This document shows, piece after piece, positions 1-64,000 of a DNA stretch of 64,000 nucleotides (positions are counted from its first letter, which is position 1; every line of letters starts with the position of its first letter). The DNA lies in assembly GCA_009392915.1 (NCBI GenBank), contig CP045477.1, positions 544,001 through 608,000 of the forward strand. The letters are read 5' to 3'. The position numbers and the translations under genes were made by a program. The notes beneath the pieces were generated by a model, which saw nothing but the letters and a program-made list of their open reading frames with translations, searched no databases and had not been told where the DNA came from. The DNA is from Candidatus Forterrea multitransposorum CG_2015-17_Forterrea_25_41 (lineage in GTDB: Archaea; Iainarchaeota; Iainarchaeia; Iainarchaeales; CSSED10-239).

Positions 1-153
1 ATAAAAAAACCTTATCAAATTATGTATCAACTTATAAATATTATATATTACAATAAGTTTAAATACATATCATTTTAGATATCAAAATGGATATTAAATA
101 TAAATATCATTCTTTTTCGTCATAAGTTATCTATTGACTTAAAAGGTGATGTT

Positions 154-294
154 ATGTGTAGAGTTATATTTACTCTTCCCAAATATATAAAACAAAAATT
201 AGAAAAAATAGCAAAAGAAAAAAATACAACACAATCTGAATTGATTAGAGCCTCTCTTTATTTGTATTTAGATAAGGAGAGTGATAATAAATGA
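154..294 (+). CDS. Ribbon-helix-helix (CopG/Arc-like) DNA-binding protein, 46 aa (not in the ORF track)
   Basis: Translation is MCRVIFTLPKYIKQKLEKIAKEKNTTQSELIRASLYLYLDKESDNK: a beta-strand (VIFTLP) followed by two helices, the classic RHH pattern. A GGTGAT Shine-Dalgarno sits 5 nt upstream of the ATG at 154. The stop TGA overlaps the next ATG (ATGA at 291-294). Confidence 0.6.
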   Translation: MCRVIFTLPKYIKQKLEKIAKEKNTTQSELIRASLYLYLDKESDNK

Positions 295-923
295 TATTCT
301 CAAAAGCACATAAAACATATACTAGTTGGTTAAAATCAGCTAGTAAAACAAGATATACATTTAAAATCATTAGAAAACATTCAATATTTCCTAACTATAA
401 CTTAAAACAATTAAGAAATACTAAACTAAGTGGTTATTTTCTTAATAAAACAAATTGGAATAATTTAACTAATATTCAAAAAGCTAATAGAAAACAAGTA
501 ACAAACGCACTTAGACAAATAAGAAAGGGCTATTCATTAAAAGATGTTGTTAAAATTAATGGAATTAACAAAGAAACAATACAAAAACACTTAGGAAATT
601 ATCTATTCAAAAGAAAAGGCAAATGGCAAGTAAGAAAAACAGATAGATTACAACTAAAACTAATGATTTTTGAAAAAAGAATGTGTGCAAGAACAATAAT
701 TACTACAAATTCTAAAGATAGACAATTAATTGGTAAATATTTTGCTAATGTTAAACTAGCTCTTAGAGAAAATAACCCTTATTATCTAAAACAATTCAAA
801 AATAAGAAAATAATTGATGCTTATGGAAAAGCACATCATTTTGAAACAGATTTAGATAGATTAAAAATGTGTGAAGAAGCTATAGAAGAGCCAGAATATT
901 TGGAAATATATAGAAATAGATGA
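291..923 (+). CDS. Hypothetical protein with a putative HTH segment, element-encoded
   Basis: 210 aa and basic. An HTH-like stretch (SLKDVVKINGINKETIQKHL) is present. It is translationally coupled to the upstream RHH gene. Function unknown; a terminal-protein role is only speculation. Confidence 0.4.
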   Translation: MIFSKAHKTYTSWLKSASKTRYTFKIIRKHSIFPNYNLKQLRNTKLSGYFLNKTNWNNLTNIQKANRKQVTNALRQIRKGYSLKDVVKINGINKETIQKHLGNYLFKRKGKWQVRKTDRLQLKLMIFEKRMCARTIITTNSKDRQLIGKYFANVKLALRENNPYYLKQFKNKKIIDAYGKAHHFETDLDRLKMCEEAIEEPEYLEIYRNR

Positions 924-927
924 TATT

Positions 928-1248
928 ATGACTGAACAAATAGGCAGTGGTCTTTCTTGTTATCTTTGTGGAGAAGACCATCCAGCAGTAATTAAGAAAT
1001 TAGAATTACATCATATTGATGGTAAAGCTAATTCAAATACCACTGTTGCTATTTGTCAAAATTGTCATAATAAAATTACTTGTGAACAAAATAAACTATC
1101 TCCTAAATTGAGATCTAATAAAAATAAAGATTCTTTGATCAAGTTAGGTTATCAATTATTAAGTCACGGGGCTTTATTGAAGACTTTAGGAGAAACACAA
1201 ATAAAAATTGGAAAAGAGATGATTGAATATGAAAAAAATAATACTTAG
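928..1248 (+). CDS. HNH endonuclease
   Basis: Motifs CYLCGEDHP...LHHIDG...N...CQNCHNKI give two Cys pairs plus HH-N-H, an HNH zinc-finger nuclease signature. Its 3' end overlaps the PolB start. Confidence 0.6.
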   Translation: MTEQIGSGLSCYLCGEDHPAVIKKLELHHIDGKANSNTTVAICQNCHNKITCEQNKLSPKLRSNKNKDSLIKLGYQLLSHGALLKTLGETQIKIGKEMIEYEKNNT

Positions 1249-2791
1249 AGCATTTGCTAATGTTAATACAAATAAGAAAGACTATACTACAGAAATTAAA
1301 AAACATAGAAGAGTTTTAGTATTTGATACTGAAACAACTACTGATGAATATCAAAACCTTAAGATAGGGTTCTTTCAGGTTTATCAAGATAATATTAAGG
1401 TAAATGAAGGTTTATTCTATATAAATGACTTACCTAATGAAGATATTAAGGTTCTACAAAAATATTCTAGAACCTACCCTACCTCACTATATACCTTAGA
1501 TAAATTTAAAGATATATTCTATAAAGAAGTGTATAATAGAGGTACGTTATGTATTGGTTATAATCTAGCTTTTGATATATCTAGAATAGCTCAAAAATAT
1601 GGATATTCTAGAAAATATAATAAGGGTGGGTTTACATTTACTTTATCTAAGGATATAAACAAACCTCCTATAATTATTAAAAAATTAGGTGATGCTAATA
1701 CTTTTAAATTTCAAAGAAATATTGCTAATAAAGGTAAATCTTACAAAAGTGGTTATTTTTTAGATGTTCAAACAATATCTAAAATAATATTAGATAAGAG
1801 AAGGATTAGTTTAGATAAATCCTGTGAAATATTAAATACAACAACTAAAAAAATGAAAAATATCACACATGGAAAAATAACTAAACTTTATATTGATTAT
1901 TTAATTACTGATGTGAAGTCTACATTTGAAGTATATTTAGAATTATTAAAAGAATTTAAAAAATATGATATTGATATTCCATTAGAAAAAACATATAGTT
2001 CAGCATCTCTAGGTAAACAAGCATTAGCTCAATTAGGAATAAAATCTTTTTTTAATTGTAATCCGAATTTTAGTAAAGAATTAATCGGAATTATAATGTC
2101 TACTTATTATGGTGGAAGATGTGAATGTGTTTATAGAAAAAAACCAGTTAAAATTGATTATCTTGATTTTACTTCAATGTATCCTACTATTACCTTATTA
2201 TATGGTATTTGGGACTTTATAATTGCAGAACAAATAACTACTGAAGATGTTACTGATGAAATAAAAAATTTAGTTGAGAATATAGATTTAGAAAGTTTAA
2301 AAAATAAAGAATTATTTAGACAATTTAATGTACTTGTGAAAATTAAACCAAACAAAGATTTATTGCCAATTAGATTTGATTATAAAAACAAAAATGAAAA
2401 TAATAACTTAGGATTAAATTATCTTACAAGTGATAAAGAATTATGGTATACTTTACCGGATATAATTTCATCAAAAATACTAACTGGAAAAGCACCTCAA
2501 ATACTTGAAGCTATTAGATTTAAACCCAATGGAATACAAAGTGATCTTAAAAAATCTAAAATTGTTGGAGTAAATATAAACCCTAAGAAAGAAAATTTAA
2601 TTAAAATTTGTGTAGATAAAAGACAAGAAATTAAAAAAGAGATAAAAGAGTTAAAAAAAGATGATTTAGAATCTAAAAGACTTGATGGTATTCAGAGAGC
2701 CCTTAAAATTTTAGTTAATACTTTTAGTTATGGTATATTTATTGAATTAAATCCTAAAGAGGTAAAAAATAACATTAAATTTATGGTTTAA
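1223..2791 (+). CDS. Protein-primed family B DNA polymerase, N-terminal part (3'-5' exonuclease plus pol motifs A and B)
   Basis: Exo I is VLVFDTETTTDEY (DxE). Exo II is YNLAFDISRI. Exo III is YIDYLITDV (Yx3D). A YxGG-like motif is YYGGRCE. Motif A is LDFTSMYPT (DxxSxYPS). Motif B is KILVNTFSYGIF (Kx3NSxYG). The ORF stops shortly after motif B. Confidence 0.7.
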   Translation: MNMKKIILRAFANVNTNKKDYTTEIKKHRRVLVFDTETTTDEYQNLKIGFFQVYQDNIKVNEGLFYINDLPNEDIKVLQKYSRTYPTSLYTLDKFKDIFYKEVYNRGTLCIGYNLAFDISRIAQKYGYSRKYNKGGFTFTLSKDINKPPIIIKKLGDANTFKFQRNIANKGKSYKSGYFLDVQTISKIILDKRRISLDKSCEILNTTTKKMKNITHGKITKLYIDYLITDVKSTFEVYLELLKEFKKYDIDIPLEKTYSSASLGKQALAQLGIKSFFNCNPNFSKELIGIIMSTYYGGRCECVYRKKPVKIDYLDFTSMYPTITLLYGIWDFIIAEQITTEDVTDEIKNLVENIDLESLKNKELFRQFNVLVKIKPNKDLLPIRFDYKNKNENNNLGLNYLTSDKELWYTLPDIISSKILTGKAPQILEAIRFKPNGIQSDLKKSKIVGVNINPKKENLIKICVDKRQEIKKEIKELKKDDLESKRLDGIQRALKILVNTFSYGIFIELNPKEVKNNIKFMV

Positions 2792-3804
2792 ATGAATTTT
2801 CTTCTGATGTAAAACATATAGAAAATATTGGTAAATATTTCAATCCTATATTAGGCACGATAATAACCTCAGGAGCAAGATTATTTTTAGCTATAGCTCA
2901 ATCAATTACAGAAAAACAAGGGTATAAGCACGTTTATATGGATACAGACAGTATTTTAGTTCCTATTGAGGTATCTAGTAAGGTAATAAATTATTTTAAA
3001 CCTTTAAATCCTTATTCTTCAGATATAGCTTTACTTAAAAAAGAGAAAGAAGATGTATGTTTCTATGGTATTTGTAGTAAAAGATATTGTTTATATAATT
3101 TTAAAAATAAAAAAATTGAACTTATGGATTATAAATTACATGGTTTAGGGCATCTTATTAATCCTTGGAGTAATAAAAAGGATTGGCATAAGGATGTTTG
3201 GTTAGATATATTGAATTTACATTATAATTATATTACATCAGCAGAAATTTATGAAAAATATTCTGTAGTTTATGGAATATCTAGATTTACAGTATCTACT
3301 CCACATTTAATTAAGAGATTTAATACAATTAATAATGATAGACCTTATGAAGAACAAATTAAACCATCTAATTTTTTTTATTTAGGGTTTTCTGTAAATA
3401 AGAATAATTCTGTAAAACCATTAGTGCCTTTTGGAGGAAATCCTCAAAAGTTGGTTTATGATGAATTTATTGATTATAATACTGGAAAGGTAATGCAAGG
3501 TTGTGAGTATTGGAAACCTTTAGGAAATACAATCTTAGAGTATATTGATCATTCAGAGTATAAGTTAGATGGGGGTATTGGGCAATTAGAAAGAAAACAT
3601 ATTGTTTGTAATGATATTCAGTATATAGGAAAAGAAGCAAACAATATTGATGAAGAAGCTATATCTTCTTTTAAACCTATTGAGTATAAGAACAATAATC
3701 AGTTTAAGAAGGATCTTAGGTCATTGAATAATAAGGAGTTGATGCAAAAGTACCATTTCAAGACTAGGAGTCACATCAAGTATTGGAGAGATAAATTATT
3801 CTAA
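2779..3804 (+). CDS. Protein-primed family B DNA polymerase, C-terminal part (Tx2GR, motif C, KxY). It lies in the -1 frame relative to the N-terminal part.
   Basis: The frame is open from 2779: IYWLNEFSSDVKHIENIGKYFNPILGTIITSGARLFLAIAQSITEKQGYKHVYMDTDSILV. ITSGAR is the Tx2G/AR motif of protein-priming PolBs. YMDTDSI is motif C (YxDTDS). KRYCLY is KxY-like. The two parts together would give about 860 aa. The first ATG is at 2938. Confidence 0.65.
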   Translation: MYGLNEFSSDVKHIENIGKYFNPILGTIITSGARLFLAIAQSITEKQGYKHVYMDTDSILVPIEVSSKVINYFKPLNPYSSDIALLKKEKEDVCFYGICSKRYCLYNFKNKKIELMDYKLHGLGHLINPWSNKKDWHKDVWLDILNLHYNYITSAEIYEKYSVVYGISRFTVSTPHLIKRFNTINNDRPYEEQIKPSNFFYLGFSVNKNNSVKPLVPFGGNPQKLVYDEFIDYNTGKVMQGCEYWKPLGNTILEYIDHSEYKLDGGIGQLERKHIVCNDIQYIGKEANNIDEEAISSFKPIEYKNNNQFKKDLRSLNNKELMQKYHFKTRSHIKYWRDKLF

Positions 3805-5013
3805 CGATTCATATTCATAGCAATGTTTTTTTTTAGTATTTTTAATAACTAATCTTTTATCCATATCTTTATAAACTTCAGGAGGCATAAAAGTATTTTT
3901 ACCAAAAGTTACAAAATTATATTTAGTCATATCCTTAATATCTGTTTTTAAAACACCTATAATAAATGATAATTTTTGTTTAGTTTTATAATATAAAGTC
4001 CAACAAGTAAATTTATTTTTAATTAAAATATCATCTTTTTTACCATTTGAAAAAGCGCAATAAATACCAAAATCAAAATTATCCCAACCTAAAAATCTTT
4101 GGACATAATTTTTATTAGATTTTTTAAATTCAATGTATTTCTTAAATATTTCAATACCAAAATTACATTTTTGAAATGAATTTAATTTTAAAATTTGTTC
4201 AATAAATAAATAATCATCTTGCGATTCACACTTTTCTAATTGAAATATTAAGTCATCTATAAATACACTATATTTTTCATTATTCTTTTTAATATCTAGT
4301 TGATTTTTTAAAAACTCTTTATAATTAAATTCATCAAATAATATTAAACTCGCATCAACCCACTTTTTTGTAAGTTCAGCAATACCGTCTTTATTTTGTA
4401 AGTAAATACCTAATATATTTCTTTCTGAATCTAATAAATTATTTTTATTTATGATTAGTTCTCTTTTATCTAAATAATCTATGAAGTCAACAGGTGTGTG
4501 TATATAATTTATAATTTCATTTATTTCTGTATAATTAAAAATATGTGGCATTATTTTAATATTTGATGATTCTTTTTGTGTAATTGATAACAATCCTTTA
4601 TTTGCTAATTCATAATTTCCATTATTAATAACAACACCATAGATTTTCTTAATTTTTTTAAAATTACTATTTGTTAATTTTATATTTTCATTAAATTTAT
4701 TTTTAATATTCACATGAATTTTATTTTCTTTGATTCTATTTATACTTGCACGTAATTGTTTTGTTGGATTGTATATAGCTTTTTGTATATATCTTTTATC
4801 GATAATATCATGTATTTTTGTTTTTATTTGAATAATTATAGCAACATCATTTAATAAAATAATGAAATCGCATAACTCTTTATTATTTTCTAATTGTGGA
4901 TTTGGAAAAACAAAATATTTATGAAAAATAGGTTGTAAAATATTATTATATATTTTTTCTTCAAAAGAATCTTTAAAGTTATAATTATTATTCATAAATA
5001 AATAATATTGCAA
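3796..5013 (-). CDS. Hypothetical protein with a possible PD-(D/E)xK / NERD-like nuclease motif
   Basis: 405 aa. The N-terminal segment CDFIILLNDVAIIIQIKTK resembles a D...(E/Q)xK restriction-endonuclease-fold core. The rest is unassignable by eye. Confidence 0.3.
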   Translation of the reverse strand: MQYYLFMNNNYNFKDSFEEKIYNNILQPIFHKYFVFPNPQLENNKELCDFIILLNDVAIIIQIKTKIHDIIDKRYIQKAIYNPTKQLRASINRIKENKIHVNIKNKFNENIKLTNSNFKKIKKIYGVVINNGNYELANKGLLSITQKESSNIKIMPHIFNYTEINEIINYIHTPVDFIDYLDKRELIINKNNLLDSERNILGIYLQNKDGIAELTKKWVDASLILFDEFNYKEFLKNQLDIKKNNEKYSVFIDDLIFQLEKCESQDDYLFIEQILKLNSFQKCNFGIEIFKKYIEFKKSNKNYVQRFLGWDNFDFGIYCAFSNGKKDDILIKNKFTCWTLYYKTKQKLSFIIGVLKTDIKDMTKYNFVTFGKNTFMPPEVYKDMDKRLVIKNTKKKHCYEYESLE

Positions 5014-5126
5014 AATATGTATAAATATTACTATTAGAACAAACGTACAAAAATAATTAGATATATATAACCCGGCTTCTTTTTATTATTTTATTTTCAC
5101 TCTTTGAAAGTTTTTTATTCTTTTCT

Positions 5127-5423
5127 ATGAATAAAGATTACAACAATTACATTATTTCAGTAATAGGAGGATTAACAACTGGTTTTATAATTATTATAAT
5201 TCCAGAATTATTAAAAGTTATATTTGATAAAAATATAAAACTATTTATTAAAATTATTTTTCTAATTGGGATGATATTATTTTTAATATGGAGTTTATTG
5301 TTTGTAGGAAATAAATTCTTTTTAAAACAAAAAAAACGTACTAAAGAATTAAACAAATTAATAATAACAAGTATTATATTTATTCTTATTAATATTATAT
5401 TAGAGTGCTTAATAAATCTGTAA
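5127..5423 (+). CDS. Small hydrophobic membrane protein (hypothetical)
   Basis: 98 aa with two or three predicted TM helices. It is preferred over the antisense 69-aa ORF because it is longer and more hydrophobic. Confidence 0.3.
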   Translation: MNKDYNNYIISVIGGLTTGFIIIIIPELLKVIFDKNIKLFIKIIFLIGMILFLIWSLLFVGNKFFLKQKKRTKELNKLIITSIIFILINIILECLINL

Positions 5424-5508
5424 TTATTATTTTTTTATTAAATTAACATAAATTATAAAAAAACATTTTTATTTAAAAAAATAATTTTTATATTTAATAA
5501 AATAAAAA

Positions 5509-6387
5509 TTAATGATAATGCACAGATAACGTTAAAACTCCCGCTTCTTTATATTCACCACGATAATTTTTTACATGCCCATGATAATGATATTTAAAAT
5601 TACATTTCTTTTTTAAATCATATATATTAATTGATCCTAAATTGTAAAACGTAATACCAGGACAGTGAGATACAAAAATTGTTTTATTACTAAAATAAGT
5701 TCTAAAAAAATCAATTCGTTTTTTATCCATTCTCAAACTATTATCAATTGAAGAAATATATTTTTCTTTACCAGATTTATCAGAATTAACTCCTGTTAAA
5801 TATAAATCTTTATTTAAATATATTAGTTCTAAATCCATAGGATTATAAAAATTAGGGTTATTTATAATTTTATAAATTATTGGAATATTATTAAAATAAT
5901 TATTTAATTCCATTAAATCTCCATTAAAAAATGAACCCATAATATATTTTCTTTGAGGAAAAGCCAATATACTATCGTGATTTCCAGAATAAAATAATAT
6001 TCTTATGTCTTTTTTAACACAATAATTTTCAAAATCAATAAAATTATCAATCTCATTTTTATTTTTAGAATAAATTAATTCAGATAGTAAATTACCAAAA
6101 TCTTCTGAAGTAATATTAAGTAAATTATTTTTATTTTTGTTTAAATAATCATACACTTGAAATTCATTCCAATAAGATTTTAAAAAAGAAAAAATATCTC
6201 CTAAAAACACAACTAATTTAATTTTTTTAGCACATAAAATTTTAATTAACTTTTTTTTTATTATTAAAGAAAATCTTTCAATATCTGATATAAAATAAAT
6301 TTCATCTAATTCAATATCTTTATTAAATAAACGATGAAAATCAAATTTTATATTAATTAAATTAGGCACTATTTTTTTATCCTTCAA
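5509..6387 (-). CDS. Calcineurin-like metallophosphoesterase
   Basis: Ordered MPE motifs: DxH-like (FDFHRLF), GD (FLGDIFS), GNHD (YSGNHDS), GH (HYHGHV). Confidence 0.6.
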   Translation of the reverse strand: MKDKKIVPNLINIKFDFHRLFNKDIELDEIYFISDIERFSLIIKKKLIKILCAKKIKLVVFLGDIFSFLKSYWNEFQVYDYLNKNKNNLLNITSEDFGNLLSELIYSKNKNEIDNFIDFENYCVKKDIRILFYSGNHDSILAFPQRKYIMGSFFNGDLMELNNYFNNIPIIYKIINNPNFYNPMDLELIYLNKDLYLTGVNSDKSGKEKYISSIDNSLRMDKKRIDFFRTYFSNKTIFVSHCPGITFYNLGSINIYDLKKKCNFKYHYHGHVKNYRGEYKEAGVLTLSVHYH

Positions 6388-6438
6388 TATTTATCTCCCC
6401 TATATACTTATTCACATTAAACAATATATTCAAAAATA

Positions 6439-7047
6439 TTATTTATAAAGTTTTATTCCTTCCAAAAGATCTATTCCAATAGATTTTTTTACTGCAATTT
6501 CCCTTATATATGAAACTATAGATTTATCTAAACAATCCCAATATCCAAATTTATCTATTAAATAAGCAATTAATTGAAAATACATATATTCAAATCTATA
6601 ATCTTCCTCATAATATAATGGGAAATGAATAAAATTATTTCTTTGATTTCCAATTAAATTAAATAAACTTTCGATTAATTCTTTATTTGAATCTTTATTA
6701 TTAATAATATATGAAAATAACTTAAATTTTAATTTACCTAAAGTTCTATTTTTAATTGGTATTTGTAAATAATTTATTGGATCTTTATCAATTAATATTA
6801 TTTTAACTAATCCTTCAACACAAATATTTAACAAAATAATATGAGAAATTTCCTCTGTAGTAGAATCTTCTTTTAATTTTTTATAATTATTTAACAAAAA
6901 TTTAAATTGCTTAAATAAATTAGCTATAAATTTTTGTTTTTTTTCATCTACATCAACTTTATCTAATAATTTACATTCCATAATTAAAGAGAGTTTTTGT
7001 AACTCTTTTAAACGATTATTTAATTCTTTAACCATAATTTCACACAT
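6439..7047 (-). CDS. Hypothetical protein with a HEPN-like Rx4H motif
   Basis: 202 aa, helical. GNQRNNFIHFPLY contains R-x4-H. Nothing else is recognisable. Confidence 0.35.
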   Translation of the reverse strand: MCEIMVKELNNRLKELQKLSLIMECKLLDKVDVDEKKQKFIANLFKQFKFLLNNYKKLKEDSTTEEISHIILLNICVEGLVKIILIDKDPINYLQIPIKNRTLGKLKFKLFSYIINNKDSNKELIESLFNLIGNQRNNFIHFPLYYEEDYRFEYMYFQLIAYLIDKFGYWDCLDKSIVSYIREIAVKKSIGIDLLEGIKLYK

Positions 7048-7065
7048 TTATTTTATAAATTTAAT

Positions 7066-7935
7066 TTATTTAATTAAATCAGATATTTTAACACTTAACA
7101 CATAACCAATTCTTGAAAGGTCTTTTGTTTCAATATTAATTACTCTTAAATTATTGTTTTCTAAAATCTTATTTTTATTTGCATATCTTTTTATTTCTTT
7201 ATTTCTTTTTTCTTCATTTAATGAATTTAATCCTCCATTAAATTCAATATAAATATCTTCTTTAGGTAAATAAAAATCAATTAATCTATATTCTGCTTTA
7301 TCACCTTTTAAAAAATCAACATAATATTCAGGAATATACCTAATTTTTAATTCTTGCAGAGAAAGTGCAACTAATTTTTCTCCTTCACTCCTAGTTTTCA
7401 AATAATTTTCTTTATTAATAGTTTTTAATTTTTTTTTATTAATATCTAATAACCAATTTACATACCATTGATAGGTATCCCATTGATCCCATTTTTCTCC
7501 TGCATAAAAATGTTTAGATTCATTATCTTTTCTATAATAAAATCTTCTCCAATCATGAGGAGTAGTTTTTATAATAAATGTAGTTTGTTTATCTTTTTTA
7601 ATATAAACATCCTCTTTATTAACTACTAAATGTTTCATATGATTAGGAAACATTTTTTCAGAACCTGGTTTTTCAATATTTGGATCATATCCACAAGCTA
7701 AATGAAAATGAATAGTAACTTTATTTATTTTTATATTTGCACAAAATTTTTTATCATCAATAATTACACAGTATGGTTCTGAAGGAAACCAATCTTTAAC
7801 CATATCTTGAAAAATTTCGGATGCTTTAGAATATTGACAATCTTTCTTAAATTTATCATATTTTTTTTTATCATACCTAGCATTAATTAATCTTTCTGAA
7901 TTTGTTAATTTGTAATCCTTTAATAAATAACTCAT
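7066..7935 (-). CDS. Hypothetical protein with a C-terminal DUF559/Vsr-like (PD-(D/E)xK) endonuclease-like segment
   Basis: C-terminal RLIDFYLPKEDIYIEFNGGLN...RNKEIKRYANKNKILENNNLRVINIE resembles the D...IExDG core of DUF559/very-short-patch-repair-like domains. N-terminal 200 aa unknown. Confidence 0.35.
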   Translation of the reverse strand: MSYLLKDYKLTNSERLINARYDKKKYDKFKKDCQYSKASEIFQDMVKDWFPSEPYCVIIDDKKFCANIKINKVTIHFHLACGYDPNIEKPGSEKMFPNHMKHLVVNKEDVYIKKDKQTTFIIKTTPHDWRRFYYRKDNESKHFYAGEKWDQWDTYQWYVNWLLDINKKKLKTINKENYLKTRSEGEKLVALSLQELKIRYIPEYYVDFLKGDKAEYRLIDFYLPKEDIYIEFNGGLNSLNEEKRNKEIKRYANKNKILENNNLRVINIETKDLSRIGYVLSVKISDLIK

Positions 7936-7945
7936 AATAACCCTC

Positions 7946-8515
7946 TTATCTTTTTTTAAAATTTCTTTTTCTTGAATGATTAAATTTAGAATTCTTATTA
8001 AAGCGACTAGATAAATTAGAAGGCTGTCTTTTAAAAGATCTAAATTTATTTACTTTTCTCTTTAAATAATGTGTAATTGTATAATATTTAATAAAATTTA
8101 AAATAATTATTGCAATTAAAATATAAATTAATAATTCTAAAATTAAAGAAAATAATGAAAAATCACTTAAATTAAGTATTATTTTTACAAATAAACCAAT
8201 AATAGGAATTAATAATAAACTAATATAAATTTCAATTAAAAAAAATCTATTTTTCGAATCTAATAAATACAGTCCACGTAACAGATTTTTGATAAAACTA
8301 ATAATTGTTTTAATAATTACAATAAATATAACTATTAAAGAAATAGAAAAATAAATTGTTTTTTTTATTTCACTAAGATTTGAAGATTTTATTAAAATAT
8401 TAATTAAAATAAAAAAAATCAATGTTGAGCAATAATATAAAAGGTTATTTTTATTTTCATTCCAAAAACGATGCCAAATATCTTTATGTAAAAAACTTTT
8501 ATGTTTTTTAATCAT
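7946..8515 (-). CDS. Polytopic membrane protein with a basic C-terminal tail (hypothetical)
   Basis: Four or five hydrophobic helices, then an R/K-rich tail. Confidence 0.35.
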   Translation of the reverse strand: MIKKHKSFLHKDIWHRFWNENKNNLLYYCSTLIFFILINILIKSSNLSEIKKTIYFSISLIVIFIVIIKTIISFIKNLLRGLYLLDSKNRFFLIEIYISLLLIPIIGLFVKIILNLSDFSLFSLILELLIYILIAIIILNFIKYYTITHYLKRKVNKFRSFKRQPSNLSSRFNKNSKFNHSRKRNFKKR

Positions 8516-8793
8516 ATATATTAAATTAATCCATTTATTTATAAATCTATTTAATTATATAAATTATTAAAATTAATATAAAATTTATTAATTAATTTAA
8601 TTTTATTTATAAGCTAATATATATTTCGAAAATCAGTATAATATTTATAAAAATACTACAAAAACTATATATTCTATAATAAATAACATTAAATCTCTTT
8701 TTAGGTATTAATAAAAATAAGAAAATAAATTATTTTTTTAAAGAAGGAATAATTTATTTTTCAAATTATTTATTTACATTTAGTATGTTTATT

Positions 8794-8964
8794 TTATTTT
8801 TTATGAGAAAATAAACCCCAAACTAAAAATATTACAAACAATACTACAAATATATAGAATAACACTAATGCAATGTTAGTTGCAACATCTGAAATTCTTC
8901 CAAAACCAAAAATTGCAGAAATTATTGCTATTACTAAAAATATAATTGCCCATCTAAGAAACAT
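8794..8964 (-). CDS. DUF1328/UPF0391-family small membrane protein, 56 aa (not in the ORF track)
   Basis: The reverse complement translates to MFLRWAIIFLVIAIISAIFGFGRISDVATNIALVLFYIFVVLFVIFLVWGLFSHKK. The start (MFLRWAIIFLVIA...FGFG) matches the conserved N-terminus of UPF0391 proteins. Confidence 0.55.
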   Translation of the reverse strand: MFLRWAIIFLVIAIISAIFGFGRISDVATNIALVLFYIFVVLFVIFLVWGLFSHKK

Positions 8965-9166
8965 ATAACATCACCTTCATATATTATAGTTGAAATATCT
9001 TATAAAGAGGTGTAATTAGCAGTTATACCTTAAATTACTAATATAAATGAATTAATAAATATAATTACTGAACATTTATTTATAAAAAACCTCTAAATAA
9101 AAATGTTTTGTTACTTAAATATATTATAACTAATTTTTTAAAAAAATAATTAATAAAGAAACACAT

Positions 9167-9913
9167 ATGCTTGAAATATATTTATACACACTAATCAGTA
9201 TCTTATTTGTAAGCCTAATATCATTAATAGGAATATTAACTTTATTTACAAATAAAAAACATCTCTCAAAAATGCTTTTATTCTTAATCAGTTTTTCTGC
9301 AGGTGCACTTTTAGGAGATGCATTTATACACTTAATACCAGAAAGCTTTGAAAGTTTTAATCCTCTAGTTATATCTTTTTCAATAATTGCAGGAATCTTA
9401 ATCTTCTTTATTCTAGAAAAAATAATACATTGGAGACACTGTCATATGCCAACTTCTAAAGAACACATTCACCCTTTAGGAAAAATGAACCTTATAGGAG
9501 ATATATTTCATAATTTTTTAGATGGTATTATTATAGCTACAAGTTATATTGTTTCAATTCCTTTAGGAATAGCAACAACAATTGCAGTTTTATTACACGA
9601 AATACCTCAAGAGATTGGAGATTTTGGTGTTTTGATATATGCAGGATATTCAAGAAAAAAAGCATTAATCCTTAATTTTTTAATATCTTTAACAGCAGTT
9701 ATTGGAGGAATCATAGGAATTGTTTTAAGTAAATATATTTCAGCTTTTTCAAGCATTATGATTGCATTTACTGCAGGTGGGTTTATTTATATTGGAGCAT
9801 CAGATTTAATACCTGAACTTAAGAAAGAAACAAGTATTAAAAAGACAACCATACAGATATTAGGTATAATATTAGGAATTGCTTTAATGGCATTATTAAT
9901 ATTTATGGAATGA
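9167..9913 (+). CDS. zupT: ZIP-family zinc transporter (ZupT-like)
   Basis: ZIP signature HEIPQEIGDFGVL, His-rich motifs and about 8 TM helices. Confidence 0.8.
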   Translation: MLEIYLYTLISILFVSLISLIGILTLFTNKKHLSKMLLFLISFSAGALLGDAFIHLIPESFESFNPLVISFSIIAGILIFFILEKIIHWRHCHMPTSKEHIHPLGKMNLIGDIFHNFLDGIIIATSYIVSIPLGIATTIAVLLHEIPQEIGDFGVLIYAGYSRKKALILNFLISLTAVIGGIIGIVLSKYISAFSSIMIAFTAGGFIYIGASDLIPELKKETSIKKTTIQILGIILGIALMALLIFME

Positions 9914-9919
9914 TATTTT

Positions 9920-10441
9920 ATGGATAAAAAGACAGACAAATTATTATATAATATTGTAATATTTTTACTAATTTTTGCATTAGTAATAAGTATTGTATTT
10001 ACTTTTGAAAGATTATTTTTAGAAAAACCAATTAATGAGTGTAATAATGTTTATCAAAAAAACTACATGAATGATAAATGTGAATATGATCAAGAAAATG
10101 TTGATACTTGTTATGCAAAAGAAGGAACAGTAATTTATAAAAGTGATTGTTCTATTGAGTGTGATTATTGTTATAAAGAATATAATAATAAATTAGAAAA
10201 TTATAATAATAATGCAAATCTTTTAAGAATAATATTATCATTTATTATAGCATTATCTTTGACATTAATAAATATTAAAGATAAAATAATTAAATATGCT
10301 TTACTTTCAGGAAGTTTAGTTTCATTATTTGTTGCAACATTAATGGCAATGAAGTTTATTGGAAGTTTACTTCCAATTGTAATTATTCTTGAATTTATTT
10401 TAGTACTTATAATTTATAAAAAAACAAAAGAGGAGAAATAA
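9920..10441 (+). CDS. Membrane-anchored Cys-rich protein (hypothetical)
   Basis: N- and C-terminal TM helices flank a Cys-rich extracytoplasmic segment (CxYDQENVDTCY...CSIECDYCY). Confidence 0.35.
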   Translation: MDKKTDKLLYNIVIFLLIFALVISIVFTFERLFLEKPINECNNVYQKNYMNDKCEYDQENVDTCYAKEGTVIYKSDCSIECDYCYKEYNNKLENYNNNANLLRIILSFIIALSLTLINIKDKIIKYALLSGSLVSLFVATLMAMKFIGSLLPIVIILEFILVLIIYKKTKEEK

Positions 10442-10442
10442 T

Positions 10443-10655
10443 ATGAGTGATAAAAAAACATCAGTTGAAATTGCTGGAACAGTTGGAGCATTTACTGTTG
10501 CAATTGCTGCAATTATTGTAATATTTGCAAGAGAATATTCTTGGGTAATAATATTTACAACATTAATTCTTTGTTTCTTTGGTATTGTTATGGCAAAAGA
10601 AAAAAATATTAACAATACTGAAAAACCAATTCAGAAAAAGAAAAAATCTAAATGA
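10443..10655 (+). CDS. Small membrane protein (hypothetical)
   Basis: 70 aa with two TM helices. Its ATG overlaps the upstream stop (ATATGA). Confidence 0.3.
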   Translation: MSDKKTSVEIAGTVGAFTVAIAAIIVIFAREYSWVIIFTTLILCFFGIVMAKEKNINNTEKPIQKKKKSK

Positions 10656-11370
10656 TTAGTTTGGCTCTATTTTCTCTGAGCCATTTACTTTTTTCTTTAT
10701 GATCTGGAACAAATTTTTCAACTAATTTCCAGAATCTCTTAGAATGATTATGATGAATAGTGTGACAAAGTTCATGAATAATCACATAATCAATCACATC
10801 TTTTCTTGCAAGCAAAAGAGAAGTTGAAAAAACTAGTTTTTTATCATAAGAACAAGAACCAAACTTTGAAATATTGTTCTTTAAAGAAATAGATTTAATA
10901 TTTTGCTTAAAATAAAGATCATTAAAGAAGTTAACTTTATCTTTAAGTAAAGGTAAAAGTTCTTTTGAAAGAATTTTTCCAATTAACTTTGAAATTATTT
11001 TATCTTCATTTAAAAGATTATCTGGAATCTTTAAAATAATTTGGTTCTCTTTAATTTTTGCAAGAGAAGTTTTTCTGTTTTCTTTTTGAATTGTTAATAT
11101 ATATTTTCTATCAAAAATTTCAATAATCTCACCAGAAACATATTTCCTTGAAGAAATTGGAGCATATTTTTCAGGATCTTTTTTTAAATAATCAATCAAT
11201 TTTAATTTCATATTATTTATCTGCTCTTCTCTTGCCTTTTCTGAAAAAAACTTAGGGACCCTTATGTTTATGTTCCTACCAATAGACATATATGTTGATC
11301 TTCTTCTTTCAACATATATTTTTAATAAATATTCTTTATTATTAAAAATTAGTTTTTCTTCTCTTAACAT
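10648..11370 (-). CDS. YgjP/DUF45-family zinc metallohydrolase (M48-like)
   Basis: HELCHTIHHNHSKRFWKLVEKFVPD matches the DUF45 HExxH...NHS..FW signature. Confidence 0.7.
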   Translation of the reverse strand: MLREEKLIFNNKEYLLKIYVERRRSTYMSIGRNINIRVPKFFSEKAREEQINNMKLKLIDYLKKDPEKYAPISSRKYVSGEIIEIFDRKYILTIQKENRKTSLAKIKENQIILKIPDNLLNEDKIISKLIGKILSKELLPLLKDKVNFFNDLYFKQNIKSISLKNNISKFGSCSYDKKLVFSTSLLLARKDVIDYVIIHELCHTIHHNHSKRFWKLVEKFVPDHKEKSKWLRENRAKLII

Positions 11371-11402
11371 ATTTAAAACAATCTTTCTATTTTAAAAAGA
11401 AT

Positions 11403-12779
11403 ATGCTACAAATATTTTATATAGATATCTTAAAAAAAAGAATAATTATGGAAAATATAATAGATAGAGTAAAACCTTTAAATAACTTTAAAGAAATAAA
11501 AGATAAACAAGAGATTGTTTACTGGATGACAAGAGAACAAAGAGTTGAAGATAACTACTCTCTTTTATTTGCAGACTATCTTTCAAAAAAACATAACTGT
11601 AAACTAAAAGTAATATTTACTTTAGTAGAAAAGTTTCTAGAATCACAAGAAAAACAATTTATCTTTATGCTTGAAGGTTTAAAAGAAGTTGAAGAAAAGC
11701 TTAATAACCTAGGAATTGAATTTATTATTTTAAAAGGAAAAGAACCTTTTAAAGAAATAACAAATTATATTAATAAAAATAAAATATCTGCACTAGTTAC
11801 AGATTTAGATCCATTAAAAATAAAGGTTAAATGGAGAGAAGAAGTATTAAAAGAAATAAAAATACCTTTTTTTATGGTAGATTCACATAATATAGTGCCT
11901 ATTGAAATTGCATCTAAAAAACAAGAGTATGCAGCATATACTCTAAGACCAAAAATTAATCATTTACTTGGAAGTTATTTAAAAGAAATTCCAAAGATTA
12001 AAAAAAGAGAACAAAAAACAGATTATAAAAATGATTTTAAAAAATTAATTAAAGAAAAACAAGATTATTCTTTTATTTCTGGAGAAAAAGCTTCTAGAAA
12101 AATATTAAAAGACTTTATTGAAAATAAACTTAACGATTATTCAACATTAAGAAACGATCCTTCAAGAAACTTTCAATCAAATCTTTCACCTTATCTTCAT
12201 TTTGGACAAATTTCTTCACAAAGAATAGCTTTAGAAGTTTTAAAATCAGAAAAAAACGAAGAAAGTAAGAAAGCTTTTTTAGAAGAACTAATTGTTAGAA
12301 AAGAATTGTCTGATAATTATTGTTATTATAACAAAGATTATGATAACTATAATGGTTTTCCTGATTGGGCAAAAAGAACTATAGAAGAACATAAGGATGA
12401 TAAAAGAGAATATCTCTATTCACTTAAAGAACTACAAGACTCTAAAACACATGACATCTTATGGAATTCATGTCAAAAAGAAATGGTATTGACAGGTAAA
12501 ATGCATGGTTACCTAAGAATGTATTGGGCAAAAAAGATTTTAGAATGGACAAAAGATATTAAAGAAGCTCAAGAATTTGCAATATTTTTAAATGATAAAT
12601 ATAGTTTAGATGGAAGAGATGCTAATGGATATACAGGGATTGCTTGGTCTCTTGGCGGGGTACATGATAGAGCATGGAATGAAAGAAGTATTTTTGGAAA
12701 AATAAGATTTATGAGTTTTAATTCAACTTCTAAAAAATTTAATCTTAAAGGATATTTAGAAAAAATAGAAAAAATATAG
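11403..12779 (+). CDS. phr: Class II CPD photolyase (deoxyribodipyrimidine photo-lyase)
   Basis: VYWMTREQRVEDNYSLLFA matches the class II N-terminus. The C-terminal FAD-binding region is MHGYLRMYWAKKILEW...GRDANGYTGIAWSLGGVHDRAWNERSIFGKIRFMS. The likely real start is the internal Met at 11448 (MENIIDRVK). Confidence 0.85.
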   Translation: MLQIFYIDILKKRIIMENIIDRVKPLNNFKEIKDKQEIVYWMTREQRVEDNYSLLFADYLSKKHNCKLKVIFTLVEKFLESQEKQFIFMLEGLKEVEEKLNNLGIEFIILKGKEPFKEITNYINKNKISALVTDLDPLKIKVKWREEVLKEIKIPFFMVDSHNIVPIEIASKKQEYAAYTLRPKINHLLGSYLKEIPKIKKREQKTDYKNDFKKLIKEKQDYSFISGEKASRKILKDFIENKLNDYSTLRNDPSRNFQSNLSPYLHFGQISSQRIALEVLKSEKNEESKKAFLEELIVRKELSDNYCYYNKDYDNYNGFPDWAKRTIEEHKDDKREYLYSLKELQDSKTHDILWNSCQKEMVLTGKMHGYLRMYWAKKILEWTKDIKEAQEFAIFLNDKYSLDGRDANGYTGIAWSLGGVHDRAWNERSIFGKIRFMSFNSTSKKFNLKGYLEKIEKI

Positions 12780-12801
12780 TTTTTAAAAAAAAATAAAAAA
12801 A

Positions 12802-13488
12802 CTATTCGTATTCAAGCATAAAATAATCTCCTTCACAAGAATTATTAACCATATCTCCTGTTGAAGAACAAACTGTACTATTATCATCTAAATAAAAACA
12901 ATCAACTGAACCATTAAAAGTATTAGTGTCTTTTTTATCAAGATAATCTAAAAGAGATTGAGGTGTTTCAAAATAACAAGTACCTTCAGTTCCAATATCT
13001 TCTTTTGAAACCATACTTTCATTAAAATCATTTTCACCTATAATTTCAATATTTATATCATAAAGAGAAAGATTTACTTTACAATAGATATATTCAATAC
13101 CATTTATTGTATATTCTGTAGTTCTTGTAAAAGATTTATTTTCAGTAGTTATTACATCTGTAAATAAAAATCTTGATCCTGATTTACATTCTGCAGCATA
13201 TTGTTTAAAACAATTTAAGTTTGTTCCACAATTTTCTGGATTTTCAATTTCTATAATTTCAATAATATTTAAATCTTCTGGAGAAACAATATTTTCATCT
13301 TCTAAAAGATTAGAATCAATATTTAAATCTATTAAATCATCTTCTAAAGAATTATTAATAGAGTCTTTATTTGTTTTTACAAAAACAAAAAGCACTATTA
13401 ATACTAAAATAATTACAATTATAATTATATATAACCATAAAAATTTTGATTTTTTAGATACTTTCTCTAAAGTAGTATTTTCATCCAT
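12802..13488 (-). CDS. N-terminally membrane-anchored Cys-rich acidic protein (hypothetical)
   Basis: A TM helix at residues about 18-38, then an acidic, Cys-containing domain. Confidence 0.35.
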   Translation of the reverse strand: MDENTTLEKVSKKSKFLWLYIIIIVIILVLIVLFVFVKTNKDSINNSLEDDLIDLNIDSNLLEDENIVSPEDLNIIEIIEIENPENCGTNLNCFKQYAAECKSGSRFLFTDVITTENKSFTRTTEYTINGIEYIYCKVNLSLYDINIEIIGENDFNESMVSKEDIGTEGTCYFETPQSLLDYLDKKDTNTFNGSVDCFYLDDNSTVCSSTGDMVNNSCEGDYFMLEYE

Positions 13489-13544
13489 AATTAATCAAAT
13501 AATATATATTATAAGATATTTATACACACATAACATTTAAAAAC

Positions 13545-14675
13545 TTATATTTTATGAGTATATACTTTATTAATATAATTATAGATTATTTTTGATTTAG
13601 AAGAATCTATTCCTTGTATTTTTGAAATATCAGATAAATTTAAACTTTTAATAGTTTTTAATGAATTTTGAGAATTAATTAAACTATTAATAGTTTTTTC
13701 ATCTATTTCTGTTATTTTAGAAAAAAATCTATAACCTCTAGGGAAATCAAATTCTTTTTGAGAAGTAAAATTTGAAAGTTCTAAGATATCTATTAACTTT
13801 TCTGTATCTGCAATTTTTCTAATACCTAGTTGTTTTAGAAAATTTATTTTTTCTAAACATTCTTCTTTTAGATATATATTGTTAGAATAATCTTTTAAAA
13901 TTAAATATAATTCTTCTTCAAGACCATATGTAATTTCATAAAAAGAATTAGAAATATCTTGACCTTGAGAACCAAGCTCTACTATTAAATCATCAACTTG
14001 AGTTTCATTTTTGAAAAAATATAAAATATTCTGTATTAAATCTAAAACTTCTGTTTTTAGATTATTTGATAAAATAATTTCTAAATCATATAAATTTTTA
14101 ATTTTTTTATCAATCTTTGATCTAAAATCTTTTAAATTGTTAATTGCATAACTTGCTTTTACCATTAAAATATTAAAATCTTGTAAAACATATTTTTGAT
14201 CTTTATAATAAAGAGAAATAACATTTCTTCTATGTGAAATTGCAATAACAGGTAAATCAGATTGCATTGCTGTTTGTTCAGCTGATCGATGTCTCATTCC
14301 TGTCTCTTTTGAAGAAATATCTCTATCTGGCATTAAATGTTTATTTGCACCTACAATCTTTGTTAAATCATTTGAAAGAACTATAGCTCCATCCATTTTT
14401 GAAAGTTCAAAAAGCTTTTGAGAAGAAAAAGGAATATCTAAATCAATTCCTCCTTTTAAAATAGGTTTTAACTTATCTGAATCACCTAAAACTATTAAAG
14501 CACCTAAGTTACCATGTAAAATTTCATCCAAACCACTCCTTAATTCTGTTCCAGGAGTTACAAGAGGGAGTATTTTAGTAATATCAATAACATCATTTTC
14601 ATGTATTTGACTGATTAATTTTGATTGAAAATCTTCTTCTTGAATAAAAACTTTTTTTTTTGGTCTTGTAGGCAT
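13545..14675 (-). CDS. DisA/DacZ-like diadenylate cyclase (c-di-AMP synthase, DAC domain)
   Basis: DAC motifs GALIVLGD, DGAIVLS, KHLMPDRD...ETGMRHRSAEQTA...LPVIAISHRRNVISLYY. The RHR motif and ISLYY closely match DisA-type DAC domains. Confidence 0.7.
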   Translation of the reverse strand: MPTRPKKKVFIQEEDFQSKLISQIHENDVIDITKILPLVTPGTELRSGLDEILHGNLGALIVLGDSDKLKPILKGGIDLDIPFSSQKLFELSKMDGAIVLSNDLTKIVGANKHLMPDRDISSKETGMRHRSAEQTAMQSDLPVIAISHRRNVISLYYKDQKYVLQDFNILMVKASYAINNLKDFRSKIDKKIKNLYDLEIILSNNLKTEVLDLIQNILYFFKNETQVDDLIVELGSQGQDISNSFYEITYGLEEELYLILKDYSNNIYLKEECLEKINFLKQLGIRKIADTEKLIDILELSNFTSQKEFDFPRGYRFFSKITEIDEKTINSLINSQNSLKTIKSLNLSDISKIQGIDSSKSKIIYNYINKVYTHKI

Positions 14676-14851
14676 AATAATCTTTTCCTTTTTTTATAAA
14701 AATAGTCAATTTATAAATCTATGATATTATAGTTATACAAATTGTTTATAAAGATAATGTGTTAGAATAACTTTGTTTTATGGTAAAATATTTAAAAAAT
14801 AATATTTTTAAATGAATTGGATAAATATAAAAATATTAACCGGTGTAAAAA

Positions 14852-15223
14852 ATGAAAATATTAATCTTTTCTGAAAAAGAGTTTTTTAAAGAACTTGGAC
14901 CAATAAGGCATTCTCTTACAAAGCATACTGGTATTTTTCAAACAACAGAGATTGGTAGGATTAACAAAGGGCTTTGTAAAGAGAAGATCATCCTTGATAA
15001 AGATATACAATTACTAAAAGAAGTAAATGCACTCTTAGTCTGTAACTTTAAGAAAGGAAAAGAAGAAAACCATGTTGGAGCTAATTCTTTATTAATTATG
15101 GCAATTGCCTATTCTCTTGGAAAAAAGATATATTTATTAGATGATATCCCTAATAAATATGTAGAAACATTAAAAAGTTTAGAAGTTAATCCTCTTAAGG
15201 GAGATTTAAAAAAAATAATGTGA
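14852..15223 (+). CDS. Hypothetical protein
   Basis: 123 aa. A GGTG SD sits 8 nt upstream of the ATG. No confident family. Confidence 0.35.
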   Translation: MKILIFSEKEFFKELGPIRHSLTKHTGIFQTTEIGRINKGLCKEKIILDKDIQLLKEVNALLVCNFKKGKEENHVGANSLLIMAIAYSLGKKIYLLDDIPNKYVETLKSLEVNPLKGDLKKIM

Positions 15224-15230
15224 AATATTT

Positions 15231-15857
15231 ATGATAAAACTAATAGCATTTGATTTTTGGGGAACTTTAGCAATTAAAAGAAATCCTTTTTTTCATTTTT
15301 CAGAAGAAATAAAAAAAGAATTTGAAATTAATTTATCTAAAGAAAAAATAAGTACACTTTATCAAGAAACAGTACAAATTAAATATTGGGAAAGCCAAGC
15401 AGATGCTTTTACAGAATTTGCAAGAAGACTTAAAATTTCTCCAACAAAAGATAATATTGTAAAATTAATTGGTATTAGAAATAAATCTGAAGATGGAATA
15501 TTAGTTTTTGATTTTGTAATACCATTACTTAAAAAACTAAGAGAAAAAAGATATAAAATAGCAATTGTTTCTAATTGTTCAATGTTTACTTATCAAACTA
15601 TTAAAAAAGAAACTAATCTTTTAAAATATATAGATTATGAGCATTTTTCATTTCAAGCAGGATACACAAAACCAAATCCACAGATCTATTTAGAGCTTCA
15701 AAGAAAAGCCAAGGTATTTAATAATGAGATGATAATGATTGGAGATGATTTTGAAAATGATTTTAAAGCTCCTAAAAAACTTGGAATAAATGCTATAATG
15801 TTTAAGACTTATGAAGATCTTTTAATCGAATTTAAAAAATATAATATTGAGTTATAA
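15231..15857 (+). CDS. HAD-superfamily hydrolase
   Basis: Motif I IAFDFWGTL (DxxGT), motif II VSNCS, motif III/IV K...GDDFEND. Confidence 0.7.
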   Translation: MIKLIAFDFWGTLAIKRNPFFHFSEEIKKEFEINLSKEKISTLYQETVQIKYWESQADAFTEFARRLKISPTKDNIVKLIGIRNKSEDGILVFDFVIPLLKKLREKRYKIAIVSNCSMFTYQTIKKETNLLKYIDYEHFSFQAGYTKPNPQIYLELQRKAKVFNNEMIMIGDDFENDFKAPKKLGINAIMFKTYEDLLIEFKKYNIEL

Positions 15858-15905
15858 GACTTTTTAGTAAAAATATTTTTACAACTCAATTTTTATTTTA
15901 GAAAA

Positions 15906-16175
15906 CTATTTTTTAAAAACTTTCATACATGGAATAATTGCAAAAAATACAAATAATATTAGATAAGCATACCATTCAAGAGAAAGGATATTAGGACATA
16001 ATTTTGCAAGCATTAATGTAAAAAATAAAACACTTAATTTTATTAAAGCAATGTCTGTCCATTTCATATTTTTTATTTTTTTATTTAATATTTTAAAACA
16101 CATAAAAACACCTCTTTTTATAATTAAAGATACAGATAATGTATTTTTAAATATATTTAAAATAAGAAATCTCAT
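15906..16175 (-). CDS. Small membrane protein (hypothetical)
   Basis: 89 aa with two or three TM helices. Confidence 0.3.
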   Translation of the reverse strand: MRFLILNIFKNTLSVSLIIKRGVFMCFKILNKKIKNMKWTDIALIKLSVLFFTLMLAKLCPNILSLEWYAYLILFVFFAIIPCMKVFKK

Positions 16176-16816
16176 TAAAAATGAGATTTCTCTTTAGATA
16201 AAATATAATCTAATCTTATTTTATTAGCTTCTTGAACATATTTTTTGTAATTTTGATCAGGCATTCTACTATGACTAAAACCACAAGTATAACATTCTTT
16301 TTTATGACCTGTTAAAACATCTTTGTTTTTAACTAATGCTTTTTCCCAATCTTTTGCAAAAGAATCATTTAAAATATTCCCTATAATTGTGTTAATTGTC
16401 CAACAAGTATAAACTTCACCTTTTGGAGAAATTAAAAGATCTTTACAATAACTATAACAAGGGACTATAATTTTTTCTTTTTTAAAATATTTTTTAATTA
16501 ACTCAATTCTTTCCTTACTTGTAATCTCTATATTATATTTGTTCGCAAGAGAAACTACTTTATCTATAGATGAAAGATCAATATTGAACTTATAGTTAGA
16601 ATTATTTCCAACACCATATATTTGAACAGGATCAAAGTCTATGAAAACTCCACCTAGTTCTTTAGATAACTCGACAATACTTTCAAGAGTAGAAATATTT
16701 TCATTTAAGATTGTACAATCAATCTCTATGTTTGGATGTTTATCTTTACTAATTATTTTTTTTAAACCCTCTACTGCTGAATTAAAAATTCCTGGGTAAA
16801 TTTCTGATTTTATCAT
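16175..16816 (-). CDS. Radical SAM enzyme, C-terminal segment with Cys-rich SPASM/twitch-like motifs
   Basis: IVPCYSYC...CW...ECYTCGF cysteine clusters. It overlaps the upstream rSAM ORF by 35 nt in another frame, and SPASM domains are normally fused to the rSAM core. Confidence 0.45.
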   Translation of the reverse strand: MIKSEIYPGIFNSAVEGLKKIISKDKHPNIEIDCTILNENISTLESIVELSKELGGVFIDFDPVQIYGVGNNSNYKFNIDLSSIDKVVSLANKYNIEITSKERIELIKKYFKKEKIIVPCYSYCKDLLISPKGEVYTCWTINTIIGNILNDSFAKDWEKALVKNKDVLTGHKKECYTCGFSHSRMPDQNYKKYVQEANKIRLDYILSKEKSHF

Positions 16817-17216
16817 GAATCTCAGGAAATCCAGAATCTATTGAAACAACAAGATTATCTACAAAATTAGAAACAACATCTACATGGTTGTTTAAAAGAG
16901 AACCATTTGTAATAATTTGTACCTTTAAATTTTTATTTTTTGCATGTATTATTAAATCATCAATATTTGGATGAAGCAATGGCTCTCCTCCCCATAAAGT
17001 TACCCATTTAAAATTAAGATCAGATAATTTATTTATTATTGAAAGAAGAGTTTCTTTTTCACCCATATAAGGATTTTTCCATATATTACACATAACACAT
17101 TTAGCATTACATGCAAAATTTACCTGCAGATAAGCATCTGTAGGAATTGAATTATTTTTTGCATTTTCAACATATAATTTCATTTTATCATATTTACTAC
17201 TTTCATTCATTTGCAT
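16782..17216 (-). CDS. Radical SAM enzyme, N-terminal core segment (probably one gene with 16175..16816, frameshifted)
   Basis: CxxxCxxC cluster FACNAKCVMCNIW and a glycine-rich SAM motif WGGEPLL. Confidence 0.55.
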   Translation of the reverse strand: MQMNESSKYDKMKLYVENAKNNSIPTDAYLQVNFACNAKCVMCNIWKNPYMGEKETLLSIINKLSDLNFKWVTLWGGEPLLHPNIDDLIIHAKNKNLKVQIITNGSLLNNHVDVVSNFVDNLVVSIDSGFPEIHDKIRNLPRNF

Positions 17217-17470
17217 ATTTTATCACCAATATATTTTTTTATAAATATTAAACCTATTTATGCTTAATCTATAAAAATAAATAGAACAATTATAAACAAT
17301 AAATAGATTTTTTAAAAAAAGAAAAATCTATTGGTGCCGTCTCACGAATACATGACTAGAGTTTACAAAAATAGTTTTATTTTTAATCATATATATCGCC
17401 TTAAAATTATATTAATAGCAAATATTTAAAAATAGTAGTATTTGATAAAAAGTTAATTTTATTAAAAAAA

Positions 17471-18289
17471 TTATTTTTCAAACCAATAAGGAGTCTTTTT
17501 ATTCCAACCAGTAACTTCTCTTATTTTTTTAGAACCGTTTTCTTCTTTTAAAAGTCTTTGATAAAAGTTAATAGAGGTAAGTATCTGAGAATCTAGAAAA
17601 TTAGAATGTTCTTCTTTCCAAATTTTAAAAGAATTATCTTTCATAAAGAACACCCATTTTTCAATAAAATCAATATGACTTTTATCTCTTTTAGTAGAGT
17701 ATACAAAAGAAGAATTATCTTTTAAACTATTATAAAGATGTTTATCTATCATTAATTTAATTTTTTTAATTTCCTCTAGACTAAGAACCTCTTTATACAA
17801 TAATCTTAGATGCAAAGCATCTTCATAGTCTTTATCACTTGAAAGATAATGTTCTTTATAAGCTATAGTTGATTCAATAGATGCAAAATAAATATCTAAA
17901 CCAGTTAAAGAAAGTTTAGTTCTTTTAAGTAAAGTATATTTATCAACTTCTGTTTTTACAAACTTAAGTTCAATGTTAGGAAGTATTGTTCCCTTATAAA
18001 CAAACCTTATAGATTCTTTTTTTATTAAATAATTATTATATATTTCTAAAGCATCATCAGATTGTATACACTCAAAATTAGAAGCATAAATATCTTCTAA
18101 AAATTTAAGAAATAAAGAAAAAGGTATTTTGTCAATAATAATATCTATGTCTTCAGTACCTCTTACTCTTCCGTTTGAAATTGCAACATAACCAGAGACG
18201 ATTACATATTTTGTATATTTTTCTAAAATCGAGGTAAACTCTATTACAAACTTGTCTAAGATGTTTCTATCAGATACAAGATTAATCAT
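17471..18289 (-). CDS. Pol-beta-like nucleotidyltransferase-fold protein (hypothetical)
   Basis: SGYVAISNGRVRGTEDIDIII fits G[SG]-x9-13-DxD of minimal nucleotidyltransferases. The remaining 200 aa are unassigned. Confidence 0.35.
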   Translation of the reverse strand: MINLVSDRNILDKFVIEFTSILEKYTKYVIVSGYVAISNGRVRGTEDIDIIIDKIPFSLFLKFLEDIYASNFECIQSDDALEIYNNYLIKKESIRFVYKGTILPNIELKFVKTEVDKYTLLKRTKLSLTGLDIYFASIESTIAYKEHYLSSDKDYEDALHLRLLYKEVLSLEEIKKIKLMIDKHLYNSLKDNSSFVYSTKRDKSHIDFIEKWVFFMKDNSFKIWKEEHSNFLDSQILTSINFYQRLLKEENGSKKIREVTGWNKKTPYWFEK

Positions 18290-18361
18290 AAATAATAATA
18301 TTTAGTTGAAAAGGGTTTTTAACTCTTTTTAAAGAGAGAGTACTTGGCCGAGAAACAATAA

Positions 18362-18928
18362 CTAATAATCATGCCCTGGGCAAAGAATCTCTATATCTAA
18401 ATCTTTTAACTTGTTTAAAGAAGAAGACATTTCTTTTGGTGAAGAAAAAGGAAGATCCATTCTTCCTATGTTATCTCTAAAGAAAAGAGTATCTCCAGAA
18501 AAAAGAATTTTTCTTTTTTTATCATATATACAAATTGAGCCTTTAGAGTGACCGGGTGTATCTATTACCTCTAAATAATCTGGAAGAGATAAAGAAGAAA
18601 TATCTTTTACATCAATATTAAATTTATCTGCGAGAGGTTTAAGTAAAATTGCTTTATATTTATCTTCTTCTAAAGAATCAACTGAATCCTTAGAAGCATA
18701 AAAAGAAGCATTTGTAAAAAGATGAAAGTTTCCTACATGATCATAGTGCATGTGTGTGAAGATAACTGTTTTAACTTCTTCTAAAGGAATTATTTTTGAT
18801 AAATCTTGTTTTATCATAAGCTCATCTGTAGGATAACCTGTATCAATCAAGAGGTTTTCTTCCTTTAAAAAATAAAGATTAGATTCTCCTGTAATTTTAA
18901 AAACATCTTTATAAATTTCTTCAATCAT
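18362..18928 (-). CDS. MBL-fold metallo-hydrolase
   Basis: THMHYDHVGN (HxHxDH), with downstream His/Asp ligands (PGHS, GD). Confidence 0.75.
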   Translation of the reverse strand: MIEEIYKDVFKITGESNLYFLKEENLLIDTGYPTDELMIKQDLSKIIPLEEVKTVIFTHMHYDHVGNFHLFTNASFYASKDSVDSLEEDKYKAILLKPLADKFNIDVKDISSLSLPDYLEVIDTPGHSKGSICIYDKKRKILFSGDTLFFRDNIGRMDLPFSSPKEMSSSLNKLKDLDIEILCPGHDY

Positions 18929-18992
18929 AAAAATTCATTTTTAAGTGTCCAACAAACATAGTTTTTAATATTAAAAAACCTTTTTCTAAAAA

Positions 18993-19088
18993 ATGGCTAC
19001 TACCTTTGGGGGTGAAGCACCTTTCCTAAAGGAGCTCTCTTGCGCGTGAACAAGAGCAAACATTGGGTGCGAACTGACCGAAACCAGT
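18993..19088. ncRNA. GC-rich multi-hairpin element, candidate structured small RNA of unknown class
   Basis: It is the only intergenic GC-rich island apart from the tRNAs. Four perfect local hairpins are present: GGTG-AAG-CACC, CCTTT-CCT-AAAGG, CTCTTG-CGCGTGAA-CAAGAG and GAACTG-ACCGAAAC-CAGTTC. It is not tRNA-like (no T-loop, no cloverleaf) and the strand is undetermined. Confidence 0.3.
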
Positions 19089-20783
19089 TCAGTGGGTAAA
19101 CCAAAAGTTATAAACCTTCTTCCCTTCCTTTTCCTCAATAGAATCAAGTCTTGCAAAACAGAATCTCTCAAACTGTATTATATCCCCAACAGATATTTGC
19201 TCAATTGTCTTTTCTGCCTTTGCATTTATCAATTCATGCTCAGGAGTAAAGATTGTAACATCTATTAATTGAGAAGGATCTTTTGGAAGGAAATGTATTA
19301 TTTTTTTATTTTCATTCTCTTCATTCTTAAAAGATAAATAATCCTCAGAATCAAAAACAAAAGAACCATCCTTTACTCTAAAATTAATATTATCCATAAG
19401 TCTTACAAGGTTTCCTTCCTTAAAAGAATCAAAATCTTCATTCTCTATTAAATAAACACCATTTGAAGTGAAATTTCTTTGTCCAAGATTTAATGAAGGA
19501 TGTAGAGATAAAGAATATTCTTTACAAACATCATTTTCAACAGTAATCTCAACAGGGTTTTTAATTGCAAAAAATCTTTTTGCAGAATCATTTAAAACTT
19601 TTTTATTATACTTAATTAAAGTATCCCAAGTTAAAACAGAACCTGCAGACTTTGTAATACCGGACTCAACAACCATTTGTTTTATTGCCTCAGGAGTAAA
19701 ACCTCTTCTCTTAAGTGCACGAAGAGTTGGAAGTGAAGGGTCATCCCAACCTATAAGCTCACCAGAGTTAACTTTTTCTCTAATAGCTCTTCCTGAAGAT
19801 AACATTCCTTCTAAGTTCATTCTTGAAAATTCATAAGTAACAGTATTATGTAAACCTAAAATTTTTCTAATATACTGATGAAGCTCACTTGCCATCTCAA
19901 ACTCAACAGTTCTTAACCTATGAGTAATATTAAAATAACCATCTAAAACAGCATTTTGAAAATCATAAGCAGGATAATTTCTATGCTTATAACCTATTCT
20001 TGGATGTTCACAATCAATTATTCTAAAGATTGTAGGATCTCTCATTCTTGAATTTTTATGTTTTAAATCTATTTTTAGTCTTAAGGAAGCTTTTCCTTCC
20101 TCGTAACCGTCCATTTCCTTCCACTTGATTAAGTTTTCTTGAGGAGAGACTTTTCTACAATTACAAGGAGTTGAAGTTTCTCTATTTTTACTCATCTCTT
20201 CAGGTGTACAGAAACAAACATATGCTTGAGATTTTAAGATTAATTTTTCTGCCATTTCTTTCATCATATCTATATAGTCTGATGCAAAAACAAGCTCGTC
20301 CCATTCAATACCAAGCCATTTAAAATCATCTTGAGAAATTTCATAGAATTCAGATCTTACAAGACGAGGGTTTGTGTCTTCAAACCTTAATTGAAATTTT
20401 CCAGAATATTTTTTTGCTAAAAGATAATTAAGTAAAACTGCTTTAGCGTGGCCTATGTGAAAATATTTTTCTGGGCCTGGTGGAAATGCAGATTTTACAA
20501 CATCGCCTTCTTTAATGTTTAAAAATGCAAAAATATTTCTTTCTTCTTTTTCTTTCTTTTCAAAAAAGCTAGGATTTATTTCTTTTAACATCTCTTGCTG
20601 TTTTTCAAGAGAAAGAGAATTAATTTCTTCAATTAAAGGAATAAGCTCAAGAGAAAGTTCTTTTGTTTTTTGTCTGTATTCAGGAAAGTCTTTAAGGATA
20701 GCTCCTAAGATATACTTAATTTCAGCTTTACCTTTATACTTTACAGCATTTTCTAAAATAATTTTTTTAAAAGTTTCTTGCAT
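19089..20783 (-). CDS. gltX: Glutamyl-tRNA synthetase, archaeal type
   Basis: HIGH motif (FHIGHAKAVLLNY), class I catalytic core, and an archaeal/eukaryal-type C-terminal anticodon-binding domain. 564 aa. Confidence 0.9.
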   Translation of the reverse strand: MQETFKKIILENAVKYKGKAEIKYILGAILKDFPEYRQKTKELSLELIPLIEEINSLSLEKQQEMLKEINPSFFEKKEKEERNIFAFLNIKEGDVVKSAFPPGPEKYFHIGHAKAVLLNYLLAKKYSGKFQLRFEDTNPRLVRSEFYEISQDDFKWLGIEWDELVFASDYIDMMKEMAEKLILKSQAYVCFCTPEEMSKNRETSTPCNCRKVSPQENLIKWKEMDGYEEGKASLRLKIDLKHKNSRMRDPTIFRIIDCEHPRIGYKHRNYPAYDFQNAVLDGYFNITHRLRTVEFEMASELHQYIRKILGLHNTVTYEFSRMNLEGMLSSGRAIREKVNSGELIGWDDPSLPTLRALKRRGFTPEAIKQMVVESGITKSAGSVLTWDTLIKYNKKVLNDSAKRFFAIKNPVEITVENDVCKEYSLSLHPSLNLGQRNFTSNGVYLIENEDFDSFKEGNLVRLMDNINFRVKDGSFVFDSEDYLSFKNEENENKKIIHFLPKDPSQLIDVTIFTPEHELINAKAEKTIEQISVGDIIQFERFCFARLDSIEEKEGKKVYNFWFTH

Positions 20784-20785
20784 AT

Positions 20786-21064
20786 TTAATCATAATTATT
20801 TTTATAAACATTATCTCTATGTTCAAAATATCTAAACAAAATTTTATTTTCTTTTTTTAAATATCTAAAAATTAAAACAAATTTCTGAGTAATGTGAACT
20901 CTTTTAAAAATTTGTAATGGTTTTTTTAAATTTTTATAATGTTCAACATCACTACAATTCTTAATTTCATCAACCTTATTAAGTACTTGAGCATACAACA
21001 CAGGATCTTTTTTAGAAATTTTTATTAAATCCTTTAATAATTCTTTATGAAATTCAAAGTCCAT
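20786..21064 (-). CDS. RelE/ParE-family type II toxin
   Basis: 92 aa. ...LKKPLQIFKRVHITQKFVLIFRYLKKENKILFRYFEHRDNVYK resembles the RelE/YoeB C-terminal core. It sits immediately downstream of a small RHH ORF. Confidence 0.5.
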   Translation of the reverse strand: MDFEFHKELLKDLIKISKKDPVLYAQVLNKVDEIKNCSDVEHYKNLKKPLQIFKRVHITQKFVLIFRYLKKENKILFRYFEHRDNVYKNNYD

Positions 21065-21316
21065 TTATTTTCCTTTAATATAATTATCTAAATCATCTAC
21101 AGAATTAAATTTTTTATAGTTAGAAGATTTATCTTTTTTATTATCAGATAAAACTTTTTTTATAAAGTCTGGTCTTAATTCTGGTTCTAGTTCTAAATCT
21201 GCATAATATTTTACAACTACAGAAATAGCTTCTACTTTATTTTTTAAATTATTCTTTGCTTTTATAATATTTAAGGTTTGATTTATATCTATTGGTAAGT
21301 CTAATAATGCTTTCAT
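21065..21316 (-). CDS. Putative RHH-type antitoxin
   Basis: 83 aa. The N-terminus ALLDLPIDINQTLNIIKAKNNLKNKVEAISVVVKYY fits a strand-helix-helix pattern. It abuts the toxin gene with no gap. Confidence 0.4.
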   Translation of the reverse strand: MKALLDLPIDINQTLNIIKAKNNLKNKVEAISVVVKYYADLELEPELRPDFIKKVLSDNKKDKSSNYKKFNSVDDLDNYIKGK

Positions 21317-21388
21317 GTAATCACCATATATATAATATATAGAAACATTAATAAATGTTAATAATTGTTAACAAATATTAATAATTAT

Positions 21389-21808
21389 TCATTTTTTATA
21401 AATTTCTTTTAAACTATATTTTTTAAATAAATTTTTAATAGGTAAAAATAATTTTTTAGGAAAAGCATCAATTGAAATCCATTTAACTTCTTTACATTTT
21501 TTAGGCTCTTTAATTTCTGGAGTTCCTGAAAAGTATTCTGCTTTATAAAAAATTGTAACATAATGTTTATCTGCCTTTATATAAAAATCATTTGTAATAT
21601 CTATAAACTTTAGATTTTTAATTTTTATTCCAACTTCTTCTAAAGTTTCTCGCTTTATAGCTTTTTCAAAACTTTCAAACATCTCAAGATGACCACCAGG
21701 AATTGACCAAGTGTTTTCCCCTATTTTTTTAGAAGATTTTCTTTTCATTAAAAGAACTTTATCTTCTTTAAAAATAAAAACTGCAACTCCTATCTTTGGT
21801 CTTGGCAT
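21389..21808 (-). CDS. NUDIX hydrolase
   Basis: Nudix box GGHLEMFESFEKAIKRETLEEVGI (Gx5Ex7REUxEExGU). Confidence 0.8.
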   Translation of the reverse strand: MPRPKIGVAVFIFKEDKVLLMKRKSSKKIGENTWSIPGGHLEMFESFEKAIKRETLEEVGIKIKNLKFIDITNDFYIKADKHYVTIFYKAEYFSGTPEIKEPKKCKEVKWISIDAFPKKLFLPIKNLFKKYSLKEIYKK

Positions 21809-21830
21809 AAAAAATCACTAAAAATTACAA

Positions 21831-22853
21831 TTATTCAGGATATGCCTCTTTAATTAACTCTTCTTTTCCTTCAAAGTTTTTTCTTATAGGTTCTAAAAGC
21901 TTATTAACTTCTTCTGCAACACCTGACTTAAGATCCATTGGGTGTAAAGCTTTTGATGCAAAGGCCTCTTGTAGATCTTCTTGAGTCTTAAACTTTAAAG
22001 GCCCACCCCATTTTTCTGGCCTATCAATTATAAACTCTTCACCTTTATCTTGTTTTTGAGTCATTATTAAAAGTTTTGCAAAATCTAAAACTCCATTTTC
22101 AATATTTCCTTCTTCACAATATGCTTTCTTTAATTTATTTTTAATAGTTTCATAATCATCTATTAAATCTATTTTTGAAGCTTGGTTTGAAGAAGACATT
22201 TTACCATCAGGAGTTAAGCCTCTTATAAAAGGAATCATAACTTCAACTCTTGGTTTTTCTCCAAGCTTTGGCAGGAATTCTCTTGCAAGAACAAATATTT
22301 TTCTTTGATCAATTGCTCCTAACTGCACATCAACATCTAAATGAACTTCATCAAGTGCCTGCATTAATGGATATAAAAGACCAGAAAGCTTAGGATTATC
22401 TCCTTGTTTTACAACATCACTAGATGCTTTTTCTGCATTTCTAACAGTTACTTCTGAAGACATTTTATAAAGATCTAAAACATATTCTTTAGATAATTGA
22501 AAATCTGAACCTTTAACAATTTCAAAATTTTCTAAATCTCCACCAAGTGCTTCAATCATTCCTTTAATAACTATTGAATAGTATTCGTATCTTTTTTCAA
22601 GTAAAGGCCAAGGAGTATTATCTAAAGCTCCATGAAGATCTGCTAAAAGAACTTTAACTTTAAAACCTGCATTAAGAAAATCATTTAACTTTTGAGCCCA
22701 GGTAAAATAACCTATATGAGGTCTTCCAGTAACTGATGTTCCTAAGTAAACAACTGGTTTTTCTTTTTCTTTTAAAAGTTTTAAAAGTTCTTCCTCACTT
22801 ATAATTTCTTGAGTATTTCTTTTTATTAATTTAAATCTTTCTTCAACATCCAT
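21831..22853 (-). CDS. tyrS: Tyrosyl-tRNA synthetase, archaeal type
   Basis: Close, co-linear resemblance to the Methanocaldococcus TyrRS: IKRNTQEIISEEEL, LLADLHG, KMSSS, KKAYC, IDRPEKWGG, LHPMDLK, EPIRK. Confidence 0.8.
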   Translation of the reverse strand: MDVEERFKLIKRNTQEIISEEELLKLLKEKEKPVVYLGTSVTGRPHIGYFTWAQKLNDFLNAGFKVKVLLADLHGALDNTPWPLLEKRYEYYSIVIKGMIEALGGDLENFEIVKGSDFQLSKEYVLDLYKMSSEVTVRNAEKASSDVVKQGDNPKLSGLLYPLMQALDEVHLDVDVQLGAIDQRKIFVLAREFLPKLGEKPRVEVMIPFIRGLTPDGKMSSSNQASKIDLIDDYETIKNKLKKAYCEEGNIENGVLDFAKLLIMTQKQDKGEEFIIDRPEKWGGPLKFKTQEDLQEAFASKALHPMDLKSGVAEEVNKLLEPIRKNFEGKEELIKEAYPE

Positions 22854-22882
22854 AATAAATCACATATTTTTTATTTAAAAAA

Positions 22883-23209
22883 TTATTTTAACTTAACAGC
22901 AGTTCCATATGCAAGCATTTCTGAAGCTCCTTGCATAACCATAGAAGTTGTAAATCTTAAACCTATAACTGCATCTGCTTTAAGATCAATTGCTTCGTTT
23001 ATCATTCTATTATAAGCTTCTTCTCTTGAATGAATAGTCATTTCTGTGTAAGTTTTAACTTCTCCACCAACTAAATTTCTAAGACCAGCACCAATATCTC
23101 TTCCAAGATTTCTTGATCTAACAGTATTTCCTTTAACAATTCCTAATATTTTTATTATTTTTTTACCAGGAATTTCTTGTCCAGTTGTAACAATCATTTC
23201 TTTTGCCAT
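22883..23209 (-). CDS. YbjQ/UPF0145-family protein
   Basis: 108 aa. The two-repeat YbjQ pattern (GIVKGNTVRSRNLGRDIGAGL...AVIGLRF) is present. A GGTGA SD sits 9 nt upstream. Confidence 0.7.
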   Translation of the reverse strand: MAKEMIVTTGQEIPGKKIIKILGIVKGNTVRSRNLGRDIGAGLRNLVGGEVKTYTEMTIHSREEAYNRMINEAIDLKADAVIGLRFTTSMVMQGASEMLAYGTAVKLK

Positions 23210-23218
23210 AATTAAATT

Positions 23219-23395
23219 TCACCTTTTTTTAATTTGTTCAATAACATCTTCTTTTTTATTAAATAAAATAAATAAAAATACAATAAATATTGGAACACCA
23301 TATATAAAAAATATAGGACTTATAATAATTCCTAAAAATATTAAAATCAAACTTAAAATTAAACCAATATAATTAATTATATTTTTATTATCCAT
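23219..23395 (-). CDS. Small membrane protein, 58 aa (hypothetical; not in the ORF track)
   Basis: Reverse-complement ORF MDNKNIINYIGLILSLILIFLGIIISPIFFIYGVPIFIVFLFILFNKKEDVIEQIKKR, with two TM helices. Its 3' end overlaps the SD of the downstream ybjQ-like gene. Confidence 0.3.
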   Translation of the reverse strand: MDNKNIINYIGLILSLILIFLGIIISPIFFIYGVPIFIVFLFILFNKKEDVIEQIKKR

Positions 23396-23500
23396 ATCAA
23401 ATTATCTCTTTTATAATATTATATATAAATTATAATAAGAAGTATATAAAAATATATAGATATAGTTAATATTTATTAAAATAAAGATAAAGATTTAAGT

Positions 23501-24952
23501 ATGTTTAAAAAAATATTTTCTAAAAAAATTAATATTATATTAATTATTATTTTTATATTAATAACTACATATTCAATGATAAACTACATGCCTTATTGGG
23601 ATGAAGCAGTTTATATTAATAATGGGAAATATTTATTTTCATTAACAGAAATTTCAACTTATGAATACCAAAGACCCCCTATCATGGGTATTTTAACAGG
23701 AGTTTTTTGGGTTCTAGGTTTAAATGAGATTTTGTTTACAAAAATCCTTCTTTCAATAATATTTATTCTTGGTCTTTTATATTTATTTAAGATTTCTGAA
23801 GATATTAAAAAAGGAAGTGGAATAATTACTACTTTAATATATGCATCTCTTCCAACAATATCTTTATTTACAAATAGAGTCTTAACTGAACTTCCTGGAA
23901 GCGCTTTATCTATTATAGGTTATTATTTTTTTACTAAAAAAAAATATATATTATCAGGATTAATATTTTCATTAGCATTTCTATTTAGGTATCCTACAGG
24001 ACTTATCTTTGGAATTTTAGGAATTTTTTTAATTATTGAAGTTATTAAAAAAAGAAAATTTAAAAATTTAAAAAATATATTAAAATATGGAATTGGTTTT
24101 TCAATATTAGTAATTCCTTTTATAATTATTAATTATATATTTATTAGAAATGAATATCTAACATTATCATTAATTAATAAACTACTTTTACCATTTATTA
24201 ATGCTTCTAAAATGGTGGCAGCAAATTCTTTTGATTTAGTTACAAATGGTTTTTTATATTATATTAAATATTTATTCTATGAAAACTTTTTATTAGTTTT
24301 TTTCATATTATTTTTAATACTTGGAATAATCTTTAAAAAAAGTAGAAAATTATTTTTAAAGAAAAAAGTAATTATTCCAATAGTAATTTCTATAATAGGT
24401 TATTTGTATATTTCATCACTTGTACACTATGAACCAAGATATTTTATTGTAGCATTACCTTTCTTTTCAATAATTGCAGGAGTTTCGATAATTGAATTTT
24501 TAAAAAGAATTAAATTAATAAAAATTAAACCAATAATTGAAATTGCACTTATAATATTTGTAATAGCAATATATATTTTTTTAATAAAACAACAAATAAT
24601 GAATAACCAGATTACTGAATTTAAAGAAATTGAAGAATACTATAATTATGTTAAAAGTATAGATAAAGATTATAGAGGATTGGTAGCTGTTGATAATCCT
24701 GTATTTGGAATTTATAATGAAAATAAATTTATTTATCTATCAGGACCTTTTTATGCAGCTTACATTCTAGAGAATAACCCTTCTGTAAAATATGTTTATT
24801 TTGAAGAAAGAACAATTACTTGTTTTAATAAAGAAGATAAAGAATGTATTGAAAAAGAAGAAAAATTTAGAAACTTAATGTCTCAAAAATATGATTTAAT
24901 ATACACAACTAATTTTCAAAAAAGTACTCAATATATCTACAAGCTAAAATAA
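23501..24952 (+). CDS. GT-C fold glycosyltransferase (PMT/ArnT-like, GT39/GT83-like)
   Basis: About 12 TM helices. A DE motif lies in the first extracytoplasmic loop (YWDEAVY). The domain architecture is like ArnT/PMT_2. Confidence 0.55.
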   Translation: MFKKIFSKKINIILIIIFILITTYSMINYMPYWDEAVYINNGKYLFSLTEISTYEYQRPPIMGILTGVFWVLGLNEILFTKILLSIIFILGLLYLFKISEDIKKGSGIITTLIYASLPTISLFTNRVLTELPGSALSIIGYYFFTKKKYILSGLIFSLAFLFRYPTGLIFGILGIFLIIEVIKKRKFKNLKNILKYGIGFSILVIPFIIINYIFIRNEYLTLSLINKLLLPFINASKMVAANSFDLVTNGFLYYIKYLFYENFLLVFFILFLILGIIFKKSRKLFLKKKVIIPIVISIIGYLYISSLVHYEPRYFIVALPFFSIIAGVSIIEFLKRIKLIKIKPIIEIALIIFVIAIYIFLIKQQIMNNQITEFKEIEEYYNYVKSIDKDYRGLVAVDNPVFGIYNENKFIYLSGPFYAAYILENNPSVKYVYFEERTITCFNKEDKECIEKEEKFRNLMSQKYDLIYTTNFQKSTQYIYKLK

Positions 24953-25690
24953 ATCATATTCTTTAAATTTTTTTATTCTAAACTTAGTTAAAAGATATTT
25001 AGAGATTTCTTTAATTATTGAAAGCCCATAAACTAAAGATGCCTTTAATTTTATTGAAGATGCTTCTGGAAAATATCTTGTTTCAACAGGAACTTCTTTT
25101 ATTTTGTATTTTTTAATAACAGTTTGTATAATAATTTGAGTATCAAAAACAAAATTATCAGAATTTTTATCTAATGGAATAGAAGTTAATAATTTTTTAG
25201 AATAAGATCTATAACCTGTATGAAATTCACTTAAAGAAGTATTAAGAAAAATATTTTCAAAAAATGTTAAAACTCTATTTCCAAAATATTTATAATAAGG
25301 CATACCCCCTTTAATTGGATCTTTTTTATTTAAAAATCTAGATGCAAAAACAGCATCTGCTTTTCCTTGAACAATTGGAATAAACATTTTATTTAAAATT
25401 CTAGGATCATACTGATAATCAGGGTGTATCATTATAACAACATCAGCACCTCTTTTTAAGGCTTCTTTATAACAAGTCTTTTGATTTGCACCATAACCTT
25501 TGTTTTTTTTATGCTTGATTGTCATAATACCTAGTTTTTTTGAAAGAGAGTAAGTATTATCAGTAGAATTATCATCAACTAAGATCATTTCATCTACATA
25601 TTCTTTTGGAATATCTTTAATTGTCTTTTCTAAAGTACTTTCTGCATTATATGCAGGAAAAACAATAATTATTTTTTTACCATCATACAT
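24944..25690 (-). CDS. GT2-family glycosyltransferase (dolichyl/polyprenyl-phosphate sugar synthase-like)
   Basis: IIIVFPAYNAESTL, DxD-like VDDNSTD, and overall DPM1/GtrB-like organisation. Confidence 0.8.
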   Translation of the reverse strand: MYDGKKIIIVFPAYNAESTLEKTIKDIPKEYVDEMILVDDNSTDNTYSLSKKLGIMTIKHKKNKGYGANQKTCYKEALKRGADVVIMIHPDYQYDPRILNKMFIPIVQGKADAVFASRFLNKKDPIKGGMPYYKYFGNRVLTFFENIFLNTSLSEFHTGYRSYSKKLLTSIPLDKNSDNFVFDTQIIIQTVIKKYKIKEVPVETRYFPEASSIKLKASLVYGLSIIKEISKYLLTKFRIKKFKEYDLF

Positions 25691-25774
25691 TCAAAATCAA
25701 TATTTATAAATATTTAAGCTATCACTAAATATAATATAGATTCCTAAATAAATAAAAACTAAACTGATTAAAAG

Positions 25775-26212
25775 ATGACAAACAATATTTTAGATAAAAC
25801 ATTTGATTTTCTTGAAAAAAGAAATAAACATTTTAAAAAAATTAGAACTATTGGAAAATATACAATCTTTTCTGTAATTGCAACACTTACAGATCTTTTA
25901 TTTTTATATGTATTTACAGAGTTTATAGGTTTGTTTTATTTAGTATCAGTAAAACTATCATACTTTATAGGAATGATTGTTGCTTTTTTTGGAAATAAAC
26001 AATATACTTTTAAAAAAACTAATAAAAGAAGCTATCATCAATTTATTGATTTTTTTATAATATCTGTTATTGATTTATGTATGAATGTAATACTTATTAA
26101 ACTATTAACTGAATATTTAGGAGTATGGTATATTTTATCAAAAATAATAACTGTAATAATTATATTCTTTGGAAAATATTTACTTCATAAAAAAATAGCA
26201 TTTAAAAATTAA
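25775..26212 (+). CDS. GtrA-family membrane protein
   Basis: 145 aa with 4 TM helices. YTIFSVIATLTDLLFLYVFTEF...YFIGMIVAFFGNKQYTFK matches the GtrA pattern. Confidence 0.65.
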   Translation: MTNNILDKTFDFLEKRNKHFKKIRTIGKYTIFSVIATLTDLLFLYVFTEFIGLFYLVSVKLSYFIGMIVAFFGNKQYTFKKTNKRSYHQFIDFFIISVIDLCMNVILIKLLTEYLGVWYILSKIITVIIIFFGKYLLHKKIAFKN

Positions 26213-26215
26213 AAG

Positions 26216-26288
26216 CGCCTCGGGTAGGATTTGAACCTACGACCTATCGGTTAACAGCCGATCGCTCCAACCACTAAGCTACCGAGGC
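26216..26288 (-). tRNA. tRNA-Asn (anticodon GTT)
   Basis: The reverse complement GCCTCGGTAGCTTAGTGGTTGGAGCGATCGGCTGTTAACCGATAGGTCGTAGGTTCAAATCCTACCCGAGGCG folds as a cloverleaf: a 7-bp acceptor stem, a CUGUUAA anticodon loop and a GGTTCAAATCC T-arm. CCA is not encoded. Confidence 0.85.
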
Positions 26289-26363
26289 AGATTACTAATA
26301 TTTTTAATAACATAAAATTAGTATTAAATAATTAAGAACATAAATATATTTAAACCTATTTTT

Positions 26364-27209
26364 TTATATAAAAGTTAAAGAAATCAGGAAAAGATTTCTT
26401 AAAGCTGTTGAAAAACCAATTATTATTATAAATAGCTTAAAATAGTTGTTTAAAGAAGAATCTTTAACATATTTATCAATTATAAATAAAAGAGCTAGAC
26501 AAAGAAATATTTTTACAAATAAAAAAACATAAGGATTTAAAGAAATTAAAAAATTTGATAAAACATGAATTTCTTTAAAATTATTTGGAATAAAACTAAC
26601 CATATAAAAAGTAATAAAAGAATCTAGAACTTGAGAAAAAAATGCTAATTGACTAGATTTTTTTAAAAATAGTCTTTTTTTAAAAATAAAATAAAAAATT
26701 ATAAAAATTATTGAAGAAAAGAAAATTAATTTTAAAAATAAAAAATAATTAACAAGATTTATAAAAAATAAAACTAAAAGAGGAAATAACAATATATAAC
26801 TTAAAAATAAAAGAATGTTTTCAAAAGAAAATTTAGTTTTCTTTTCAATAAATAAAGATAATTCAAAGAATATTAAAAAAAGTAAACCTAAAAATAAAAA
26901 AAGATTAGGATAATATAAATAAAAACCAATTGAAAAAGGATTATTTGAAGAAGGAATAAAAAAATCTAAAGAAGTAAAAGAAAAAGATAACATTCTTAAG
27001 AAAGCACCAATAACTACAAAATTAAAAACAGATAATATGAATCTAAAATTAATATTTATTTTTCTAAATATTAAATAAGGATAGATTAAAAAATAAATAA
27101 AAATACCAATTATTGAATAAGTCAGAGTATTAATAATATTATATCCATTATCTAAAAGATTAAATTTAGAAAAATAATAAATTACCCTTTCTAAAGAAAT
27201 TGGAGACAT
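26364..27209 (-). CDS. Polytopic membrane protein (hypothetical)
   Basis: 281 aa, about 9 TM helices, F/L-rich. Confidence 0.35.
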   Translation of the reverse strand: MSPISLERVIYYFSKFNLLDNGYNIINTLTYSIIGIFIYFLIYPYLIFRKININFRFILSVFNFVVIGAFLRMLSFSFTSLDFFIPSSNNPFSIGFYLYYPNLFLFLGLLFLIFFELSLFIEKKTKFSFENILLFLSYILLFPLLVLFFINLVNYFLFLKLIFFSSIIFIIFYFIFKKRLFLKKSSQLAFFSQVLDSFITFYMVSFIPNNFKEIHVLSNFLISLNPYVFLFVKIFLCLALLFIIDKYVKDSSLNNYFKLFIIIIGFSTALRNLFLISLTFI

Positions 27210-27226
27210 TTATTAAAAACCTTAAA

Positions 27227-27916
27227 TTAACCTCTAGGGCCTCTTCTAATAATTTTTTTCTTTTTTAAATTAGATTCTAACTTGCTTTGAAAATTTTTAA
27301 CTCTATTTTTATAATCAAAATTTTGAGTTGAAATATTTCTTTCAAGTTTTGGTTTTCTTTTAAAAATAAAACCTTTATCTATTAAATAAATAGGGTTTTT
27401 CTTTAATTGAGCCTGAAGCAATTCAACATTAAATTTATTTTTAAAAAGTGGATTTGTTGAAAAAAGAGTAAATAAACTATCTAAATTTTTTTTAACATCT
27501 TTATTTTTATATAACTCTTTAACTAAAGATTTAAATTGTTTATTTTTAGATTCTAAAATCTTAAGACTAGCTTCTGTATTAAGAGAAGAATTATTTAAGA
27601 CTTTTAATAATTTTTCATTAGCTTCAACATTATATTTATAAAAATCATACATTTTATTAAAAACAGCAGTATCTGTATATAATCTATCTACAATTCTTTG
27701 TGCATTTTTCTGATTTGAATCAGATAATTTATAAGGATAACTTTTAAAAAATTGTTCTACAGCAACTTTTTGTTTTAAATTTTTTTTAATATTAGCATCA
27801 ATAATTTTCTTTGCAGAAAATACAGATAAAAGTAAACTTAAAGAAATTGCACCCGAAATTATAGTTGATTTATTCATATAAATATCTATAACAGAATAAA
27901 ATATAAATATATGCAT
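27227..27916 (-). CDS. Signal-peptide/anchored basic protein (hypothetical)
   Basis: N-terminal hydrophobic segment, then a K-rich helical domain. Confidence 0.3.
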   Translation of the reverse strand: MHIFIFYSVIDIYMNKSTIISGAISLSLLLSVFSAKKIIDANIKKNLKQKVAVEQFFKSYPYKLSDSNQKNAQRIVDRLYTDTAVFNKMYDFYKYNVEANEKLLKVLNNSSLNTEASLKILESKNKQFKSLVKELYKNKDVKKNLDSLFTLFSTNPLFKNKFNVELLQAQLKKNPIYLIDKGFIFKRKPKLERNISTQNFDYKNRVKNFQSKLESNLKKKKIIRRGPRG

Positions 27917-28297
27917 CTAAATTTATTTATGAAACTTAAAATAACAGGATTTTCAAAATTTGAAATAACTGAAAAAGAATATAACAAATTCTTAAAAAAA
28001 AGTAAAGAAGAAATTTATATTTGCCTTAAAAAAACAAAAGATGAAGAAATTTATCTTGAAATTGTTGGAGATGATTTTGAGAAAATTAAAGAAACAGTAG
28101 TATATATTTTCTTTAAAATTAAAAAAATTAAGTTTTTTAAAACAACTATCCTAACATTTAGTAAAAAAATAAGCAAAAAAGAAATAAAGAACATAAAAAA
28201 TGAAATTATAACAGAAATTGAAACAAAAATGGATAATATAAATTATAGTTATGCTCCAGAAGATTTACTTGAGATAACAAAAGCTAAATACCTTTAA
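27911..28297 (+). CDS. Hypothetical protein
   Basis: 128 aa, charged. No motif recognised. Confidence 0.3.
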   Translation: MHLNLFMKLKITGFSKFEITEKEYNKFLKKSKEEIYICLKKTKDEEIYLEIVGDDFEKIKETVVYIFFKIKKIKFFKTTILTFSKKISKKEIKNIKNEIITEIETKMDNINYSYAPEDLLEITKAKYL

Positions 28298-28310
28298 ATA
28301 AAGATTTATA

Positions 28311-29363
28311 ATGGACAAAATAATTGGAATTAAAGTAAATAAAGATAAAGCACAAGAAACAATTTCTAAAATAAAAGAAGAAAATAACTTTAATTCAAGA
28401 TATAAGATAATTAGAGAAAAAGAAAACATAATCATACCTATTAAAAAAATAACTTCAGACTTAAATAAAAATAACATAGTAGAAATTAATAATCCAGAAA
28501 AACAAAAAGAAATTGGACTTACATACAAAGAAATACTTAAAAAAGAAATAAATTCTAAATATATAGATAATCTCCCTTCTTCTTATGATATTGTAGGAGA
28601 CATTATAATAATTAACATAGAAGATAAAGAATTTCTTAAAGAATATAGTTCAAATCTAACTAATTCTCTTAAAAAAATACATCCCCACATAAAAGTAGTC
28701 TTAAACAAATCAAAAGAACATCATGGAACCTTTAGAACACAAGATTTAGAATGGATAGGTGGCGAAAATAGAAAAGAAACAATTATCCAAGAAAACGGAT
28801 GTTATTTAAAAACAGATGTTGAGAAAGTATTTTATTCAACAAGACTTGCAACAGAAAGAAAAAGAATAGCCTCTTTAGTCTTAGAAAATGAAACAATAGG
28901 AGTTTTCTTTGCAGGAGTAGGTCCTTTTTCAATAGCCATTGCAAAACTTGCAAAACCAAAAGAAATTATTTCCATTGAACTTAACCCTATTGGTGTTAAA
29001 TATATGGAAGAAAATATTTTAAAAAATCAAATGGAAAAAATAATAACACCAATAGAAGGTGATGTTAAAGAAATATCTAAAAGATATCCAAACTACTTTG
29101 ATAGAATACCAATGCCACTTCCAAAATCTGCAGAAAATTTTTTAGATGATGCAATTTTTTCAATAAAAGATAAAGGAATAATACACATTTATAATTTTGT
29201 ATCTAAAAATGAACCATTTAAAGAAATTGAAAAAATAATAAAAGAAAAAGAAAAAAAGAATAATTGCAAGATAGAAATAATATTTAAGAAAGTTATTAGA
29301 AGTTTTTCTCAAACCACTGTACAGATTGTAATGGATTTAAAAATATCTAAAGATCTTTCTTAA
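28311..29363 (+). CDS. Trm5/Tyw2-family tRNA methyltransferase (Met-10+ like, m1G37 type)
   Basis: Class I MTase core VGVFFAGVGPFSIAIAK (GxGxF). The acidic/NPPY-like motif is ISIELNP. The N-terminal D1-like region is typical of archaeal Trm5. Confidence 0.7.
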   Translation: MDKIIGIKVNKDKAQETISKIKEENNFNSRYKIIREKENIIIPIKKITSDLNKNNIVEINNPEKQKEIGLTYKEILKKEINSKYIDNLPSSYDIVGDIIIINIEDKEFLKEYSSNLTNSLKKIHPHIKVVLNKSKEHHGTFRTQDLEWIGGENRKETIIQENGCYLKTDVEKVFYSTRLATERKRIASLVLENETIGVFFAGVGPFSIAIAKLAKPKEIISIELNPIGVKYMEENILKNQMEKIITPIEGDVKEISKRYPNYFDRIPMPLPKSAENFLDDAIFSIKDKGIIHIYNFVSKNEPFKEIEKIIKEKEKKNNCKIEIIFKKVIRSFSQTTVQIVMDLKISKDLS

Positions 29364-31716
29364 GTTTAGGTTTCTTTTTAGAAGTTTTAGATTTAGAAAC
29401 TTCTTTTGGTTTTACTTCTTCTTTTTTCTTTGAAGGTTTAATTTTTGAAACTATTTTTTTAACACTTTTAATAGAATCACTTTTTTCATTTTCTAAAAGA
29501 AGTTTCTTTCTTTTCTCAAGTTCAAATATTTGTTTATCAATAATTTTCTTTTCAAAATCAACTGAAGCACTATCATAAATAGTTTTAGATTTAGAATCCT
29601 TTAAAACATCTTTATTTTTTATTCTTTCAAGCTCTAAAAGATATTTATCTCTCATTTCTTTATAAGTGAAAGGACTTATTTTTCCTTCAATTAATTTTTC
29701 ATCTAAATAACCTATTTGTTTAATTATTCCTTCCTTTGAATGATGTTTTTTAAATCTTTCAACTTCAAAGACAATTGTTAAAACCATTAAAAACAAAGCT
29801 GCAACAAATAAATAAAGATAAACATCTTTCTTCTCTTTTGAATAAATATAGATGTTTTGAGAAGAAGTTTCTTTTTCTTTACTTACATTTTCATCTTCAT
29901 CAGAAACAATAATTACAGAGCCTTGATTTGAAGAACTAATATCAATAACTAATGTTTCAAGATCTGTATTTAAATAATAATCAAGAACTATTTTTTCTGT
30001 TTCATAAAGATAATGTGCAAAATTAAGTATAGAGTTTGCAACATTTAATTGAGATTTTGCTTTTTCTTCATCTTTATTTTTATAGAAATCATGAGCATTT
30101 TTATAATAAATACCATGATCTAAGAAAGTTTTAGACCAAACATAATTTTCATTATTCATTGCACTTTGATTTCTTAAATCTTTAGTTAATTGATCATATT
30201 TAATATTAAAATCATTTAATGTAAAATTATTTTTACTGTCTTCTTGTGTTTTTATAACAGCTAAAGCAGTTGCTGAATCATAAAGTGAAGTTACATACCA
30301 TCCTCTTTGGTAATTAATCTTTGCAGCATTAAGTCTTCTTTTTAAATCTTCAGTATCTGCTATGTTTGGAGCAACTAAAATTAATTGATTTTCAACAGAT
30401 ATAATGCTTTCTTGTGCTTTTTCTTTAAAAAAGTTAGATTCTACAAACTTTAAATCATTATTTGTTGTAATTGATGCATCTAAAAAATCATTTGCAATTT
30501 CTGTCCATGCTAAAGCATAAGCATATTCTTGTATTTTTGAAAAATTATTTATAGTTTGCTTTTCTTTTAAAGATTCAACTTTATCTCTTGCCCAAGTAAT
30601 TCTTTGTCTTCCACCAACACACCATTCTAAATATTCAATTGAACAGTTGTTAGATCTGTTTTCTGTTAAAGTTATTTTTTCATCAAGTTCAGAAACTCTA
30701 AGATCAAAAATAATTGAAGAATCTGCTAAAATTGATGGATTTGTAATAATTTCTTCAACAGAGATTATATTAATATAAGCTAAAAAAGAATTATTTGCTG
30801 CTGAATAAAAATAATTATTTTCATAAAACTTTTTTGAATTTTCAACAAGTTCTTCAGAATAAGTAACTGTTGATAAAAGTGTATCTAGAACATCTAAATC
30901 TTTTATGTTAGAGGAAGATATTTTAGAATTAATTGAAGATAATTTTTCTTCAGTATTAAGAATATATTCTTCAGTTATTTTTTTTAAAGGTTCAACAGCT
31001 TTAGAATATTCAATTTTATTATAAACAAAATCATCTACTTTTTCTTCTTGAATAGAATTTACATCAATTGAAGAAACATCTTTAAAAGCATAATCTAGAA
31101 CATCATCAATAGTTGATACTTCAATAATCTTTAAACCCCATTCATTATAAGCATGCTCAATTAAATCAACTTGTTTAATTTCATCATCTTCATTAATCAC
31201 TTGAGATCTATTTCCTTGAGGTATGAAAAATAAATCAACACCTATTTCAGAAGCTTTTTTTGCTTTATAATAAATTCCACCAACATCTCCAATATATCCA
31301 TCAATTGAAATTGAACCAGTCATACTTACATTTTCAGGAACTGGAGAATCTTTAAACATTGAAATTATTAAGAGAGCCATTGCACCACCTGCAGATGGAC
31401 CATCTATAGTGTGTGCATTTGAAGTAATATCAACTGTAAAATCATACTCTTGCTTAATATCTTCTTTTATAACTGAATCTGCAACTGCAATTGCATTTTT
31501 AAAAGATTCTTGTGTTGAAGAACCTACTATTGATTCATCTATTGAAGAATATATTTTTCCAGTACCAGGTATAATTTTTACATTTAATTGTGCATCTTTT
31601 GCACTTGTTTCACCAGATACTGCGAAAATCTTCATATTAGCATCAGAAACTAATGCAAAAAGATTAGGCATTAAAAGTATTAAAAATAATAATATTGCAA
31701 TTGATTTAATTTTCAT
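29347..31716 (-). CDS. Secreted/membrane-anchored protein with a Lon-like S16 peptidase domain
   Basis: N-terminal signal peptide (MKIKSIAILLFLILLMPNLFAL). The Lon proteolytic domain IDGPSAGGAMALLIISMF...VSMTGSISIDGYIGDVGGIYYKAKKASEIGVDLFFIPQGN carries the catalytic Ser in DGPSAG and a downstream Lys. A large middle domain is followed by a C-terminal TM helix and a Lys-rich tail. 789 aa. Confidence 0.65.
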   Translation of the reverse strand: MKIKSIAILLFLILLMPNLFALVSDANMKIFAVSGETSAKDAQLNVKIIPGTGKIYSSIDESIVGSSTQESFKNAIAVADSVIKEDIKQEYDFTVDITSNAHTIDGPSAGGAMALLIISMFKDSPVPENVSMTGSISIDGYIGDVGGIYYKAKKASEIGVDLFFIPQGNRSQVINEDDEIKQVDLIEHAYNEWGLKIIEVSTIDDVLDYAFKDVSSIDVNSIQEEKVDDFVYNKIEYSKAVEPLKKITEEYILNTEEKLSSINSKISSSNIKDLDVLDTLLSTVTYSEELVENSKKFYENNYFYSAANNSFLAYINIISVEEIITNPSILADSSIIFDLRVSELDEKITLTENRSNNCSIEYLEWCVGGRQRITWARDKVESLKEKQTINNFSKIQEYAYALAWTEIANDFLDASITTNNDLKFVESNFFKEKAQESIISVENQLILVAPNIADTEDLKRRLNAAKINYQRGWYVTSLYDSATALAVIKTQEDSKNNFTLNDFNIKYDQLTKDLRNQSAMNNENYVWSKTFLDHGIYYKNAHDFYKNKDEEKAKSQLNVANSILNFAHYLYETEKIVLDYYLNTDLETLVIDISSSNQGSVIIVSDEDENVSKEKETSSQNIYIYSKEKKDVYLYLFVAALFLMVLTIVFEVERFKKHHSKEGIIKQIGYLDEKLIEGKISPFTYKEMRDKYLLELERIKNKDVLKDSKSKTIYDSASVDFEKKIIDKQIFELEKRKKLLLENEKSDSIKSVKKIVSKIKPSKKKEEVKPKEVSKSKTSKKKPKLKKDL

Positions 31717-31780
31717 GTTTTCTTCCTCTCAAATAAATAGTTTTCAATGTAATATATATTATATAATATTTATTTAAAGG

Positions 31781-32245
31781 TTACTTTTTCTTGTTTTTGA
31801 AAAGAAGATTAAATTTTTTAGTTGTAGAAAGAATATTTTTCCTTCCTTTTTTTTCAATTGAAATTAAATCTAGTTCTTTAAGTATTTTTAAGTCTTCAAA
31901 AGGTCTTTTCTTACTTATTTTTGATTGTTCAACAGGAGCATTTAAAGAAATAAAAGCTAAAGTTTTAAGTTCAGATTTTGAAAGAGTTGTTCCTGTTGCA
32001 AAAATATTAAAAGAATGGAATTCTGGTTTTACAACAATTTCTAATTTTTTATTATCTTTAACAATAGAAAGAGAAGTTTTTCTTTTATTATAATCATTGA
32101 TTAAATCATCTATCTGAATATCAATTATTTTTTTATCAATATTTGGAAATGAAGAATAAATTTTTGAAATTAAAGTTGATTTTGGAGATAGAAACAAAAT
32201 AGCTTCAATTGCTTGTTTTAAATAATCACTACTTGTTTGGTCCAT
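31781..32245 (-). CDS. scpB: ScpB-like segregation/condensation protein (winged helix)
   Basis: The N-terminus LKQAIEAILFLSPKSTLISKI resembles the ScpB EALLF motif. The size (154 aa) is compatible with archaeal ScpB. Confidence 0.4.
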   Translation of the reverse strand: MDQTSSDYLKQAIEAILFLSPKSTLISKIYSSFPNIDKKIIDIQIDDLINDYNKRKTSLSIVKDNKKLEIVVKPEFHSFNIFATGTTLSKSELKTLAFISLNAPVEQSKISKKRPFEDLKILKELDLISIEKKGRKNILSTTKKFNLLFKNKKK

Positions 32246-32266
32246 TATAAATCACATGTTAAAAAA

Positions 32267-33043
32267 TTATTCTCTTTTTGCAGTTAATGTTTCATTACGT
32301 GCAGGCATTATGTAAACAAAATAATCTCCCTCTGAAACTTTATCTCCAGTAGATTTTTCAATCCAATAAACAGTAGAGTCATCTTCTGATTGACTTAAAA
32401 AACTTATAGATCCGTGAACCACATCACCTGTTTGATATTCTCCAGCTCCATTAAGAATAGGTTGAGAGATTCCAGTATCATTTTCTAAAGTTAAAGTATA
32501 AGTTTCTGGCTCAGAAGATTCTGCTTGAAAAATTGCAGTAACTGATTTATTTTGAGTCATTGTAACGTCACAATTTATAGCAGCAGTATCACAATTTCCA
32601 GTCCATCCTTGAAAAGTATTTCCTTCAGATGCATTTGCATTTAAAGTAACTGAAGTTCCTGAAGAATAATTTTGAGAACAATCAGTTCCACAATTAATAC
32701 CTACTGGATTTGAAGTTACAGTTCCATTTCCAGAAACATTAACAGTTAATGTATAATTTTCAGGATCTGGTTCATCTGGTTCATCTGGTTCATCTGGTTC
32801 AGGATCTTCTCCTCCAGGATTAGGATTAACATTATCTATTTCTTCAACTTGAGAAGAATCATTTAAATCTTCAATAAACCCATCAACTGTTGAATCTATT
32901 CCTTCATTAATTTTGTCAGATTGACTTACTTTCTCATTTGAAAAATTAATAAAGGTTGTTGCAAGAACAATTGTACCTAAGACTAAAACACCAACTATAA
33001 TTACCATTTCTAAAGAAACTTGAGCTTTTTTATTTTGAATCAT
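32267..33043 (-). CDS. DUF361-type archaeal type IV pilin-like protein with Flg_new-like repeats
   Basis: Class III signal peptide MIQNKKA|QVSLEMVIIVGVLVLGTIVLATTF (Q at +1, E at +5). A (PDE)n linker. Repeats with GINCGT(D/N)CS...GTSVTL...G(N/H)xFxGW, as in Listeria-Bacteroides (Flg_new) repeats. Confidence 0.7.
   Translation of the reverse strand: MIQNKKAQVSLEMVIIVGVLVLGTIVLATTFINFSNEKVSQSDKINEGIDSTVDGFIEDLNDSSQVEEIDNVNPNPGGEDPEPDEPDEPDEPDPENYTLTVNVSGNGTVTSNPVGINCGTDCSQNYSSGTSVTLNANASEGNTFQGWTGNCDTAAINCDVTMTQNKSVTAIFQAESSEPETYTLTLENDTGISQPILNGAGEYQTGDVVHGSISFLSQSEDDSTVYWIEKSTGDKVSEGDYFVYIMPARNETLTAKRE
32764..32800. repeat. 9-bp tandem repeat (about 4 units, TCTGGTTCA) encoding a (PDE)n linker in the pilin-like gene
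   Basis: ggatctggttcatctggttcatctggttcatctggttcagg is seen directly. It encodes EPDEPDEPDEPDP on the minus strand. Confidence 0.8.
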
Positions 33044-33072
33044 ATTTATTCTTATTTTATATTTTTATAATA

Positions 33073-35190
33073 TTATTCTAAGCCACCATCAGTAATAGTC
33101 CAATTATAATTATTAATTAATATATTTTTTGCATCAACTGCAGAACTATCATAATTAACTGCTGTTGCACCTAATGTAACATTACTTTTTAAATTAGTTA
33201 AATTTGACCATCTAATTAAAATATTAGAATAATTTACAGTAGATAATGCATAATCAAACATATGAGCCATATCAGTTACATTTGAAACATCCCATGCACT
33301 AATATCTTGATCAAAACAAATATCAGAAATACTAAAGAAACATTGAAACATTCTGTTCATATTTGTAACATTTGAAACATCCCACATACTTATATTTTGA
33401 TTAAATGAATAATTATTATAAAACATAGAAGACATATCAGTTACATTTGAAACATCCCAATTATTCAATGGTTGATTAAATCTAGTACATCTAAACATTG
33501 CAGCCATATTAGTTACATTTGAAACATCCCAATTATTTATAGAAGTATTAGTCCATGAAAATACACCATTATTTGGAGGACTACTTACACTACAATTTTG
33601 ATAACCACTAAAAGTTCCTGCTAAATTTGTAATTCCGTTTAAATCAGGAACATCAGTTGCAGTTACAACTAAATTTGTAGCTCCAGAGAAATAATATCCA
33701 CTATTTCCAAATTTTAAATTACCCCATTGACTAATTTCAGTTAATTTTAATTTATCTCCAGAATTATTAAACCTAAAACCTTCAATAAAACCTGTTATGA
33801 TTACATCATATATCCCAGAACTTGAATATGTGTGAGTTTTATCAGGATCACTATAACTTGTAACCTCTGATGTAGTTCCATCTCCCCAATAAACTTTAAA
33901 ATTATAATTATTACTATAAAGAGAAGCAGAATCTAAAGGTAATGTAATTTGATTTGCATTTGAAGAACCAGTACTAATTTTTGTAGTATCCCATTTAGAT
34001 ATAAATGCATCTGAAGTAGGTATAAAATTTGCAGTTAAATTCACATTACTTGAAGGCATTGTATAACTAAATGAAGGATCTGTACTTACTACAGTACCAT
34101 TTTGATCAATCCAATTTACATAAGAAAATTCAGCAATAGAAGAGACAGATATATTTGCAACATCTCCAGGATTATAATTTCCTGCACCATTTAAACTAAT
34201 ATTTACTGAATCTGGATTTTCAATTAAATTTAAATTATAAGCAACAGGCAAACTAAAAGTTGCAGTTACATTTTTAACTTCAGTCATAGAAACAGAACAA
34301 CTAATTTGAGGTCCAGAACAATCCCCAGACCATCCTTCAAAAACATATCCTGAAACTGGAGTTGCATTTAATTGAACAGATTGTTGATCAGGAAAAGTTG
34401 CAGAACAGTTTGTTTGAGATTCTAAACAATTAATTCCAGAAGGATAAGTTTCAACAGTTCCTCCAATTGTTTTAGTTAAATTTAAAGTATAACTGTTTGG
34501 AAGATTAAAAGTTGCAGTTACATTTCTTGCTTGAGTCATGGAAACTGTACAAGTAAGATTAGTTCCTGAACAAGCACCTGACCATCCACCAAAACTATGA
34601 CCAGTAACAGGATTTGCAGTTAAAGTAACTGAAGTGCCTGAAGAATAATTTTCAGAACAATTAGTTCCACAATTAATACCAGAAGGATTTGAAGTCACAG
34701 TTCCATTTCCCGCACCACTTAAAGATACATTTAAAGTATAAGTTGATGGAGCAGTTGATGAAAAATTTGCAGTTAAAGAAGTATTTGAATTTAAATTAAA
34801 AGTATATGGATTTGTGGAAAGTGAACCTGTTGGAGTTGTCCAATTATTAAAAGTATAACCTGAAAGAGCAGTTGCAGTTGCAGTAACTGAAGTTCCACAA
34901 CTAAAAGTTCCAGCTCCTGAAACAGTACCACCTGCTGGAGGGTTTGAAGATAAAGTTAAAACACAATTACTACCAACACCTGAAATTGGTTCATAATCTT
35001 CAGGATTTGTTAAATCTTTAATAAAACCATCAATTGTTGAATTTGTAGCAGCATCAATTTCTCCTGCTTGATCTACTTTTTCATTTGTAAATCCAATTAA
35101 AATAGTTGCTAAAATAACAGCACCTAAAATCAAAACACCAATAATAATTATCATCTCTAAAGAGACTTGAGCTTTTTTACTTTTATTCAT
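33073..35190 (-). CDS. Large DUF361-type pilin-like adhesin with Flg_new-like repeats and BspA/DUF285-like C-terminal repeats
   Basis: The class III signal is MNKSKKA|QVSLEMIIIIGVL. The ORF-track start at 35265 adds a 25-aa Lys-rich extension that is probably untranslated. Four repeats have the form ...NPSGINCGTNCSENYSSGTSVTLTANPVTGHSFGGWSG... C-terminal 25-aa repeats are NWDVSNVT(N/D)M(A/S)xMF. Many NxT/S sequons. Confidence 0.7.
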   Translation of the reverse strand: MNKSKKAQVSLEMIIIIGVLILGAVILATILIGFTNEKVDQAGEIDAATNSTIDGFIKDLTNPEDYEPISGVGSNCVLTLSSNPPAGGTVSGAGTFSCGTSVTATATALSGYTFNNWTTPTGSLSTNPYTFNLNSNTSLTANFSSTAPSTYTLNVSLSGAGNGTVTSNPSGINCGTNCSENYSSGTSVTLTANPVTGHSFGGWSGACSGTNLTCTVSMTQARNVTATFNLPNSYTLNLTKTIGGTVETYPSGINCLESQTNCSATFPDQQSVQLNATPVSGYVFEGWSGDCSGPQISCSVSMTEVKNVTATFSLPVAYNLNLIENPDSVNISLNGAGNYNPGDVANISVSSIAEFSYVNWIDQNGTVVSTDPSFSYTMPSSNVNLTANFIPTSDAFISKWDTTKISTGSSNANQITLPLDSASLYSNNYNFKVYWGDGTTSEVTSYSDPDKTHTYSSSGIYDVIITGFIEGFRFNNSGDKLKLTEISQWGNLKFGNSGYYFSGATNLVVTATDVPDLNGITNLAGTFSGYQNCSVSSPPNNGVFSWTNTSINNWDVSNVTNMAAMFRCTRFNQPLNNWDVSNVTDMSSMFYNNYSFNQNISMWDVSNVTNMNRMFQCFFSISDICFDQDISAWDVSNVTDMAHMFDYALSTVNYSNILIRWSNLTNLKSNVTLGATAVNYDSSAVDAKNILINNYNWTITDGGLE
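33271..33540. repeat. Four copies of a roughly 75-bp periodic repeat (core agttacatttgaaacatccca) within the large adhesin gene
   Basis: Near-identical 25-30 nt cores at about 33271, 33364, 33436 and 33509. They encode the repeated NWDVSNVTxMxxMF units. Confidence 0.75.
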
Positions 35191-35279
35191 ATCTTTATCC
35201 ACTTTTTTTACTTTTTTAGATTTTATTATTTTTTTAGATTTAATTTTTTTAACTTCTTTTTTCATAAATATCTTTTCTC

Positions 35280-35663
35280 TTAATTAAAATTTGCTGTAAT
35301 ACCAGTATTAAAATTTAAATCAAAATAGAATATTTCAGTTTTGCTCATAATAGCTCCAGAAGAATCTTTCCAGTTTAAGAAACTATGACCTGTAGCAGGA
35401 ACAGCTTCTACTCTTACTTGAGTTCCACAAGCAAAACTACCATCTCCTTTAACAGTGCCAGCATCTTGAGGATTTACTGAAATTACTAGATTACAAATAA
35501 AGTTATCAACAATTTCATCTGTTTGTTTATTAATTGCATTAGATTGATCTGCTTTTGAAGAAGACATATTAATAACAATTGTTGCAAGAATAATTGTCCC
35601 TAAAACTAAAACACCAACGATAATCATCATTTCTAAAGAAACTTGAGCTTTTTTATTTATCAT
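35280..35663 (-). CDS. DUF361-type type IV pilin-like protein (short, with one Flg_new-like unit)
   Basis: MINKKA|QVSLEMMIIVGVLVLGTIILATIV, plus ...GTVKGDGSFACGTQVRVEAVPATGHSFLNWKD. Confidence 0.7.
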   Translation of the reverse strand: MINKKAQVSLEMMIIVGVLVLGTIILATIVINMSSSKADQSNAINKQTDEIVDNFICNLVISVNPQDAGTVKGDGSFACGTQVRVEAVPATGHSFLNWKDSSGAIMSKTEIFYFDLNFNTGITANFN

Positions 35664-35778
35664 AAAATATAATCCTTTAATTATAAATATAATATAAATA
35701 TAAATACATAATATATATAAATGTATTTGTTATAGAAGAATAAGTAAATAGTTTTAAAGATAAATAATTTTAAAGATC

Positions 35779-36444
35779 TTAAATAACTTTTATAAAAATC
35801 TCAGAAAAGAAATCATCTTGCCAAACATTTATCTTCTGATCTTGATGAAGAAATAAAAGAGGAATAAATAAATTATTAACAATATCAAAATTATCAATAT
35901 TTTTTGAAAAAAGATTTTTAAAAGTTAAACAACCTTCCTTATCTGCTTCTTTTTTAATTGAAGAAAAAAGAGAATCAATTCTTAAGTTAATATCTTCAGT
36001 TGATTTTGGAACAAAAAATTCAACTTCTGCTTTTTCTTTAATCATTTTTTCAATGTTTTTTTTAGTTGGTTTATTCATTATAGTATCTATTGCTTCAATT
36101 AAATCATCTAAAGAAACTTGACTTTCTTTATTTCTAATTGGATTTTCTAAGTTTAAAGCATTAAGTAAAATATCATCTTCTTTAGGTATTATTAAATCAT
36201 CTTCAGGATCAATACTTGAAAGCTTTAAAGTATATGTTTTAATTTTAAGAAGAATACTTGCAGCTAGAAGTGCATTTGCAGGAATCATTAAATTTTCTTC
36301 TTTAAACTCTATTATTTTTTTTAAATAGAGATCTGTAAGAGAAATAATATCAATATTCCAAATATCAAAATCATTTGATTTTACAAGATCAAACAAAAGT
36401 AGTTTCCAGTTTGGTTGATCTATAATGTTTACTAATTCTTCCAT
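35779..36444 (-). CDS. scpA: ScpA-like kleisin (segregation and condensation protein A)
   Basis: The N-terminus WKLLLFDLVKSNDFDIWNIDIISLTDLYLKKIIEF...IPANALLAASILLKIKT matches the ScpA N-terminal pattern LDLLL.LI....DI.DI.I..IT.QYL.Y......L..A...LVMAA.L..IKS. Confidence 0.5.
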   Translation of the reverse strand: MEELVNIIDQPNWKLLLFDLVKSNDFDIWNIDIISLTDLYLKKIIEFKEENLMIPANALLAASILLKIKTYTLKLSSIDPEDDLIIPKEDDILLNALNLENPIRNKESQVSLDDLIEAIDTIMNKPTKKNIEKMIKEKAEVEFFVPKSTEDINLRIDSLFSSIKKEADKEGCLTFKNLFSKNIDNFDIVNNLFIPLLFLHQDQKINVWQDDFFSEIFIKVI

Positions 36445-36496
36445 ATATAAAAGATATCTTCAAAAAAGAATAAAAAGAGAAAGGTTTTTTAGTTTT

Positions 36497-37180
36497 TTAA
36501 TCTTCTAAAACCTTTGCATTAAAATTGTTTGCTTCAATATCACATAATTTAATTTTTTTACTTTGGCCTTCAATATATAAAACAGTATCTTTTTCAAAGT
36601 AAATTGTTACAGAATCACAAACTAATCTAAACCTTACAGATTTAGATTTTAGTAATTCATCAAAAATTAAATCTATATTTTCTGAAAAAACTATAATATC
36701 TATTCCTTGTTTTTTACCTTTAATTTTTGTTGAAATTTCATTTAAATCAATAGTTCCAACAACATTAAACTTTAAAATAAACTCTTTAATATCAAATGAA
36801 GAAATTAATTTTTGAATATATTCTTTAGCTTTTATAGTGTCTGAAAAGATATATGTTCTATAAGCTCTATATTTTTCAAAAAACTTATCAGCTTCACCCA
36901 TTTCTTTATAAAAACTATCCATTTCTTCTTTAATATTTGAAACTGTTGAATTCATTTTCTTAAAAAGAGAAATTAATTCTCTCTTATTAATTTCAGATTC
37001 TATATCTTTTTCTAAATATTCATTCTTTTTAACAATATCATTAATTTCTTTATAGTCATTTATAAGACTATTTAAAATATCATGAAGTGGATTGTAAAGC
37101 TCTAAAACCTTATTTGTTCTATATAGATTTTTATTTAAAGACTCAAAAGACTTTTTAACTTTATTATTAATATCAACCAT
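36497..37180 (-). CDS. Hypothetical coiled-coil protein
   Basis: 227 aa, helical and charged. Confidence 0.35.
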   Translation of the reverse strand: MVDINNKVKKSFESLNKNLYRTNKVLELYNPLHDILNSLINDYKEINDIVKKNEYLEKDIESEINKRELISLFKKMNSTVSNIKEEMDSFYKEMGEADKFFEKYRAYRTYIFSDTIKAKEYIQKLISSFDIKEFILKFNVVGTIDLNEISTKIKGKKQGIDIIVFSENIDLIFDELLKSKSVRFRLVCDSVTIYFEKDTVLYIEGQSKKIKLCDIEANNFNAKVLED

Positions 37181-37277
37181 TTTTTAAAACCCCTTTTTTA
37201 AATTTGAAAAAATTCCCCTATAATAATATGATAAATGGTAATATTTAATAAAGCTATCTTTTTATGTAGATAACAGA

Positions 37278-38198
37278 TTATTTTTCAGACTTTAAATCTA
37301 AAAACATATGATATGATGCAATTGCTCCTTGAGAAGTAGAAGTTACAATTTGCTTAAGTTCTGTATGGTTAGTACAATCTCCAGCTGCAAATACACCTTC
37401 AATATTAGTTCTTTGAGCTTTATCTACAATAATTTCACCATGATCATCAAGTTTTATACTTAATTTATCTAAAAGCTCTGTATTTGGAACATGACCTATC
37501 TCAATAAATATTCCATCTAATACCATTTCATTATCATCTTTTAATTTAATTTTTTCTAATTTTTCAGAACCAATTAATTCTTTTATTTCAGAATTATAAA
37601 CAACTTCTACATTTTCTTGTTTAAATAAAGAATCAAGCCACATAGGTTCTGCTCTTAATTGAGAGCCTCTATATATTAAATAAACTTTCTTTGCAATTTC
37701 AGAAAGTAATAAAGCAGCAGTTACAGCAGCATCAGAACCACCAATAACACCTACAATTTTATCTTTATAAAAAGCTCCATCACAGGTAGCACAATAATGA
37801 ACCCCTTTACCTAAATATTTTTCTTCATTTTCAATATTTAAAGTTCTTTTTTTCTTTCCTATTGCAAGTAAAACTTTTCTTGCTTTTACAGTTTCTTGAT
37901 CAGTATTTACTATGAAAAAATCATCTTGTTTTTTAATATCCATAACTTTTTCATATTTTATAGGAATTTCTAAATTATTAACTTGTTCTACCATTTTTGA
38001 AATTAAATCCATACCAGTTACTTCTAAAAAACCAGGATAATTCCAAATAGTGTGAGCAGTAGAAGTTACTCCTCCAAAAGAATCTGTAAACATTATAGTT
38101 GACATTTTATATCTTCCTGAATAAAGTGCACTTGAAAGTGCTGCAACACCACCACCAACAATAACTAAATCATAAATATTTGAATTATTTTCATTCAT
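37278..38198 (-). CDS. trxB: Thioredoxin reductase
   Basis: FAD-binding GxGxxA (VIVGGGVAALSSA), redox-active CATCDG, second Rossmann motif GGSDAAVTAAL. Confidence 0.85.
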   Translation of the reverse strand: MNENNSNIYDLVIVGGGVAALSSALYSGRYKMSTIMFTDSFGGVTSTAHTIWNYPGFLEVTGMDLISKMVEQVNNLEIPIKYEKVMDIKKQDDFFIVNTDQETVKARKVLLAIGKKKRTLNIENEEKYLGKGVHYCATCDGAFYKDKIVGVIGGSDAAVTAALLLSEIAKKVYLIYRGSQLRAEPMWLDSLFKQENVEVVYNSEIKELIGSEKLEKIKLKDDNEMVLDGIFIEIGHVPNTELLDKLSIKLDDHGEIIVDKAQRTNIEGVFAAGDCTNHTELKQIVTSTSQGAIASYHMFLDLKSEK

Positions 38199-38285
38199 TT
38201 TTTAATCACATTTCTAATTTTTAAAGTATTTTTCACTTGTATATATTTACAAGTATATATATTTACTATCCAAAAAATATATAAA

Positions 38286-38747
38286 CTAAACCTTTTCAAA
38301 CCTATCCCAAGGAAAAATCAACCAATCAACATTAGTTTTTGAATAGAAATCAGGATAAGAAGTACAGTTTTTTTTATTTACATAAAGACTTGCAATTTTT
38401 ACATCTTTTGGTTTATATTTTTCTTTTAATAAAGAAGAAATAAACTGAATAGTTTTACCAGAATCAACAATTTCATCTACAATTAAAATAGTTTTATTTT
38501 TTAGAAATTCTTTTGCAGGAAAATTAATTAATTCGATCTTACCTCTTTTTTCTTTAGAGTAAGATTTTACAGCAATACTAAAAAGATTTTTATTATCAAG
38601 AAGTCTTGATAAGTGAATAGCTGGAAAAAGGCCACCTACAGAAACACCTAAAATAACATCTGGAATATAGTTTTGTTTTTTTAATTGCAGAAATATTTTT
38701 TTACAATCATTTTCAATTTGAGTATAAGTAAGTTTTATTTTTGTCAT
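38286..38747 (-). CDS. Purine phosphoribosyltransferase (type I PRTase)
   Basis: PRPP-binding motif ILIVDEIVDSGKTI. 153 aa. Confidence 0.7.
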   Translation of the reverse strand: MTKIKLTYTQIENDCKKIFLQLKKQNYIPDVILGVSVGGLFPAIHLSRLLDNKNLFSIAVKSYSKEKRGKIELINFPAKEFLKNKTILIVDEIVDSGKTIQFISSLLKEKYKPKDVKIASLYVNKKNCTSYPDFYSKTNVDWLIFPWDRFEKV

Positions 38748-38815
38748 ATAATATTAATAAAACGAATAAAATAAAAATAGTATCTTAAAAAAAATAAAAA
38801 AAAGAAAGAGAAAAA

Positions 38816-39721
38816 TTATTCTCCATCTATATTAAGATTTAATTTTGCTTTAAGTTCTCTATATCTGTTTCTTATAGTAACTTCAGTTACACCAGCAACA
38901 TTTGCAACTTCTTTTTGAGTTCTTCTCTCACCTGTCATTAAAGCAGCTATATATACTGCAGCTGCAGCAACACCAGTTGGACCTCTTCCAGAAATTAAAC
39001 CAGATGCAATTGCTTTTTTAACAATTTGTTTAGCTTTATTTTCAACTTCTGAAGATAAAGTTAAAACAGAAACAAATCTTGAGATATAGTAACTTGGATC
39101 TGTTAAAGGAACAGCAATATCAAGTTCTTTTACAATGAACCTATATGTTCTTCCAATTTCTTTTTTTGTTAAACCTGAAGCTTCAGCCATTTCATTTAAT
39201 GTTCTTGGAACATTATATGTTCTACAGACAGAATAAAGAACAGCAGCAACAACAGCTTCAATTAATCTTCCTCTTATAAGTCCTTTTTCAACAGTTTTTC
39301 TATAAAGTAAAGCTGCAGTTTCAACTAAAGGATTTGGAATATTTAAATATGATGAAATTCTTTTAAGTTCTGTTAAAGCAATTGATAAATTTCTTTGAAC
39401 AGAGTTTGAAATTGAAGATCTTTTATGCCATTTAATTAATCTATACATTTGAGCTCTTGATTTTGTAGAAAGTTTATTACCTCTTAAATCTCTACCTGAT
39501 CTTTCAATCATAGTTTCAAGACCTTTGTTTATTTTTGTATATTTCATTGGTGAACCAGTACTAACATTATCTTGTTTTTCAGCATTATCAAAACTTCTCC
39601 AATCTTTTCCAGTATCGATTTGATCTTCTGATAAAACAGTATGACATTTACTACAGATATATTCTCCAGTTTTTGAATCTCTGTAGACTTTTGTGTTTCC
39701 ACATTCTGGACATTTAACCAT
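38816..39721 (-). CDS. tfb: Transcription initiation factor IIB (TFB)
   Basis: N-terminal zinc ribbon CPECGNTKVYRDSKTGEYICSKCHTV, a B-reader/linker, and two cyclin repeats with a C-terminal HTH (TQKEVANVAGVTEVTIRNRYREL). Confidence 0.9.
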   Translation of the reverse strand: MVKCPECGNTKVYRDSKTGEYICSKCHTVLSEDQIDTGKDWRSFDNAEKQDNVSTGSPMKYTKINKGLETMIERSGRDLRGNKLSTKSRAQMYRLIKWHKRSSISNSVQRNLSIALTELKRISSYLNIPNPLVETAALLYRKTVEKGLIRGRLIEAVVAAVLYSVCRTYNVPRTLNEMAEASGLTKKEIGRTYRFIVKELDIAVPLTDPSYYISRFVSVLTLSSEVENKAKQIVKKAIASGLISGRGPTGVAAAAVYIAALMTGERRTQKEVANVAGVTEVTIRNRYRELKAKLNLNIDGE

Positions 39722-39905
39722 TGTTTACACCTCTATATTTTTTAAAAATTATAAAATTAGTTTACCATTTAATCTTTCTTTGTAATTTTTGTAAAACCTT
39801 GTATTTTATATAAGTTTTTGAAAAATAAGCAAACCTATATAAATATAATAGTTTTTCTAGTATTTAAAGGTTTTTATTTTTAAGTTTTCAAGAGTTTTTT
39901 TAAAA

Positions 39906-41342
39906 TTAAATATCTTCTTTAAACTTATAATTTATAACACTTGAAGTAAAAGTAGGTCTGAAAAGTAACCTTATAGCATCTCTATTTGGATAATAAATAA
40001 CCCCATCATTATCTTTAATTGAAATTATCTTTACAGAAGATAAATTACCATCTCTAAAATCAACTTCAGATTTTGAAGTTGTTAAAAAATTAAGAGTACT
40101 ATTATCTTTAATTATTTGTTGGATACTACTTCCTAAATAAATATTATTAAAAACAAAACTTAATTCAGGGAAAACAACTAAAACATCATCTTTTAAATTT
40201 AAAGAAATATCTTCAACAATACCTTTTATAAAATAAGGAGCAATAGGATCTTTTGGATTAATATTTATTAATTTTACAGAACCAATGTTTTGATATCTTT
40301 GTTTAAATAATACAGAAACATTTGTTTTATTAAAAAAAGAACCATATTTTTTATCTAAAACTATTAATTTTGATAAAACTCTTAATTTTTCAAAATCATT
40401 GATTTCATTTGTAATTTTTATAGCTTTAACTTTTGTAATTAAATCTTTAATTGTTATAATATCTTTTGAAAAAACTTGATTAATTATTTTTAAAGAAACA
40501 TCTTTAAATGAAAAAATATTTACAAAAGCATCAAAAGGAATTTTTCCTAATGGCATTTTAATATCAGAATAATTTATTTTTTTAACAGGAAACCCAAAAG
40601 GATCCATATTAAGTTCAAATTTATCTAAAACTTCAGAATTCTGTTGAGGATAACCAAGACTTATAAAATTATTAACAGTATCAAAAACAATAACTGTTTT
40701 TGAAGAAAGCAAATAATTTTCACAAATAATTTTAGATATAAATAATCTATCATCAAGATTTGGACCATAAACAGAAACACTTTTTAAATTTGAAAGAGAA
40801 GTTGTAACAGTAATATCTTTCTTTTTACCTAAAATTAATTTATCTAAAGGAGTTGAAGATTTAAAATCTAAAGACAAAGGCATATTTGATAAAGATTTAA
40901 TAACTTCAGGATCTGAAAAGAAATAATCATTATCTCTTTTTTCTGCAAGTTTTAAAGAAATTAATTTTATATTATAAGATTTAACAACAGAAATTACAGA
41001 ACCTACCATCTTGTTTAGTTCAGTTATTTTTTTATCTACATGATAAGATAAAGTATTAATGTCTACATATTCTGTTTCTGTATGTAGTAATAAATATTTA
41101 AAATTATTTTTTGAACCTATGTCAATATGTTTTTGATAAACAATAGCTGGAAATGGAAGAGTATTTGCAAAAGTTTCTAAATCTCCTTTAACTACAAATA
41201 CCTTATATACTTGTATGAGTACATTAGTCTTATCTCTTAGTCTTAAAAAAGACACAAAAATATCATCCTTATACAAAATGTTTAATTCTTGATTTCCGTA
41301 TTTTCCTTCATATAAGGTATTCCATGTGTTTAAAGAAATCAT
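39906..41342 (-). CDS. Hypothetical protein (478 aa)
   Basis: Long ORF with good coding periodicity. No Walker motif or other signature recognised. Confidence 0.4.
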   Translation of the reverse strand: MISLNTWNTLYEGKYGNQELNILYKDDIFVSFLRLRDKTNVLIQVYKVFVVKGDLETFANTLPFPAIVYQKHIDIGSKNNFKYLLLHTETEYVDINTLSYHVDKKITELNKMVGSVISVVKSYNIKLISLKLAEKRDNDYFFSDPEVIKSLSNMPLSLDFKSSTPLDKLILGKKKDITVTTSLSNLKSVSVYGPNLDDRLFISKIICENYLLSSKTVIVFDTVNNFISLGYPQQNSEVLDKFELNMDPFGFPVKKINYSDIKMPLGKIPFDAFVNIFSFKDVSLKIINQVFSKDIITIKDLITKVKAIKITNEINDFEKLRVLSKLIVLDKKYGSFFNKTNVSVLFKQRYQNIGSVKLININPKDPIAPYFIKGIVEDISLNLKDDVLVVFPELSFVFNNIYLGSSIQQIIKDNSTLNFLTTSKSEVDFRDGNLSSVKIISIKDNDGVIYYPNRDAIRLLFRPTFTSSVINYKFKEDI

Positions 41343-41451
41343 AATTTACTCTCTTAAAAATATATATTATATTTATTATTTAAAACAAAACATTTTTAAT
41401 AACTTACATTTAAGATATTAACTATTGAAAATTTGGAAAAATTGAAAACTT

Positions 41452-42084
41452 ATGGTAGATAAAAAACTTATTCAAGATACTATTGTTGAATTACTAGATG
41501 CTAACATAGATAAAGACACTATTTATTCAACATTAAAAGATATTGGAGTTTCAGAAGATGAAATTGAAGAAAATTATAAAGAAATGATTGCTTCAAGAAA
41601 AGAAGGTGGGGAAAAAGACACCTCTCCTAAAGAAGAAACTGAAGAAGATGATTCTAAAGAAGAAGAAACTAAAGAAGATGAACCTGAAACTAATGAAGAG
41701 GATACTGATAAAAAAGAAGATGAAGAAATTGAAGATGACGACATCTTTGCAAATAATGATTCAGAAGATAAAGAAGAAGCTGTAAAAAAACAAACTACAA
41801 AAACAGACTTTCTAGAAGAAAATAAAAAAAGAGATGAAGAAAAACAAGAAAAAGAACTTAAAGAAACTTCTGAAACTGTTGACAAAGAAACTAAAAAAAG
41901 TATTTTTGATGATATTGAAAAGAAAAATACTGAAAAAAAAGAAGTGCCTTCTAAAATTAATTCAAGCCAACTTGCAGACATAGAAGAACAAGTTAGAGAA
42001 CTGAAAGCACAAATGAATGCCTTAACAAAAATAATGAAAGATATTTTAGAAGAAAATAGAAATATTTTAAATAAATTAAAATAA
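41452..42084 (+). CDS. Highly acidic (E/D/K-rich) protein with a C-terminal coiled coil (hypothetical)
   Basis: 210 aa. The low-complexity acidic middle region explains the antisense and alternate-frame ORFs at 41574..41981 and 41588..41785. Confidence 0.45.
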   Translation: MVDKKLIQDTIVELLDANIDKDTIYSTLKDIGVSEDEIEENYKEMIASRKEGGEKDTSPKEETEEDDSKEEETKEDEPETNEEDTDKKEDEEIEDDDIFANNDSEDKEEAVKKQTTKTDFLEENKKRDEEKQEKELKETSETVDKETKKSIFDDIEKKNTEKKEVPSKINSSQLADIEEQVRELKAQMNALTKIMKDILEENRNILNKLK

Positions 42085-42087
42085 AGT

Positions 42088-42474
42088 TTAATCTCTTAAA
42101 AGAAAACCATATTCTTTATTATTAATATGATCTAGAATATCTAATAAAACATTTTCTCTTTCTGCTGGAGCTAAATCTCCAAAAATATATCTAATCATAT
42201 CTTCTATTTGCTCAAGAGAAAAATCAGAAAAAACATATGCAAGTAAAGCCTTAAGATTAGATTTTGTAAAAAAAGATTTATTTTTCGATAAATATTCTTT
42301 AGAAGATTTTTTATTTCTTAAAATATTTTTAACGAATTCTTTTCCTTTATTAAAAAGAGAAGGCACATCTTTTCCTTTAATTTCTTTCTTAATAGAAGGA
42401 TTCTTAGGTTTAGTTAAATAATTTTTAATTTCTTTTTTAACTCTTTTTACAGAAGATTTAATTATTTTATGCAT
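42088..42474 (-). CDS. Hypothetical basic protein
   Basis: 128 aa, K-rich N-terminus. Confidence 0.35.
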   Translation of the reverse strand: MHKIIKSSVKRVKKEIKNYLTKPKNPSIKKEIKGKDVPSLFNKGKEFVKNILRNKKSSKEYLSKNKSFFTKSNLKALLAYVFSDFSLEQIEDMIRYIFGDLAPAERENVLLDILDHINNKEYGFLLRD

Positions 42475-42495
42475 AATTGTTTAAACCTATTTTAA

Positions 42496-42804
42496 TTAAT
42501 TTCCAAAAAGTTTACTAAAATCAACATCTCCAACATCATCTTCTTTTTTACCACCAGAAAAGTAATTTGTAATAACTATAATTAGTAAAAGAACTACTGA
42601 AGAGATTAATAAAAAATTAATATCACTTGCAAGAAGGAAGAAAATTAAAAAATAACCTGCTAAAACTAAAAGATTCCACCAACTTTTATCAAATAAAAAG
42701 TAAATACCTAAAATAAAAGGAATAAATATTAAAAGATCATACTTAATGCATAAAATAACTATAACCAACAAAAAGATTCTTGATAATATAGCTTCCAAAT
42801 GCAC
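42496..42804 (-). CDS. Small membrane protein (hypothetical)
   Basis: 102 aa, 3 TM helices. Confidence 0.3.
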   Translation of the reverse strand: MHLEAILSRIFLLVIVILCIKYDLLIFIPFILGIYFLFDKSWWNLLVLAGYFLIFFLLASDINFLLISSVVLLLIIVITNYFSGGKKEDDVGDVDFSKLFGN

Positions 42805-42812
42805 ACGTCCTT

Positions 42813-43079
42813 TTAAATTCTAAAATCCTTTAATAATTTTTTAATATCTGGTTTGCTTACAGAAAATAAAAGTGCACCAATTACTGCAAACCAAACAAAA
42901 TCAGGATATTGTACAAATAATAAATATACAATAACAATTGTAATAATTACTGAAAAAGTATTGTTTGCAACTTTACTTTTTGTCCAGGAATATATTACCA
43001 TTGAAATAACAATTAAAAGCACAATCCAGACAACATGCTGGAACGCACTTAAATATATAATATTATTCATACCTCTCAA
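42813..43079 (-). CDS. Small membrane protein (hypothetical)
   Basis: 88 aa, 2-3 TM helices. Confidence 0.3.
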   Translation of the reverse strand: MRGMNNIIYLSAFQHVVWIVLLIVISMVIYSWTKSKVANNTFSVIITIVIVYLLFVQYPDFVWFAVIGALLFSVSKPDIKKLLKDFRI

Positions 43080-43106
43080 TTAAATAAAGAAAGAAAAGAT
43101 TTAAAA

Positions 43107-43715
43107 CTATTTAGCTTTTCTTAATTTTGCTCTATTTGAAGGACCAGCTTTTTCAGTTCCTGTTCCTTTCTTCACAAGACCTCTATTTTTCTTACCTGCA
43201 CTTGTAAGTCCTCTTTGAGCTCTTGAAGAATGTTTTTCAGAAACTATCCAATTAAGATCCATATCATTAATTATTGATGGGTGATTTGGATCAACCATTA
43301 TAACTTCAAAATATTTCTTTTGACCATCTTCGCCAACATAATATGAATTTAAAACTTCTAAATTTTCAAAAGCCTTATCTGCTTTTTGTTCTGCCATTCT
43401 TTGAATAGAAACTCTTCTTGTAATTTTATTTATTCCCATTCTTTTTGGTCTTCTAGCGTTTTTAGGTCTTAAAATTAAACCTCCACCTTTTCTTACCTTA
43501 ACAAAAACAACAGAAACTCCTTGTTTTGCTTTATAACCAAGTTCTCTTGCTCTAGGTATATTTGATGGTTTATCAACTTTAACTATTGAACCTTCTAATT
43601 TTCTAAATTCAATTAATTTTTTTGTATAAATTTGTCTATAATCATAATTAGTATCTCTTTTTTTCTTATATTCATTTTGAATTGTTTTCTGAATATATTT
43701 ATTTGCACTTGTCAT
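43107..43715 (-). CDS. rpl15e: Ribosomal protein L15e
   Basis: KYIQKTIQNEYKK...LGYKAKQGVSVVFVKVRKGGG...PKRMG matches L15e throughout. Confidence 0.9.
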   Translation of the reverse strand: MTSANKYIQKTIQNEYKKKRDTNYDYRQIYTKKLIEFRKLEGSIVKVDKPSNIPRARELGYKAKQGVSVVFVKVRKGGGLILRPKNARRPKRMGINKITRRVSIQRMAEQKADKAFENLEVLNSYYVGEDGQKKYFEVIMVDPNHPSIINDMDLNWIVSEKHSSRAQRGLTSAGKKNRGLVKKGTGTEKAGPSNRAKLRKAK

Positions 43716-43871
43716 AAAAAAATCACACTCTTTTTAATTTGTTTTAAACTATTATTATTTTATATTTAAAATAATTATAAATAACTATGAAACGAAATGT
43801 TTATATATTAGATGGAAATTAAAGGCTAAATTAACCTTATTTTCATAAAAAATAACAAAATAAGAAGTATT

Positions 43872-44051
43872 ATGCTTAAAAAGAAAATAACAATAACAAA
43901 AAATGACTTTAATAAAACTTTAAGAGATATACTAATAGATCTTAATATAAATCCAGAAACAGTACTTGTAAAGATAGATGGAATATTTAAACCAATATCA
44001 ACTGTTATAAAAAAAGAAACTGAAATAGAAGTTTTAGTTGTAATAAAGTGA
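43872..44051 (+). CDS. ThiS/MoaD-like beta-grasp mini-protein lacking a C-terminal Gly-Gly, 59 aa (not in the ORF track)
   Basis: MLKKKITITKNDFNKTLRDILIDLNINPETVLVKIDGIFKPISTVIKKETEIEVLVVIK follows the ThiS pattern (I.I......TL.DLL..L.I.PE.V.V..NG.I.........D.IE.V) but ends in VIK rather than GG. It lies 7 nt upstream of an NcsA/TtuA-like gene. Confidence 0.4.
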   Translation: MLKKKITITKNDFNKTLRDILIDLNINPETVLVKIDGIFKPISTVIKKETEIEVLVVIK

Positions 44052-44058
44052 AAAAAAT

Positions 44059-44994
44059 ATGAATATTAAATGCGATAAATGTTCTAAAGATGCTTTAATA
44101 TATTTAGCATACGGAAAGCATAATTTCTGTAAAGATCACTTTAATGATTTTTTTGAAAGTAGGTTTAAAAAAACAATTAGACAATTTAAACTTTTTTCAC
44201 AAAAAGATTATTTAGGAGTTGCAACTTCTGGTGGAAAAGACTCAATGGTTTTACTTTATTTAATAAATAAAATATTTAGAGAAAAAAGAATTAATTTCTG
44301 TGCAATCTTTGTTGACGAAGGAACTGATAATTATTCAAATAAAACTTTCCAAGTTGTTAAAGATTTTTGTACTAAAGAAAATATTAAACTTGTAACCTCC
44401 TCTCATAAAAAAGAATTTGATATATCAACACAAGAGATTGGAGAAAAATATGATAAAAAAGAAGGAACTGTTTGCACTTATTGTGGAGTTTTAAGAAGAA
44501 AAACATTAAACAGACTTGCAAATAAAGAAAAAGTTTCAAAACTTCTAACAGGACATAATTTAGATGATGAATGTCAAACTATTTTAATGAATCTTTTAGA
44601 TAATGATACCTTAAGATTTTTTAGAACAGGTCCTGAAACAGGAATTATTGATATTGAAAATACAAGACCTAGAATTAAACCATTTTACTTAACTCCTGAA
44701 AAAGAAATTGCAGCATATGCTCTCTTTAATCAAATACCTTTTCATGATTGTAATTGTCCTTTCTTTAGAACAGCTAAAAGAAATCATTTTAGAAATTTTT
44801 TAAATGAAACAGAAATTATACATCCTGGATCTAAATTTTCATTAGTTAAAAGTTTTTTAAAAATAAAAGAACTTTCAAATCTTAAAAAAATAATTACTAA
44901 AAAAAATCTAAAAAAATGTAAAATTTGTAAAGAAGATACAAGTCAAGATATATGTAAGGCATGCGAGTTAATTTCAAAAATTAAAAAGATATAA
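44059..44994 (+). CDS. NcsA/TtuA-family tRNA 2-thiolation PP-loop ATPase
   Basis: N-terminal Zn finger CDKCSKD...CKDHF. PP-loop VATSGGKDSMVLLYL (SGGxDS). Catalytic Cys region CTYCGVLRR. C-terminal CxxC...CxxC. Confidence 0.8.
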   Translation: MNIKCDKCSKDALIYLAYGKHNFCKDHFNDFFESRFKKTIRQFKLFSQKDYLGVATSGGKDSMVLLYLINKIFREKRINFCAIFVDEGTDNYSNKTFQVVKDFCTKENIKLVTSSHKKEFDISTQEIGEKYDKKEGTVCTYCGVLRRKTLNRLANKEKVSKLLTGHNLDDECQTILMNLLDNDTLRFFRTGPETGIIDIENTRPRIKPFYLTPEKEIAAYALFNQIPFHDCNCPFFRTAKRNHFRNFLNETEIIHPGSKFSLVKSFLKIKELSNLKKIITKKNLKKCKICKEDTSQDICKACELISKIKKI

Positions 44995-45025
44995 AAAGCT
45001 ATTTTACCTTATAATATAATTGTTT

Positions 45026-45098
45026 GGTCCTGTGGTCTAGTGGTTATGACGTCGCATTGACATTGCGGAGATCCCCAGTTCGATCCTGGGCAGGACCA
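45026..45098 (+). tRNA. tRNA-Val (anticodon GAC)
   Basis: GGTCCTG acceptor stem, anticodon stem TCGCA/TGCGG with loop TTGACAT, T-arm CCCAG-TTCGATC-CTGGG, 3' acceptor strand CAGGACC, discriminator A. CCA is not encoded. Confidence 0.85.
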
Positions 45099-45122
45099 CT
45101 TATAATTTTATAAAGAAAATTT

Positions 45123-46760
45123 ATGAATCCTATAAAAGATTTAAAAACTGCATCTGAAAAGATAAAACAAAATAGTGAAAAACTAAAAGATGACTTTATT
45201 AATTATAAATATATATTAAATCAGATTAAGCAGATTATAGATTTTCAAGACGCTTTAATTGACCCTTTAAAATCACAAAAGAAAATTTTAAAGAAAATAA
45301 TTAAAAGAAATAAAAATACTGAGTATGGTAAAAAATATTCTTTTTCTAAAATAAAAACTATTGAAGATTTTCAAAAACAAGTACCAATTATAAAATATAA
45401 TGATATTTCAGAAGATATTGAAGAGATAAAAAAAGGAAAACAAAATATTTTTACTAGAGACAAAGTAGTATACTTTGCATCAACCTCAGGAACTACAAGT
45501 AAGATTAAACTTATACCTGTTACGAAGCAAAGAATAAAAAATTATAATAAAGAATTTGCTTTATGGGCTGTATATGTTCTAAAAGATTATGTGAAAATTG
45601 CAAATGGAAAAACACTTTATTTTGCAGGACCTTATTTTGAAGGTAAAACAAAAGGTAAAATACCATATGGTAGTATCTCTGGATACCTTCCTTTTAAATC
45701 ACCTTGGTATGTTAAAAAGAAAATATCAAATCCAATAAATGTTTATAACGAAATGAATTTTAATAAAAAAATTAAAAAAATGGCAATCCATGCACTCCAA
45801 GAAAATATAACCCAAATTGCTTTCACAGCACCAATTGAAGCCATTCTTTTTTTAGATTATATAAAAGAAAATAAAACTAAATTAATAAAAATAATTAAAA
45901 AGAAAAATTCTAAAAGAGCAGAATATCTATCCAAAATTGATGATTTTAAAGCGATTAATATTTGGCCAAATATAGGACTTGTAAGTTGTTTTAGATCAAA
46001 GACAAATGAAATGTATATTGACACATTAATGAAAAAAATTGGTAAAAAAATTGAAATTAGAGATCCAGGTATAAATGCTTCTGAAGGTAGAATATCTATT
46101 GGTATATCAAAAGATGGTATTTCAGGAGTATTTCCATTAAATACAACTTTTTTTGAATTTATTGATTTTAATAAAGAAAAAAAAGAAATAATTACAGTAG
46201 ATAAATTAAAATTAAATAGAAAATATAAAGTAATAATTACAACTCAAGAAGGACTATATAGATATGATATGGGAGATGTTGTAAAAGTAACCAGTTTCTT
46301 TAAAAAGATTCCTGAAATTAAATTTTTTACAAGAGAAAATTATCTTAATATCGCAGGAGAACTTGCATATGAAGATGAAATTGTTAAAGCTTTAAAAAAA
46401 TCTTTCACAGAAGAAAATTTTAAAATTAAATACTACACTGTAATTCCATATCTTAAAGATCTTTCAAAAAAACCAAGATATGAAATATTACTTGATCTTG
46501 AAGAAAATAAAACTGAAAAAGAAATTATAAAACTAAAAGAAAAAATAGATTTAAATCTTAAAGAAACAATAAACGACTACAAACAAATGAGAGAAGAGTT
46601 TGGAAGAATGGATATGCCAGTTATATCTATTCTTGAAAAAAATAGTTATGATGAATTTAATAAAAAAAGAGTTGTAGGCTCTGGAAATCCAAAACCAATA
46701 AATATACATCCTGAGCAGAATTTTAGAGAAAATTTTAAAATAAAGAAAACATATGAATAA
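45123..46760 (+). CDS. GH3-like acyl-adenylate-forming amido ligase (ANL superfamily)
   Basis: 545 aa. GH3-type motif VVYFASTSGTTSKIKLIPVT (SSGTT-like P-loop), then YGSISGY and the typical GH3 length and organisation. Confidence 0.55.
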   Translation: MNPIKDLKTASEKIKQNSEKLKDDFINYKYILNQIKQIIDFQDALIDPLKSQKKILKKIIKRNKNTEYGKKYSFSKIKTIEDFQKQVPIIKYNDISEDIEEIKKGKQNIFTRDKVVYFASTSGTTSKIKLIPVTKQRIKNYNKEFALWAVYVLKDYVKIANGKTLYFAGPYFEGKTKGKIPYGSISGYLPFKSPWYVKKKISNPINVYNEMNFNKKIKKMAIHALQENITQIAFTAPIEAILFLDYIKENKTKLIKIIKKKNSKRAEYLSKIDDFKAINIWPNIGLVSCFRSKTNEMYIDTLMKKIGKKIEIRDPGINASEGRISIGISKDGISGVFPLNTTFFEFIDFNKEKKEIITVDKLKLNRKYKVIITTQEGLYRYDMGDVVKVTSFFKKIPEIKFFTRENYLNIAGELAYEDEIVKALKKSFTEENFKIKYYTVIPYLKDLSKKPRYEILLDLEENKTEKEIIKLKEKIDLNLKETINDYKQMREEFGRMDMPVISILEKNSYDEFNKKRVVGSGNPKPINIHPEQNFRENFKIKKTYE

Positions 46761-47805
46761 ATATTTTTCAGAAAACTATTTTCAAGCAAGAGAAAAATTT
46801 AGAAAAAGTACAGCTAAACTTAAGAAAAGTAATTATCATATAATTGATGATTTAACTATTGATGTTGCTGAAAGCCATCCTAAAAAAAAAGAAAAACTAT
46901 TAATTATAATTTCAGGAACTCATGGAGTAGAAGGATATGTTGGAAGTGCTTTTCAATTATTTTTTATTGATAAATATCTATCTAAAATTAAAGATAAATA
47001 TGGGATATTATTAATTCATTCTCTAAATCCTTATGGTTTTAAAAATAATAGAAGATACAATGAAAATAATGTTGATCTAAATAGAAACAATAACAAAGAC
47101 TTTTCAAAAATTAATTATTTTTTTAATAAAAATAAATTATTTAAAGAAGAAAATATATTTAATATTAAAAGAGCATTTCTAAGTGATAATTTTGAAAGAA
47201 TCAGATATAATTTACTATTGTACAAATTAATTTTAAAGCATGGAATATCTAAAACAATACAATTAATTGGACATGGACAAAATAAATATCCTAAAGGGTT
47301 ATGTTATTCAGGAAAAAATAAAGAAAAATCAATCTTATTTTTAGATAAAAAAATAAAAGAAATAACTAAAGATTATAAAGAAACAATATTAATTGATGTT
47401 CATACTGGAGCTGCAAAAAAATATAATTTAGATATATTTACTGCAAATAAACTAAATGAAATTAAAATAGATGTTCCTTTTAAGTCAACAAACACTAAAA
47501 AAAAAGGAACTGATCATATTGGTGGAATTGAGAATAGTTTGTTTGAAAATTCAAAATCAAAAAAAAATATTCATTTCACTTTAGAGTTTGGAACAATAAA
47601 TAAATATTCAACAGTAATCTCTCTAAATTATCTTAGTTATTTATTGTTTAAAGAAAATCAAATAACAAACTTTGGACCTTTTGAAAAAATACCAAAAATT
47701 AGACAAAAAATGAAAAAAGCTTATTTTCCAGAAAATAAAAAATTTAAAGAAAATATGTTAAAAAAAACAAAAGACTTTTTAGAAAGAATTATAAATTATC
47801 AATAG
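46753..47805 (+). CDS. M14-like zinc carboxypeptidase / AstE-AspA (DUF2817-like) family protein
   Basis: LLIIISGTHGVEGYVGS matches the GxHGxE zinc-binding motif of succinylglutamate desuccinylase/aspartoacylase and DUF2817 proteins, with downstream His (DVHTG). It overlaps the GH3-like gene by 8 nt. Confidence 0.5.
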   Translation: MNKYFSENYFQAREKFRKSTAKLKKSNYHIIDDLTIDVAESHPKKKEKLLIIISGTHGVEGYVGSAFQLFFIDKYLSKIKDKYGILLIHSLNPYGFKNNRRYNENNVDLNRNNNKDFSKINYFFNKNKLFKEENIFNIKRAFLSDNFERIRYNLLLYKLILKHGISKTIQLIGHGQNKYPKGLCYSGKNKEKSILFLDKKIKEITKDYKETILIDVHTGAAKKYNLDIFTANKLNEIKIDVPFKSTNTKKKGTDHIGGIENSLFENSKSKKNIHFTLEFGTINKYSTVISLNYLSYLLFKENQITNFGPFEKIPKIRQKMKKAYFPENKKFKENMLKKTKDFLERIINYQ

Positions 47806-48169
47806 AGAGTTTAATCTCTAAAATATTATTTTTATAACTTGAAACTATACTTTCTTTAACAACTTTAAAACCTAACCAAACTTCTTTATAGAAAGAAAAA
47901 TCGTGACTTCTTATCATTAAAATATTTCTATCATCATCAACATCAAATCTTATTTTATTTAAATTATGAGGAGTATACATGGTAAGATAAATACTCTCTT
48001 TATCAAAAACAAAACTATCAATATCGTCGCACATTTCAAAATCATCTTTATCTCTATTAAACTGTATATTAAGATTAATAGGTTCAGATTTTTCTAGTTT
48101 GTTTTTACGAGCAAAATCTAAGATCATTTGTTTAATTGCTTTGTCAATTTCATCAAGATTTTTTGTCAT
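47789..48169 (-). CDS. Possible small heat-shock protein (Hsp20/alpha-crystallin-like)
   Basis: 126 aa. The C-terminal beta-rich segment with ...NNILEIKLS resembles an ACD G/NxLxI motif. Weak. Confidence 0.35.
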   Translation of the reverse strand: MTKNLDEIDKAIKQMILDFARKNKLEKSEPINLNIQFNRDKDDFEMCDDIDSFVFDKESIYLTMYTPHNLNKIRFDVDDDRNILMIRSHDFSFYKEVWLGFKVVKESIVSSYKNNILEIKLSIDNL

Positions 48170-48839
48170 AAAACCACCCTATTTTGTTTTGATATAATTC
48201 ATTCATAACATTATTTATTGTTTCCCATTTATCTCTTGCAAAAGGAGGAATCTTTTTATTTTTTATAATATATTCTTTTAAATATTTAATAGTCTTTGGA
48301 TCAGAAGAATATCCTGAAATATCAAGACCTGTTAATTCAGAAATCATTTGATCTCTTACAACTTTTGCTAAAACAGAAGCACATGAAACAGAAATATGAT
48401 TTAAATCTGCTTTATGTTCTGAAACAATATTAAATTTATAATCATACTTAAGTATATTAAAATTAGATATCATTCTTTTTTTATACTTTTCTGCACTAGT
48501 ATCAGGACAATCTAATATTAATACATTTGGATTAATTTTTAAGTTTTTAATCATTTCAGCAGTTTTTATAGCTTCAATCTCATTTAAAGAATATCTATTC
48601 ATTAAAACATTTAATTCTTCTGCTGGAATTAAAACAATACTAAATTCTGTTGATTTTTCTTTAATAATATTAAAAAAATTAATTCTTTTTGATTTAGATA
48701 AAAGTTTAGAATCTTTAACACCAAGTTCTTTAAAAAAAATCTCTTGCTCAGGATTTAAAGTACAAGAAGCTAAGACTAATGGACCTAAAACACACCCTCT
48801 TCCAGCTTCATCAACCCCACAATTTAGTACTTTTTCCAT
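48153..48839 (-). CDS. rnhB: Ribonuclease HII
   Basis: N-terminal catalytic motif CGVDEAGRGCVLGPLV, plus downstream DSK and SxAS motifs. Confidence 0.85.
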   Translation of the reverse strand: MEKVLNCGVDEAGRGCVLGPLVLASCTLNPEQEIFFKELGVKDSKLLSKSKRINFFNIIKEKSTEFSIVLIPAEELNVLMNRYSLNEIEAIKTAEMIKNLKINPNVLILDCPDTSAEKYKKRMISNFNILKYDYKFNIVSEHKADLNHISVSCASVLAKVVRDQMISELTGLDISGYSSDPKTIKYLKEYIIKNKKIPPFARDKWETINNVMNELYQNKIGWFYDKKS

Positions 48840-48983
48840 GTAATAATCACTATATATACTATATATGGTATTGTTTAAAAAGCCTAAGGTAGAATTTAGT
48901 AAAAAATAACCATTTAAAAAGAGTTTTGTTTTCTAATATATATAGATATAATATTTAAATATTTGAAAAAAGGTGACAATAAT

Positions 48984-49247
48984 ATGCAAGCAACAATTTT
49001 AAGTAACAGAAGAGGAGTTAGAACTCAATATAACAATCAATATATTTTAAAAGTTGATGACGAAAAATATAGTGATAAAAAAACAGTTTCTAGCCTTTTA
49101 GGTAAAAAAACAATTTATAAAACAGGTTCAGGAAAAACCATAACTGGAACTATTGTTTCAGCACATGGAAATAAAGGTGCTGTAAGAGTTATTTTTGAAA
49201 AAGGACTTCCTGGAACAGCAATCTCACAAAAAGTAGATGTTAAATAA
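48984..49247 (+). CDS. rpl35ae: Ribosomal protein L35Ae
   Basis: GTIVSAHGNKGAVRVIFEKGLPGTAISQKVDV matches the L35Ae C-terminal signature. A GGTGA SD lies 7 nt upstream of the ATG at 48984, so the ORF-track start at 48963 (a TTG) is probably upstream of the true start. Confidence 0.7.
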   Translation: MQATILSNRRGVRTQYNNQYILKVDDEKYSDKKTVSSLLGKKTIYKTGSGKTITGTIVSAHGNKGAVRVIFEKGLPGTAISQKVDVK

Positions 49248-49252
49248 ATTTG

Positions 49253-49708
49253 TTATTCAGAAGATTTTTCTTCTGAATCTTTTTCATTTTCTAATTTTTT
49301 ATCATTAATTAAGTTTTGGTTAATAGTTTTAAAAACATCAGCATAATTTTTATAACTTACATTTTGTTTAGGTATCTCTTTTGCTTTTTTTAAAGCTTTT
49401 TTAGATAAAGATTCTTTTTTAAAAACTACACTTGGGGACTCTATTGTTTCAACTAAAACTTCTTTTGGAGTTACAACTAAAGATTCTTCTTCTTTTACTG
49501 GAAGATTAAACTTTTCAATAACTTCTTTTTTTGTATATTTTGGAGCACTCTTAAGTTTAAATAAATAAATACCAGAAAATAAGATAATAAAAACTCCTAT
49601 AAATATTAAATAATTATTTTCTTGTACTAATAAATAATAACCAATATAAATTACACCTGAAAAAATAATTGAAAGGTATAAAGATTTAATTAATTTGTTC
49701 ATATACAT
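49253..49708 (-). CDS. N-terminally anchored K/E-rich protein (hypothetical)
   Basis: Two N-terminal TM helices, then a charged tail. Confidence 0.35.
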   Translation of the reverse strand: MYMNKLIKSLYLSIIFSGVIYIGYYLLVQENNYLIFIGVFIILFSGIYLFKLKSAPKYTKKEVIEKFNLPVKEEESLVVTPKEVLVETIESPSVVFKKESLSKKALKKAKEIPKQNVSYKNYADVFKTINQNLINDKKLENEKDSEEKSSE

Positions 49709-49786
49709 TCACTTTTAAAAACACATTGTAACAATATTATATAGTATAAACAACTATAAATATATTTAGTTTAGTTAAGAGAAAAT

Positions 49787-50539
49787 ATGAAACAAGAAAT
49801 ATTACAAATTACTAAGAATAAAGTAAAAGAAAAATTAGAAAAATCTGATCAAAAGATAATAAACCTATCTTTAATTGTAGAAAAACTACAATTAAAAATA
49901 AATGAACTTACAGAACTTCTAAAAATTATCTCTGATCAAGAATATCCATCTATTGATCAAATTTTAGGTATTAAAGATTATTGTAAATTTTATCTTTTAG
50001 AAGATAAAAGTCAAATAAGTACACTTAATTTTAAAGAAGAAGAAGAGATTAAAAAAATATTAGATTATAATATTGGAATTACAATTGAAAAAGATGTTAA
50101 AGAAATTACAAATAAACTTTGTAAAAATATTTTAGAGTTAATTGACACTAAAGAAAAAATTGATCTTAAAATAGACACATTAATTAAAGAAAATTATATT
50201 AACCTTTATAATATTGCAACACCTAAAATTGCATGTAAAATGATTGAAATTGCAGGATCTTTTGAAAGATTATCAAGATATCCAGCATCAACTATACAAT
50301 TATTAGGTTCTGAAAAATCTTTTTTTAAAGCTTTAAAGTTCAATAAAAAAACACCAAAATATGGAATTTTATATAATCATCCTTTAATTATAAATTTAAC
50401 AAATAAAAAGAAAGCTAAAATAGCAAGAAGCCTTGCATCAAAAATTGCCTTAGGGTTAAAAGCTGATGTTGAAAAAAAAGATATTTCTAAAGATTTAATT
50501 AATAAAATTAAAACAAAAATTAGTGAAATTAATGAATAA
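49787..50539 (+). CDS. nop5: Nop5 (Nop56/58) C/D box sRNP protein, short form
   Basis: Nop domain: LYNIATPKIACKMIEIAGSFERLSRYPASTIQLLGSEKSFFKALK...KYGILYNHPLI...KAKIARSLASKIALGLKADV, preceded by a coiled coil. Only 250 aa, so the usual N-terminal domain is reduced or absent. Confidence 0.75.
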   Translation: MKQEILQITKNKVKEKLEKSDQKIINLSLIVEKLQLKINELTELLKIISDQEYPSIDQILGIKDYCKFYLLEDKSQISTLNFKEEEEIKKILDYNIGITIEKDVKEITNKLCKNILELIDTKEKIDLKIDTLIKENYINLYNIATPKIACKMIEIAGSFERLSRYPASTIQLLGSEKSFFKALKFNKKTPKYGILYNHPLIINLTNKKKAKIARSLASKIALGLKADVEKKDISKDLINKIKTKISEINE

Positions 50540-51131
50540 ACAAATAATTTTAAAAAATCAAAAAATATTTACAAAAAATAACTTAACTGAAAAAGTTAGA
50601 GAATGGGATCCAAATAGATCAAAAGTAGCTGCAGGGATTAAAAAAGGAATAATGCCAAATATTAAAGAAGATGACAAAGTACTTTATCTTGGAGCTGCAG
50701 AAGGTTACACAATATCTTATATATCAGATATTTTAACAAAAGGAAAAGTTTATGGTATAGATATTTCACCATACAGTATGCAAAAATTATTAATACTTGC
50801 AGAAAAAACAGAAAATATAATTCCTATATTAGGAGATTGTAACAAACCTTTTGAATATAATGAAATAATTAAAAAAAAATTTGATTATATAATACAAGAT
50901 ATTGCTCAAAAAAATCAAGCAGAAATATTAATTAAAAATTCAGATATTTTTTTAAAAGAAAAAGGTCTTGCTCTTTTAAGTTTAAAATTATCTGCAATTT
51001 CTCAAAAAAACCATAAAAAAACAATTGATGATCAAATAAACATACTAAGAAATAAATTTAGAATCATTAATCAAAAAAGATTAGATCCTTTTGAAAAGAA
51101 CCACATGCTAATTTTACTTGAAAAAAAATAA
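50523..51131 (+). CDS. flpA: Fibrillarin (rRNA/tRNA 2'-O-methyltransferase)
   Basis: KVLYLGAAEGYTISYISDIL (SAM-binding motif I) and fibrillarin-wide similarity. It overlaps the nop5 3' end, the classic nop5-flpA operon. Confidence 0.85.
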   Translation: MKLMNKQIILKNQKIFTKNNLTEKVREWDPNRSKVAAGIKKGIMPNIKEDDKVLYLGAAEGYTISYISDILTKGKVYGIDISPYSMQKLLILAEKTENIIPILGDCNKPFEYNEIIKKKFDYIIQDIAQKNQAEILIKNSDIFLKEKGLALLSLKLSAISQKNHKKTIDDQINILRNKFRIINQKRLDPFEKNHMLILLEKK

Positions 51132-52073
51132 TTATAAAAGATTAAATAAGAATAATAAAAACAAAACATAAAATGAAATTAATAATATTCCTTCTTGTAT
51201 TGTAATCTTTTTATCAAGAATTATAAAATAAATTAATATTGTTCCTAAAAACATTAAACCTAAAGGAAAAATTAAACTAGAAATATCAAAAGCTACTTTT
51301 CCAAAAATTGAAGAAACACCTAATATTCCTAAAATATTAAAAATATTAGAACCAATTATATTACCAACTGCAAGATCATATTTTTTAAGCTTAACAGCTT
51401 TAATTGAAACTATCAATTCCGGAAGAGAAGTTCCAAAAGCAATTGCACTAATAGCAATAATTTCTGTACCAATATTAAGAATTGTTGATAGTTTTATTGT
51501 AGCATCAATTAAATATTTTGCACTAATATATATTGCAAGTAAACTAATTGAAAAAATTAAAATATTTACCAAAAAATCTTTCTTTCTAGGTCTTTTTTCA
51601 ACAATTGTTTGAGATAAATCTATTTCTTTAATAGTGTATATTAAATAAAATACAAAAACAAATAATAATAATAAAGTTTCATAAAAAGAAACAAAACCAT
51701 TAAATAAAATTAAAACTAATAAAAAAGAAGTTCCTATAAAAAAAGGAAGATCTTGCTTAATTACATTTTCATTAACTACAATTTTTTTTGCAATAATTGC
51801 TGTAATCCCTAAAATTAAAAATAGATTTGCAATATTTGAACCAATAACAGTAGATACAACTATTTCTGAAGAACCTTTTAAAATTGCAAAAATTGAAGAA
51901 ATTAATTCTGGAAGAGAAGTTCCAATACTTAAAATTATTACACCTATTATTATTGGTGGTAATTTTAAAAAAATACCAATATTTTCAGAAGATTTTATAA
52001 AATAGCTAGATGCCTTTATTAAAAAAAATAAAGAGGCTAAAAAAACTAAAATCCATAAAAATAATTCTAACAT
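51132..52073 (-). CDS. CaCA-family cation/Ca2+ antiporter (YrbG-like)
   Basis: Two alpha-repeats: GTSLPELISSIFAI and GTSLPELIVSIKAV. About 10 TM helices. Confidence 0.8.
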   Translation of the reverse strand: MLELFLWILVFLASLFFLIKASSYFIKSSENIGIFLKLPPIIIGVIILSIGTSLPELISSIFAILKGSSEIVVSTVIGSNIANLFLILGITAIIAKKIVVNENVIKQDLPFFIGTSFLLVLILFNGFVSFYETLLLLFVFVFYLIYTIKEIDLSQTIVEKRPRKKDFLVNILIFSISLLAIYISAKYLIDATIKLSTILNIGTEIIAISAIAFGTSLPELIVSIKAVKLKKYDLAVGNIIGSNIFNILGILGVSSIFGKVAFDISSLIFPLGLMFLGTILIYFIILDKKITIQEGILLISFYVLFLLFLFNLL

Positions 52074-52108
52074 AATTAAGAAAAGAAAGAAAGTTTATTT
52101 AAAATAAA

Positions 52109-52786
52109 CTATTCTTTAATATAAACTTTTTTAATTATAACATCTTCAACAGGCCAATCTTGATAATAATCATACTTAGTTGTAGTTTCTAAATTTTCAA
52201 TTTTTAAAACTACATCCATACCTGAGACAACTTTACCAAATACTGCATAGCCTGGATTTTTTGAATCTTTATAATCTAAAAATAAATTATCAACAGTATT
52301 TATGAAAAATTGACTAGTTGCTGAATCAGGATCCATAGTTCTTGCCATTGAAACAGTCCCTTTAAGATTACTTAAACCAGTTATGTTTGTTTGTTCTAAA
52401 ACAATAGGATCAAAAGTATCTTTTTCAGAACCATCTTCATTAAAACCACCTGTTTGAACCATAAAATTTTTTATAACTCTATGGAAAACAACTCCATCAT
52501 AAAAATTAGATGACACATATTTTTTGAAATTTGCAACTGAAATAGGAGCATTCTTATCAAAAAGCTCAATTTCAATATTACCTTGTGTTGTTTCTATAAC
52601 TATCATGGTTGGATACCTCTCTTTTTTTGTAGCTTGATCTGTAGTTAAATTAAATATAAAATAAACTATTAAAATTAATAGAATTATTGATAAACCAAAT
52701 ATTATTATTTTTGTTTGCTTCATATTAATAATATGCTTAAAAAGATTTTTAAAATAATAAGAAATATTAAATGAAACTAATAACAT
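52109..52786 (-). CDS. Cyclophilin-type peptidyl-prolyl cis-trans isomerase, N-terminally membrane-anchored
   Basis: FHRVIKNFMVQTGG, SMAR...PDSATSQFFIN, YAVFGKVVSGMDVV. The probable true start is an internal Met (MKQTKIIIFGL, about 52723). Confidence 0.85.
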   Translation of the reverse strand: MLLVSFNISYYFKNLFKHIINMKQTKIIIFGLSIILLILIVYFIFNLTTDQATKKERYPTMIVIETTQGNIEIELFDKNAPISVANFKKYVSSNFYDGVVFHRVIKNFMVQTGGFNEDGSEKDTFDPIVLEQTNITGLSNLKGTVSMARTMDPDSATSQFFINTVDNLFLDYKDSKNPGYAVFGKVVSGMDVVLKIENLETTTKYDYYQDWPVEDVIIKKVYIKE

Positions 52787-52862
52787 ATGTTATTTAAAGT
52801 TTATGTTACATAATATATATACTTATTCTATTTAATTTAAAAAAAAATATTGGAGTGATTAA

Positions 52863-53426
52863 ATGATAAAAATAAATCAAGAAGCACCAAGCTTTAAAGA
52901 AGACGCATTTGTCAATAATGAAATAAAAAAAATTAGTCTAGAAGAATTTAAAGGGAAATGGGTTGTATTATTTTTCTATCCTGCAGACTTTACTTTTGTA
53001 TGCCCAACAGAACTTCAAGAACTTGCAAGACATTATGAAGAATTTAAAAAACTTGGAGCAGAAGTTATTTCTGTAAGCACAGATACTGCTTTTTCACATA
53101 AAGCATGGCATGATACTTCAGAAGCTATTAAACCAATTAAATTTCCTATGCTTGCAGATCCTGCAATGAGAGTTTGTAAGGCTTATGAAACATTAATTGA
53201 AGAAGAAGGTTTATCTTTAAGAGCAACTTTTGTAATAGATCCTGATGGAATAGTAAAAGCTTTTGAGTTCCATAATAACGATATTGGAAGATCAGTTCAT
53301 GAACTTTTAAGAAAAATAGAAGCTGCAAAATTTACAAGAGAACATAATGGTGAAGTGTGCCCTATGAACTGGCATCCTGGAGAAAAAACTTTAAAGCCAG
53401 GTTTAGATCTTGTTGGAAAGATTTAA
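52863..53426 (+). CDS. Peroxiredoxin (2-Cys Prx/AhpC type)
   Basis: Peroxidatic Cys motif FTFVCPTEL. A resolving Cys is near the C-terminus (EVCP). Confidence 0.85.
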   Translation: MIKINQEAPSFKEDAFVNNEIKKISLEEFKGKWVVLFFYPADFTFVCPTELQELARHYEEFKKLGAEVISVSTDTAFSHKAWHDTSEAIKPIKFPMLADPAMRVCKAYETLIEEEGLSLRATFVIDPDGIVKAFEFHNNDIGRSVHELLRKIEAAKFTREHNGEVCPMNWHPGEKTLKPGLDLVGKI

Positions 53427-53446
53427 ATCTTTCTTTTTCTTTTTAT

Positions 53447-53812
53447 TTAATAACTAAAAGGTAATTTTAAGATATTAAGTTTAATTAAAATTACAATTAA
53501 TAAAGTATATCCTATTGAAACTAAAATATTTATAATTAAATCTTTTTTTGTTAATTTATTTTCTTTTGAAACCATGTTTTTAATTCCAAAATGCATCATA
53601 AGCATACCTACAACATTTGAAACCCAATAAAAGAAAATCATACTTTCAAGAAAAATACCTTTTATTAAAAAAGATAATAAATAAGATAAACCATAAGCAA
53701 TAGGAATATTTACTAAAAAGTCATTCCAAAAAGACAAAGGTGAAAGAATATATCCAACTATAGTTAGAGCTCCACCTTTAAAATATTTTTTAAAATAGTT
53801 CTTAAAATTCAT
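53447..53812 (-). CDS. Membrane protein (hypothetical)
   Basis: 121 aa, 3-4 TM helices. Confidence 0.35.
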   Translation of the reverse strand: MNFKNYFKKYFKGGALTIVGYILSPLSFWNDFLVNIPIAYGLSYLLSFLIKGIFLESMIFFYWVSNVVGMLMMHFGIKNMVSKENKLTKKDLIINILVSIGYTLLIVILIKLNILKLPFSY

Positions 53813-53814
53813 AT

Positions 53815-55323
53815 CTAAAGATCCTTAAAATTAATCTTTTCAAAATAAAGATCAAATAATATTTTGGATAAATTAGAAACATTAACTCTCTTTTGATCAA
53901 AAGAATCTCTATCTCTAATAGTTACGGTATTATCTTCTTTTGTTTGATGATCAATTGTTATACAGTAATTACAACCAATTTCATCTAAACGAGCATATCT
54001 TTTACCAATAGAACCTTTTTCATCAAAAAAGACTTCAAAAACACCATAATTTTTGTCCAAGATATCTTTCAAAACATCTTGTCCAATCTCTAAAATACCA
54101 TCTTTTTTAACTAAAGGTAAAATTGCACAAAAATAAGGAGATATTTTTGGTTTTAAATGAAGAATATTTCTTAACTCTTCACCTTCTTTTTTAACTTCAA
54201 AAGAATTTTCTAAAAGAACATAGAAAAGTCTATCAAGACCTATTGAAGAAACTTCTAAAACATGAGGATTAATTACCTTACCTTCTTCTTTAACTGACAA
54301 ATCTTTTTTAGAACCTTCACTATGTGCTTTTAAATCATGATCTGTTCTATAGTTAAAAGAGAATAACTCTATCCAGCCTAAAGAAGAATTAACCTCTAAA
54401 TCAAAAGTTTGTTTTGAATAGAAGGCTCTATCATTATCAGGAACTTCTCTAAATCTTAAGTTTTCATGAGTTATACCAATATCATCTAAAAATTTTTGTT
54501 TTAAATATAAATAAAAAGTTAAAAGATTACCTAAAGAAATTTTATTTTCAGTAATTTCTTTTACAGTATAATCTTTTTCAACACCATCTTTTAAAAGTAA
54601 AAATCTTATTTTATAATCTTGAATATTTGATAAATCATAATCATTTATTTTATCAGGATCAAAGAACATTTCAGTCTCAAGTTGTTCAAATTCTCTACAT
54701 CTTATAAGACCTTGTCTTGGAGAAATTTCATTTCTGTAAACTTTTCCATGTTGTGAAAGAGTTATTGGAAGAGTATTTCTTGAAGATTTATATATTCTTG
54801 AAAAATCTAAAAATATAGATTGACAAGATTCTCCTCTCAAGTATCCTTTGTTACCATCCTGTACACCTACATTTATATAAGCCATAAGATTAAATCTTTT
54901 AATATTTATTAAATCACCACCATCTTCTGACTTAATACTATTATCTGTAATTAATTTTTGATATTCTTCAATTGAGAGACCTTCTGGTATTTCAAGGTTT
55001 AATTTTTCAGAAAGATATTTATCAAGTTTATAAGATTTTCCTGTTTTAGAGCATGTTGCAATTGGATCATCAAAGTTTTTAAGATGACCTGAAGCTTGAA
55101 AAACAGGTTCTGGTAAAATAATTGAACCAGAGATTTCTAAAAAGTTATTTCTATTTACAAATTCTTTTCTCCAGAAATCAATAATCTTTAATCTTATTTT
55201 GTTTCCTAAAGGACCATACTCATAAAAACCAGCAAAGTTTTTAGAATATATTTCAGCTGAAGGAAAATAAAATGATCTTGTAGATATCATTTCGTTAAAT
55301 CTATCTATTTTTAAATTATCCAT
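53815..55323 (-). CDS. glyS: Glycyl-tRNA synthetase (archaeal/eukaryal alpha2 type)
   Basis: N-terminal FYFPSAEIYSKNFAGFYEYGPLG, class II motifs, and a C-terminal anticodon-binding domain. 502 aa. Confidence 0.85.
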   Translation of the reverse strand: MDNLKIDRFNEMISTRSFYFPSAEIYSKNFAGFYEYGPLGNKIRLKIIDFWRKEFVNRNNFLEISGSIILPEPVFQASGHLKNFDDPIATCSKTGKSYKLDKYLSEKLNLEIPEGLSIEEYQKLITDNSIKSEDGGDLINIKRFNLMAYINVGVQDGNKGYLRGESCQSIFLDFSRIYKSSRNTLPITLSQHGKVYRNEISPRQGLIRCREFEQLETEMFFDPDKINDYDLSNIQDYKIRFLLLKDGVEKDYTVKEITENKISLGNLLTFYLYLKQKFLDDIGITHENLRFREVPDNDRAFYSKQTFDLEVNSSLGWIELFSFNYRTDHDLKAHSEGSKKDLSVKEEGKVINPHVLEVSSIGLDRLFYVLLENSFEVKKEGEELRNILHLKPKISPYFCAILPLVKKDGILEIGQDVLKDILDKNYGVFEVFFDEKGSIGKRYARLDEIGCNYCITIDHQTKEDNTVTIRDRDSFDQKRVNVSNLSKILFDLYFEKINFKDL

Positions 55324-55407
55324 ATACTATCACAATAATATTTAGTAATGAAATGTTATAAATATATATTGGTTTAATAAATATTTATAAATATATAATA
55401 AAAATAA

Positions 55408-55489
55408 GCAGGGGTACCCAAGTGGTCAAAGGGGCATGGCTTAGGACCATGTGCTTAGTGCTTCGCAGGTTCGAATCCTGTCCCTTGCA
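55408..55489 (+). tRNA. tRNA-Leu (anticodon TAG), class II with a long variable arm
   Basis: Acceptor GCAGGGG/CCCTTGC. Anticodon stem CATGG/CCATG with loop CTTAGGA. Variable-arm hairpin TGCTTAGTGCTTCGCA. T-arm GGTTCGAATCC. Discriminator A. Confidence 0.8.
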
Positions 55490-55503
55490 CTATTTTATAG
55501 AAG

Positions 55504-56541
55504 TTGAAAAATATGATGACTAATTTTGAAATACCAGAAGATAAATTTAATGTTAAATATTTAATTAACATAATAAAAGAAGATTTAAAAGAATATCAAT
55601 TTGAAACATTTAATTTAGGAATTAGTTATCCTTATTCTGTAACTGAAGAAGAAAAACTACTTTTAAAAAAAGAATTTCAATATGATTTAGTAGTAGGTAT
55701 TGAAAAAGAGCTTCTTAAAAAAAGAACAGAAGTCTCTTTTGGAGATATTGATATAATAATTGATTTTAATTATAAACAAATTGAATATAAAATAACCTCA
55801 CTTTATATTTATGGAATATATAATAAATATTCAAGAGAACTACCTCAAACAATTGATTTTTGTTATAAATGTAGAGGAAAAGGATGTTCTTTTTGTAATA
55901 ACACAGGTATATTGAGAAATATATCTATTCAAGAAATTATAGAAAAATACTTAAGAGAAAAATATAATTTTAAAGAACTTAAATTTCACGGAGCAGGAAG
56001 AGAAGATATTGATGTTTTAATGCTTGGAAATGGAAGAGAGTTTATAATTGAAATGACAGAACCTAAAGAGCGTAAAATTAATGAGAAAGAACTTTTAGAA
56101 ATTGAAAATAATATTAATAATAATGAAAAAGAAAAAATAAAGATATCTAATCTTAAGATTACAGAGAAAGAAAAAGTTGCAGAAATCAAAAATGAAAAAT
56201 ATTTTAAAAAATATAAAGTTACTGCAGAATGTGAAACTGAAATAAATCAAGAAGATTTAGATAAGATAACAATTAATAAAGAATTTAAAATAAAACAATT
56301 TACTCCAAAAAGAGTTGCAAAAAGAAGAGCACTTATAACTAGAGAAAGAAGTGTAGAAATATTAGAGGTTAAAAAAATTAACAATACTATTTTTGAAATA
56401 GAAATAAAAGCAGAAGCTGGTCTTTATGTTAAAGAATTTGTTTCTGGAGAAGGAGAGAAAACTAAACCTTCAATTTCAGAGATTATAAATATTAATTGTA
56501 AATGCATAAAGCTTGATGTTACTTGGATATATAGGGAGTGA
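55504..56541 (+). CDS. pus10: tRNA pseudouridine synthase Pus10
   Basis: Zn-binding CYKCRGKGCSFCNNTG. Catalytic motif HGAGREDIDVLMLGNGREFIIEM, which matches the Pus10 AGREDxDxRMLG core. 345 aa. Confidence 0.7.
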   Translation: MKNMMTNFEIPEDKFNVKYLINIIKEDLKEYQFETFNLGISYPYSVTEEEKLLLKKEFQYDLVVGIEKELLKKRTEVSFGDIDIIIDFNYKQIEYKITSLYIYGIYNKYSRELPQTIDFCYKCRGKGCSFCNNTGILRNISIQEIIEKYLREKYNFKELKFHGAGREDIDVLMLGNGREFIIEMTEPKERKINEKELLEIENNINNNEKEKIKISNLKITEKEKVAEIKNEKYFKKYKVTAECETEINQEDLDKITINKEFKIKQFTPKRVAKRRALITRERSVEILEVKKINNTIFEIEIKAEAGLYVKEFVSGEGEKTKPSISEIININCKCIKLDVTWIYRE

Positions 56542-56549
56542 TTTAAATT

Positions 56550-56858
56550 ATGAAAGAAATACAAGAAAAAATTAAAAAATTTTGTAAAGATAAAAATCTT
56601 GATAGTACACTTGAGATAAAAGTGCTTGATTTAGTTTCAGAAGTCGGAGAAGTATCTAAAGAGATTATAAAAGGAACAAACTATGGAAAAAAAGATTTTA
56701 AAATTACAGAAAACACAGAATCAGAGATTGGAGATGTTTTATTTTCCTTAATAACTATTGCAAACCAACTAGATGTTGATCTTGAAATTGCTTTAGAAAA
56801 AGTTTTAGAGAAATATCAAAAAAGATTTGAAATTAAAAAAGAAATTGGATCTTTTTAA
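56550..56858 (+). CDS. MazG-like nucleotide pyrophosphohydrolase (small, single-domain)
   Basis: EVGEVSKEI...ESEIGDVLFSLITIANQLDVDLE gives the EExxE/D metal-binding helices of the MazG fold. Confidence 0.65.
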   Translation: MKEIQEKIKKFCKDKNLDSTLEIKVLDLVSEVGEVSKEIIKGTNYGKKDFKITENTESEIGDVLFSLITIANQLDVDLEIALEKVLEKYQKRFEIKKEIGSF

Positions 56859-56862
56859 AAAA

Positions 56863-57501
56863 TTATTTTAAAACAGTTCCTGTTTCAAGATACCATAGAT
56901 AAAAATCAAGCTCACCTTGAGAAAGCTTTACTTTTTTTGAAAGACATTCTAAAATATTTTCAATTTCTAAATATTTTTGTCTGTTTAAAGATTTTGGTTT
57001 TTCTTTTAAATAACCATTCTTAATTAATATATCAACTATATGAAAATCAATTATAGCATAATCGTTATACCCTATGTTTCTTAAAAAATGAGAAGATTCC
57101 TTATAAGAGATACCTTTTATATTTTCAACAAACCAATCTCTTAAAGAGTTTTTTTCATTAAAGGCTTTTAAAACTTTTTTTAAAGAATCTAAATGCTTTC
57201 TATTAGATACTATATATTCTGCTCTTAAGTTTGGATATCTATAACCTAACTCTTTAAGCTTTAAAGAAAGATCTTTTAAAGAAAGAAAAAGAAACCCATC
57301 ATTTATTTTTTTTTGAATCTCAATTGCTTTTTTAGCATTATAATTTGCAGTTAATACACAAAAAGAAAGTTCTTTAAAAATCTCTTTATTACTTTTATTT
57401 TTTATTTTTGAAAAAGATTGTATTTTTTTATCAATAACTTGTTTAACATCTTTTTTCTTAAGAGAATTAATCTGACGTACTAAAGAAGACATAAATAACA
57501 C
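56863..57501 (-). CDS. ogg: Archaeal Ogg-type 8-oxoguanine DNA glycosylase/lyase (HhH-GPD)
   Basis: LSFCVLTANYNAKKA...GISYKESSHFLRNIGYNDYAIIDFHIV gives a HhH with catalytic Lys and a downstream Asp, as in Methanocaldococcus Ogg. Confidence 0.65.
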   Translation of the reverse strand: MLFMSSLVRQINSLKKKDVKQVIDKKIQSFSKIKNKSNKEIFKELSFCVLTANYNAKKAIEIQKKINDGFLFLSLKDLSLKLKELGYRYPNLRAEYIVSNRKHLDSLKKVLKAFNEKNSLRDWFVENIKGISYKESSHFLRNIGYNDYAIIDFHIVDILIKNGYLKEKPKSLNRQKYLEIENILECLSKKVKLSQGELDFYLWYLETGTVLK

Positions 57502-57590
57502 TACCTTTAAATAATTTAAGTATATTAAAAGTATATACCAAAGGTTTTATAAAAAAGATATATTTATTAAATATTTATACTTATATATAA

Positions 57591-58436
57591 GTGAGAAATA
57601 TGAAGAACATTTTAGAATATATAGATCAATTATTAATAAAATCAAGAGAGATTTATAGATTAATGCCAACTCCACTCTATAAACTTGAAAAAAAAGAACT
57701 GATTGATAAATTAAATGAAATAAAAACAAGCCTTGAAAGCTTATCAAAAGAAATCTTAGAACTTAATAAATATACAGTAATACAATATTCTTCAGAAGTT
57801 AATTTTTCAAAAATGGATCTATTTTATCAAAACTTTTTAATGATTTCTAATAATATTAATTCTCAAATGTTTTTAGAGATTAATAAAAAAGAAATAAATC
57901 ATGATTTAATAAATATTAAAGAAGCAATTACAAGACCACAGATTTTTTATGATATAGAAGAACAATTAAAAAATGAAATCACATTATTTTTAAGTTTTTT
58001 AGAAGAAGTTAAAACAAAAGTAAAGTATAAATATGTAGATTTATCTAATCAAAAAAAATCTATTGAAGAACTATTAAGAATAATTCAAGATAAAGAAGAA
58101 GATAATAAACTACTTAGGAAAAAAGTACAAGATTATAAGTGGCTAGAATCAAAAGAAAGAGCAAAAGAATCATTAATAACAAATCTTGAAAATGAATTAA
58201 TTAAAAAAATAAAAATTAATGAAAAGAAAAGTGTCTTATTAAATGTACATTTACTTAAAGTTGAAAAAGAAATTACAGAAATGTATAAAGTAATTAAAAA
58301 GCTAACACTTGATATAGATGAAAGTGAAAAAGCAAATCTTGAAAAAGAAAAATTAGCATTAGAGCTTATAAAAGAACTTAAAGACGAACTTTTAAGTACA
58401 AGATATGCATTATCAAAAGTATATGAGGGTAAATAA
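57591..58436 (+). CDS. Coiled-coil protein (hypothetical)
   Basis: 281 aa, heptad-rich, no TM helix. Confidence 0.4.
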   Translation: MRNMKNILEYIDQLLIKSREIYRLMPTPLYKLEKKELIDKLNEIKTSLESLSKEILELNKYTVIQYSSEVNFSKMDLFYQNFLMISNNINSQMFLEINKKEINHDLINIKEAITRPQIFYDIEEQLKNEITLFLSFLEEVKTKVKYKYVDLSNQKKSIEELLRIIQDKEEDNKLLRKKVQDYKWLESKERAKESLITNLENELIKKIKINEKKSVLLNVHLLKVEKEITEMYKVIKKLTLDIDESEKANLEKEKLALELIKELKDELLSTRYALSKVYEGK

Positions 58437-59918
58437 ATGGCTGAAAAGTTTGATCCATTTTCATCAGGAAGCACAAATTATTATAATCCAACTTCTGAAA
58501 AGAAAAAAAGTAATGGACTTGTAACATTTATACTTGTGATAATATTAATTGGACTTGGAATTTATTATGGTTCAAACTATTTATTTCTAAATAAAGTAGA
58601 TGTAACTTTTAATATTAAGAACACAGAAGGAGAAACTATTCCTGCAAACATACAAATTTCAAAAAGTCCTATGTTTACAGATACAGTTCTTAATTTACAA
58701 AATGGAACTACAGGAGAATTGAAGAAAGGTAGCTATTATTATCAGATACAAGCAACAGGATATAAGTTATATAAATCAAGTACAGAAAAAGAATTTAAAG
58801 AAACATTTAATGAAGACTTTGAACTTGAAAAAAATATTAGTCTAAAATTAGAAAAAATTACTTTTCCAGAAAAAGTTTTTAAAAACCAAATGGCAATTCT
58901 TTCAATTGAAGTTATAAATACTTCAGAAAAAGAAATATATACTCCATCAAATATCATTGTAGAAGGTGATATTGAAGAATGGAATTTTGAATATGTTGAT
59001 AATTATCAAGAAGTAATATCTGTTGAAGATATAGTTATTCCACCAAAACAAAGAATGAATATAAATTTAAGATATATTGTGGACGATACTGGAGATAAAG
59101 AAAATGATATTAAGGTAAGAATTAAATATAAATCAGATTCTAAAAAAACTAGTTTTGAAATCATAGAAATTCCAGAAATCACAATAAAAGCAGATATTGA
59201 AAAAACAATTGAAAGTGGAAGTAATAGTAATTTTACAATAAATATTGGAAATTCTAAGAATAGCAGTCCTATTTCAGACTTAAAAATAGCACTTGAAATT
59301 GAAAGTGAAGAAAATGAAACTGTAGAAGAATGGTTTAATTATGATAAAGGGAACATTGTAATCCCTGCTAAAAGAAATACAACTTTAAGTCTTTCAGTTT
59401 CAATACCTCAATATGCAAAAAGTGATACACTTAATGGAAATTTAATTTTTTCAAGTTCTGCATTTGATGAAAATAAAGTTATTCCAATAAAAATTACAAT
59501 TGAAGAACCAAGCATTGATTTTGATACAAAATTAAGTACAAGTGAAACAGAAATTAATTATGATGTAAATAATAACACTACTGATAAAAAATATATTACT
59601 TTAACTTTAGATAATAAAAGTTCAATTGATATAGAAATTGTAAACATATCTATTCTTAATTTAGATCCTGACAAAAAAGATTGTAATAACTACATATATA
59701 TTTCAGAAAACTCACTTCCAGATAAAAGAGTTATTAAAAACACAAAACCAGAAATACCAATTACAATATTTGCAAAAGATCCTTCATTAATTGGAGATCC
59801 AATAAATAACACCAGGATTTGTGGAATAAATGTAGAATACAAACATCCTTTTAGAATAGAAGAAACAATTAATATTTCTAAAAATATTATAATAAATATT
59901 GAAGAAAAAACATCATAA
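58437..59918 (+). CDS. N-terminally anchored extracellular protein (hypothetical surface protein)
   Basis: Single TM after KKKSNG (LVTFILVIILIGLGIYY), beta-rich ectodomain with NxT/S sequons. It is contiguous with the upstream gene (stop/start TAAATG). Confidence 0.4.
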   Translation: MAEKFDPFSSGSTNYYNPTSEKKKSNGLVTFILVIILIGLGIYYGSNYLFLNKVDVTFNIKNTEGETIPANIQISKSPMFTDTVLNLQNGTTGELKKGSYYYQIQATGYKLYKSSTEKEFKETFNEDFELEKNISLKLEKITFPEKVFKNQMAILSIEVINTSEKEIYTPSNIIVEGDIEEWNFEYVDNYQEVISVEDIVIPPKQRMNINLRYIVDDTGDKENDIKVRIKYKSDSKKTSFEIIEIPEITIKADIEKTIESGSNSNFTINIGNSKNSSPISDLKIALEIESEENETVEEWFNYDKGNIVIPAKRNTTLSLSVSIPQYAKSDTLNGNLIFSSSAFDENKVIPIKITIEEPSIDFDTKLSTSETEINYDVNNNTTDKKYITLTLDNKSSIDIEIVNISILNLDPDKKDCNNYIYISENSLPDKRVIKNTKPEIPITIFAKDPSLIGDPINNTRICGINVEYKHPFRIEETINISKNIIINIEEKTS

Positions 59919-59938
59919 ATTAAAAGAGTTAATATAGT

Positions 59939-61771
59939 ATGGAACACATAGATTGGATTGTATCATTTGTAATTTTTATATTTGTAATACTTGCAATAAT
60001 TACAGCAATACCAAGATTTCTTCCAGACAATTTAAAACAAGAAGATATATATACTTCAAAAATAGTTTATTCTCAATTAACTGAAAATATTGATAAATAT
60101 ACAATATATTCAGATAATAATTATCAAGATATATTTTTTTTAGAAGACATTAACAAAGGAAGAGCAATTTCTAATTTTATAATTGATGAAAATATTCTAT
60201 TTTTAGATTATATTAAAAAATCAAATTTTTATTATTATGATGCAAATAGTTCTTTTGAAAAACCAAAAACTATTATTTTTAAAGAAAAAATAATTGATGA
60301 AAATAGTTTAGTTAATTTTCAATTAGATCAAGGACAAATAATTAGCTTTAATGGAGAAGCATATGCCTATCAAGAAACTACATTAAAAAGTATAGAAAAT
60401 TATTCTAATGTTTATTTTGAGTATGTTGTAGAACCACAAGACATGAATGTTTATTTTAATTATGCAGATGTTAATAATTACTCACTTTGTTCAATAGATC
60501 AAAATCAGCTTAAATTATATGATCAAAATAGCTCTGGAAGTTATTTAGTAGATTTTGTAGATGTTAATTTTGATGAAGATCAGTATTTTATAACATTAAA
60601 AGTAAATACAAACTATACTGGAGAAGTTAGTTGTGTTATTGAGGATTATATAGCTGAAAATAATACACAAAGTTCTATTAATAGTGGGCAAATAATTTTA
60701 AAAAATATTAATGAACAATTTATAGATAGCTTTGAAATATACAAGAATAATTATCTTGAAATTAACTCAAATACAATCAATACAAATTATTTTGATCTAG
60801 AAATTACTGGAAACCAAATTGATGCAAATATTTTTGAAAATAGAAATCTTCTTGGAAATATAAAATTAAGTTTTGAAAATAATTTAGATTATAGCTTAAT
60901 TGAAAACAATAATCCAGGAATAATAAAAGATAGTTTATCAAAACAAAAATTAGTTATTTTTCCAAACACAAATCAATTAATAACAGTTATTGAAAATGAA
61001 GATGTTAATTTTGAAGTATCACAAGGACTTGAAATTAATAATTATGATTATGAAATAGAATATTTAACAGATTATTATACTTGGATTAAAATGGATGTTC
61101 TTGCAAATTCTCAAAAAACAGTTTATTTAAATAAAATTCAAGGATATCAACCAGAGAATGATTTTTCAAAAGTTTATGATAGCCCAACTCATCCAAGCAC
61201 AACAGTTACAAACCAAGGAAGTGGATTATTTAAAATTGATATAGATAATACTGGAGGATTAGAACTTTCAGATTATGAAATTAGAATAGATAATAATATT
61301 TTAAGTCTATCATCTACAACTGAAAGTTTATTGATTACAGATTCTAATTTTACAAATGTTAATAAAATAACACTTAAAAACAAAACAGAAAATAAATATG
61401 TAATTATTGAATTTTTAGATAAAGATAGAAATCTTAAAGAATGTACAGTAAATATTATAGATGATGGTTTTAATATAAATTGTACAAGCAAAACATATTT
61501 AAAAATAAAAATTACAGACACAACAGAACAAGAAAAAAGTAAATATTTAAAGAGTTCTGAAAAAATAATTACTAAAGAAAAAATAGATGATGTTAATCTA
61601 GATGTAATTGATAACTATAATTACTTTATTAAACTATATAATAATAAAGAAAACGTAGAAATTGGAAACTATGGATATTCAGGAGATTTTAAAATTCTCG
61701 AAAAAATATCTAAATATTTAAATGAAAAAGGACAAGAAGAAATAGTTAAAGTTTTAATAAAACCTAACTAA
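59939..61771 (+). CDS. N-terminally anchored large extracellular protein (hypothetical surface protein)
   Basis: TM at residues 5-25, 610 aa, N/S/T/Y-rich ectodomain. Confidence 0.4.
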   Translation: MEHIDWIVSFVIFIFVILAIITAIPRFLPDNLKQEDIYTSKIVYSQLTENIDKYTIYSDNNYQDIFFLEDINKGRAISNFIIDENILFLDYIKKSNFYYYDANSSFEKPKTIIFKEKIIDENSLVNFQLDQGQIISFNGEAYAYQETTLKSIENYSNVYFEYVVEPQDMNVYFNYADVNNYSLCSIDQNQLKLYDQNSSGSYLVDFVDVNFDEDQYFITLKVNTNYTGEVSCVIEDYIAENNTQSSINSGQIILKNINEQFIDSFEIYKNNYLEINSNTINTNYFDLEITGNQIDANIFENRNLLGNIKLSFENNLDYSLIENNNPGIIKDSLSKQKLVIFPNTNQLITVIENEDVNFEVSQGLEINNYDYEIEYLTDYYTWIKMDVLANSQKTVYLNKIQGYQPENDFSKVYDSPTHPSTTVTNQGSGLFKIDIDNTGGLELSDYEIRIDNNILSLSSTTESLLITDSNFTNVNKITLKNKTENKYVIIEFLDKDRNLKECTVNIIDDGFNINCTSKTYLKIKITDTTEQEKSKYLKSSEKIITKEKIDDVNLDVIDNYNYFIKLYNNKENVEIGNYGYSGDFKILEKISKYLNEKGQEEIVKVLIKPN

Positions 61772-61932
61772 ATCATTAATTTAAATATTAAAACCACAAC
61801 TACAAAAGCAATAGATAAACCAACTACTAATTCTGGTGAAAGCTTATAACCACCTAAACTTTCATTAAACTTCATAATACCAATAGCACTACTTGGTCCT
61901 TGACTATTACTCTTCATTTGCTTTAATTTCAT
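61768..61932 (-). CDS. secG: Preprotein translocase subunit Sec61beta/SecG (archaeal), 54 aa (not in the ORF track)
   Basis: The reverse complement translates to MKLKQMKSNSQGPSSAIGIMKFNESLGGYKLSPELVVGLSIAFVVVVLIFKLMI. The SAGLIRYxDE...K.xPE.V.G...AFV pattern of archaeal Sec-beta is present, with a single C-terminal TM. Confidence 0.6.
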   Translation of the reverse strand: MKLKQMKSNSQGPSSAIGIMKFNESLGGYKLSPELVVGLSIAFVVVVLIFKLMI

Positions 61933-62040
61933 AAATATTACACCTCTAATAATAAATATATATATAGAAAACTATTAAATAACTTACTCTTATATAATTT
62001 ATGTAAGAACAGTTAAAAAAAATTAAAAAAAGGATAATAA

Positions 62041-63018
62041 ATGATTAATAAAAAAATGATTTGGAAAACTGCAGTAGTTATAATAATGATAATTATTCTA
62101 CTATATCTTTTAGTATGGGCAGGAACAGTTAGATGTAAATCTATTCCTGGAATGTGTTCTATTTACTGGGGAACCCAAACATTAATTACTGGAAAACAAC
62201 AACCAAGCATATTAATTGTTTATAATCCATCAGATATAGAAGGTCTTGGAAATCCTTATCTTCTAGAGAAAACAATAAGAGATAATAAAATAATTGGAAT
62301 GAATGTAAGACTTGAAAATATAAATTATTTAAGTGAAGAAAAACTAAAAAATGAAGCAATGGTAATAGTTACAAAATCTAGAAAAATATCTACACCAAAG
62401 CTTGAAATGTTTATTAATTATGTATCAACTGGTGGTAGACTTATTTGGGTCGGAGATGCTGGAATAGAAAAAGAAACAAACTTAGATGTTCTTGCAACAA
62501 AAGGAGATATTGAAGGTTCATTTGATTCTAATATTGTAAGTGGCTGGGCAAGACTTGATTCTGAAAACTATATTTTAAGATTTGATAATTTCTTAGGAGT
62601 TAATTATCTTAATAATTATTGCCAAGTAAAAGATTGTCAAGATAAAATATATAAAGTTGCTAATGGTATTGAACTTAATTATAAAAAACCAATTGCTAAT
62701 AATGGAGTACTTATACCAAGTTCAGAACATCGTATGGTCTATGGACTTAGAAGTTATCTTGAAGTAAAAGATGATTTTGCAATTGTACAAACACTAAAAC
62801 CAATGACAACTCCTTTAAAATTAGATTTTGGATCAACACTTTTTGATTCAGAGAAAGTATCTTATGGAAATGAAGAAGGAGTATTCCCTTTAATAATATT
62901 AAGTAATTCAAATAAAGTTGCATACTATGCAATGCCTCCAGAATATTTAATTGAAGATGATGATAAAGAGAAATATTATTCAATAATTGAAAATATGATA
63001 TATGGTATGGTTAAATGA
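62041..63018 (+). CDS. N-terminally anchored extracellular protein (hypothetical)
   Basis: TM at residues 8-28. 325 aa. Confidence 0.4.
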   Translation: MINKKMIWKTAVVIIMIIILLYLLVWAGTVRCKSIPGMCSIYWGTQTLITGKQQPSILIVYNPSDIEGLGNPYLLEKTIRDNKIIGMNVRLENINYLSEEKLKNEAMVIVTKSRKISTPKLEMFINYVSTGGRLIWVGDAGIEKETNLDVLATKGDIEGSFDSNIVSGWARLDSENYILRFDNFLGVNYLNNYCQVKDCQDKIYKVANGIELNYKKPIANNGVLIPSSEHRMVYGLRSYLEVKDDFAIVQTLKPMTTPLKLDFGSTLFDSEKVSYGNEEGVFPLIILSNSNKVAYYAMPPEYLIEDDDKEKYYSIIENMIYGMVK

Positions 63019-63024
63019 TAATTT

Positions 63025-63396
63025 ATGATTAAATCTGTAGAAGCTGTTATTGCTGTAATGATTCTTTTTTTATTCATAATAACATTATTTTCAAGCTATA
63101 CAAAAACAGAAACTAGAGAAAACTTAATGATTGAAAAAAGTTCAGAAATATTTTTAATCAATGCACAAAATAAAGAATTTAGAGATTATATACAAGAAAA
63201 TAAAGGTCAAATAATATATAATGAATTATATGGTTATATAGATAGTAATTATTCAATAAAAATATGTGATTTTTTAGAAGAAAATGAAAACTGTGCTGAT
63301 TTTGGAGATACAGTTCCTGATAAAAAAAGTTTAAGCTCTTTTAATTATTATTTTTATGATATTAATAAAACTTTAAATATAATAGTGTGGTCTTAA
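63025..63396 (+). CDS. Small pilin-like protein with a possible class III signal peptide
   Basis: MIKS|VEAVIAVMILFLFIITLF has K at -2, S at -1 and a hydrophobic stretch. 123 aa. Confidence 0.4.
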   Translation: MIKSVEAVIAVMILFLFIITLFSSYTKTETRENLMIEKSSEIFLINAQNKEFRDYIQENKGQIIYNELYGYIDSNYSIKICDFLEENENCADFGDTVPDKKSLSSFNYYFYDINKTLNIIVWS

Positions 63397-63399
63397 AAA

Positions 63400-63858
63400 A
63401 TGAAAGAAAAAGGATTTACATACATAATAATTGTTGTTTTTATTATGATATTTGTAACTATGCTTTTTTTAATCTCAAAAAACATAAACTATTCAAATAA
63501 AATAAAACATTTAGTATCAAACTATAAAACTGAAATCAACTATCTTTCAGAAAATAACTTAATAGATGTAAATAGTTTAGATGAGTTTAATATAAATTTT
63601 AAAGAATTTATAAAATCAAATAACTATAATAGTAAAGCTTGTGGAATATATTTTGATGGTAATAAATACATTCTAAGTAATTATCTTGATGCAAATTATA
63701 CTCTGATACAAGAAAATCAAACTATTGAAATATTAGCAGAAAGTGTTTCAGAAGATATCATATTTGGAAATTGTGAAATGGATATTTCTTTAGAAAATTC
63801 ACTTTCTTTTTATATAGAAATTTATAATGATTCTGAGAAAAGTATATATAAACAATAA
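63400..63858 (+). CDS. Pilin-like protein with a class III (prepilin-type) signal peptide
   Basis: MKEKG|FTYIIIVVFIMIFVTMLF has KG at -2/-1 then a hydrophobic helix, the archaeal PibD/FlaK-type substrate pattern. Confidence 0.45.
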   Translation: MKEKGFTYIIIVVFIMIFVTMLFLISKNINYSNKIKHLVSNYKTEINYLSENNLIDVNSLDEFNINFKEFIKSNNYNSKACGIYFDGNKYILSNYLDANYTLIQENQTIEILAESVSEDIIFGNCEMDISLENSLSFYIEIYNDSEKSIYKQ

Positions 63859-63935
63859 AAAAAGATAGCTTTATAAAGTAAACGAACTAATAATTTATAA
63901 TATATTATATTAATAAATTTAGAAGGTGTTAATGA

Positions 63936-64000
63936 TTATGAACGAAATTAAAGAAAATATTAGCCAAATAGCATTAAAAAGTAATGAAATTGTAGCAAAA
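63936..64000 (+). CDS. 5' end of an ORF running off the window (hypothetical)
   Basis: The ATG at 63936 (MIMNEIKENISQIALKSNEIVAK...) stays open to the window edge. Confidence 0.25.

Follow-up and report, generated by a model that had tools for sequence, protein, structure and literature searches.

Lon-type proteases that lack an ATPase and lie outside the cytoplasm are known from bacteria. One is YlbL of Bacillus subtilis (PMC6051672), which is believed to have its active site outside the cytoplasm; others belong to the SepM family (NCBIfam NF041438). YlbL and SepM are about 340 amino acids long and have an N-terminal transmembrane (TM) anchor and a PDZ domain. In LonB, the membrane-bound Lon of archaea, TM helices are inserted into an AAA+ module and the protease is on the cytoplasmic side (PMC4343526). 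LonA is soluble and cytoplasmic; it forms a hexamer and carries N-terminal and AAA+ domains fused to the proteolytic domain (P-domain). Few envelope proteases of archaea have been characterised, and little is understood of the way in which exported proteins are trimmed or cleared once they are outside the membrane (reviewed in PMC4343526).

Here we describe a gene in a stretch of 64,000 nucleotides from Candidatus Forterrea multitransposorum, called the window below. The encoded protein resembles YlbL and SepM in having an S16 head with a Ser-Lys dyad, a membrane anchor, and no AAA+ module. It differs from them in that the anchor is C-terminal and the accessory domain is an unrelated helical module. 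The SepM model (NF041438) gave 37.5 bits with the window protein, below its cut-off of 200, and Pfam and NCBIfam scans found no PDZ domain in it. We think that this protein is probably an ATP-independent endopeptidase with a Ser-Lys dyad on a Lon (S16) fold, anchored in the membrane in type-I orientation and acting outside the cytoplasm, and that it belongs to an archaea-wide family.

The reading frame and its Lon (S16) head

The gene, its predicted parts, and two nearby genes are as follows.

29347..31716, (-) strand: complete ORF of an exported Lon-type (S16) serine protease; ATG start, 789 amino acids plus stop codon (ORF listing)
31654..31716, (-) strand: Sec-type signal peptide, residues 1-21, MKIKSIAILLFLILLMPNLFA; predicted cleavage after Ala21
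31081..31647, (-) strand: Lon proteolytic (S16) domain, residues 24-212, from Pfam Lon_C, the AF2 model, and Foldseek
31393..31395, (-) strand: codon of the predicted catalytic Ser108, within DGPSAG; invariant in 77/77 sequences and aligned to the Lon active-site Ser
31264..31266, (-) strand: codon of the predicted catalytic Lys151, within GGIYYK; invariant in 77/77 sequences and aligned to the second Lys of LonA GGLKEK
29947..31002, (-) strand: family-specific all-alpha ectodomain, residues 239-590; about 12 long predicted helices, invariant Arg372
29824..29946, (-) strand: linker (stalk) before the membrane, residues 591-631; predicted to be disordered, poorly conserved
29767..29823, (-) strand: predicted C-terminal TM anchor, residues 632-650; the AF2 helix extends to 658
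29350..29766, (-) strand: predicted cytoplasmic tail, residues 651-789; contains the conserved helical-hairpin motif LDEKLIEGKISPFTYKEMRDKYLLELERIK and additional helices, and its Lys-rich end is disordered
31781..32245, (-) strand: scpB (SMC_ScpB; Pfam E 3.1e-18), directly upstream of the protease gene with a gap of 64 bp
35779..36444, (-) strand: scpA (SMC_ScpA); in the window, three pilin-like genes lie between scpA and scpB

A preliminary description of this DNA had proposed an exported protein with an S16 domain but no ATPase. Its 789-residue reading frame is an exact match to the ORF listing, and the motifs that it quoted are at residues 105-110 (DGPSAG), 132-140 (MTGSISIDG), 146-155 (GGIYYKAKKA), and 164-169 (FIPQGN). 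Pfam Lon_C (PF05362) matched residues 64-211, a stretch that includes DGPSAG, with an E-value of 5.6e-17 and a score of 62.4 bits, compared with a gathering score of 21.1. Lon chains in the PDB matched the protein at E about 1e-11. In the HMMER alignment, Ser108 and the Lys of GGIYYK fall in the columns of the catalytic Ser and Lys of LonA. In an alignment of 77 sequences, with identities to the query of 18-66%, G106-P-S108-A-G110, K151, G134, G143, and P166 are invariant and Thr133 is nearly so (98%).

The structural predictions gave a similar picture. The AF2 model has pLDDT values mostly above 90 over residues 24-212, and Foldseek with this model retrieved the P-domain of E. coli Lon (3wu6, 3wu4, 1rr9) with E-values of about 1e-10 and target TM-scores of 0.80-0.83. 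The LonA P-domain (E. coli 1RR9, 3WU3-6) is the best structural match, over about 197 columns and with DGPSAG in both proteins. Sequence and fold matches to archaeal LonB (T. onnurineus 3K1J, A. fulgidus 1Z0x), which is like the window protein in being membrane-bound with an S16 domain, had E-values of 6e-10 to 1e-9. Together, the profile match, the predicted fold, and the invariant dyad argue that the Lon (S16) proteolytic domain at residues 24-212 is genuine, as had been proposed, and the head appears from its sequence to be catalytically intact. We also considered a pseudo-enzyme or inactive scaffold, which is disfavoured by the invariant catalytic residues.

Unlike LonA and LonB, the window protein has no ATPase. 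A Pfam scan for an AAA+ or other ATPase module in it detected none, in agreement with the earlier proposal. The NCBIfam Lon equivalogs match the protein by their C-terminal part only, with scores of 50-75 bits against cut-offs of 517-891. Among these partial scores, that of archaeal LonB is slightly lower than those of Bacillus LonB and LonC.

Signal peptide, anchor, and predicted topology

There are two hydrophobic segments in the window protein, at residues 5-23 and 632-650. The N-terminus begins with MKIK followed by 17 uncharged residues, with L-F-A at positions -3 to -1 of the predicted cleavage site and Pro at -6. These features recur in the family. Position -1 is Ala in 68 of 77 homologues, position -3 is small or aliphatic (V/A/S/I/T/C/L) in 75 of 77, and the net charge of the n-region is at least +1 in 96% of the 77 sequences. 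The idea that the N-terminal segment acts like a cleavable Sec signal peptide, first suggested by its appearance in the one sequence, is thus well supported by the family alignment.

The segment at 632-650 has a Kyte-Doolittle peak of 2.68 and is followed by a basic tail of 139 residues, which bears out the earlier proposal of a C-terminal TM helix with a Lys-rich cytoplasmic tail. Across the family, the 15 residues after this helix contain a mean of 4.2 Lys plus Arg compared with 1.8 in those before it, and the helix conforms to the positive-inside rule with its basic flank on the cytoplasmic side. Relatives with short tails end 3-30 residues past the TM segment and these ends are 40-78% Lys or Arg. 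The homologues from Thermococcus carry CGP-CTERM, with scores of 24.1 and 28.8 bits against the NCBIfam cut-off of 21. To our knowledge, this sorting signal occurs only in surface proteins. The CGP-CTERM model (TIGR04288) in NCBIfam had no match in the window protein.

Because a Sec-like N-terminus is combined with a C-terminal TM segment that is basic on its cytoplasmic side, the best reading of the sequence is that the protease head is extracytoplasmic. The head would face outward even if the signal peptide were left uncleaved. The reverse topology, in which the N-terminal segment is an N-out anchor, the S16 domain is cytoplasmic, and the tail is outside, draws on the lysines that are also present just before the second TM segment. 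It is at odds with the positive n-region in 96% of the sequences, the conserved Ala at -1 and small residue at -3, the tail net charge of +17, the 40-78% Lys or Arg in the short tails, and the CGP-CTERM of the Thermococcales homologues. A variant in which such a protein is an inactive scaffold has the invariant catalytic residues against it. We regard this topology, in either form, as highly improbable and retain the type-I arrangement with the head outside.

Helical ectodomain and stalk

The large middle domain of unknown type that the preliminary description had pointed out is confidently predicted by AF2 to be all-alpha over residues 239-590, and it has no solved structural relative. This domain was found only after an N-terminal region of about 200 residues, as in the protease architecture. 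It is joined to the membrane segment by the stalk (residues 591-631), where pLDDT is below 50, conservation is the lowest in the protein, and the family alignment has 38% gaps.

An archaea-wide family

By sequence, the window protein is a member of an archaea-wide family that extends from Thermococcales to DPANN and that already has names in databases, including 'S16 family serine protease', 'archaeal serine protease', and the JGI label 'predicted S18 family serine protease'. The order of parts, signal peptide, Lon_C head, helical domain, and C-terminal hydrophobic anchor, is common to about 95 close, full-length homologues, which is far beyond chance, and to many distant ones. The preliminary description had set this architecture against the usual cytoplasmic, AAA+-fused Lon domains. 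It is not an oddity of the window: the architecture is found across archaea and is present in cultured Thermococcus and Pyrococcus.

The members from T. gammatolerans (ACS34613.1 / WP_015859716.1), Pyrococcus abyssi, and P. horikoshii are of the same family and share with the window protein the signal peptide, the Lon_C head (GPSAG and the catalytic Lys included), the helical ectodomain, and the hydrophobic anchor at the C-terminus. BLASTP aligned the T. gammatolerans protein to query residues 7-323 at E 7e-28, from the signal peptide through the Lon domain into the first part of the helical domain, with the conserved YYSA helix included. The Thermococcales proteins are about 640 amino acids long and about 26% identical to the window protein, and they have a CGP-CTERM end with almost no cytoplasmic tail; by contrast, the TM helix of the window protein is a plain one and is followed by a Lys-rich tail of 139 amino acids. 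Some records of Thermococcales family members are mislabelled 'ATP-dependent protease'.

We found no experimental study of the archaeal exported S16 family in the literature searched, and the family is not mentioned in the Makarova and Koonin papers on archaeal membrane and dark-matter proteins. In a Thermococcus genome paper (PMC2718504), a T. gammatolerans gene carries the annotation 'putative extracellular archaeal serine protease', and this is probably the homologue found here. The same paper lists that protein among proteases that assimilate proteinaceous substrates (PMC2718504). This entry, along with a head that is predicted to be external and on a long stalk, is what speaks for a nutritional or host-directed surface protease that would digest external or host-cell proteins and feed a biosynthetically poor DPANN cell. 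We consider such a role unlikely, and none of our tests points to interaction with a host. The listing is an annotation with no experiment behind it, the family is kept in archaeal lineages that differ widely, the head stays attached to the cell that makes it, and the neighbouring genes are housekeeping genes rather than transporters or peptidases. A protease that works on the cell's own exported proteins is the reading that we carry forward.

Gene neighbourhood

The preliminary description had suggested examining whether the protease is linked to the neighbouring pilin-like cluster. This linkage is not conserved. Pilin-like genes are present between scpA and scpB in some relatives only; in others they are absent or elsewhere, and they are absent from other clades. 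The conserved neighbour in the window's clade (clade 1) is scpB, in the order scpA-(insert)-scpB-protease, all on one strand. ScpB is directly upstream of the protease in 10 of 11 related loci with gaps of -8 to +96 bp, and start and stop codons overlap in three of these loci. At the eleventh locus, L006, tblastn found a ScpB fragment at the contig edge. In about 30 loci of the sister clade (clade 2), an SMC-like gene is immediately adjacent to the protease gene; the two are mostly convergent and in two cases co-directional. Searches with HMMs built from clade-1 proteins found neither scpA nor scpB near the protease outside clade 1, and the neighbourhood gave no family-wide hint of substrates.

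The 64-bp gap between scpB and the protease gene contains a TATA-like TTTAAATA and a GAGG motif, which suggests that the protease gene has its own promoter. A scan for bacterial promoters and terminators, which is not applicable to archaea, found 28 where 28.5 were expected from shuffles.

The close or overlapping ScpB genes of clade 1, the adjoining SMC-like genes of clade 2, and a long basic tail confined to these two clades could be taken to mean that in Iainarchaeia the protein is tied to SMC-ScpAB, for instance through a tail that anchors DNA or condensin at the membrane. We judge this very unlikely. No more than two of these arrangements can be independent, and both may derive from one ancestral order, so that synteny by inheritance would be a sufficient explanation. 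Co-transcription is excluded for the convergent genes, the TATA-like element and GAGG suggest a separate promoter, no DNA-binding domain was detected, and the catalytic part would be outside the cell and out of reach of ScpA. A separase-like cutting of the kleisin ScpA was considered separately and rejected, as the head with the catalytic dyad is predicted to lie outside the cell. None of this alters our preference for an envelope endopeptidase.

The cytoplasmic tail

The C-terminal tail of 139 amino acids is 27% Lys, with 42 Lys plus Arg compared with 25 Asp plus Glu. A long Lys-rich tail is specific to Iainarchaeia (DPANN), where it occurs only in the window's clade and its sister clade. The tails of clade 1 and clade 2 matched each other in hhalign with a probability of 92% over 41 columns. 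A Pfam scan of the window protein's own tail was empty, and a search of a set of 5.8 billion proteins with the tail profile returned two fragments only.

A profile of 22 tails searched against the PDB had one match below 1e-3, to 8WHN at E 9e-7, which involves two helical-hairpin motifs. This structure is the cytoplasmic domain of OST1 from Prometheoarchaeum (MK-D1), a domain that pulls down ribosomes (PMC11417166). As a control we used 2000 composition-preserving shuffles. The profile of all tails scored 41.3 bits against 8WHN, whereas the shuffles averaged 8.3 and did not exceed 27.9. The profile of the sister-clade tails scored 32.6 bits, a level that was reached by 0 of 2000 shuffles. The profile of the window's clade matched weakly with 15.6 bits, a level reached by 48 of 2000. 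A link between the tail and OST1 through SHOCT or GvpG was ruled out, as the 8WHN fragment has no Pfam family.

In the window protein as in OST1 (ribophorin I), the tail directly follows a single TM segment and the bulk of the protein is predicted to lie outside the cell. The two proteins are unrelated in their extracellular parts, and the match is robust for sister-clade tails only. These likenesses raise the idea of a translocon-parked protease, the tail of which would dock to the ribosome or translocon like the four-helix bundle of OST1 while the head handles proteins leaving SecYEG, in signal-peptide clearing or co-translocational quality control. The 22-tail match to 8WHN lies beyond all 2000 shuffles, L1-L10-L12 usually precede the sister-clade gene on its strand, and at one sister-clade locus SecE, NusG/Spt5, and L11 are also upstream. 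Set against this, the OST1 signal stems from the sister clade, and the two clades have only the first hairpin in common. The tails are also K/E-rich helices for which the HMMER bias term is 13 bits, the gaps to L12 of 115-680 bp or more do not indicate co-transcription, and the tail module is absent from the short-tailed members of the family. This makes docking at the translocon quite unlikely, and we return below to the more general envelope protease.

Discussion

Our data are most consistent with a protein that would be made and act as follows. The precursor would be exported via Sec and cut after Ala21, so that the mature protein would begin with the protease head (residues 24-212) followed by the helical domain of 350 residues (239-590). 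A flexible stalk of about 40 residues would lead to the single C-terminal TM helix that fixes the protein in the membrane, and in the window's lineage the Lys-rich tail of 139 residues would stay in the cytoplasm. The protease may then cut exported or membrane-anchored proteins or peptides between the membrane and the surface layer, either in processing or in quality control. The helical domain could select or gate substrates and the tail could serve in oligomerisation or in docking to a cytoplasmic partner. We infer the cutting role, the helical gating, and the tail docking by analogy with bacterial YlbL and SepM. Purified YlbL without its TM segment was inactive in vitro (PMC6051672); therefore, activity of the archaeal protein may, by the same analogy, need oligomerisation or a membrane context.

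It is also conceivable, but unlikely, that the Iainarchaeial subfamily is a two-sided device in which the tail positions or regulates the external protease from inside the cell, via ribosomes at the Sec translocon or via the nucleoid or SMC-ScpAB. If its ribosome-docking version were true, this would be a translocon-associated co-translocational protease in archaea. The lineage-specific tail, with its possible likeness to OST1 and its place beside condensin genes, provides a concrete, if speculative, way into how the outside and the inside of the membrane might be coupled.

The window gene is real and moderately interesting, and it is not unique. Its significance would lie in the family, which is widespread and combines what appears to be an intact Lon-type active site and no ATPase with a helical domain for which no relative has been solved. 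The family would be a useful case of a protease fold that is classically ATP-dependent being reused in an energy-free compartment. Because members are present in the genetically tractable Thermococcus and Pyrococcus, the role of this family is directly testable.

Lon-type proteolytic domain

The protease ORF (29347..31716, minus strand) has an ATG start and encodes 789 aa. Its coordinates and length were as given in the preliminary description, as were all the motifs quoted there (DGPSAG at residues 105–110 and three others at residues 132–140, 146–155, and 164–169). The window belongs to a DPANN archaeon and is strongly AT-rich, with a GC content of 18–29%. A 98%-identical protein is found on contig NPID01000305.1 (assembly GCA_015657875.1), where it sits in the same gene order, beside TFIIB. 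Of the named relatives, 'Candidatus ainarchaeum / Iainarchaeum' MAGs (phylum Iainarchaeota, previously Diapherotrites) are closest.

Pfam Lon_C matched residues 64–211 with an E-value of 5.6e-17 and 62.4 bits (gathering score 21.1). The sole other Pfam match was ChlI (PF13541), below threshold, and the scan returned no AAA+ family, in agreement with the earlier claim that an ATPase domain is missing. NCBIfam Lon models matched with their C-terminal protease part only, far under the full-length cut-offs. The DGPSAG region aligned both to Lon profiles and to PDB Lon chains (E about 1e-11), with Ser108 in the active-site Ser column and Lys151 at the second Lys of GGLKEK; in E. coli Lon these residues correspond to Ser679 and Lys722. 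Across an alignment of 77 family sequences (18–66% identity to the query), G106-P-S108-A-G110, G134, G143, K151, and P166 are invariant and Thr133 is conserved in 98%. In the AlphaFold2 model (mean pLDDT 85.6, pTM 0.70), residues 25–210 adopt the Lon P-domain fold, and a Foldseek search of the PDB with the model retrieved the proteolytic domain of E. coli Lon (target TM-score 0.80–0.83). Our analysis establishes the fold, the active site, and the lack of an ATPase domain. These data support the idea of a near-canonical S16 domain with a Ser–Lys dyad; the domain is genuine and looks active, and we disfavour a dead enzyme.

Predicted export and membrane topology

The protease has two hydrophobic segments, at residues 5–23 and 632–650. 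The first consists of MKIK followed by about 17 uncharged residues, with Pro at –6 and L-F-A ahead of the predicted cut, and is built like a Sec signal peptide. Among the 77 homologues, 68 have Ala and 6 have Ser or Gly at the position of Ala21, 75 have V/A/S/I/T/C/L at –3, and 96% have an n-region with a net charge of +1 or more. In the AlphaFold2 model the first β-strand of the Lon fold begins three residues past the predicted cleavage point. The cleavable-looking signal peptide described previously therefore holds as a sequence pattern, and the peptide is probably removed.

The second segment has a mean of 4.2 K+R in the 15 residues after it vs 1.8 in the 15 before it across the family, and the query tail (residues 651–789) contains 42 K+R vs 25 D+E, which supports the proposed C-terminal TM helix and Lys-rich cytoplasmic tail. 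In distant relatives the tail is cut down to 3–30 residues, 40–78% of them K/R, and would form a classic stop-transfer anchor. The alignment of Thermococcus homologues with the query starts in the signal peptide and reaches the helical domain (E 7e-28), and these homologues end in a CGP-CTERM sorting signal scoring over the NCBIfam cut-off, giving independent support for an outward topology; this signal is not known from proteins other than surface proteins. With these topology signals established, the protease head and helical domain are predicted to lie outside the cytoplasm, whether or not the signal peptide is cut, and a cytoplasmic head is disfavoured.

Helical middle domain

The large unknown middle domain noted previously (residues 239–590) was predicted, at high confidence, as about 12 long helices (pLDDT 94.5, pTM 0.91). 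Foldseek gave no match to it at E ≤ 0.001, and Pfam and PDB sequence searches were empty. When all 1.84 billion cluster representatives were scanned with HMMER, it turned up in just 179 clusters, nearly always at residues ~225–600 of 550–870-aa proteins, behind an N-terminal region of ~200 residues; the proteins that deviate from this are short and look fragmentary. Because it has no relatives in these searches and occurs almost solely in this one placement, we regard it as an accessory domain specific to this family. Seven of its helices bear conserved polar residues: Arg372 (invariant), Glu364, Glu442, Asp457, Arg461, Asp480, and His534.

Gene neighbourhood

Genes around the protease in the window
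27227–27916, minus: 229-aa ORF, between DUF63 and trm5
27911–28297, plus: 128-aa ORF, between DUF63 and trm5
28311–29363, plus: trm5/tyw2 methyltransferase, convergent with the protease, 3' ends overlapping by 17 bp (29347–29363)
31781–32245, minus: scpB, directly upstream of the protease on the same strand
32267–35663, minus: genes of three pilin-like proteins that have class III signal peptides, between scpB and scpA
35779–36444, minus: scpA, beyond the pilin-like genes
Also neighbouring: a DUF63 gene

The window's clade comprises 11 loci with at least 42% identity. Their conserved order is scpA-(variable insert)-scpB-protease, then convergent trm5, then DUF63. ScpB lies immediately upstream of the protease in 10 loci, and the 11th has a ScpB fragment at a contig edge. 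The scpB–protease gaps range from –8 to +96 bp, with codon overlap in three loci. The 64-bp gap in the window contains TTTAAATA and GAGG, so the protease gene may have a promoter of its own. The convergent protease–trm5/tyw2 pair is kept in related loci. The 229-aa and 128-aa ORFs have no Pfam matches and are shared only with the 98%-identical relative, being missing in other clade members.

Flg_new_2 / InlB B-repeats occur in the pilin-like proteins, which are 258, 730, and 127 aa long; the 730-aa one also has DUF285 repeats. Between scpA and scpB, relatives have no insert, a single 899-aa protein, or an ABC transporter, or else the pilin genes lie upstream of scpA. Pilin-like genes lie between scpA and scpB in only some of the 11 loci and, among the loci compared outside Iainarchaeia, the protease has no common neighbour; linkage with the pilin cluster is therefore not conserved.

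In the sister clade (~40 loci, 28–37% identity) the usual order is L1-L10-L12-protease, then a convergent SMC-like gene (SMC_N match E 9e-41, central CxxC hook), then a membrane protein. The SMC-like protein of ~990 aa, found at locus L047 (10470–13499, minus) and ~30 further sister-clade loci, has an SMC-type N-terminal motif (QGDITKII..MSP.ERR) and, at the expected hinge domain site, a central CPTC with a weak Rad50 zinc hook match (E 0.0019). Its gene always comes after one for a multi-pass membrane protein of 256 aa that matches GPDPase_memb. The recurrent neighbours are condensin genes, through only one or two ancestral arrangements; a tie of the protease to SMC–ScpAB would be a candidate refinement of low probability. 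Three short-tailed Woesearchaeota-type loci (L059, L070, L072) have the protease after a same-strand ~700-aa protein, type IA topoisomerase-like by eye, and share a Cys-rich 170–370-aa protein downstream.

Cytoplasmic tail

The long tail is limited to the two Iainarchaeial clades. At its start is the conserved motif L-D-x-x-L-x-x-G-K-I-S-x-x-x-Y-x-E-M, for which a helical hairpin is predicted; this first hairpin is common to both clades (hhalign probability 92%), and sister-clade tails have a second copy. Pfam matches among 22 tails were GvpG (12), SHOCT (4), DUF1707 (4), and CdvA coiled coil (3), with none in the window protein's own tail. The 22-tail profile matched a single PDB entry below 1e-3, 8WHN (E 9e-7). 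This entry is a four-helix bundle, the C-terminal cytoplasmic part of OST1 (ribophorin I) from Prometheoarchaeum, and the bundle pulls down ribosomes (PMC11417166). As a control we used 2000 shuffles per profile.

Tail profiles against 8WHN
22 tails: 41.3 bits; shuffle mean 8.3, maximum 27.9; 0/2000 reach the real score
Sister clade only: 32.6 bits; shuffle mean 6.3, maximum 27.3; 0/2000 reach the real score
Window's clade only: 15.6 bits; shuffle mean 9.3, maximum 21.9; 48/2000 reach the real score

The OST1 resemblance therefore appears real for sister-clade tails and is only suggestive for the window protein's tail. Docking of the protease at the translocon through an OST1-like tail would be another candidate refinement of low probability.

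Family and proposed function

About 95 full-length homologues have the long-tailed architecture. A scan of GTDB representative genomes widens the family to Micrarchaeota, Aenigmatarchaeota, Woesearchaeota, Undinarchaeota, Hadarchaeota, Thermoplasmata, Desulfurococcales, Thermofilaceae, and Thermococci, mostly as proteins of 560–670 aa with very short tails. All cultured Thermococcus and Pyrococcus species possess a member, labelled 'S16 family serine protease', 'archaeal serine protease, Lon protease-like', or 'ATP-dependent protease'. Many go by the last name or by 'ATP-dependent proteinase La'. The precomputed Pfam annotation of these proteins consists of Lon_C, joined in a few by ChlI or PF27854, and lists no ATPase domain; 'ATP-dependent' is therefore a misnomer inherited from Lon. 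Within the cluster to which the query belongs, members bear the JGI label 'predicted S18 family serine protease', a wording that matches COG1750. The members P0012 / L006, L019, and L068 are on contigs binned as Patescibacteria, Falkowbacteria, or Deltaproteobacteria. L006 is flanked by trm5 and scpB as in the window and L019 shows the sister-clade L1-L10-L12 / SMC-like order; with flanks that look archaeal where checkable, these are probably binning errors.

The preliminary description set this protein against Lon domains that are normally cytoplasmic. How unusual an exported Lon domain is has to be toned down: B. subtilis YlbL is likewise a membrane-bound Lon-type protease without an ATPase, with a presumed site of action outside the cell (PMC6051672), and the SepM family in NCBIfam comprises pheromone-processing S16 proteases. 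The original observation is upheld and its interpretation is supported in part.

Literature searches found no experimental work on the archaeal S16 family. We infer the cleavage, oligomerization, activity, and substrates of the protease. In the best-supported reading, which we hold to be somewhat better than an even bet, it is a Sec-exported, C-terminally anchored, ATP-independent Ser–Lys endopeptidase. Its substrates would be exported or membrane proteins or peptides in the space that separates the membrane from the surface layer, and the helical domain may select or gate them; nutritional or host-directed digestion would be a third candidate refinement, also of low probability. The protease is a member of an annotated yet unstudied archaeal family, with a lineage-specific cytoplasmic tail.

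Follow-up and report, generated by a model that had tools for sequence, protein, structure and literature searches.

Two of three candidate modular pilin-adhesin genes between scpA and scpB vary among strains of a DPANN archaeon

The Epd pilins of Methanococcus maripaludis (DUF361/PF04021) are processed by EppA, whose substrates carry a short, basic leader of 5-13 aa with Gln at +1 and Glu at +5, followed in the pilins by a hydrophobic helix (PMC3875500). Small (~70 aa) and far larger Epd members coexist, and stand-alone genes are found away from the assembly locus; DPANN archaea have been reported to possess such Epd-type ('system 1') machinery (preprint 10.64898/2026.04.22.720090). Bacterial modular pilins such as Streptococcus sanguinis PilB (vWA) and PilC (lectin) are built from a small pilin module, a linker and grafted modules; they comprise 264 architectures and mediate adhesion, presumably from the filament tip (PMC8179133). 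The ABC-transporter-linked class III signal solute-binding proteins join the signal to a large binding domain that is not a pilin, and they depend on a type-IV-filament-like assembly system. BspA-like/DUF285 (PARCEL) proteins, known from Mollicutes, Listeria, Bacteroidota and others, bear a lipoprotein or Sec signal in bacteria. Finally, a report on Saccharibacteria (CPR) describes experimentally supported bacterial type IV pili that serve host association in ultra-small, host-dependent cells (PMC9894109); for the archaeal case presented here, which is known from genes alone, an earlier sequence-only reading had proposed a host-attachment pilus as plausible.

We analysed a stretch of 64,000 nucleotides, referred to as the window, from a DPANN archaeon with a tiny genome (Iainarchaeota). 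Positions 31781-36444 hold five genes with exact coordinates, all on the minus strand, which encode ScpA, three pilin-like paralogues and ScpB (Table 1). Six-frame translation of the window yields exactly three copies of KKAQVSLEM with ~25 hydrophobic residues behind it, and each copy opens one of the three inner ORFs, in pilin 2 after a 25-aa extension. A profile of this N-terminal module scored 85-92 bits on the three pilins and 8.6 bits on the next best ORF of the window, and at the DNA level the three N-termini form a 183-nt paralogous repeat with 75-77% identity. The K, Q, S and E of the motif are invariant in two family alignments, and all three genes show the Epd/DUF361-type signature, with Ala as residue -1 of a short basic leader and with Gln and Glu at +1 and +5, respectively. 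The sequence-only reading of three consecutive genes beginning KKA↓QVSLEM (arrow, predicted cleavage site) with a hydrophobic helix was thus borne out, and its assignment to the DUF361-type class III signal holds for the signature residues and the helix but not for the Pfam threshold: Class_IIIsignal (PF04021, formerly DUF361) gave 19.6, 15.9 and 17.6 bits (E 9e-4 to 0.013) against a gathering score of 23.7. Precomputed PF04021 matches exist for three family members (P0084, P0085 and P0089), and 5 of 73 long members of the N-terminal family match at E<=1e-4. One carrier of the module is named UPF0333 by JGI. When the N-terminal profile and pilin 2 were compared with PDB sequences, no match was significant; geopilin, a Pyrobaculum pilin and an archaeal flagellin appeared at E 0.24-1.

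Table 1. Features of the scpA-scpB locus and of other parts of the window
Feature	Position	Strand	Basis
scpA (221 aa), kleisin subunit of SMC complex	35779..36444	-	Pfam SMC_ScpA (PF02616) 41.0 bits vs cut-off 24.6
scpA-pilin 1 spacer, 115 nt, AT-rich, TATA-box-like runs	35664..35778	-	sequence read directly
Pilin 1 (127 aa): leader MINKKA↓QVSLE, hydrophobic helix, linker, one InlB B-repeat (aa 57-127)	35280..35663	-	Flg_new_2 49.0 bits
Pilin 2 (730-aa ORF; 705 aa from M26), modular pilin-adhesin	33073..35265	-	domain matches
Pilin 2: 25-codon lysine-rich extension upstream of class III motif	35191..35265	-	open frame kept in orthologues
Pilin 2: class III signal-like leader MNKSKKA↓QVSLEM and hydrophobic helix	35086..35190	-	88.7 bits to N-terminal module profile
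Pilin 2: four InlB B-repeats (aa 101-171, 186-256, 267-340, 343-417)	34015..34965	-	repeat HMM, 82-101 bits per copy
Pilin 2: PKD-like beta-sandwich (aa ~424-500) and DUF285/BspA-type (PARCEL) LRR module (aa ~500-730)	33076..33996	-	domain matches
Pilin 3 (258 aa): leader MIQNKKA↓QVSLE, helix, acidic PD/PE spacer, two B-repeats (aa 105-175, 182-258)	32267..33043	-	Flg_new_2 50.5 bits
Pilin 3: perfect 9-nt x 4.1 tandem repeat, the (EPD)n spacer	32765..32801	-	repeat search
scpB (154 aa), kite family	31781..32245	-	Pfam SMC_ScpB (PF04079) 66.3 bits vs cut-off 27.4
Lon-protease-domain protein, 789 aa, secreted or membrane-bound, without AAA+ domain	29347..31716	-	Lon_C 62.4 bits, aa 64-211
Candidate assembly locus leading to T2SSE ATPase	58437..63858	+	gene reading

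Flg_new_2 (PF18998, cut-off 23.6) matches all three pilins, with 147.6 bits in four stretches of pilin 2, and a repeat HMM built for this analysis mapped seven B-repeat copies in all, those of pilin 3 at 95 and 87 bits. Multiple Flg_new-type repeats had been read in two of the proteins, which is correct for pilins 2 and 3 (four and two copies), but pilin 1 carries one copy as well. The AlphaFold2 model of pilin 1 (mean pLDDT 88.8) consists of a helix at residues 4-53 (pLDDT 93 over residues 11-30) and a beta domain at 56-126. Searching this model against the PDB with Foldseek returned nothing at E<=0.001 and no pilin fold match; the InlB B-repeat 2y5p was found at a TM score of 0.59 normalised to the target, with a non-significant E of 1.3. 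The BspA/DUF285-like WDVSNVTxM repeats that had been noticed on the largest protein were confirmed in pilin 2 by DUF285 (PF03382; 175.3 bits, cut-off 25) and by the NCBIfam PARCEL repeat (TIGR02167; 52.4 bits in four stretches, cut-off 30). The LRR module has four such repeats of ~24 aa each, and a 72-nt x 2.3 tandem repeat lies at 33368-33537; PKD_4 matched pilin 2 at E=0.006 only. NCBI lists the identical protein as 'DUF285 domain-containing protein'; for a fragment with 92% identity, the name given is 'BspA family leucine-rich repeat surface protein'.

The motif of pilin 2 begins at residue 30, and M26 (window position 35190) is an alternative start; the extension, which contains an 18-nt x 2.4 tandem repeat, is either a long basic pre-leader or untranslated. 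Its frame is open, with a diverged Lys-rich sequence, in the orthologues P0092, P0115, P0172, L084 and L004. N-x-S/T sequons reach densities of 4.4 (pilin 2) and 3.9 (pilin 3) per 100 aa, compared with a median of 0.66 in the window; such densities would be expected of archaeal glycoproteins that are exposed.

An exhaustive search of representatives found 244 carriers of the N-terminal module at E<=1e-3; they are 43 to 2123 aa long, and almost all match at their very N-terminus. This search superseded a word-indexed one with the same profile, which had recovered only 8 proteins and none of those encoded in the window. Of the 141 newly listed members, 136 have the motif xGQxSxE and 77 exceed 300 aa. 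Domain scans of 73 of these long members gave CHB_HEX_C_1/Fn3_assoc (17), GLUG (16), Flg_new_2 (7), RCC1 (3), Lcl_C (3), and DUF285, Fib_succ_major and FGE-sulfatase (1 each). By domain content, the family is the archaeal counterpart of the bacterial "modular pilins"; its N-terminal module is distinct from theirs, and the domains grafted onto it are of many kinds.

Like the bacterial modular pilins, the family combines many architectures with one common N-terminal module. It differs in being archaeal (DPANN) with Q at +1, as A↓QVSLEM stands in place of the IPR012902 N-methylation motif (G↓FTLxE; G↓F/MxxxE), and in having a strain-variable module set at one fixed locus. By analogy, the window pilins would work like modular pilins while falling outside the bacterial IPR012902 sequence class. 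They share with the Epd pilins the leader, the +1 and +5 residues, the helix, the range of sizes and the stand-alone genes; unlike the Epd pilins, they have Ala rather than Gly at -1 and sub-threshold PF04021 scores, carry C-terminal adhesin modules (InlB B-repeats, DUF285 LRR) and are encoded inside scpAB, and an EppA-like peptidase was not found in the ~84 kb examined. The fusion of the signal to a large non-pilin domain recalls the solute-binding proteins, but the modules here are adhesin-type repeats, and the neighboring genes include no transporter. In pilin 2, the C-terminal 230 aa are a bona fide DUF285 module, which, unlike in bacterial DUF285 proteins, follows a pilin-like N-terminus and four B-repeats.

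A search for pilus machinery elsewhere in the genome had been suggested, and part of such machinery was found. A gene for a T2SSE pilus ATPase of 675 aa (L083 12264-14291; T2SSE 110 bits against 24.9) begins on the same contig 304 nt past the window end, ~28 kb from the pilin cassette. Walker A GPTAGGKTT and RQRPDYLIIGEVRG are present, and direct reading of the sequence gave both the Walker A and the Walker B/Asp-box motifs. The genes leading to it encode proteins with an N-terminal transmembrane helix (493, 610 and 325 aa) and two small pilin-like proteins, of 123 aa ('MIKS↓VEAVIAV..') and 152 aa ('MKEKG↓FTYIIIVV..'). By the N-terminal profile, these pilin-like genes belong to families other than that of the scp-linked pilins, and hence the ATPase machinery is only a candidate for the latter. 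Neither an A24 prepilin peptidase (Peptidase_A24, GxGD multi-TM) nor a T2SSF platform protein was found in the ~84 kb examined, which comprise the window and 10 kb beyond either end out of a contig of 663 kb. The genes surrounding the ATPase likewise gave no T2SSF match, and inspection of every multi-TM ORF in the window revealed no prepilin peptidase. A 324-aa 7-TM protein near the ATPase has no Pfam match, and the platform protein may be divergent or encoded elsewhere. When the window and 81 loci were scanned in six frames, neither the T2SSE Walker A nor the A24 GxGD motif was matched convincingly; the ATPase surfaced only on extension past the window end. The 10 kb before the window start contain a Cas1 gene and no pilus genes.

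We consider it probable that the three genes encode paralogous modular type-IV-pilin-like adhesins with a class III signal (Epd/DUF361, UPF0333). For cleavage, filament incorporation and the binding target, we infer the following scheme. Each protein has a short basic leader (M..NKKA), a predicted prepilin-peptidase site before Gln +1, Glu at +5, a ~25-residue hydrophobic helix with an amphipathic continuation, and grafted adhesin modules. After membrane insertion, the leader would be cleaved and the N-terminal helices would be polymerised into a type-IV-filament or onto its tip by machinery that may include the distant T2SSE ATPase. The C-terminal modules would extend outward from the cell and attach to a surface, for which the host-cell envelope or a polysaccharide is the most plausible candidate. 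Pilin 1, which is conserved between strains, would best suit the role of a repeating or adaptor subunit, and pilins 2 and 3 may be variable binding subunits.

The same N-terminus could instead serve as an uncleaved signal-anchor, or the proteins could form a bindosome-like surface layer similar to that of the class III signal sugar-binding proteins of Sulfolobus, so that they would be surface adhesins or binding proteins that never form a filament. Class III signals are widespread on archaeal non-pilin binding proteins (preprint 10.64898/2026.04.22.720090), and a bulky C-terminal part such as the 630 aa of pilin 2 fits a filament body poorly. The missing pilin match in the fold search also agrees with an anchor, as does the lack of a peptidase, a platform protein and a short major pilin of the family near the cassette. 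No such short pilin is encoded in the window, though relatives have members of 79-89 aa without an extra domain, which are typical major Epd/Flp-like pilins. Against a plain anchor, the Gln +1 and Glu +5, strictly conserved throughout the family, are a signature of processing and assembly, a T2SSE ATPase is present, and bacterial modular pilins with bulky modules do enter pilus tips (PMC8179133). On balance, we regard the anchor or surface-layer explanation as unlikely and favor pilin-like adhesins.

The genes on both sides of the pilins proved to be members of the ScpA and ScpB families, as had been called from motifs: both products score above the Pfam gathering scores over nearly the full length of the models (positions 1-231 of 232 for SMC_ScpA and 2-150 of 160 for SMC_ScpB). 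Scores against the NCBIfam equivalog models fell short of their cut-offs, both for ScpA and for ScpB (TIGR00281, 51.7 bits against 89.2), as expected for divergent DPANN sequences. We collected 81 ScpA homologues, several of which bear the ScpA name in their source records. The spacer between scpA and pilin 1 is the longest of the four inside scpA..scpB and is a possible internal archaeal promoter, judged by its AT-rich sequence and TATA-box-like runs. The other three are 14-29 nt, and together with the 64-nt gap between scpB and the Lon-domain gene (lonC) they suggest co-transcription from scpA to scpB and lonC. A Lon-domain gene lies directly 3' of scpB in those examined loci of both clades that reach that far. 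A sigma-70 promoter/terminator scan (39 sites, 44 expected) was uninformative, since the model is unsuited to an archaeon. Within ScpA, KESQVSLDDL resembles the pilin motif (79% over 39 nt), which we took as coincidence.

In 42 of 48 DPANN loci that hold both genes, scpB lies directly 3' of scpA (<=66 nt or overlapping), which agrees with the expected adjacency in relatives; in the window the two are 3,533 nt apart. The claim that the pilin block was inserted between them stands insofar as a usually adjacent pair is split, but a foreign insertion is not supported, as the cassette already neighbors scpA in a sister clade. In the window's clade (clade A), the cassette is found 3' of scpA, between scpA and scpB, in every locus with enough sequence, and in the sister clade (clade B) it lies immediately upstream of scpA in 6 loci and is absent from scpAB in 4-5 loci. 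The two arrangements fall apart from each other in an NJ tree of ScpA. The uniformity of the clade A loci and the position in the sister clade point to a local relocation, that is, one lineage-specific rearrangement at the base of clade A.

That the block is a recently acquired horizontal island or mobile element is the least probable of the explanations weighed, with only a very small chance of being correct. Its GC content of 0.275-0.28 is slightly above that of most of the window (0.18-0.25), and, Iainarchaeota aside, the C-terminal modules are most closely related to proteins of bacteria or Promethearchaeota. The GC rise has the direction expected of a Gly/Ala/Thr/Ser-rich composition (Ser+Thr measured at 24% in pilin 2), the N-terminal modules are lineage-specific and track the ScpA phylogeny, and signs of exchange are confined to the C-terminal modules. 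The cassette also occupies the same site throughout a clade with ScpA 61-100% identical to that of the window. A mobile element was rejected: the block edges have no integrase, flanking tRNA or terminal repeats, and the synteny of relatives speaks against it.

The cassette might be kept at scpAB through coupling of pilin expression to the cell cycle or to SMC-ScpAB function; attachment of daughter cells and DNA uptake via the filament are conceivable examples. Persistence of the linkage across two sister clades despite the change of position would fit such coupling, as would the tight spacers. Loci without a pilin at scpAB in clade B do not, and the occupation of this slot by unrelated genes elsewhere (L092 has PIN-like and antitoxin-like genes there, and L009 and L016 have others) indicates a permissive insertion site. 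DPANN genomes are compact, with unrelated genes often co-oriented. Furthermore, the positions of scpA and scpB vary widely across archaea, adjacency is not universal, and in vitro tests of six archaeal ScpA/ScpB pairs showed binding in none of them (PMC7055376); the split is thus not functionally striking. Coupling is therefore quite improbable, and the split is a minor synteny change without evident functional meaning. Apart from the probable co-transcription, a link of the scpAB position to chromosome segregation is improbable.

Sliding nucleotide identity to the strains L116 and L117 is 92-100% in the flanks and falls to 52-77% in the 3' part of pilin 2, from ~34400 (L116) or ~33800 (L117) down to 33000. 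C-terminal alleles of pilin 2 include DUF285 with 4 or ~11 repeats, Fib_succ_major, Lcl_C-like and B-repeats only, and allelic tips at the same locus are found in P0090, P0092, P0115, P0105 and L084. Pilin 1 retains 97-98% amino-acid identity in L116 and L117 (counted on the alignment), whereas the C-terminal half of pilin 3 is 78-84% identical between strains and its (EPD)n spacer varies in length. Searching 31000-37500 for repeats revealed nothing indicative of DGR-type or invertible-element variation; both direct matches and inverted repeats in this region amount to no more than paralogous coding repeats and weak matches rich in AT. With near-identical flanks and differing C-terminal modules, the cassette appears to be a recombination hot spot, and the strain-differing outer ends on two pilins suggest a fast-evolving attachment device of a kind known in outline. 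As a tentative extension, for which we claim only limited confidence, the scpA-scpB slot may be a hypervariable 'tip-swapping' cassette, in which a conserved stalk would carry interchangeable modules recombined among co-existing strains that set the host or surface specificity of a DPANN episymbiont. The stalk would comprise pilin 1 and the N-terminal thirds of pilins 2 and 3, and the modules DUF285 LRRs of variable repeat number, lectin-like Fib_succ_major or Lcl_C domains and long B-repeat arrays. Such a cassette would parallel, in an archaeon, the switching of phage tail-fibre or bacterial adhesin cassettes.

How DPANN archaea recognize and hold their partners is little understood, and very few have been cultured. 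The locus provides a concrete and testable candidate, namely a small pilin-like adhesin set whose binding ends vary between strains despite 92-100% identity around it. If the variable tips set partner specificity, their alleles could be used as baits for host identification and, in metagenomes, as markers that match symbiont strains to their hosts.

The block studied here lies in the AT-rich window (GC 0.18-0.29) of a DPANN archaeon of the Iainarchaeota (Diapherotrites), whose genome is well under 1 Mb; around it are genes with common housekeeping roles (TFB, thioredoxin reductase, aminoacyl-tRNA synthetases, Trm5). The sequence-only reading had described a pilin-adhesin cluster enclosed by ScpB-like and ScpA-like genes; this observation was confirmed, with coordinates and order exact and all five genes co-oriented (see the table), and its interpretation found support in part. 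Both flanking proteins exceeded the Pfam gathering scores with near-full coverage of the models, ScpA at 41.0 bits (cut-off 24.6) and ScpB at 66.3 bits (cut-off 27.4). The two proteins fell under the stricter NCBIfam equivalog thresholds, and such scores are usual among DPANN sequences. Elsewhere in the window, a gene for a GH3-family adenylating enzyme and one for a DUF2817 protein overlap by 8 nt; we know of no such pair from archaea.

Features of the window and of related loci (window numbering unless a locus or amino acids are named)
Feature	Position	Strand	Description
scpA-pilin-scpB block	31781-36444	minus	Five ORFs: ScpA (221 aa), pilin 1 (127 aa), pilin 2 (730 aa), pilin 3 (258 aa), ScpB (154 aa)
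Pilin 1 B-repeat	aa 57-127		1 copy
Pilin 2 B-repeats	aa 101-171, 186-256, 267-340, 343-417		4 copies
Pilin 3 B-repeats	aa 105-175, 182-258		2 copies
Pilin 2 extension	35191-35265	minus	Lysine-rich, open, 25 codons, upstream of the leader
Motif inside scpA	36107-36145		NKESQVSLDDL
Pilin starts matching it	33009-33047, 35156-35194, 35632-35670		NKKAQVSLEM
227-aa protein	36497-37180	minus	Directly upstream of scpA
789-aa protein	29347-31716	minus	Lon S16 protease domain, aa 64-211
GH3 and DUF2817 pair	45123-47805	plus	545 aa with three GH3 domains, then 350 aa
Candidate type-IV-filament-like locus	58437-63858 and on beyond the end of the window (L083 6397-14291)	plus	N-terminal hydrophobic helices
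Cas1 gene	L119 7701-8882		PF01867, 393 aa
scpA-scpB slot, clade A relatives	L092 9141-10659; L085 5215-6212		81-aa short pilin, 198-aa, 175-aa and 115-aa proteins
KaiC/RecA-like ATPase, clade B and outgroup (examples)	L005 7530-8240; L008 9184-9894; L014 9182-9907; L016 9029-9742		Divergently upstream of scpA

Three consecutive genes had been said to start with KKA|QVSLEM and a hydrophobic helix, and a six-frame search of the 64 kb returned exactly three occurrences, each heading one of the inner ORFs. These genes are paralogues and not chance matches, because a profile of the N-terminal module scored 85-92 bits on them (at most 8.6 bits elsewhere in the window) and because their 5' ends form a family of 183-nt DNA repeats that are 75-77% identical. 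A repeat HMM derived from the three sequences found seven InlB-type B-repeats in total, in agreement with Pfam Flg_new_2 (49, 147.6 and 50.5 bits on pilins 1, 2 and 3); the Flg_new-type repeats noted earlier are present in all three proteins and not in two. In pilin 2, the repeats are followed by a weakly PKD-like beta-sandwich and, at the C-terminal end, by the DUF285/BspA-type (PARCEL) leucine-rich-repeat module that had been proposed for the largest protein (175 bits in Pfam, 52 bits with the NCBIfam repeat model). In pilin 3, a perfect 9-nt x 4.1 tandem repeat codes for an acidic (EPD)n spacer, and N-glycosylation sequons in pilins 2 and 3 reach 6-7 times the median density of the window. 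The extension upstream of the pilin 2 leader is rich in A6-A7 runs, contains an 18-nt x 2.4 repeat, and was open in all orthologues examined, with diverged sequence and up to 44 codons in L084, a relative's locus. This extension may act as a class III leader that is basic and exceptionally long; translation could start at M26 instead and leave it out, or it could be a slippage-prone regulatory stretch.

In EppA-processed DUF361 pilins of Methanococcus maripaludis, a short leader ends in a small residue at -1 and is followed by Gln at +1 and Glu at +5 (PMC3875500), and the N-termini of pilins 1-3 share this signature. Pfam Class_IIIsignal matches, though probably real, were sub-threshold (15.9-19.6 bits against a cut-off of 23.7); the evidence is stronger at the level of the N-terminal module family. 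Searching 1.84 billion representatives exhaustively with the profile yielded 244 proteins, 68 of them at E<=1e-10, and the match lay at the extreme N-terminus in nearly all. The motif xGQxSxE was present in 136 of 141 new representatives, several members were significant for PF04021, and one was called UPF0333 by JGI. In the AlphaFold2 model of pilin 1 (mean pLDDT 88.8), an N-terminal helix of 50 residues leads into a compact beta domain, which is the lollipop outline of type IV pilins. Sequence and fold searches of solved structures gave no significant pilin match, so that the pilin fold is putative.

For the history of the block, we gathered 81 genome loci, 32 metagenome loci and four more through individual proteins. 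In the first set (80 genome loci and the window's own contig), 48 loci hold both genes, and in 42 of these scpB lies within 66 nt after scpA or overlaps it. In Woesearchaeota/Pacearchaeota-type loci scpB was undetectable next to scpA, and across archaea as a whole scpA and scpB frequently lie at separate sites (PMC7055376). A neighbour-joining tree of ScpA placed two sister clades around the window organism. In clade A, to which the window belongs and whose ScpA proteins share 61-100% identity with that of the window, scpA is directly followed by one to three pilin genes and then scpB in every locus with enough sequence (the window, L002, L003, L004, L006, L084, L085, L086, L087, L092 and L116-L118). 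In clade B (51-58%), scpA adjoins scpB in all loci but L009, which has two unrelated genes between them; the pilin cassette sits immediately upstream of scpA in L005, L009, L010, L082, L089 and L110, and is missing there from L008/L090, L011/L091, L012 and L093. The downstream order scpB, Lon-protease-domain protein, Trm5, AliA is common to both clades. In the simplest history, the cassette would already have adjoined scpA in the common ancestor of clades A and B, and a single local rearrangement, at the root of clade A, would then have put it between scpA and scpB. The earlier suggestion of a block inserted into a usually adjacent pair is right in part, and the synteny points to a local rearrangement and not to a foreign insertion; no marks of a mobile element were found at the block, and a recent foreign insertion, poorly supported, is very improbable. 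A functional tie to ScpAB, likewise poorly supported, is very improbable too. The slot is permissive, holding PIN-like and antitoxin-like genes in L092 and L085 and unrelated genes in L009 and L016.

Several further observations concern these loci. The 175-aa and 115-aa proteins of L092 and L085 (62% ScpA identity), inspected by eye and not scored, resemble a toxin-antitoxin pair of the PIN-like kind. Across Iainarchaeota, a 236-241-aa KaiC/RecA-like ATPase (PF06745 in L082) is encoded divergently upstream of scpA, and the clade B cassette sits in the spacer between the two genes; no homologue of the ATPase gene was detected in the window. The 227-aa protein, which lacks a family match, immediately precedes scpA in the clade A loci that reach upstream (L004, L006, L116, L117) and was not observed there in clade B. 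The 789-aa protein lies directly downstream of scpB in both clades wherever sequence reaches; it has a signal-peptide-like N-terminus, no AAA+ module, a long region without domain assignment, a C-terminal TM helix and a lysine-rich tail. A motif inside scpA matches the pilin starts at 79% DNA identity over 39 nt, probably by coincidence, though the microhomology adjoins the rearranged site.

No pilus ATPase, platform or peptidase was found within the 64-kb window. The candidate filament-like locus, which starts in the last 5.5 kb of the window, encodes proteins of 493, 610 and 325 aa that each have a TM helix at the N-terminus, together with two small pilin-like proteins (123 aa, MIKS|VEAVIAV; 152 aa, MKEKG|FTYIIIVV) from families other than that of pilins 1-3. 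A coiled-coil protein comes next, and after it a T2SSE ATPase of 675 aa (110 bits; Walker A motif GPTAGGKTT) begins 304 nt past position 64000 on the same contig. No recognisable T2SSF platform or A24 peptidase was found near the ATPase or in the 10 kb adjoining the opposite end of the window. The same species has a Cas1 gene with unannotated neighbours about 1.1 kb before window position 1; since no CRISPR-like array was found in the window, this gene may belong to a casposon or to a degenerate or remote CRISPR locus. We consider it fairly probable that the three proteins are pilin-like adhesins which, once processed at KKA|Q, would be anchored through their N-terminal helices in a type IV filament or at its tip. 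The nearby T2SSE ATPase would take part in assembling this filament; pilins 2 and 3 would be the variable subunits that bind, and pilin 1 a conserved subunit or an adaptor. The main alternative, surface display without a filament, in the style of the Sulfolobus bindosome or by a plain signal-anchor, seems unlikely.

The most informative new result of the analysis is variability among strains. In other assemblies of this species, gene order and the lengths of the flanking genes are unchanged, but the large pilin occurs in different alleles: P0092 combines three B-repeats with about eleven DUF285 repeats, P0115 has a Fib_succ_major domain and further repeats in place of DUF285, and P0105 has a long B-repeat array with a C-terminus that is Lcl_C/DUF1566-like by eye, unscored. 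The L084 orthologue (88% ScpA identity) has B-repeats only. In a sliding comparison with the strain loci L116 and L117, nucleotide identity was 92-100% in the flanks and pilin 1, 78-84% in the 3' half of pilin 3, and 52-77% in the 3' part of pilin 2, from ~34400 (L116) or ~33800 (L117) down to 33000. The pilin 1 protein is 97-98% identical among these strains (3 and 5 differences in 127 residues, counted manually), and the acidic spacer of pilin 3 differs in length. The stalk parts are thus conserved and the outer modules exchanged or diversified. Such a pattern is typical of genes pressed by a changing binding partner. The putative target could be a host cell, which the small genome suggests, or polymers or surfaces.

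The N-terminal module family ranges from 43 to 2123 aa. Among the 141 new representatives listed, 36 have at most 130 aa, a size like that of major Epd/Flp-type pilins, and 77 exceed 300 aa. A domain scan of 73 of these 77 found CHB_HEX_C_1/Fn3_assoc (17), GLUG (16), Flg_new_2 (7), RCC1 propellers (3), Lcl_C (3), Big_7, M26-peptidase N-domains, DUF285 (1), Fib_succ_major (1) and FGE-sulfatase (1). Raynaud and colleagues described this design in bacteria under the name modular pilins (PMC8179133); here it stands on an archaeal N-terminal module. A recent preprint on archaeal type IV filament systems likewise mentions adhesin or binding domains on class III signal proteins (10.64898/2026.04.22.720090). 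The window genes are therefore a new instance of a known design, and this kind of object is already known; the three proteins are already in public databases, named by their C-terminal domains only. What is new is the recognition of a pilin module on them, the reconstructed history of a cassette splitting scpAB, and the apparent swapping of tip modules at strain level.

Follow-up and report, generated by a model that had tools for sequence, protein, structure and literature searches.

Shared core segment of adjacent pilin-type genes in an Iainarchaeum-group archaeon: probable short-tract gene conversion between paralogous repeat modules

How have two adjacent genes for predicted surface proteins come to carry a DNA segment of about 95 bp that is nearly identical between them, within repeat units that are otherwise far more diverged? 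An earlier note on the 64,000-nucleotide stretch of archaeal DNA analyzed here (the window) took this segment as a sign of recent gene conversion or recombination between paralogous pilin genes, and as a route to antigenic or adhesive variation.

Three genes with pilin-type N termini and InlB-B-type repeats

The segment lies in a C-B-A gene cluster located between scpA and scpB, in the genome of an archaeon of 23% GC that is close to Candidatus Iainarchaeum sp. STF1_257. The genes and their repeat units are as follows.

32267..33043, minus strand: gene A, 258 aa; class III signal peptide, then an acidic linker of (EPD)n type, a single Flg_new_2 unit, and a further beta domain that is degenerate
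33073..35265, minus strand: gene B, 730-aa ORF; class III signal peptide, four Flg_new_2 units (U1–U4), and a C-terminal DUF285/PARCEL repeat domain
35280..35663, minus strand: gene C, 127 aa; class III signal peptide and one Flg_new_2 unit
32516..32758, minus strand: whole Flg_new_2 unit of gene A (aa 96–176); in coding sense, the 3' half forms a divergent block seen only in the window-type lineage (W) and lineage L077
32765..32801, minus strand: 9-bp tandem repeat (ATCTGGTTC x4.1) that codes for the gene A (EPD)n linker, with a number of copies that differs between lineages
34501..34746, minus strand: whole unit U2 of gene B (aa 174–255 of the 730-aa ORF)
34249..34494, minus strand: unit U3 of gene B, a more remote paralogue of this unit; lineages STF and L077 have a patch of U2 type here (TCA GGT GCT)

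Class III signal peptides were recognized by a basic N terminus, a [KR][GA]-Q cleavage motif, an acidic residue at +5, and a hydrophobic helix of ~20 residues. All three products contain KKAQVSLEM followed by VIIVGVLVLGTIVLATTFI or an equivalent, and no other ORF in the window encodes such an N terminus; in gene A the N terminus reads MIQNKKAQ/VSLEM and continues into the hydrophobic helix. Genes A and C scored 17.6 and 19.6 bits against PF04021 (cut-off 23.7), and gene B gave no match. The repeat units matched PF18998 above its cut-off of 23.6 bits in gene A (50.5 bits, E=2.1e-13), gene B (147.6 bits over four stretches, E=1e-43), and gene C (49.0 bits), TIGR02543 repeat matches were also present, and the C-terminal part of gene B matched PF03382 (175 bits, E=4e-52) and TIGR02167 (52.7 bits), both above cut-off. 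The true start of gene B is likely the ATG at 35190, giving 705 aa; the extension upstream of it is replaced in L077, with stop codons there. An AF2 model of the gene A product placed beta domains at residues 96–174 (pLDDT about 95) and 182–257, with an N terminus of low confidence, and a fold search of this model against the PDB returned only weak tandem-beta matches (TM about 0.2; Gram-positive pilins and SdrD). Neither the Pfam matches of the 30 window ORFs nor the gene table of ±10 kb around the locus contained pilus assembly genes, a prepilin peptidase, an ATPase, or a platform protein. Genes A and B adjoin and both have pilin-type signal peptides, in agreement with their earlier description as adjacent paralogous pilin genes, and from such sequence features the products of A, B, and C are predicted to be pilins or adhesins borne on a pilus.

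Extent of the shared segment

The two copies of the segment occupy the cores of the gene A unit and of U2.

32633..32731, minus strand: copy 1, core of the Flg_new_2 unit of gene A; encodes GNGTVTSNPVGINCGTDCSQNYSSGTSVTLNAN
34612..34710, minus strand: copy 2, core of gene B unit U2; encodes GNGTVTSNPSGINCGTNCSENYSSGTSVTLTAN

These coordinates mark the best ungapped block, in which 90 of 99 bases match (90.9%) at an offset of 1979; the block contains exact runs of 7, 16, 16, 8, 18, 11, and 14 nt, and 18 nt is the longest exact A/B run in the window. The near-identical segment of ~95 bp is thus real, but its register had been set wrongly, the first copy beginning one base later than given (32641–32735 versus 34620–34714, 85 of 95 bases matching). 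The "handful" of differences likewise included the four single-base changes listed in the earlier note, which had elided a 4-nt mismatch cluster (CTAC/AGAA on the plus strand). As had been claimed, the surrounding repeat is much more diverged: the flanks of the segment within the same domain are 54% and 52% identical when aligned without gaps (58–70% codon-aligned).

Comparison of all 96-nt windows between genes A and B placed the segment first (87/96 at 32633/34612), ahead of the N-terminal signal-peptide region (75/96) and of the A unit paired with B unit 3 (65/96); the best window within gene B reached 75/96. The similarity of the segment is therefore higher than that between other repeat units. 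The median diagonal in this comparison was 36, and codon-shuffled versions of gene A (n=50) gave best windows with a mean of 52.6 and a maximum of 57 of 96. No copies of the segment were found beyond these genes within the 64 kb window. A comparably similar island occurs elsewhere, between the N-terminal regions of genes C and A (85/96; 35563 versus 32940).

Codon identity beyond protein constraint

Protein similarity in the segment is expected, because its amino acid motif (GNGTVTSxPxGINCGxDCSExYSSGTSVTLTA) is the consensus of the Flg_new_2 family. On an explanation without any recombination, the island would just be where constraint on the domain is strongest, and AT-biased codon usage would return the same codons; the recurrence of the motif in many unrelated bacterial proteins, the few codons in use in a 23% GC genome, and the conservation of the core in all lineages are consistent with this. 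However, the DNA identity of the core between the paralogues exceeds protein constraint. In a codon-match test that conditions on identical residues and on codon usage, the same codon was used at 26 of 29 conserved core residues, as compared to 15.3 expected from genome codon usage (P=1.1e-5) or 17.1 expected from pilin-gene usage (P=1e-4), and the same test was at chance for the rest of the unit (12/18 versus 11.5 expected) and for A or B-U2 versus U3. The dS between the A unit and B-U2 was 0.17 for the core, as compared to 0.68 for the remainder of the unit. Constraint and codon bias also leave unexplained the cross-paralogue tracts, a shared rare TCC codon, and a core-replaced allele in lineage L080 (described below), making recombination-free conservation an unlikely account.

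Divergence of the locus among lineages

A genome contig search identified a single related species representative, STF1_257, the remaining matches being distant bacterial B-repeat proteins, and a protein search with the proximal part of gene B yielded no additional orthologues, all matches being bacterial proteins with multiple repeats. A metagenome search for the core pattern gave four stretches, including one new lineage (L077), and nothing was found in viral contigs searched for the core arm. Five or six lineages in all were compared (W, L077, STF, L070, L071, and L080), of which two rest on single, partly low-coverage assemblies (about 2.4x for L080). The samples with these lineages include ERZ17986944, ERZ27293367, JGI 3300033162/3300037528/Ga0334894, and, for STF1_257, Sandtown F1. 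Entries for the W-type A protein occur in 84 collection blocks (24 contigs read), and 37 contigs share one and the same W-type B protein. The L071 type occurs in 14 contigs, and a further assembly, L076, also has the L070 version of gene B; dozens of assemblies show no difference at the locus.

Between lineages, the flanking genes exhibit dS of 0.03–0.13 and dN of 0.01 or less, as compared to dS of 0.24–0.36 and dN of 0.13–0.24 for gene A. Omega in gene A is about 0.1 at the N terminus, 0.45–1.15 in unit 1, and 1.2–2.0 in unit 2 (W, L077, and L070). Distal B displays a strong excess of divergence over neighboring genes, and gene C retains 97–98% amino acid identity between lineages. The pilin-type surface proteins of the locus evolve tens of times faster than their neighbors.

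Divergence of this kind could reflect a fairly recent duplication of B-U2 to give the A unit, after which point mutations, favored by diversifying selection, drove the flanks of the core apart, with no later exchange. Consistent with such a history, codon identity between A and B-U2 is above chance over the whole unit, beyond the core, in STF, L070, and L071, and the variable parts have omega values close to 1 or higher. Yet synonymous divergence is also high in those parts (dS of 0.66–0.68 versus 0.11–0.17 in the core, in W and L077), and dS between lineages in the A units is 3–5 times that of neighboring genes. The sharp block boundaries and the groupings in conflict between blocks that are described next also argue against simple duplication, which we consider improbable.

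Mosaic structure of the repeat units

Direct evidence of transfer from one paralogue to the other, as read from the aligned alleles, comes from sister lineages and not from the window's own pair. In STF, the 3' tract of the gene A unit (alignment nt 201–246) equals that of B-U2, including the rare codon TCC (1–2% usage), and a runs test of A versus B-U2 gave p=0.0008 for this tract (Bonferroni 0.02). A second kind of sharing concerns a short stretch inside each copy of the segment.

34660..34691, minus strand: micro-tract in copy 2; hypervariable; residues SNPS-GINC-GTN
32681..32712, minus strand: micro-tract in copy 1; residues SNPV-GINC-GTD; haplotypes match gene B haplotypes in other lineages

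The micro-tract of copy 2 forms a peak of between-lineage diversity (pi of 0.10–0.17 versus a baseline of 0–0.03) in an otherwise conserved proximal B. One haplotype, AGT AAT CCT GGA ATA AAT TGT GGA TCT, is found in gene A in L071 but in gene B in L070 and STF, and the L071 A unit differs from L070 B-U2 at 1 position in 51 nt (p=0.025 uncorrected, not significant after correction). Nearest neighbors change paralogue from segment to segment, including cross-paralogue neighbors in the micro-tract, and conflicting groupings meet at sharp block boundaries, the 5' edge uniting W, L077, and STF and the middle block uniting W, L077, and L070. In L080, the A unit contains a sharply bounded tract of ~180 nt that is 35–50% different from all other alleles, the core itself being replaced. 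The 3' half of the A unit is a divergent replacement specific to W and L077, for which no donor was identified, and the contrast between the island and its surroundings in the window is partly due to it.

Mosaics could in principle arise as artefacts where metagenome assembly meets sequence that is repeated or varies between strains. STF1_257 is broken into two contigs exactly at the locus, which overlap by ~233 nt inside B-U2 and differ only in a 21-nt micro-tract, so that two micro-tract haplotypes coexist in this assembly, and the low coverage of L080 is a further point in favor of artefact. Nevertheless, exact copies of the W and L071 haplotypes are present in many assemblies that were made independently and differ in source, the L070 gene B is also present in L076, and the longest exact A/B run (18 nt) is shorter than assembler k-mers. 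Artefact is thus a very unlikely source of the mosaics.

Timing and mode of exchange

The claim of recombination or conversion between the paralogues is supported as to the process, given segment DNA identity in excess of protein conservation and codon bias and, on comparison with five other lineages, tracts exchanged between A and B units and a locus far more variable than its neighbors. What is not borne out is that this tract was converted recently in this genome. The pair differs at 9% of sites, with a core dS of 0.17, and this divergence is at or above that between lineages for the flanking genes; the runs test on polymorphic sites of the window's own A/B pair was not significant (p=0.18). 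Because the A and B-U2 cores are about equally similar in all five lineages, their similarity may largely predate the lineage split.

Programmed, high-frequency antigenic variation of the Neisseria pilE/pilS type, or a diversity-generating retroelement, would fit a hypervariable micro-tract flanked by invariant arms and the presence of two micro-tract haplotypes in one sample, but sits poorly with a W-type B protein that is identical in 37 contigs and with the 84 blocks in which the W-type A protein is indexed, and we give it very little weight. A Neisseria-like cassette system was rejected: every copy sits in a complete ORF that has its own start codon and signal peptide, no silent cassette was seen in the 64 kb window, and 31700–36500 contains no G4-like motif. 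A diversity-generating retroelement was also rejected, as the mismatches are not adenine-specific (G/T, T/C, G/A, and C/G besides A/N) and no reverse transcriptase turned up among the 30 window ORFs or the Pfam matches tabulated for ±10 kb around the locus. Antigenic or adhesive variation by this route would be a putative role, and no high-frequency switching is visible in the consensus assemblies.

We propose instead that the segment is probably the shared core of paralogous Flg_new_2 modules (in gene A its only well-formed unit, in gene B unit 2), whose synonymous identity arose through short-tract gene conversion, together with exchange of alleles between strains. The core amino acid sequence would be kept by structural constraint, while identity at synonymous sites would result from non-allelic homologous recombination between the modules, with between-strain allele exchange also at work. 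The units would in this way become mosaics in which the 5' edge and middle block stay paralogue-specific, the almost invariant core arms can act as homology anchors, and the 20–30 nt micro-tract and 3' part are shuffled among A, B-U2, and B-U3 and among lineages. RadA-type recombination may be the agent, and the variation may be under selection, for host or surface recognition or for virus escape. Segmental gene conversion would then operate on an evolutionary scale, and would be neither a demonstrably recent event nor programmed switching, because the runs test did not reach significance for the window's own pair, all lineages have a similar core, and the locus is identical in dozens of assemblies.

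Discussion

The arrangement is reminiscent of babA/babB (and sabA/sabB) of Helicobacter pylori, paralogous adhesin genes that exchange segments by gene conversion (PMC4552749). In both cases one genome contains intact paralogous genes for surface adhesins (predicted ones in the archaeon) that could each be expressed, segments would be moved by homologous recombination, and strain-differing mosaic alleles have conserved 5' ends. The H. pylori genes, however, encode bacterial outer-membrane proteins, are dispersed, and have been observed experimentally to undergo conversion during infection, whereas the archaeal genes combine class III signal peptides with InlB-B-repeat modules and are adjacent, and their exchange is deduced from comparative sequence. 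With Neisseria pilE/pilS (PMC4023411, PMC13321361), the locus has in common genes of type IV pilin-like type, a conserved N-terminal region, variation by gene conversion (proposed for the archaeon), and hypervariable mini-cassettes between conserved stretches. Promoterless silent cassettes, unidirectional transfer, dedicated initiating elements, and high frequency within a clone are features of the Neisseria system only, none of them found here, and the variable part in the archaeal proteins is an appended beta-domain module, unlike the pilin globular head of Neisseria.

Pilin-type N termini fused to adhesin-like beta-rich domains are reported from several archaeal systems, including DPANN, in a preprint on archaeal type IV filaments (bioRxiv 10.64898/2026.04.22.720090), and those filament pilins share with the present proteins an N-terminal K-K-A-Q/V-S-L-E with a hydrophobic helix; unlike such systems, the window holds no ATPase, platform protein, or signal peptidase. 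The adhesin, DPANN, and recombination passages of that preprint mention no mosaic or recombining pilin genes. Adhesin-like proteins with Flg_new / InlB B-repeats are described, in PMC9723798 (citing Ebbes et al. 2011), from host-associated archaea and bacteria and are thought to mediate binding. These belong to the same repeat superfamily and are likewise surface proteins, but no pilin-type signal peptides or inter-paralogue conversion are reported for them there. No direct precedent was found in the literature on pilin gene conversion and hypervariable surface proteins in DPANN and other archaea. Segment swapping among surface-protein genes is a familiar route to variation in bacteria, and the novelty would be taxonomic and ecological, not conceptual.

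More tentatively, and with considerable doubt, Iainarchaeum-group DPANN archaea might diversify pilus-presented adhesins by InlB-B-repeat gene conversion and by cassette swapping of distal domains (DUF285/PARCEL versus Fib_succ_major), as an archaeal counterpart of bacterial adhesin and pilin variation. Such variation would serve recognition of host cells or surfaces, or escape from pilus-targeting viruses, with invariant core arms kept as recombination anchors around a cysteine-bracketed hypervariable loop; in gene A, C118–C122 and C151–C158 are candidates for disulfide-closed loops at the surface with the variable residues on them. On the practical side, a shared core with a variable micro-tract breaks metagenome assemblies, as in STF1_257. 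DPANN archaea probably spend their lives attached to other cells, and would need to recognize their partners. Because its pilin-type proteins evolve fast through module shuffling and exchange of distal binding domains, the locus is a concrete candidate for the recognition apparatus, and may serve as a marker for strain-level interactions with hosts or viruses.

Setting of the pilin-like genes

Three closely packed minus-strand genes encoding surface proteins with pilin-like N termini lie between scpA and scpB in this 23% GC window, which also carries the archaeal genes TFIIB, ScpA/ScpB and Lon and whose closest named genome is that of the DPANN archaeon Candidatus Iainarchaeum sp. STF1_257.

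35280-35663, minus strand, gene C, 127 aa
33073-35265, minus strand, gene B, 730-aa ORF with probable start at 35190
32267-33043, minus strand, gene A, 258 aa

The condensin complex genes scpB and scpA are normally neighbors; here the trio separates them (31781-32245 and 35779-36444), an arrangement kept in all recovered related lineages. All three N termini (K-K-A-Q-V-S-L-E-M, then a hydrophobic helix) fit the pattern of class III signal peptides, the type of archaeal type IV pilins, with Pfam PF04021 matches below cut-off. Genes A and C begin directly at the signal peptide, unlike the ORF of gene B, which carries a 25-codon Lys-rich N-terminal extension (35191-35265). Because this extension is replaced in the related locus L077 by unrelated sequence with stop codons, gene B probably starts at 35190, and the extension is probably untranslated. 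Gene C has one divergent InlB B-repeat domain (Flg_new_2, PF18998), gene B has four (U1–U4, the second being B-U2) and a DUF285/PARCEL repeat domain at its end, and gene A has one together with a degenerate copy. An AF2 model of gene A has two confident beta domains (96-174 and 182-257); searching known structures with it gave nothing informative. Scanning 30 window ORFs brought up no pilus ATPase, platform protein, prepilin peptidase or reverse transcriptase. The (EPD)n linker of gene A is encoded by a perfect 9-bp tandem repeat (ATCTGGTTC x4.1, 32765-32801), with one unit fewer in L075 and two more in L077; in L070 and L071 the linker is shorter and of DPD form.

Elsewhere in the window are a DisA-type diadenylate cyclase gene (13545-14675) with DAC and DisA-linker domains, an architecture associated with bacteria, and a DUF2817 gene that comes after one of the GH3 family (acyl-acid amido synthetase-like; 45123-47805 for both), a surprising pair in a small archaeal genome.

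A segment shared by genes A and B

The near-identical segment that an earlier note had placed in two adjacent adhesin genes is real, although its first copy had been started one base early. In the correct register (offset 1979), 32641-32735 matches 34620-34714 at 85 of 95 positions; the best ungapped block, a 99-nt core in A's Flg_new_2 unit (32633-32731) and B-U2 (34612-34710), has 90/99 matches and a longest exact run of 18 nt. When 96-nt windows were slid along genes A and B, this diagonal reached 87/96, as compared to 75/96 for the N-terminal region, 65/96 for A's unit against U3, a median diagonal of 36, and at most 57/96 for the best window in 50 codon-shuffles of gene A; similarity is thus higher than between other repeat units. 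The surroundings are more diverged, as had been claimed, the remainder of the domain being 52-54% identical ungapped and 58-70% codon-aligned between A and B-U2. A second high-identity island joins C (35563-35658) and A (32940-33035) in the N-terminal signal-peptide/helix region (85/96 nt; identical codons 32/38 versus 21.4 expected, P=1.4e-4).

The core motif, GNGTVTSxPxGINCGxDCSxNYSSGTSVTLxA, is the repeat-family consensus in many unrelated bacteria, so amino-acid similarity alone tells little. Codon matches were conditioned on identical residues, with expectations taken from codon usage. Codons agree between A and B-U2 at 26/29 identical core residues, as compared to 15.3 expected from genome codon usage (P=1.1e-5) and 17.1 from the pilin genes' own usage (P=1e-4); the remainder of the unit gives 12/18 versus 11.5 expected, and matches to U3 are at chance level. 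Between A and B-U2, dS is 0.17 in the core and 0.68 in the remainder of the unit, so the core's DNA ancestry is more recent than that of its flanks. Purifying selection and codon bias alone are a less likely explanation of core identity, contradicted by this codon-match test and by the mosaics described below.

Variation among related loci

Six related loci were compared: L075, STF1_257 (STF; contigs L002 and L003), L070, L071, L077 and L080. L075 is almost identical to the window, and L071 is identical to L072 and L074. Relative to the window, flanking genes differ by dS 0.03-0.13 and dN ≤0.01, and gene A by dS 0.24-0.36 and dN 0.13-0.24. Within gene A, omega is ∼0.1 at the N terminus and 0.45-1.15 in unit 1; unit 2 has two classes of allele, with omega 1.2-2.0 within the class common to the window lineage (W), L077 and L070. 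The proximal part of gene B is conserved apart from the shared segment, within which between-lineage diversity is maximal (Pi 0.10-0.17 at 34740-34651; baseline 0-0.03).

A codon alignment of A units with B-U2 and U3 units revealed clear mosaics. The 3' part of the STF gene A unit is the same as in B-U2, rare codon TCC included (runs test p=0.0008, Bonferroni 0.02). Within the core, a hypervariable micro-tract (34660-34691 in B-U2, 32681-32712 in A) carries the haplotype AGT AAT CCT GGA ATA AAT TGT GGA TCT in L071 gene A, L070 gene B and STF gene B, and L071 A and L070 B-U2 differ once in 51 nt. A U2-type patch is present in B-U3 of STF and L077, and L080 gene A contains a sharply bounded ∼180-nt tract, core included, that is 35-50% different from all other alleles; this low-coverage allele (L080 231-1010) has L077-like flanks around the tract (∼codons 121-180). 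Assembly artifact is a less likely source of these mosaics, as haplotypes recur exactly in independent assemblies. The STF assembly breaks within B-U2, and its contig ends (L002 1-235, L003 6840-7078) overlap by ∼233 nt with a 21-nt micro-tract (TSSPL versus TSSNP) as sole difference, implying two coexisting haplotypes or strains. Unit duplication followed by divergence through point mutation is likewise less likely, given high synonymous divergence and A allele groupings that disagree from block to block.

The distal half of gene B (33073-34500) is a cassette swapped between lineages, with its junction directly after U2 (...NVTATFNLP).

Distal cassette of gene B
W and STF: U3–U4 plus DUF285/PARCEL
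L077 (327-2897): U3–U4 plus DUF285/PARCEL, expanded to 856 aa
L070 (3480-4986), L071 and L080: Fib_succ_major (PF09603) plus an extra B-repeat

Directly upstream of B, where other lineages have gene C, L077 (1-326) has another gene's end (...YPKYGTEKVRCVRN and stop); lineages thus differ in the gene content of the cluster as well. Within A's B-repeat unit, the 3' half (32516-32632, NASEGNTFQGWTGNCDTAAINCDVTMTQNKSVTAIF) is confined to the W and L077 lineages; nothing similar was detected elsewhere in the window or in a protein search, and no donor was found. Part of the island's sharpness in the window genome arises because this half is a divergent block.

Extent and probable mechanism of exchange

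Judged from these comparisons, the locus is shaped by recurrent segmental exchange among B-repeat modules. This much of the earlier proposal of recent gene conversion between paralogs held; recency of the particular tract found no support, as the runs test on polymorphic sites of the window's own A/B pair is not significant (p=0.18) and core similarity of A to B-U2 is present in all five lineages. High-frequency switching leaves no trace in consensus assemblies: an identical W-type B protein occurs in 37 contigs, and 84 collection blocks index the W-type A protein.

The patterns most likely result from non-allelic homologous recombination in which short tracts are converted between the B-repeat modules of A and B, together with between-strain allelic exchange. 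Nearly invariant core arms would supply homology; the enzymology at the A/B locus is one that we infer. Among archaea, gene conversion is documented as short patches in Sulfolobus and as an efficient process in Haloferax. Efficient conversion in Haloferax is also the topic of PMC11276520. The closest functional analog is H. pylori babA/babB, with conversion between complete paralogous adhesin genes (PMC4552749). A DGR or Neisseria-like programmed system is less likely, with no RT among the 30 window ORFs scanned, no A-specific mismatches, no silent cassettes in the window and no G4 motif in 31700-36500. The likeness to Neisseria pilE/pilS (PMC4023411) lies in the pilin context, but that system's defining features are absent at the A/B/C locus.

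Adhesin-like proteins with class III signal peptides have been described at archaeal type IV filament loci (bioRxiv 10.64898/2026.04.22.720090), and Flg_new repeat adhesin-like proteins are likewise known from archaea (PMC9723798). In the literature searches, no precedent came up for pilin-like genes that recombine, whether in DPANN or in other archaea. The locus may, quite tentatively, represent a DPANN recognition system that is driven by recombination and under selection.
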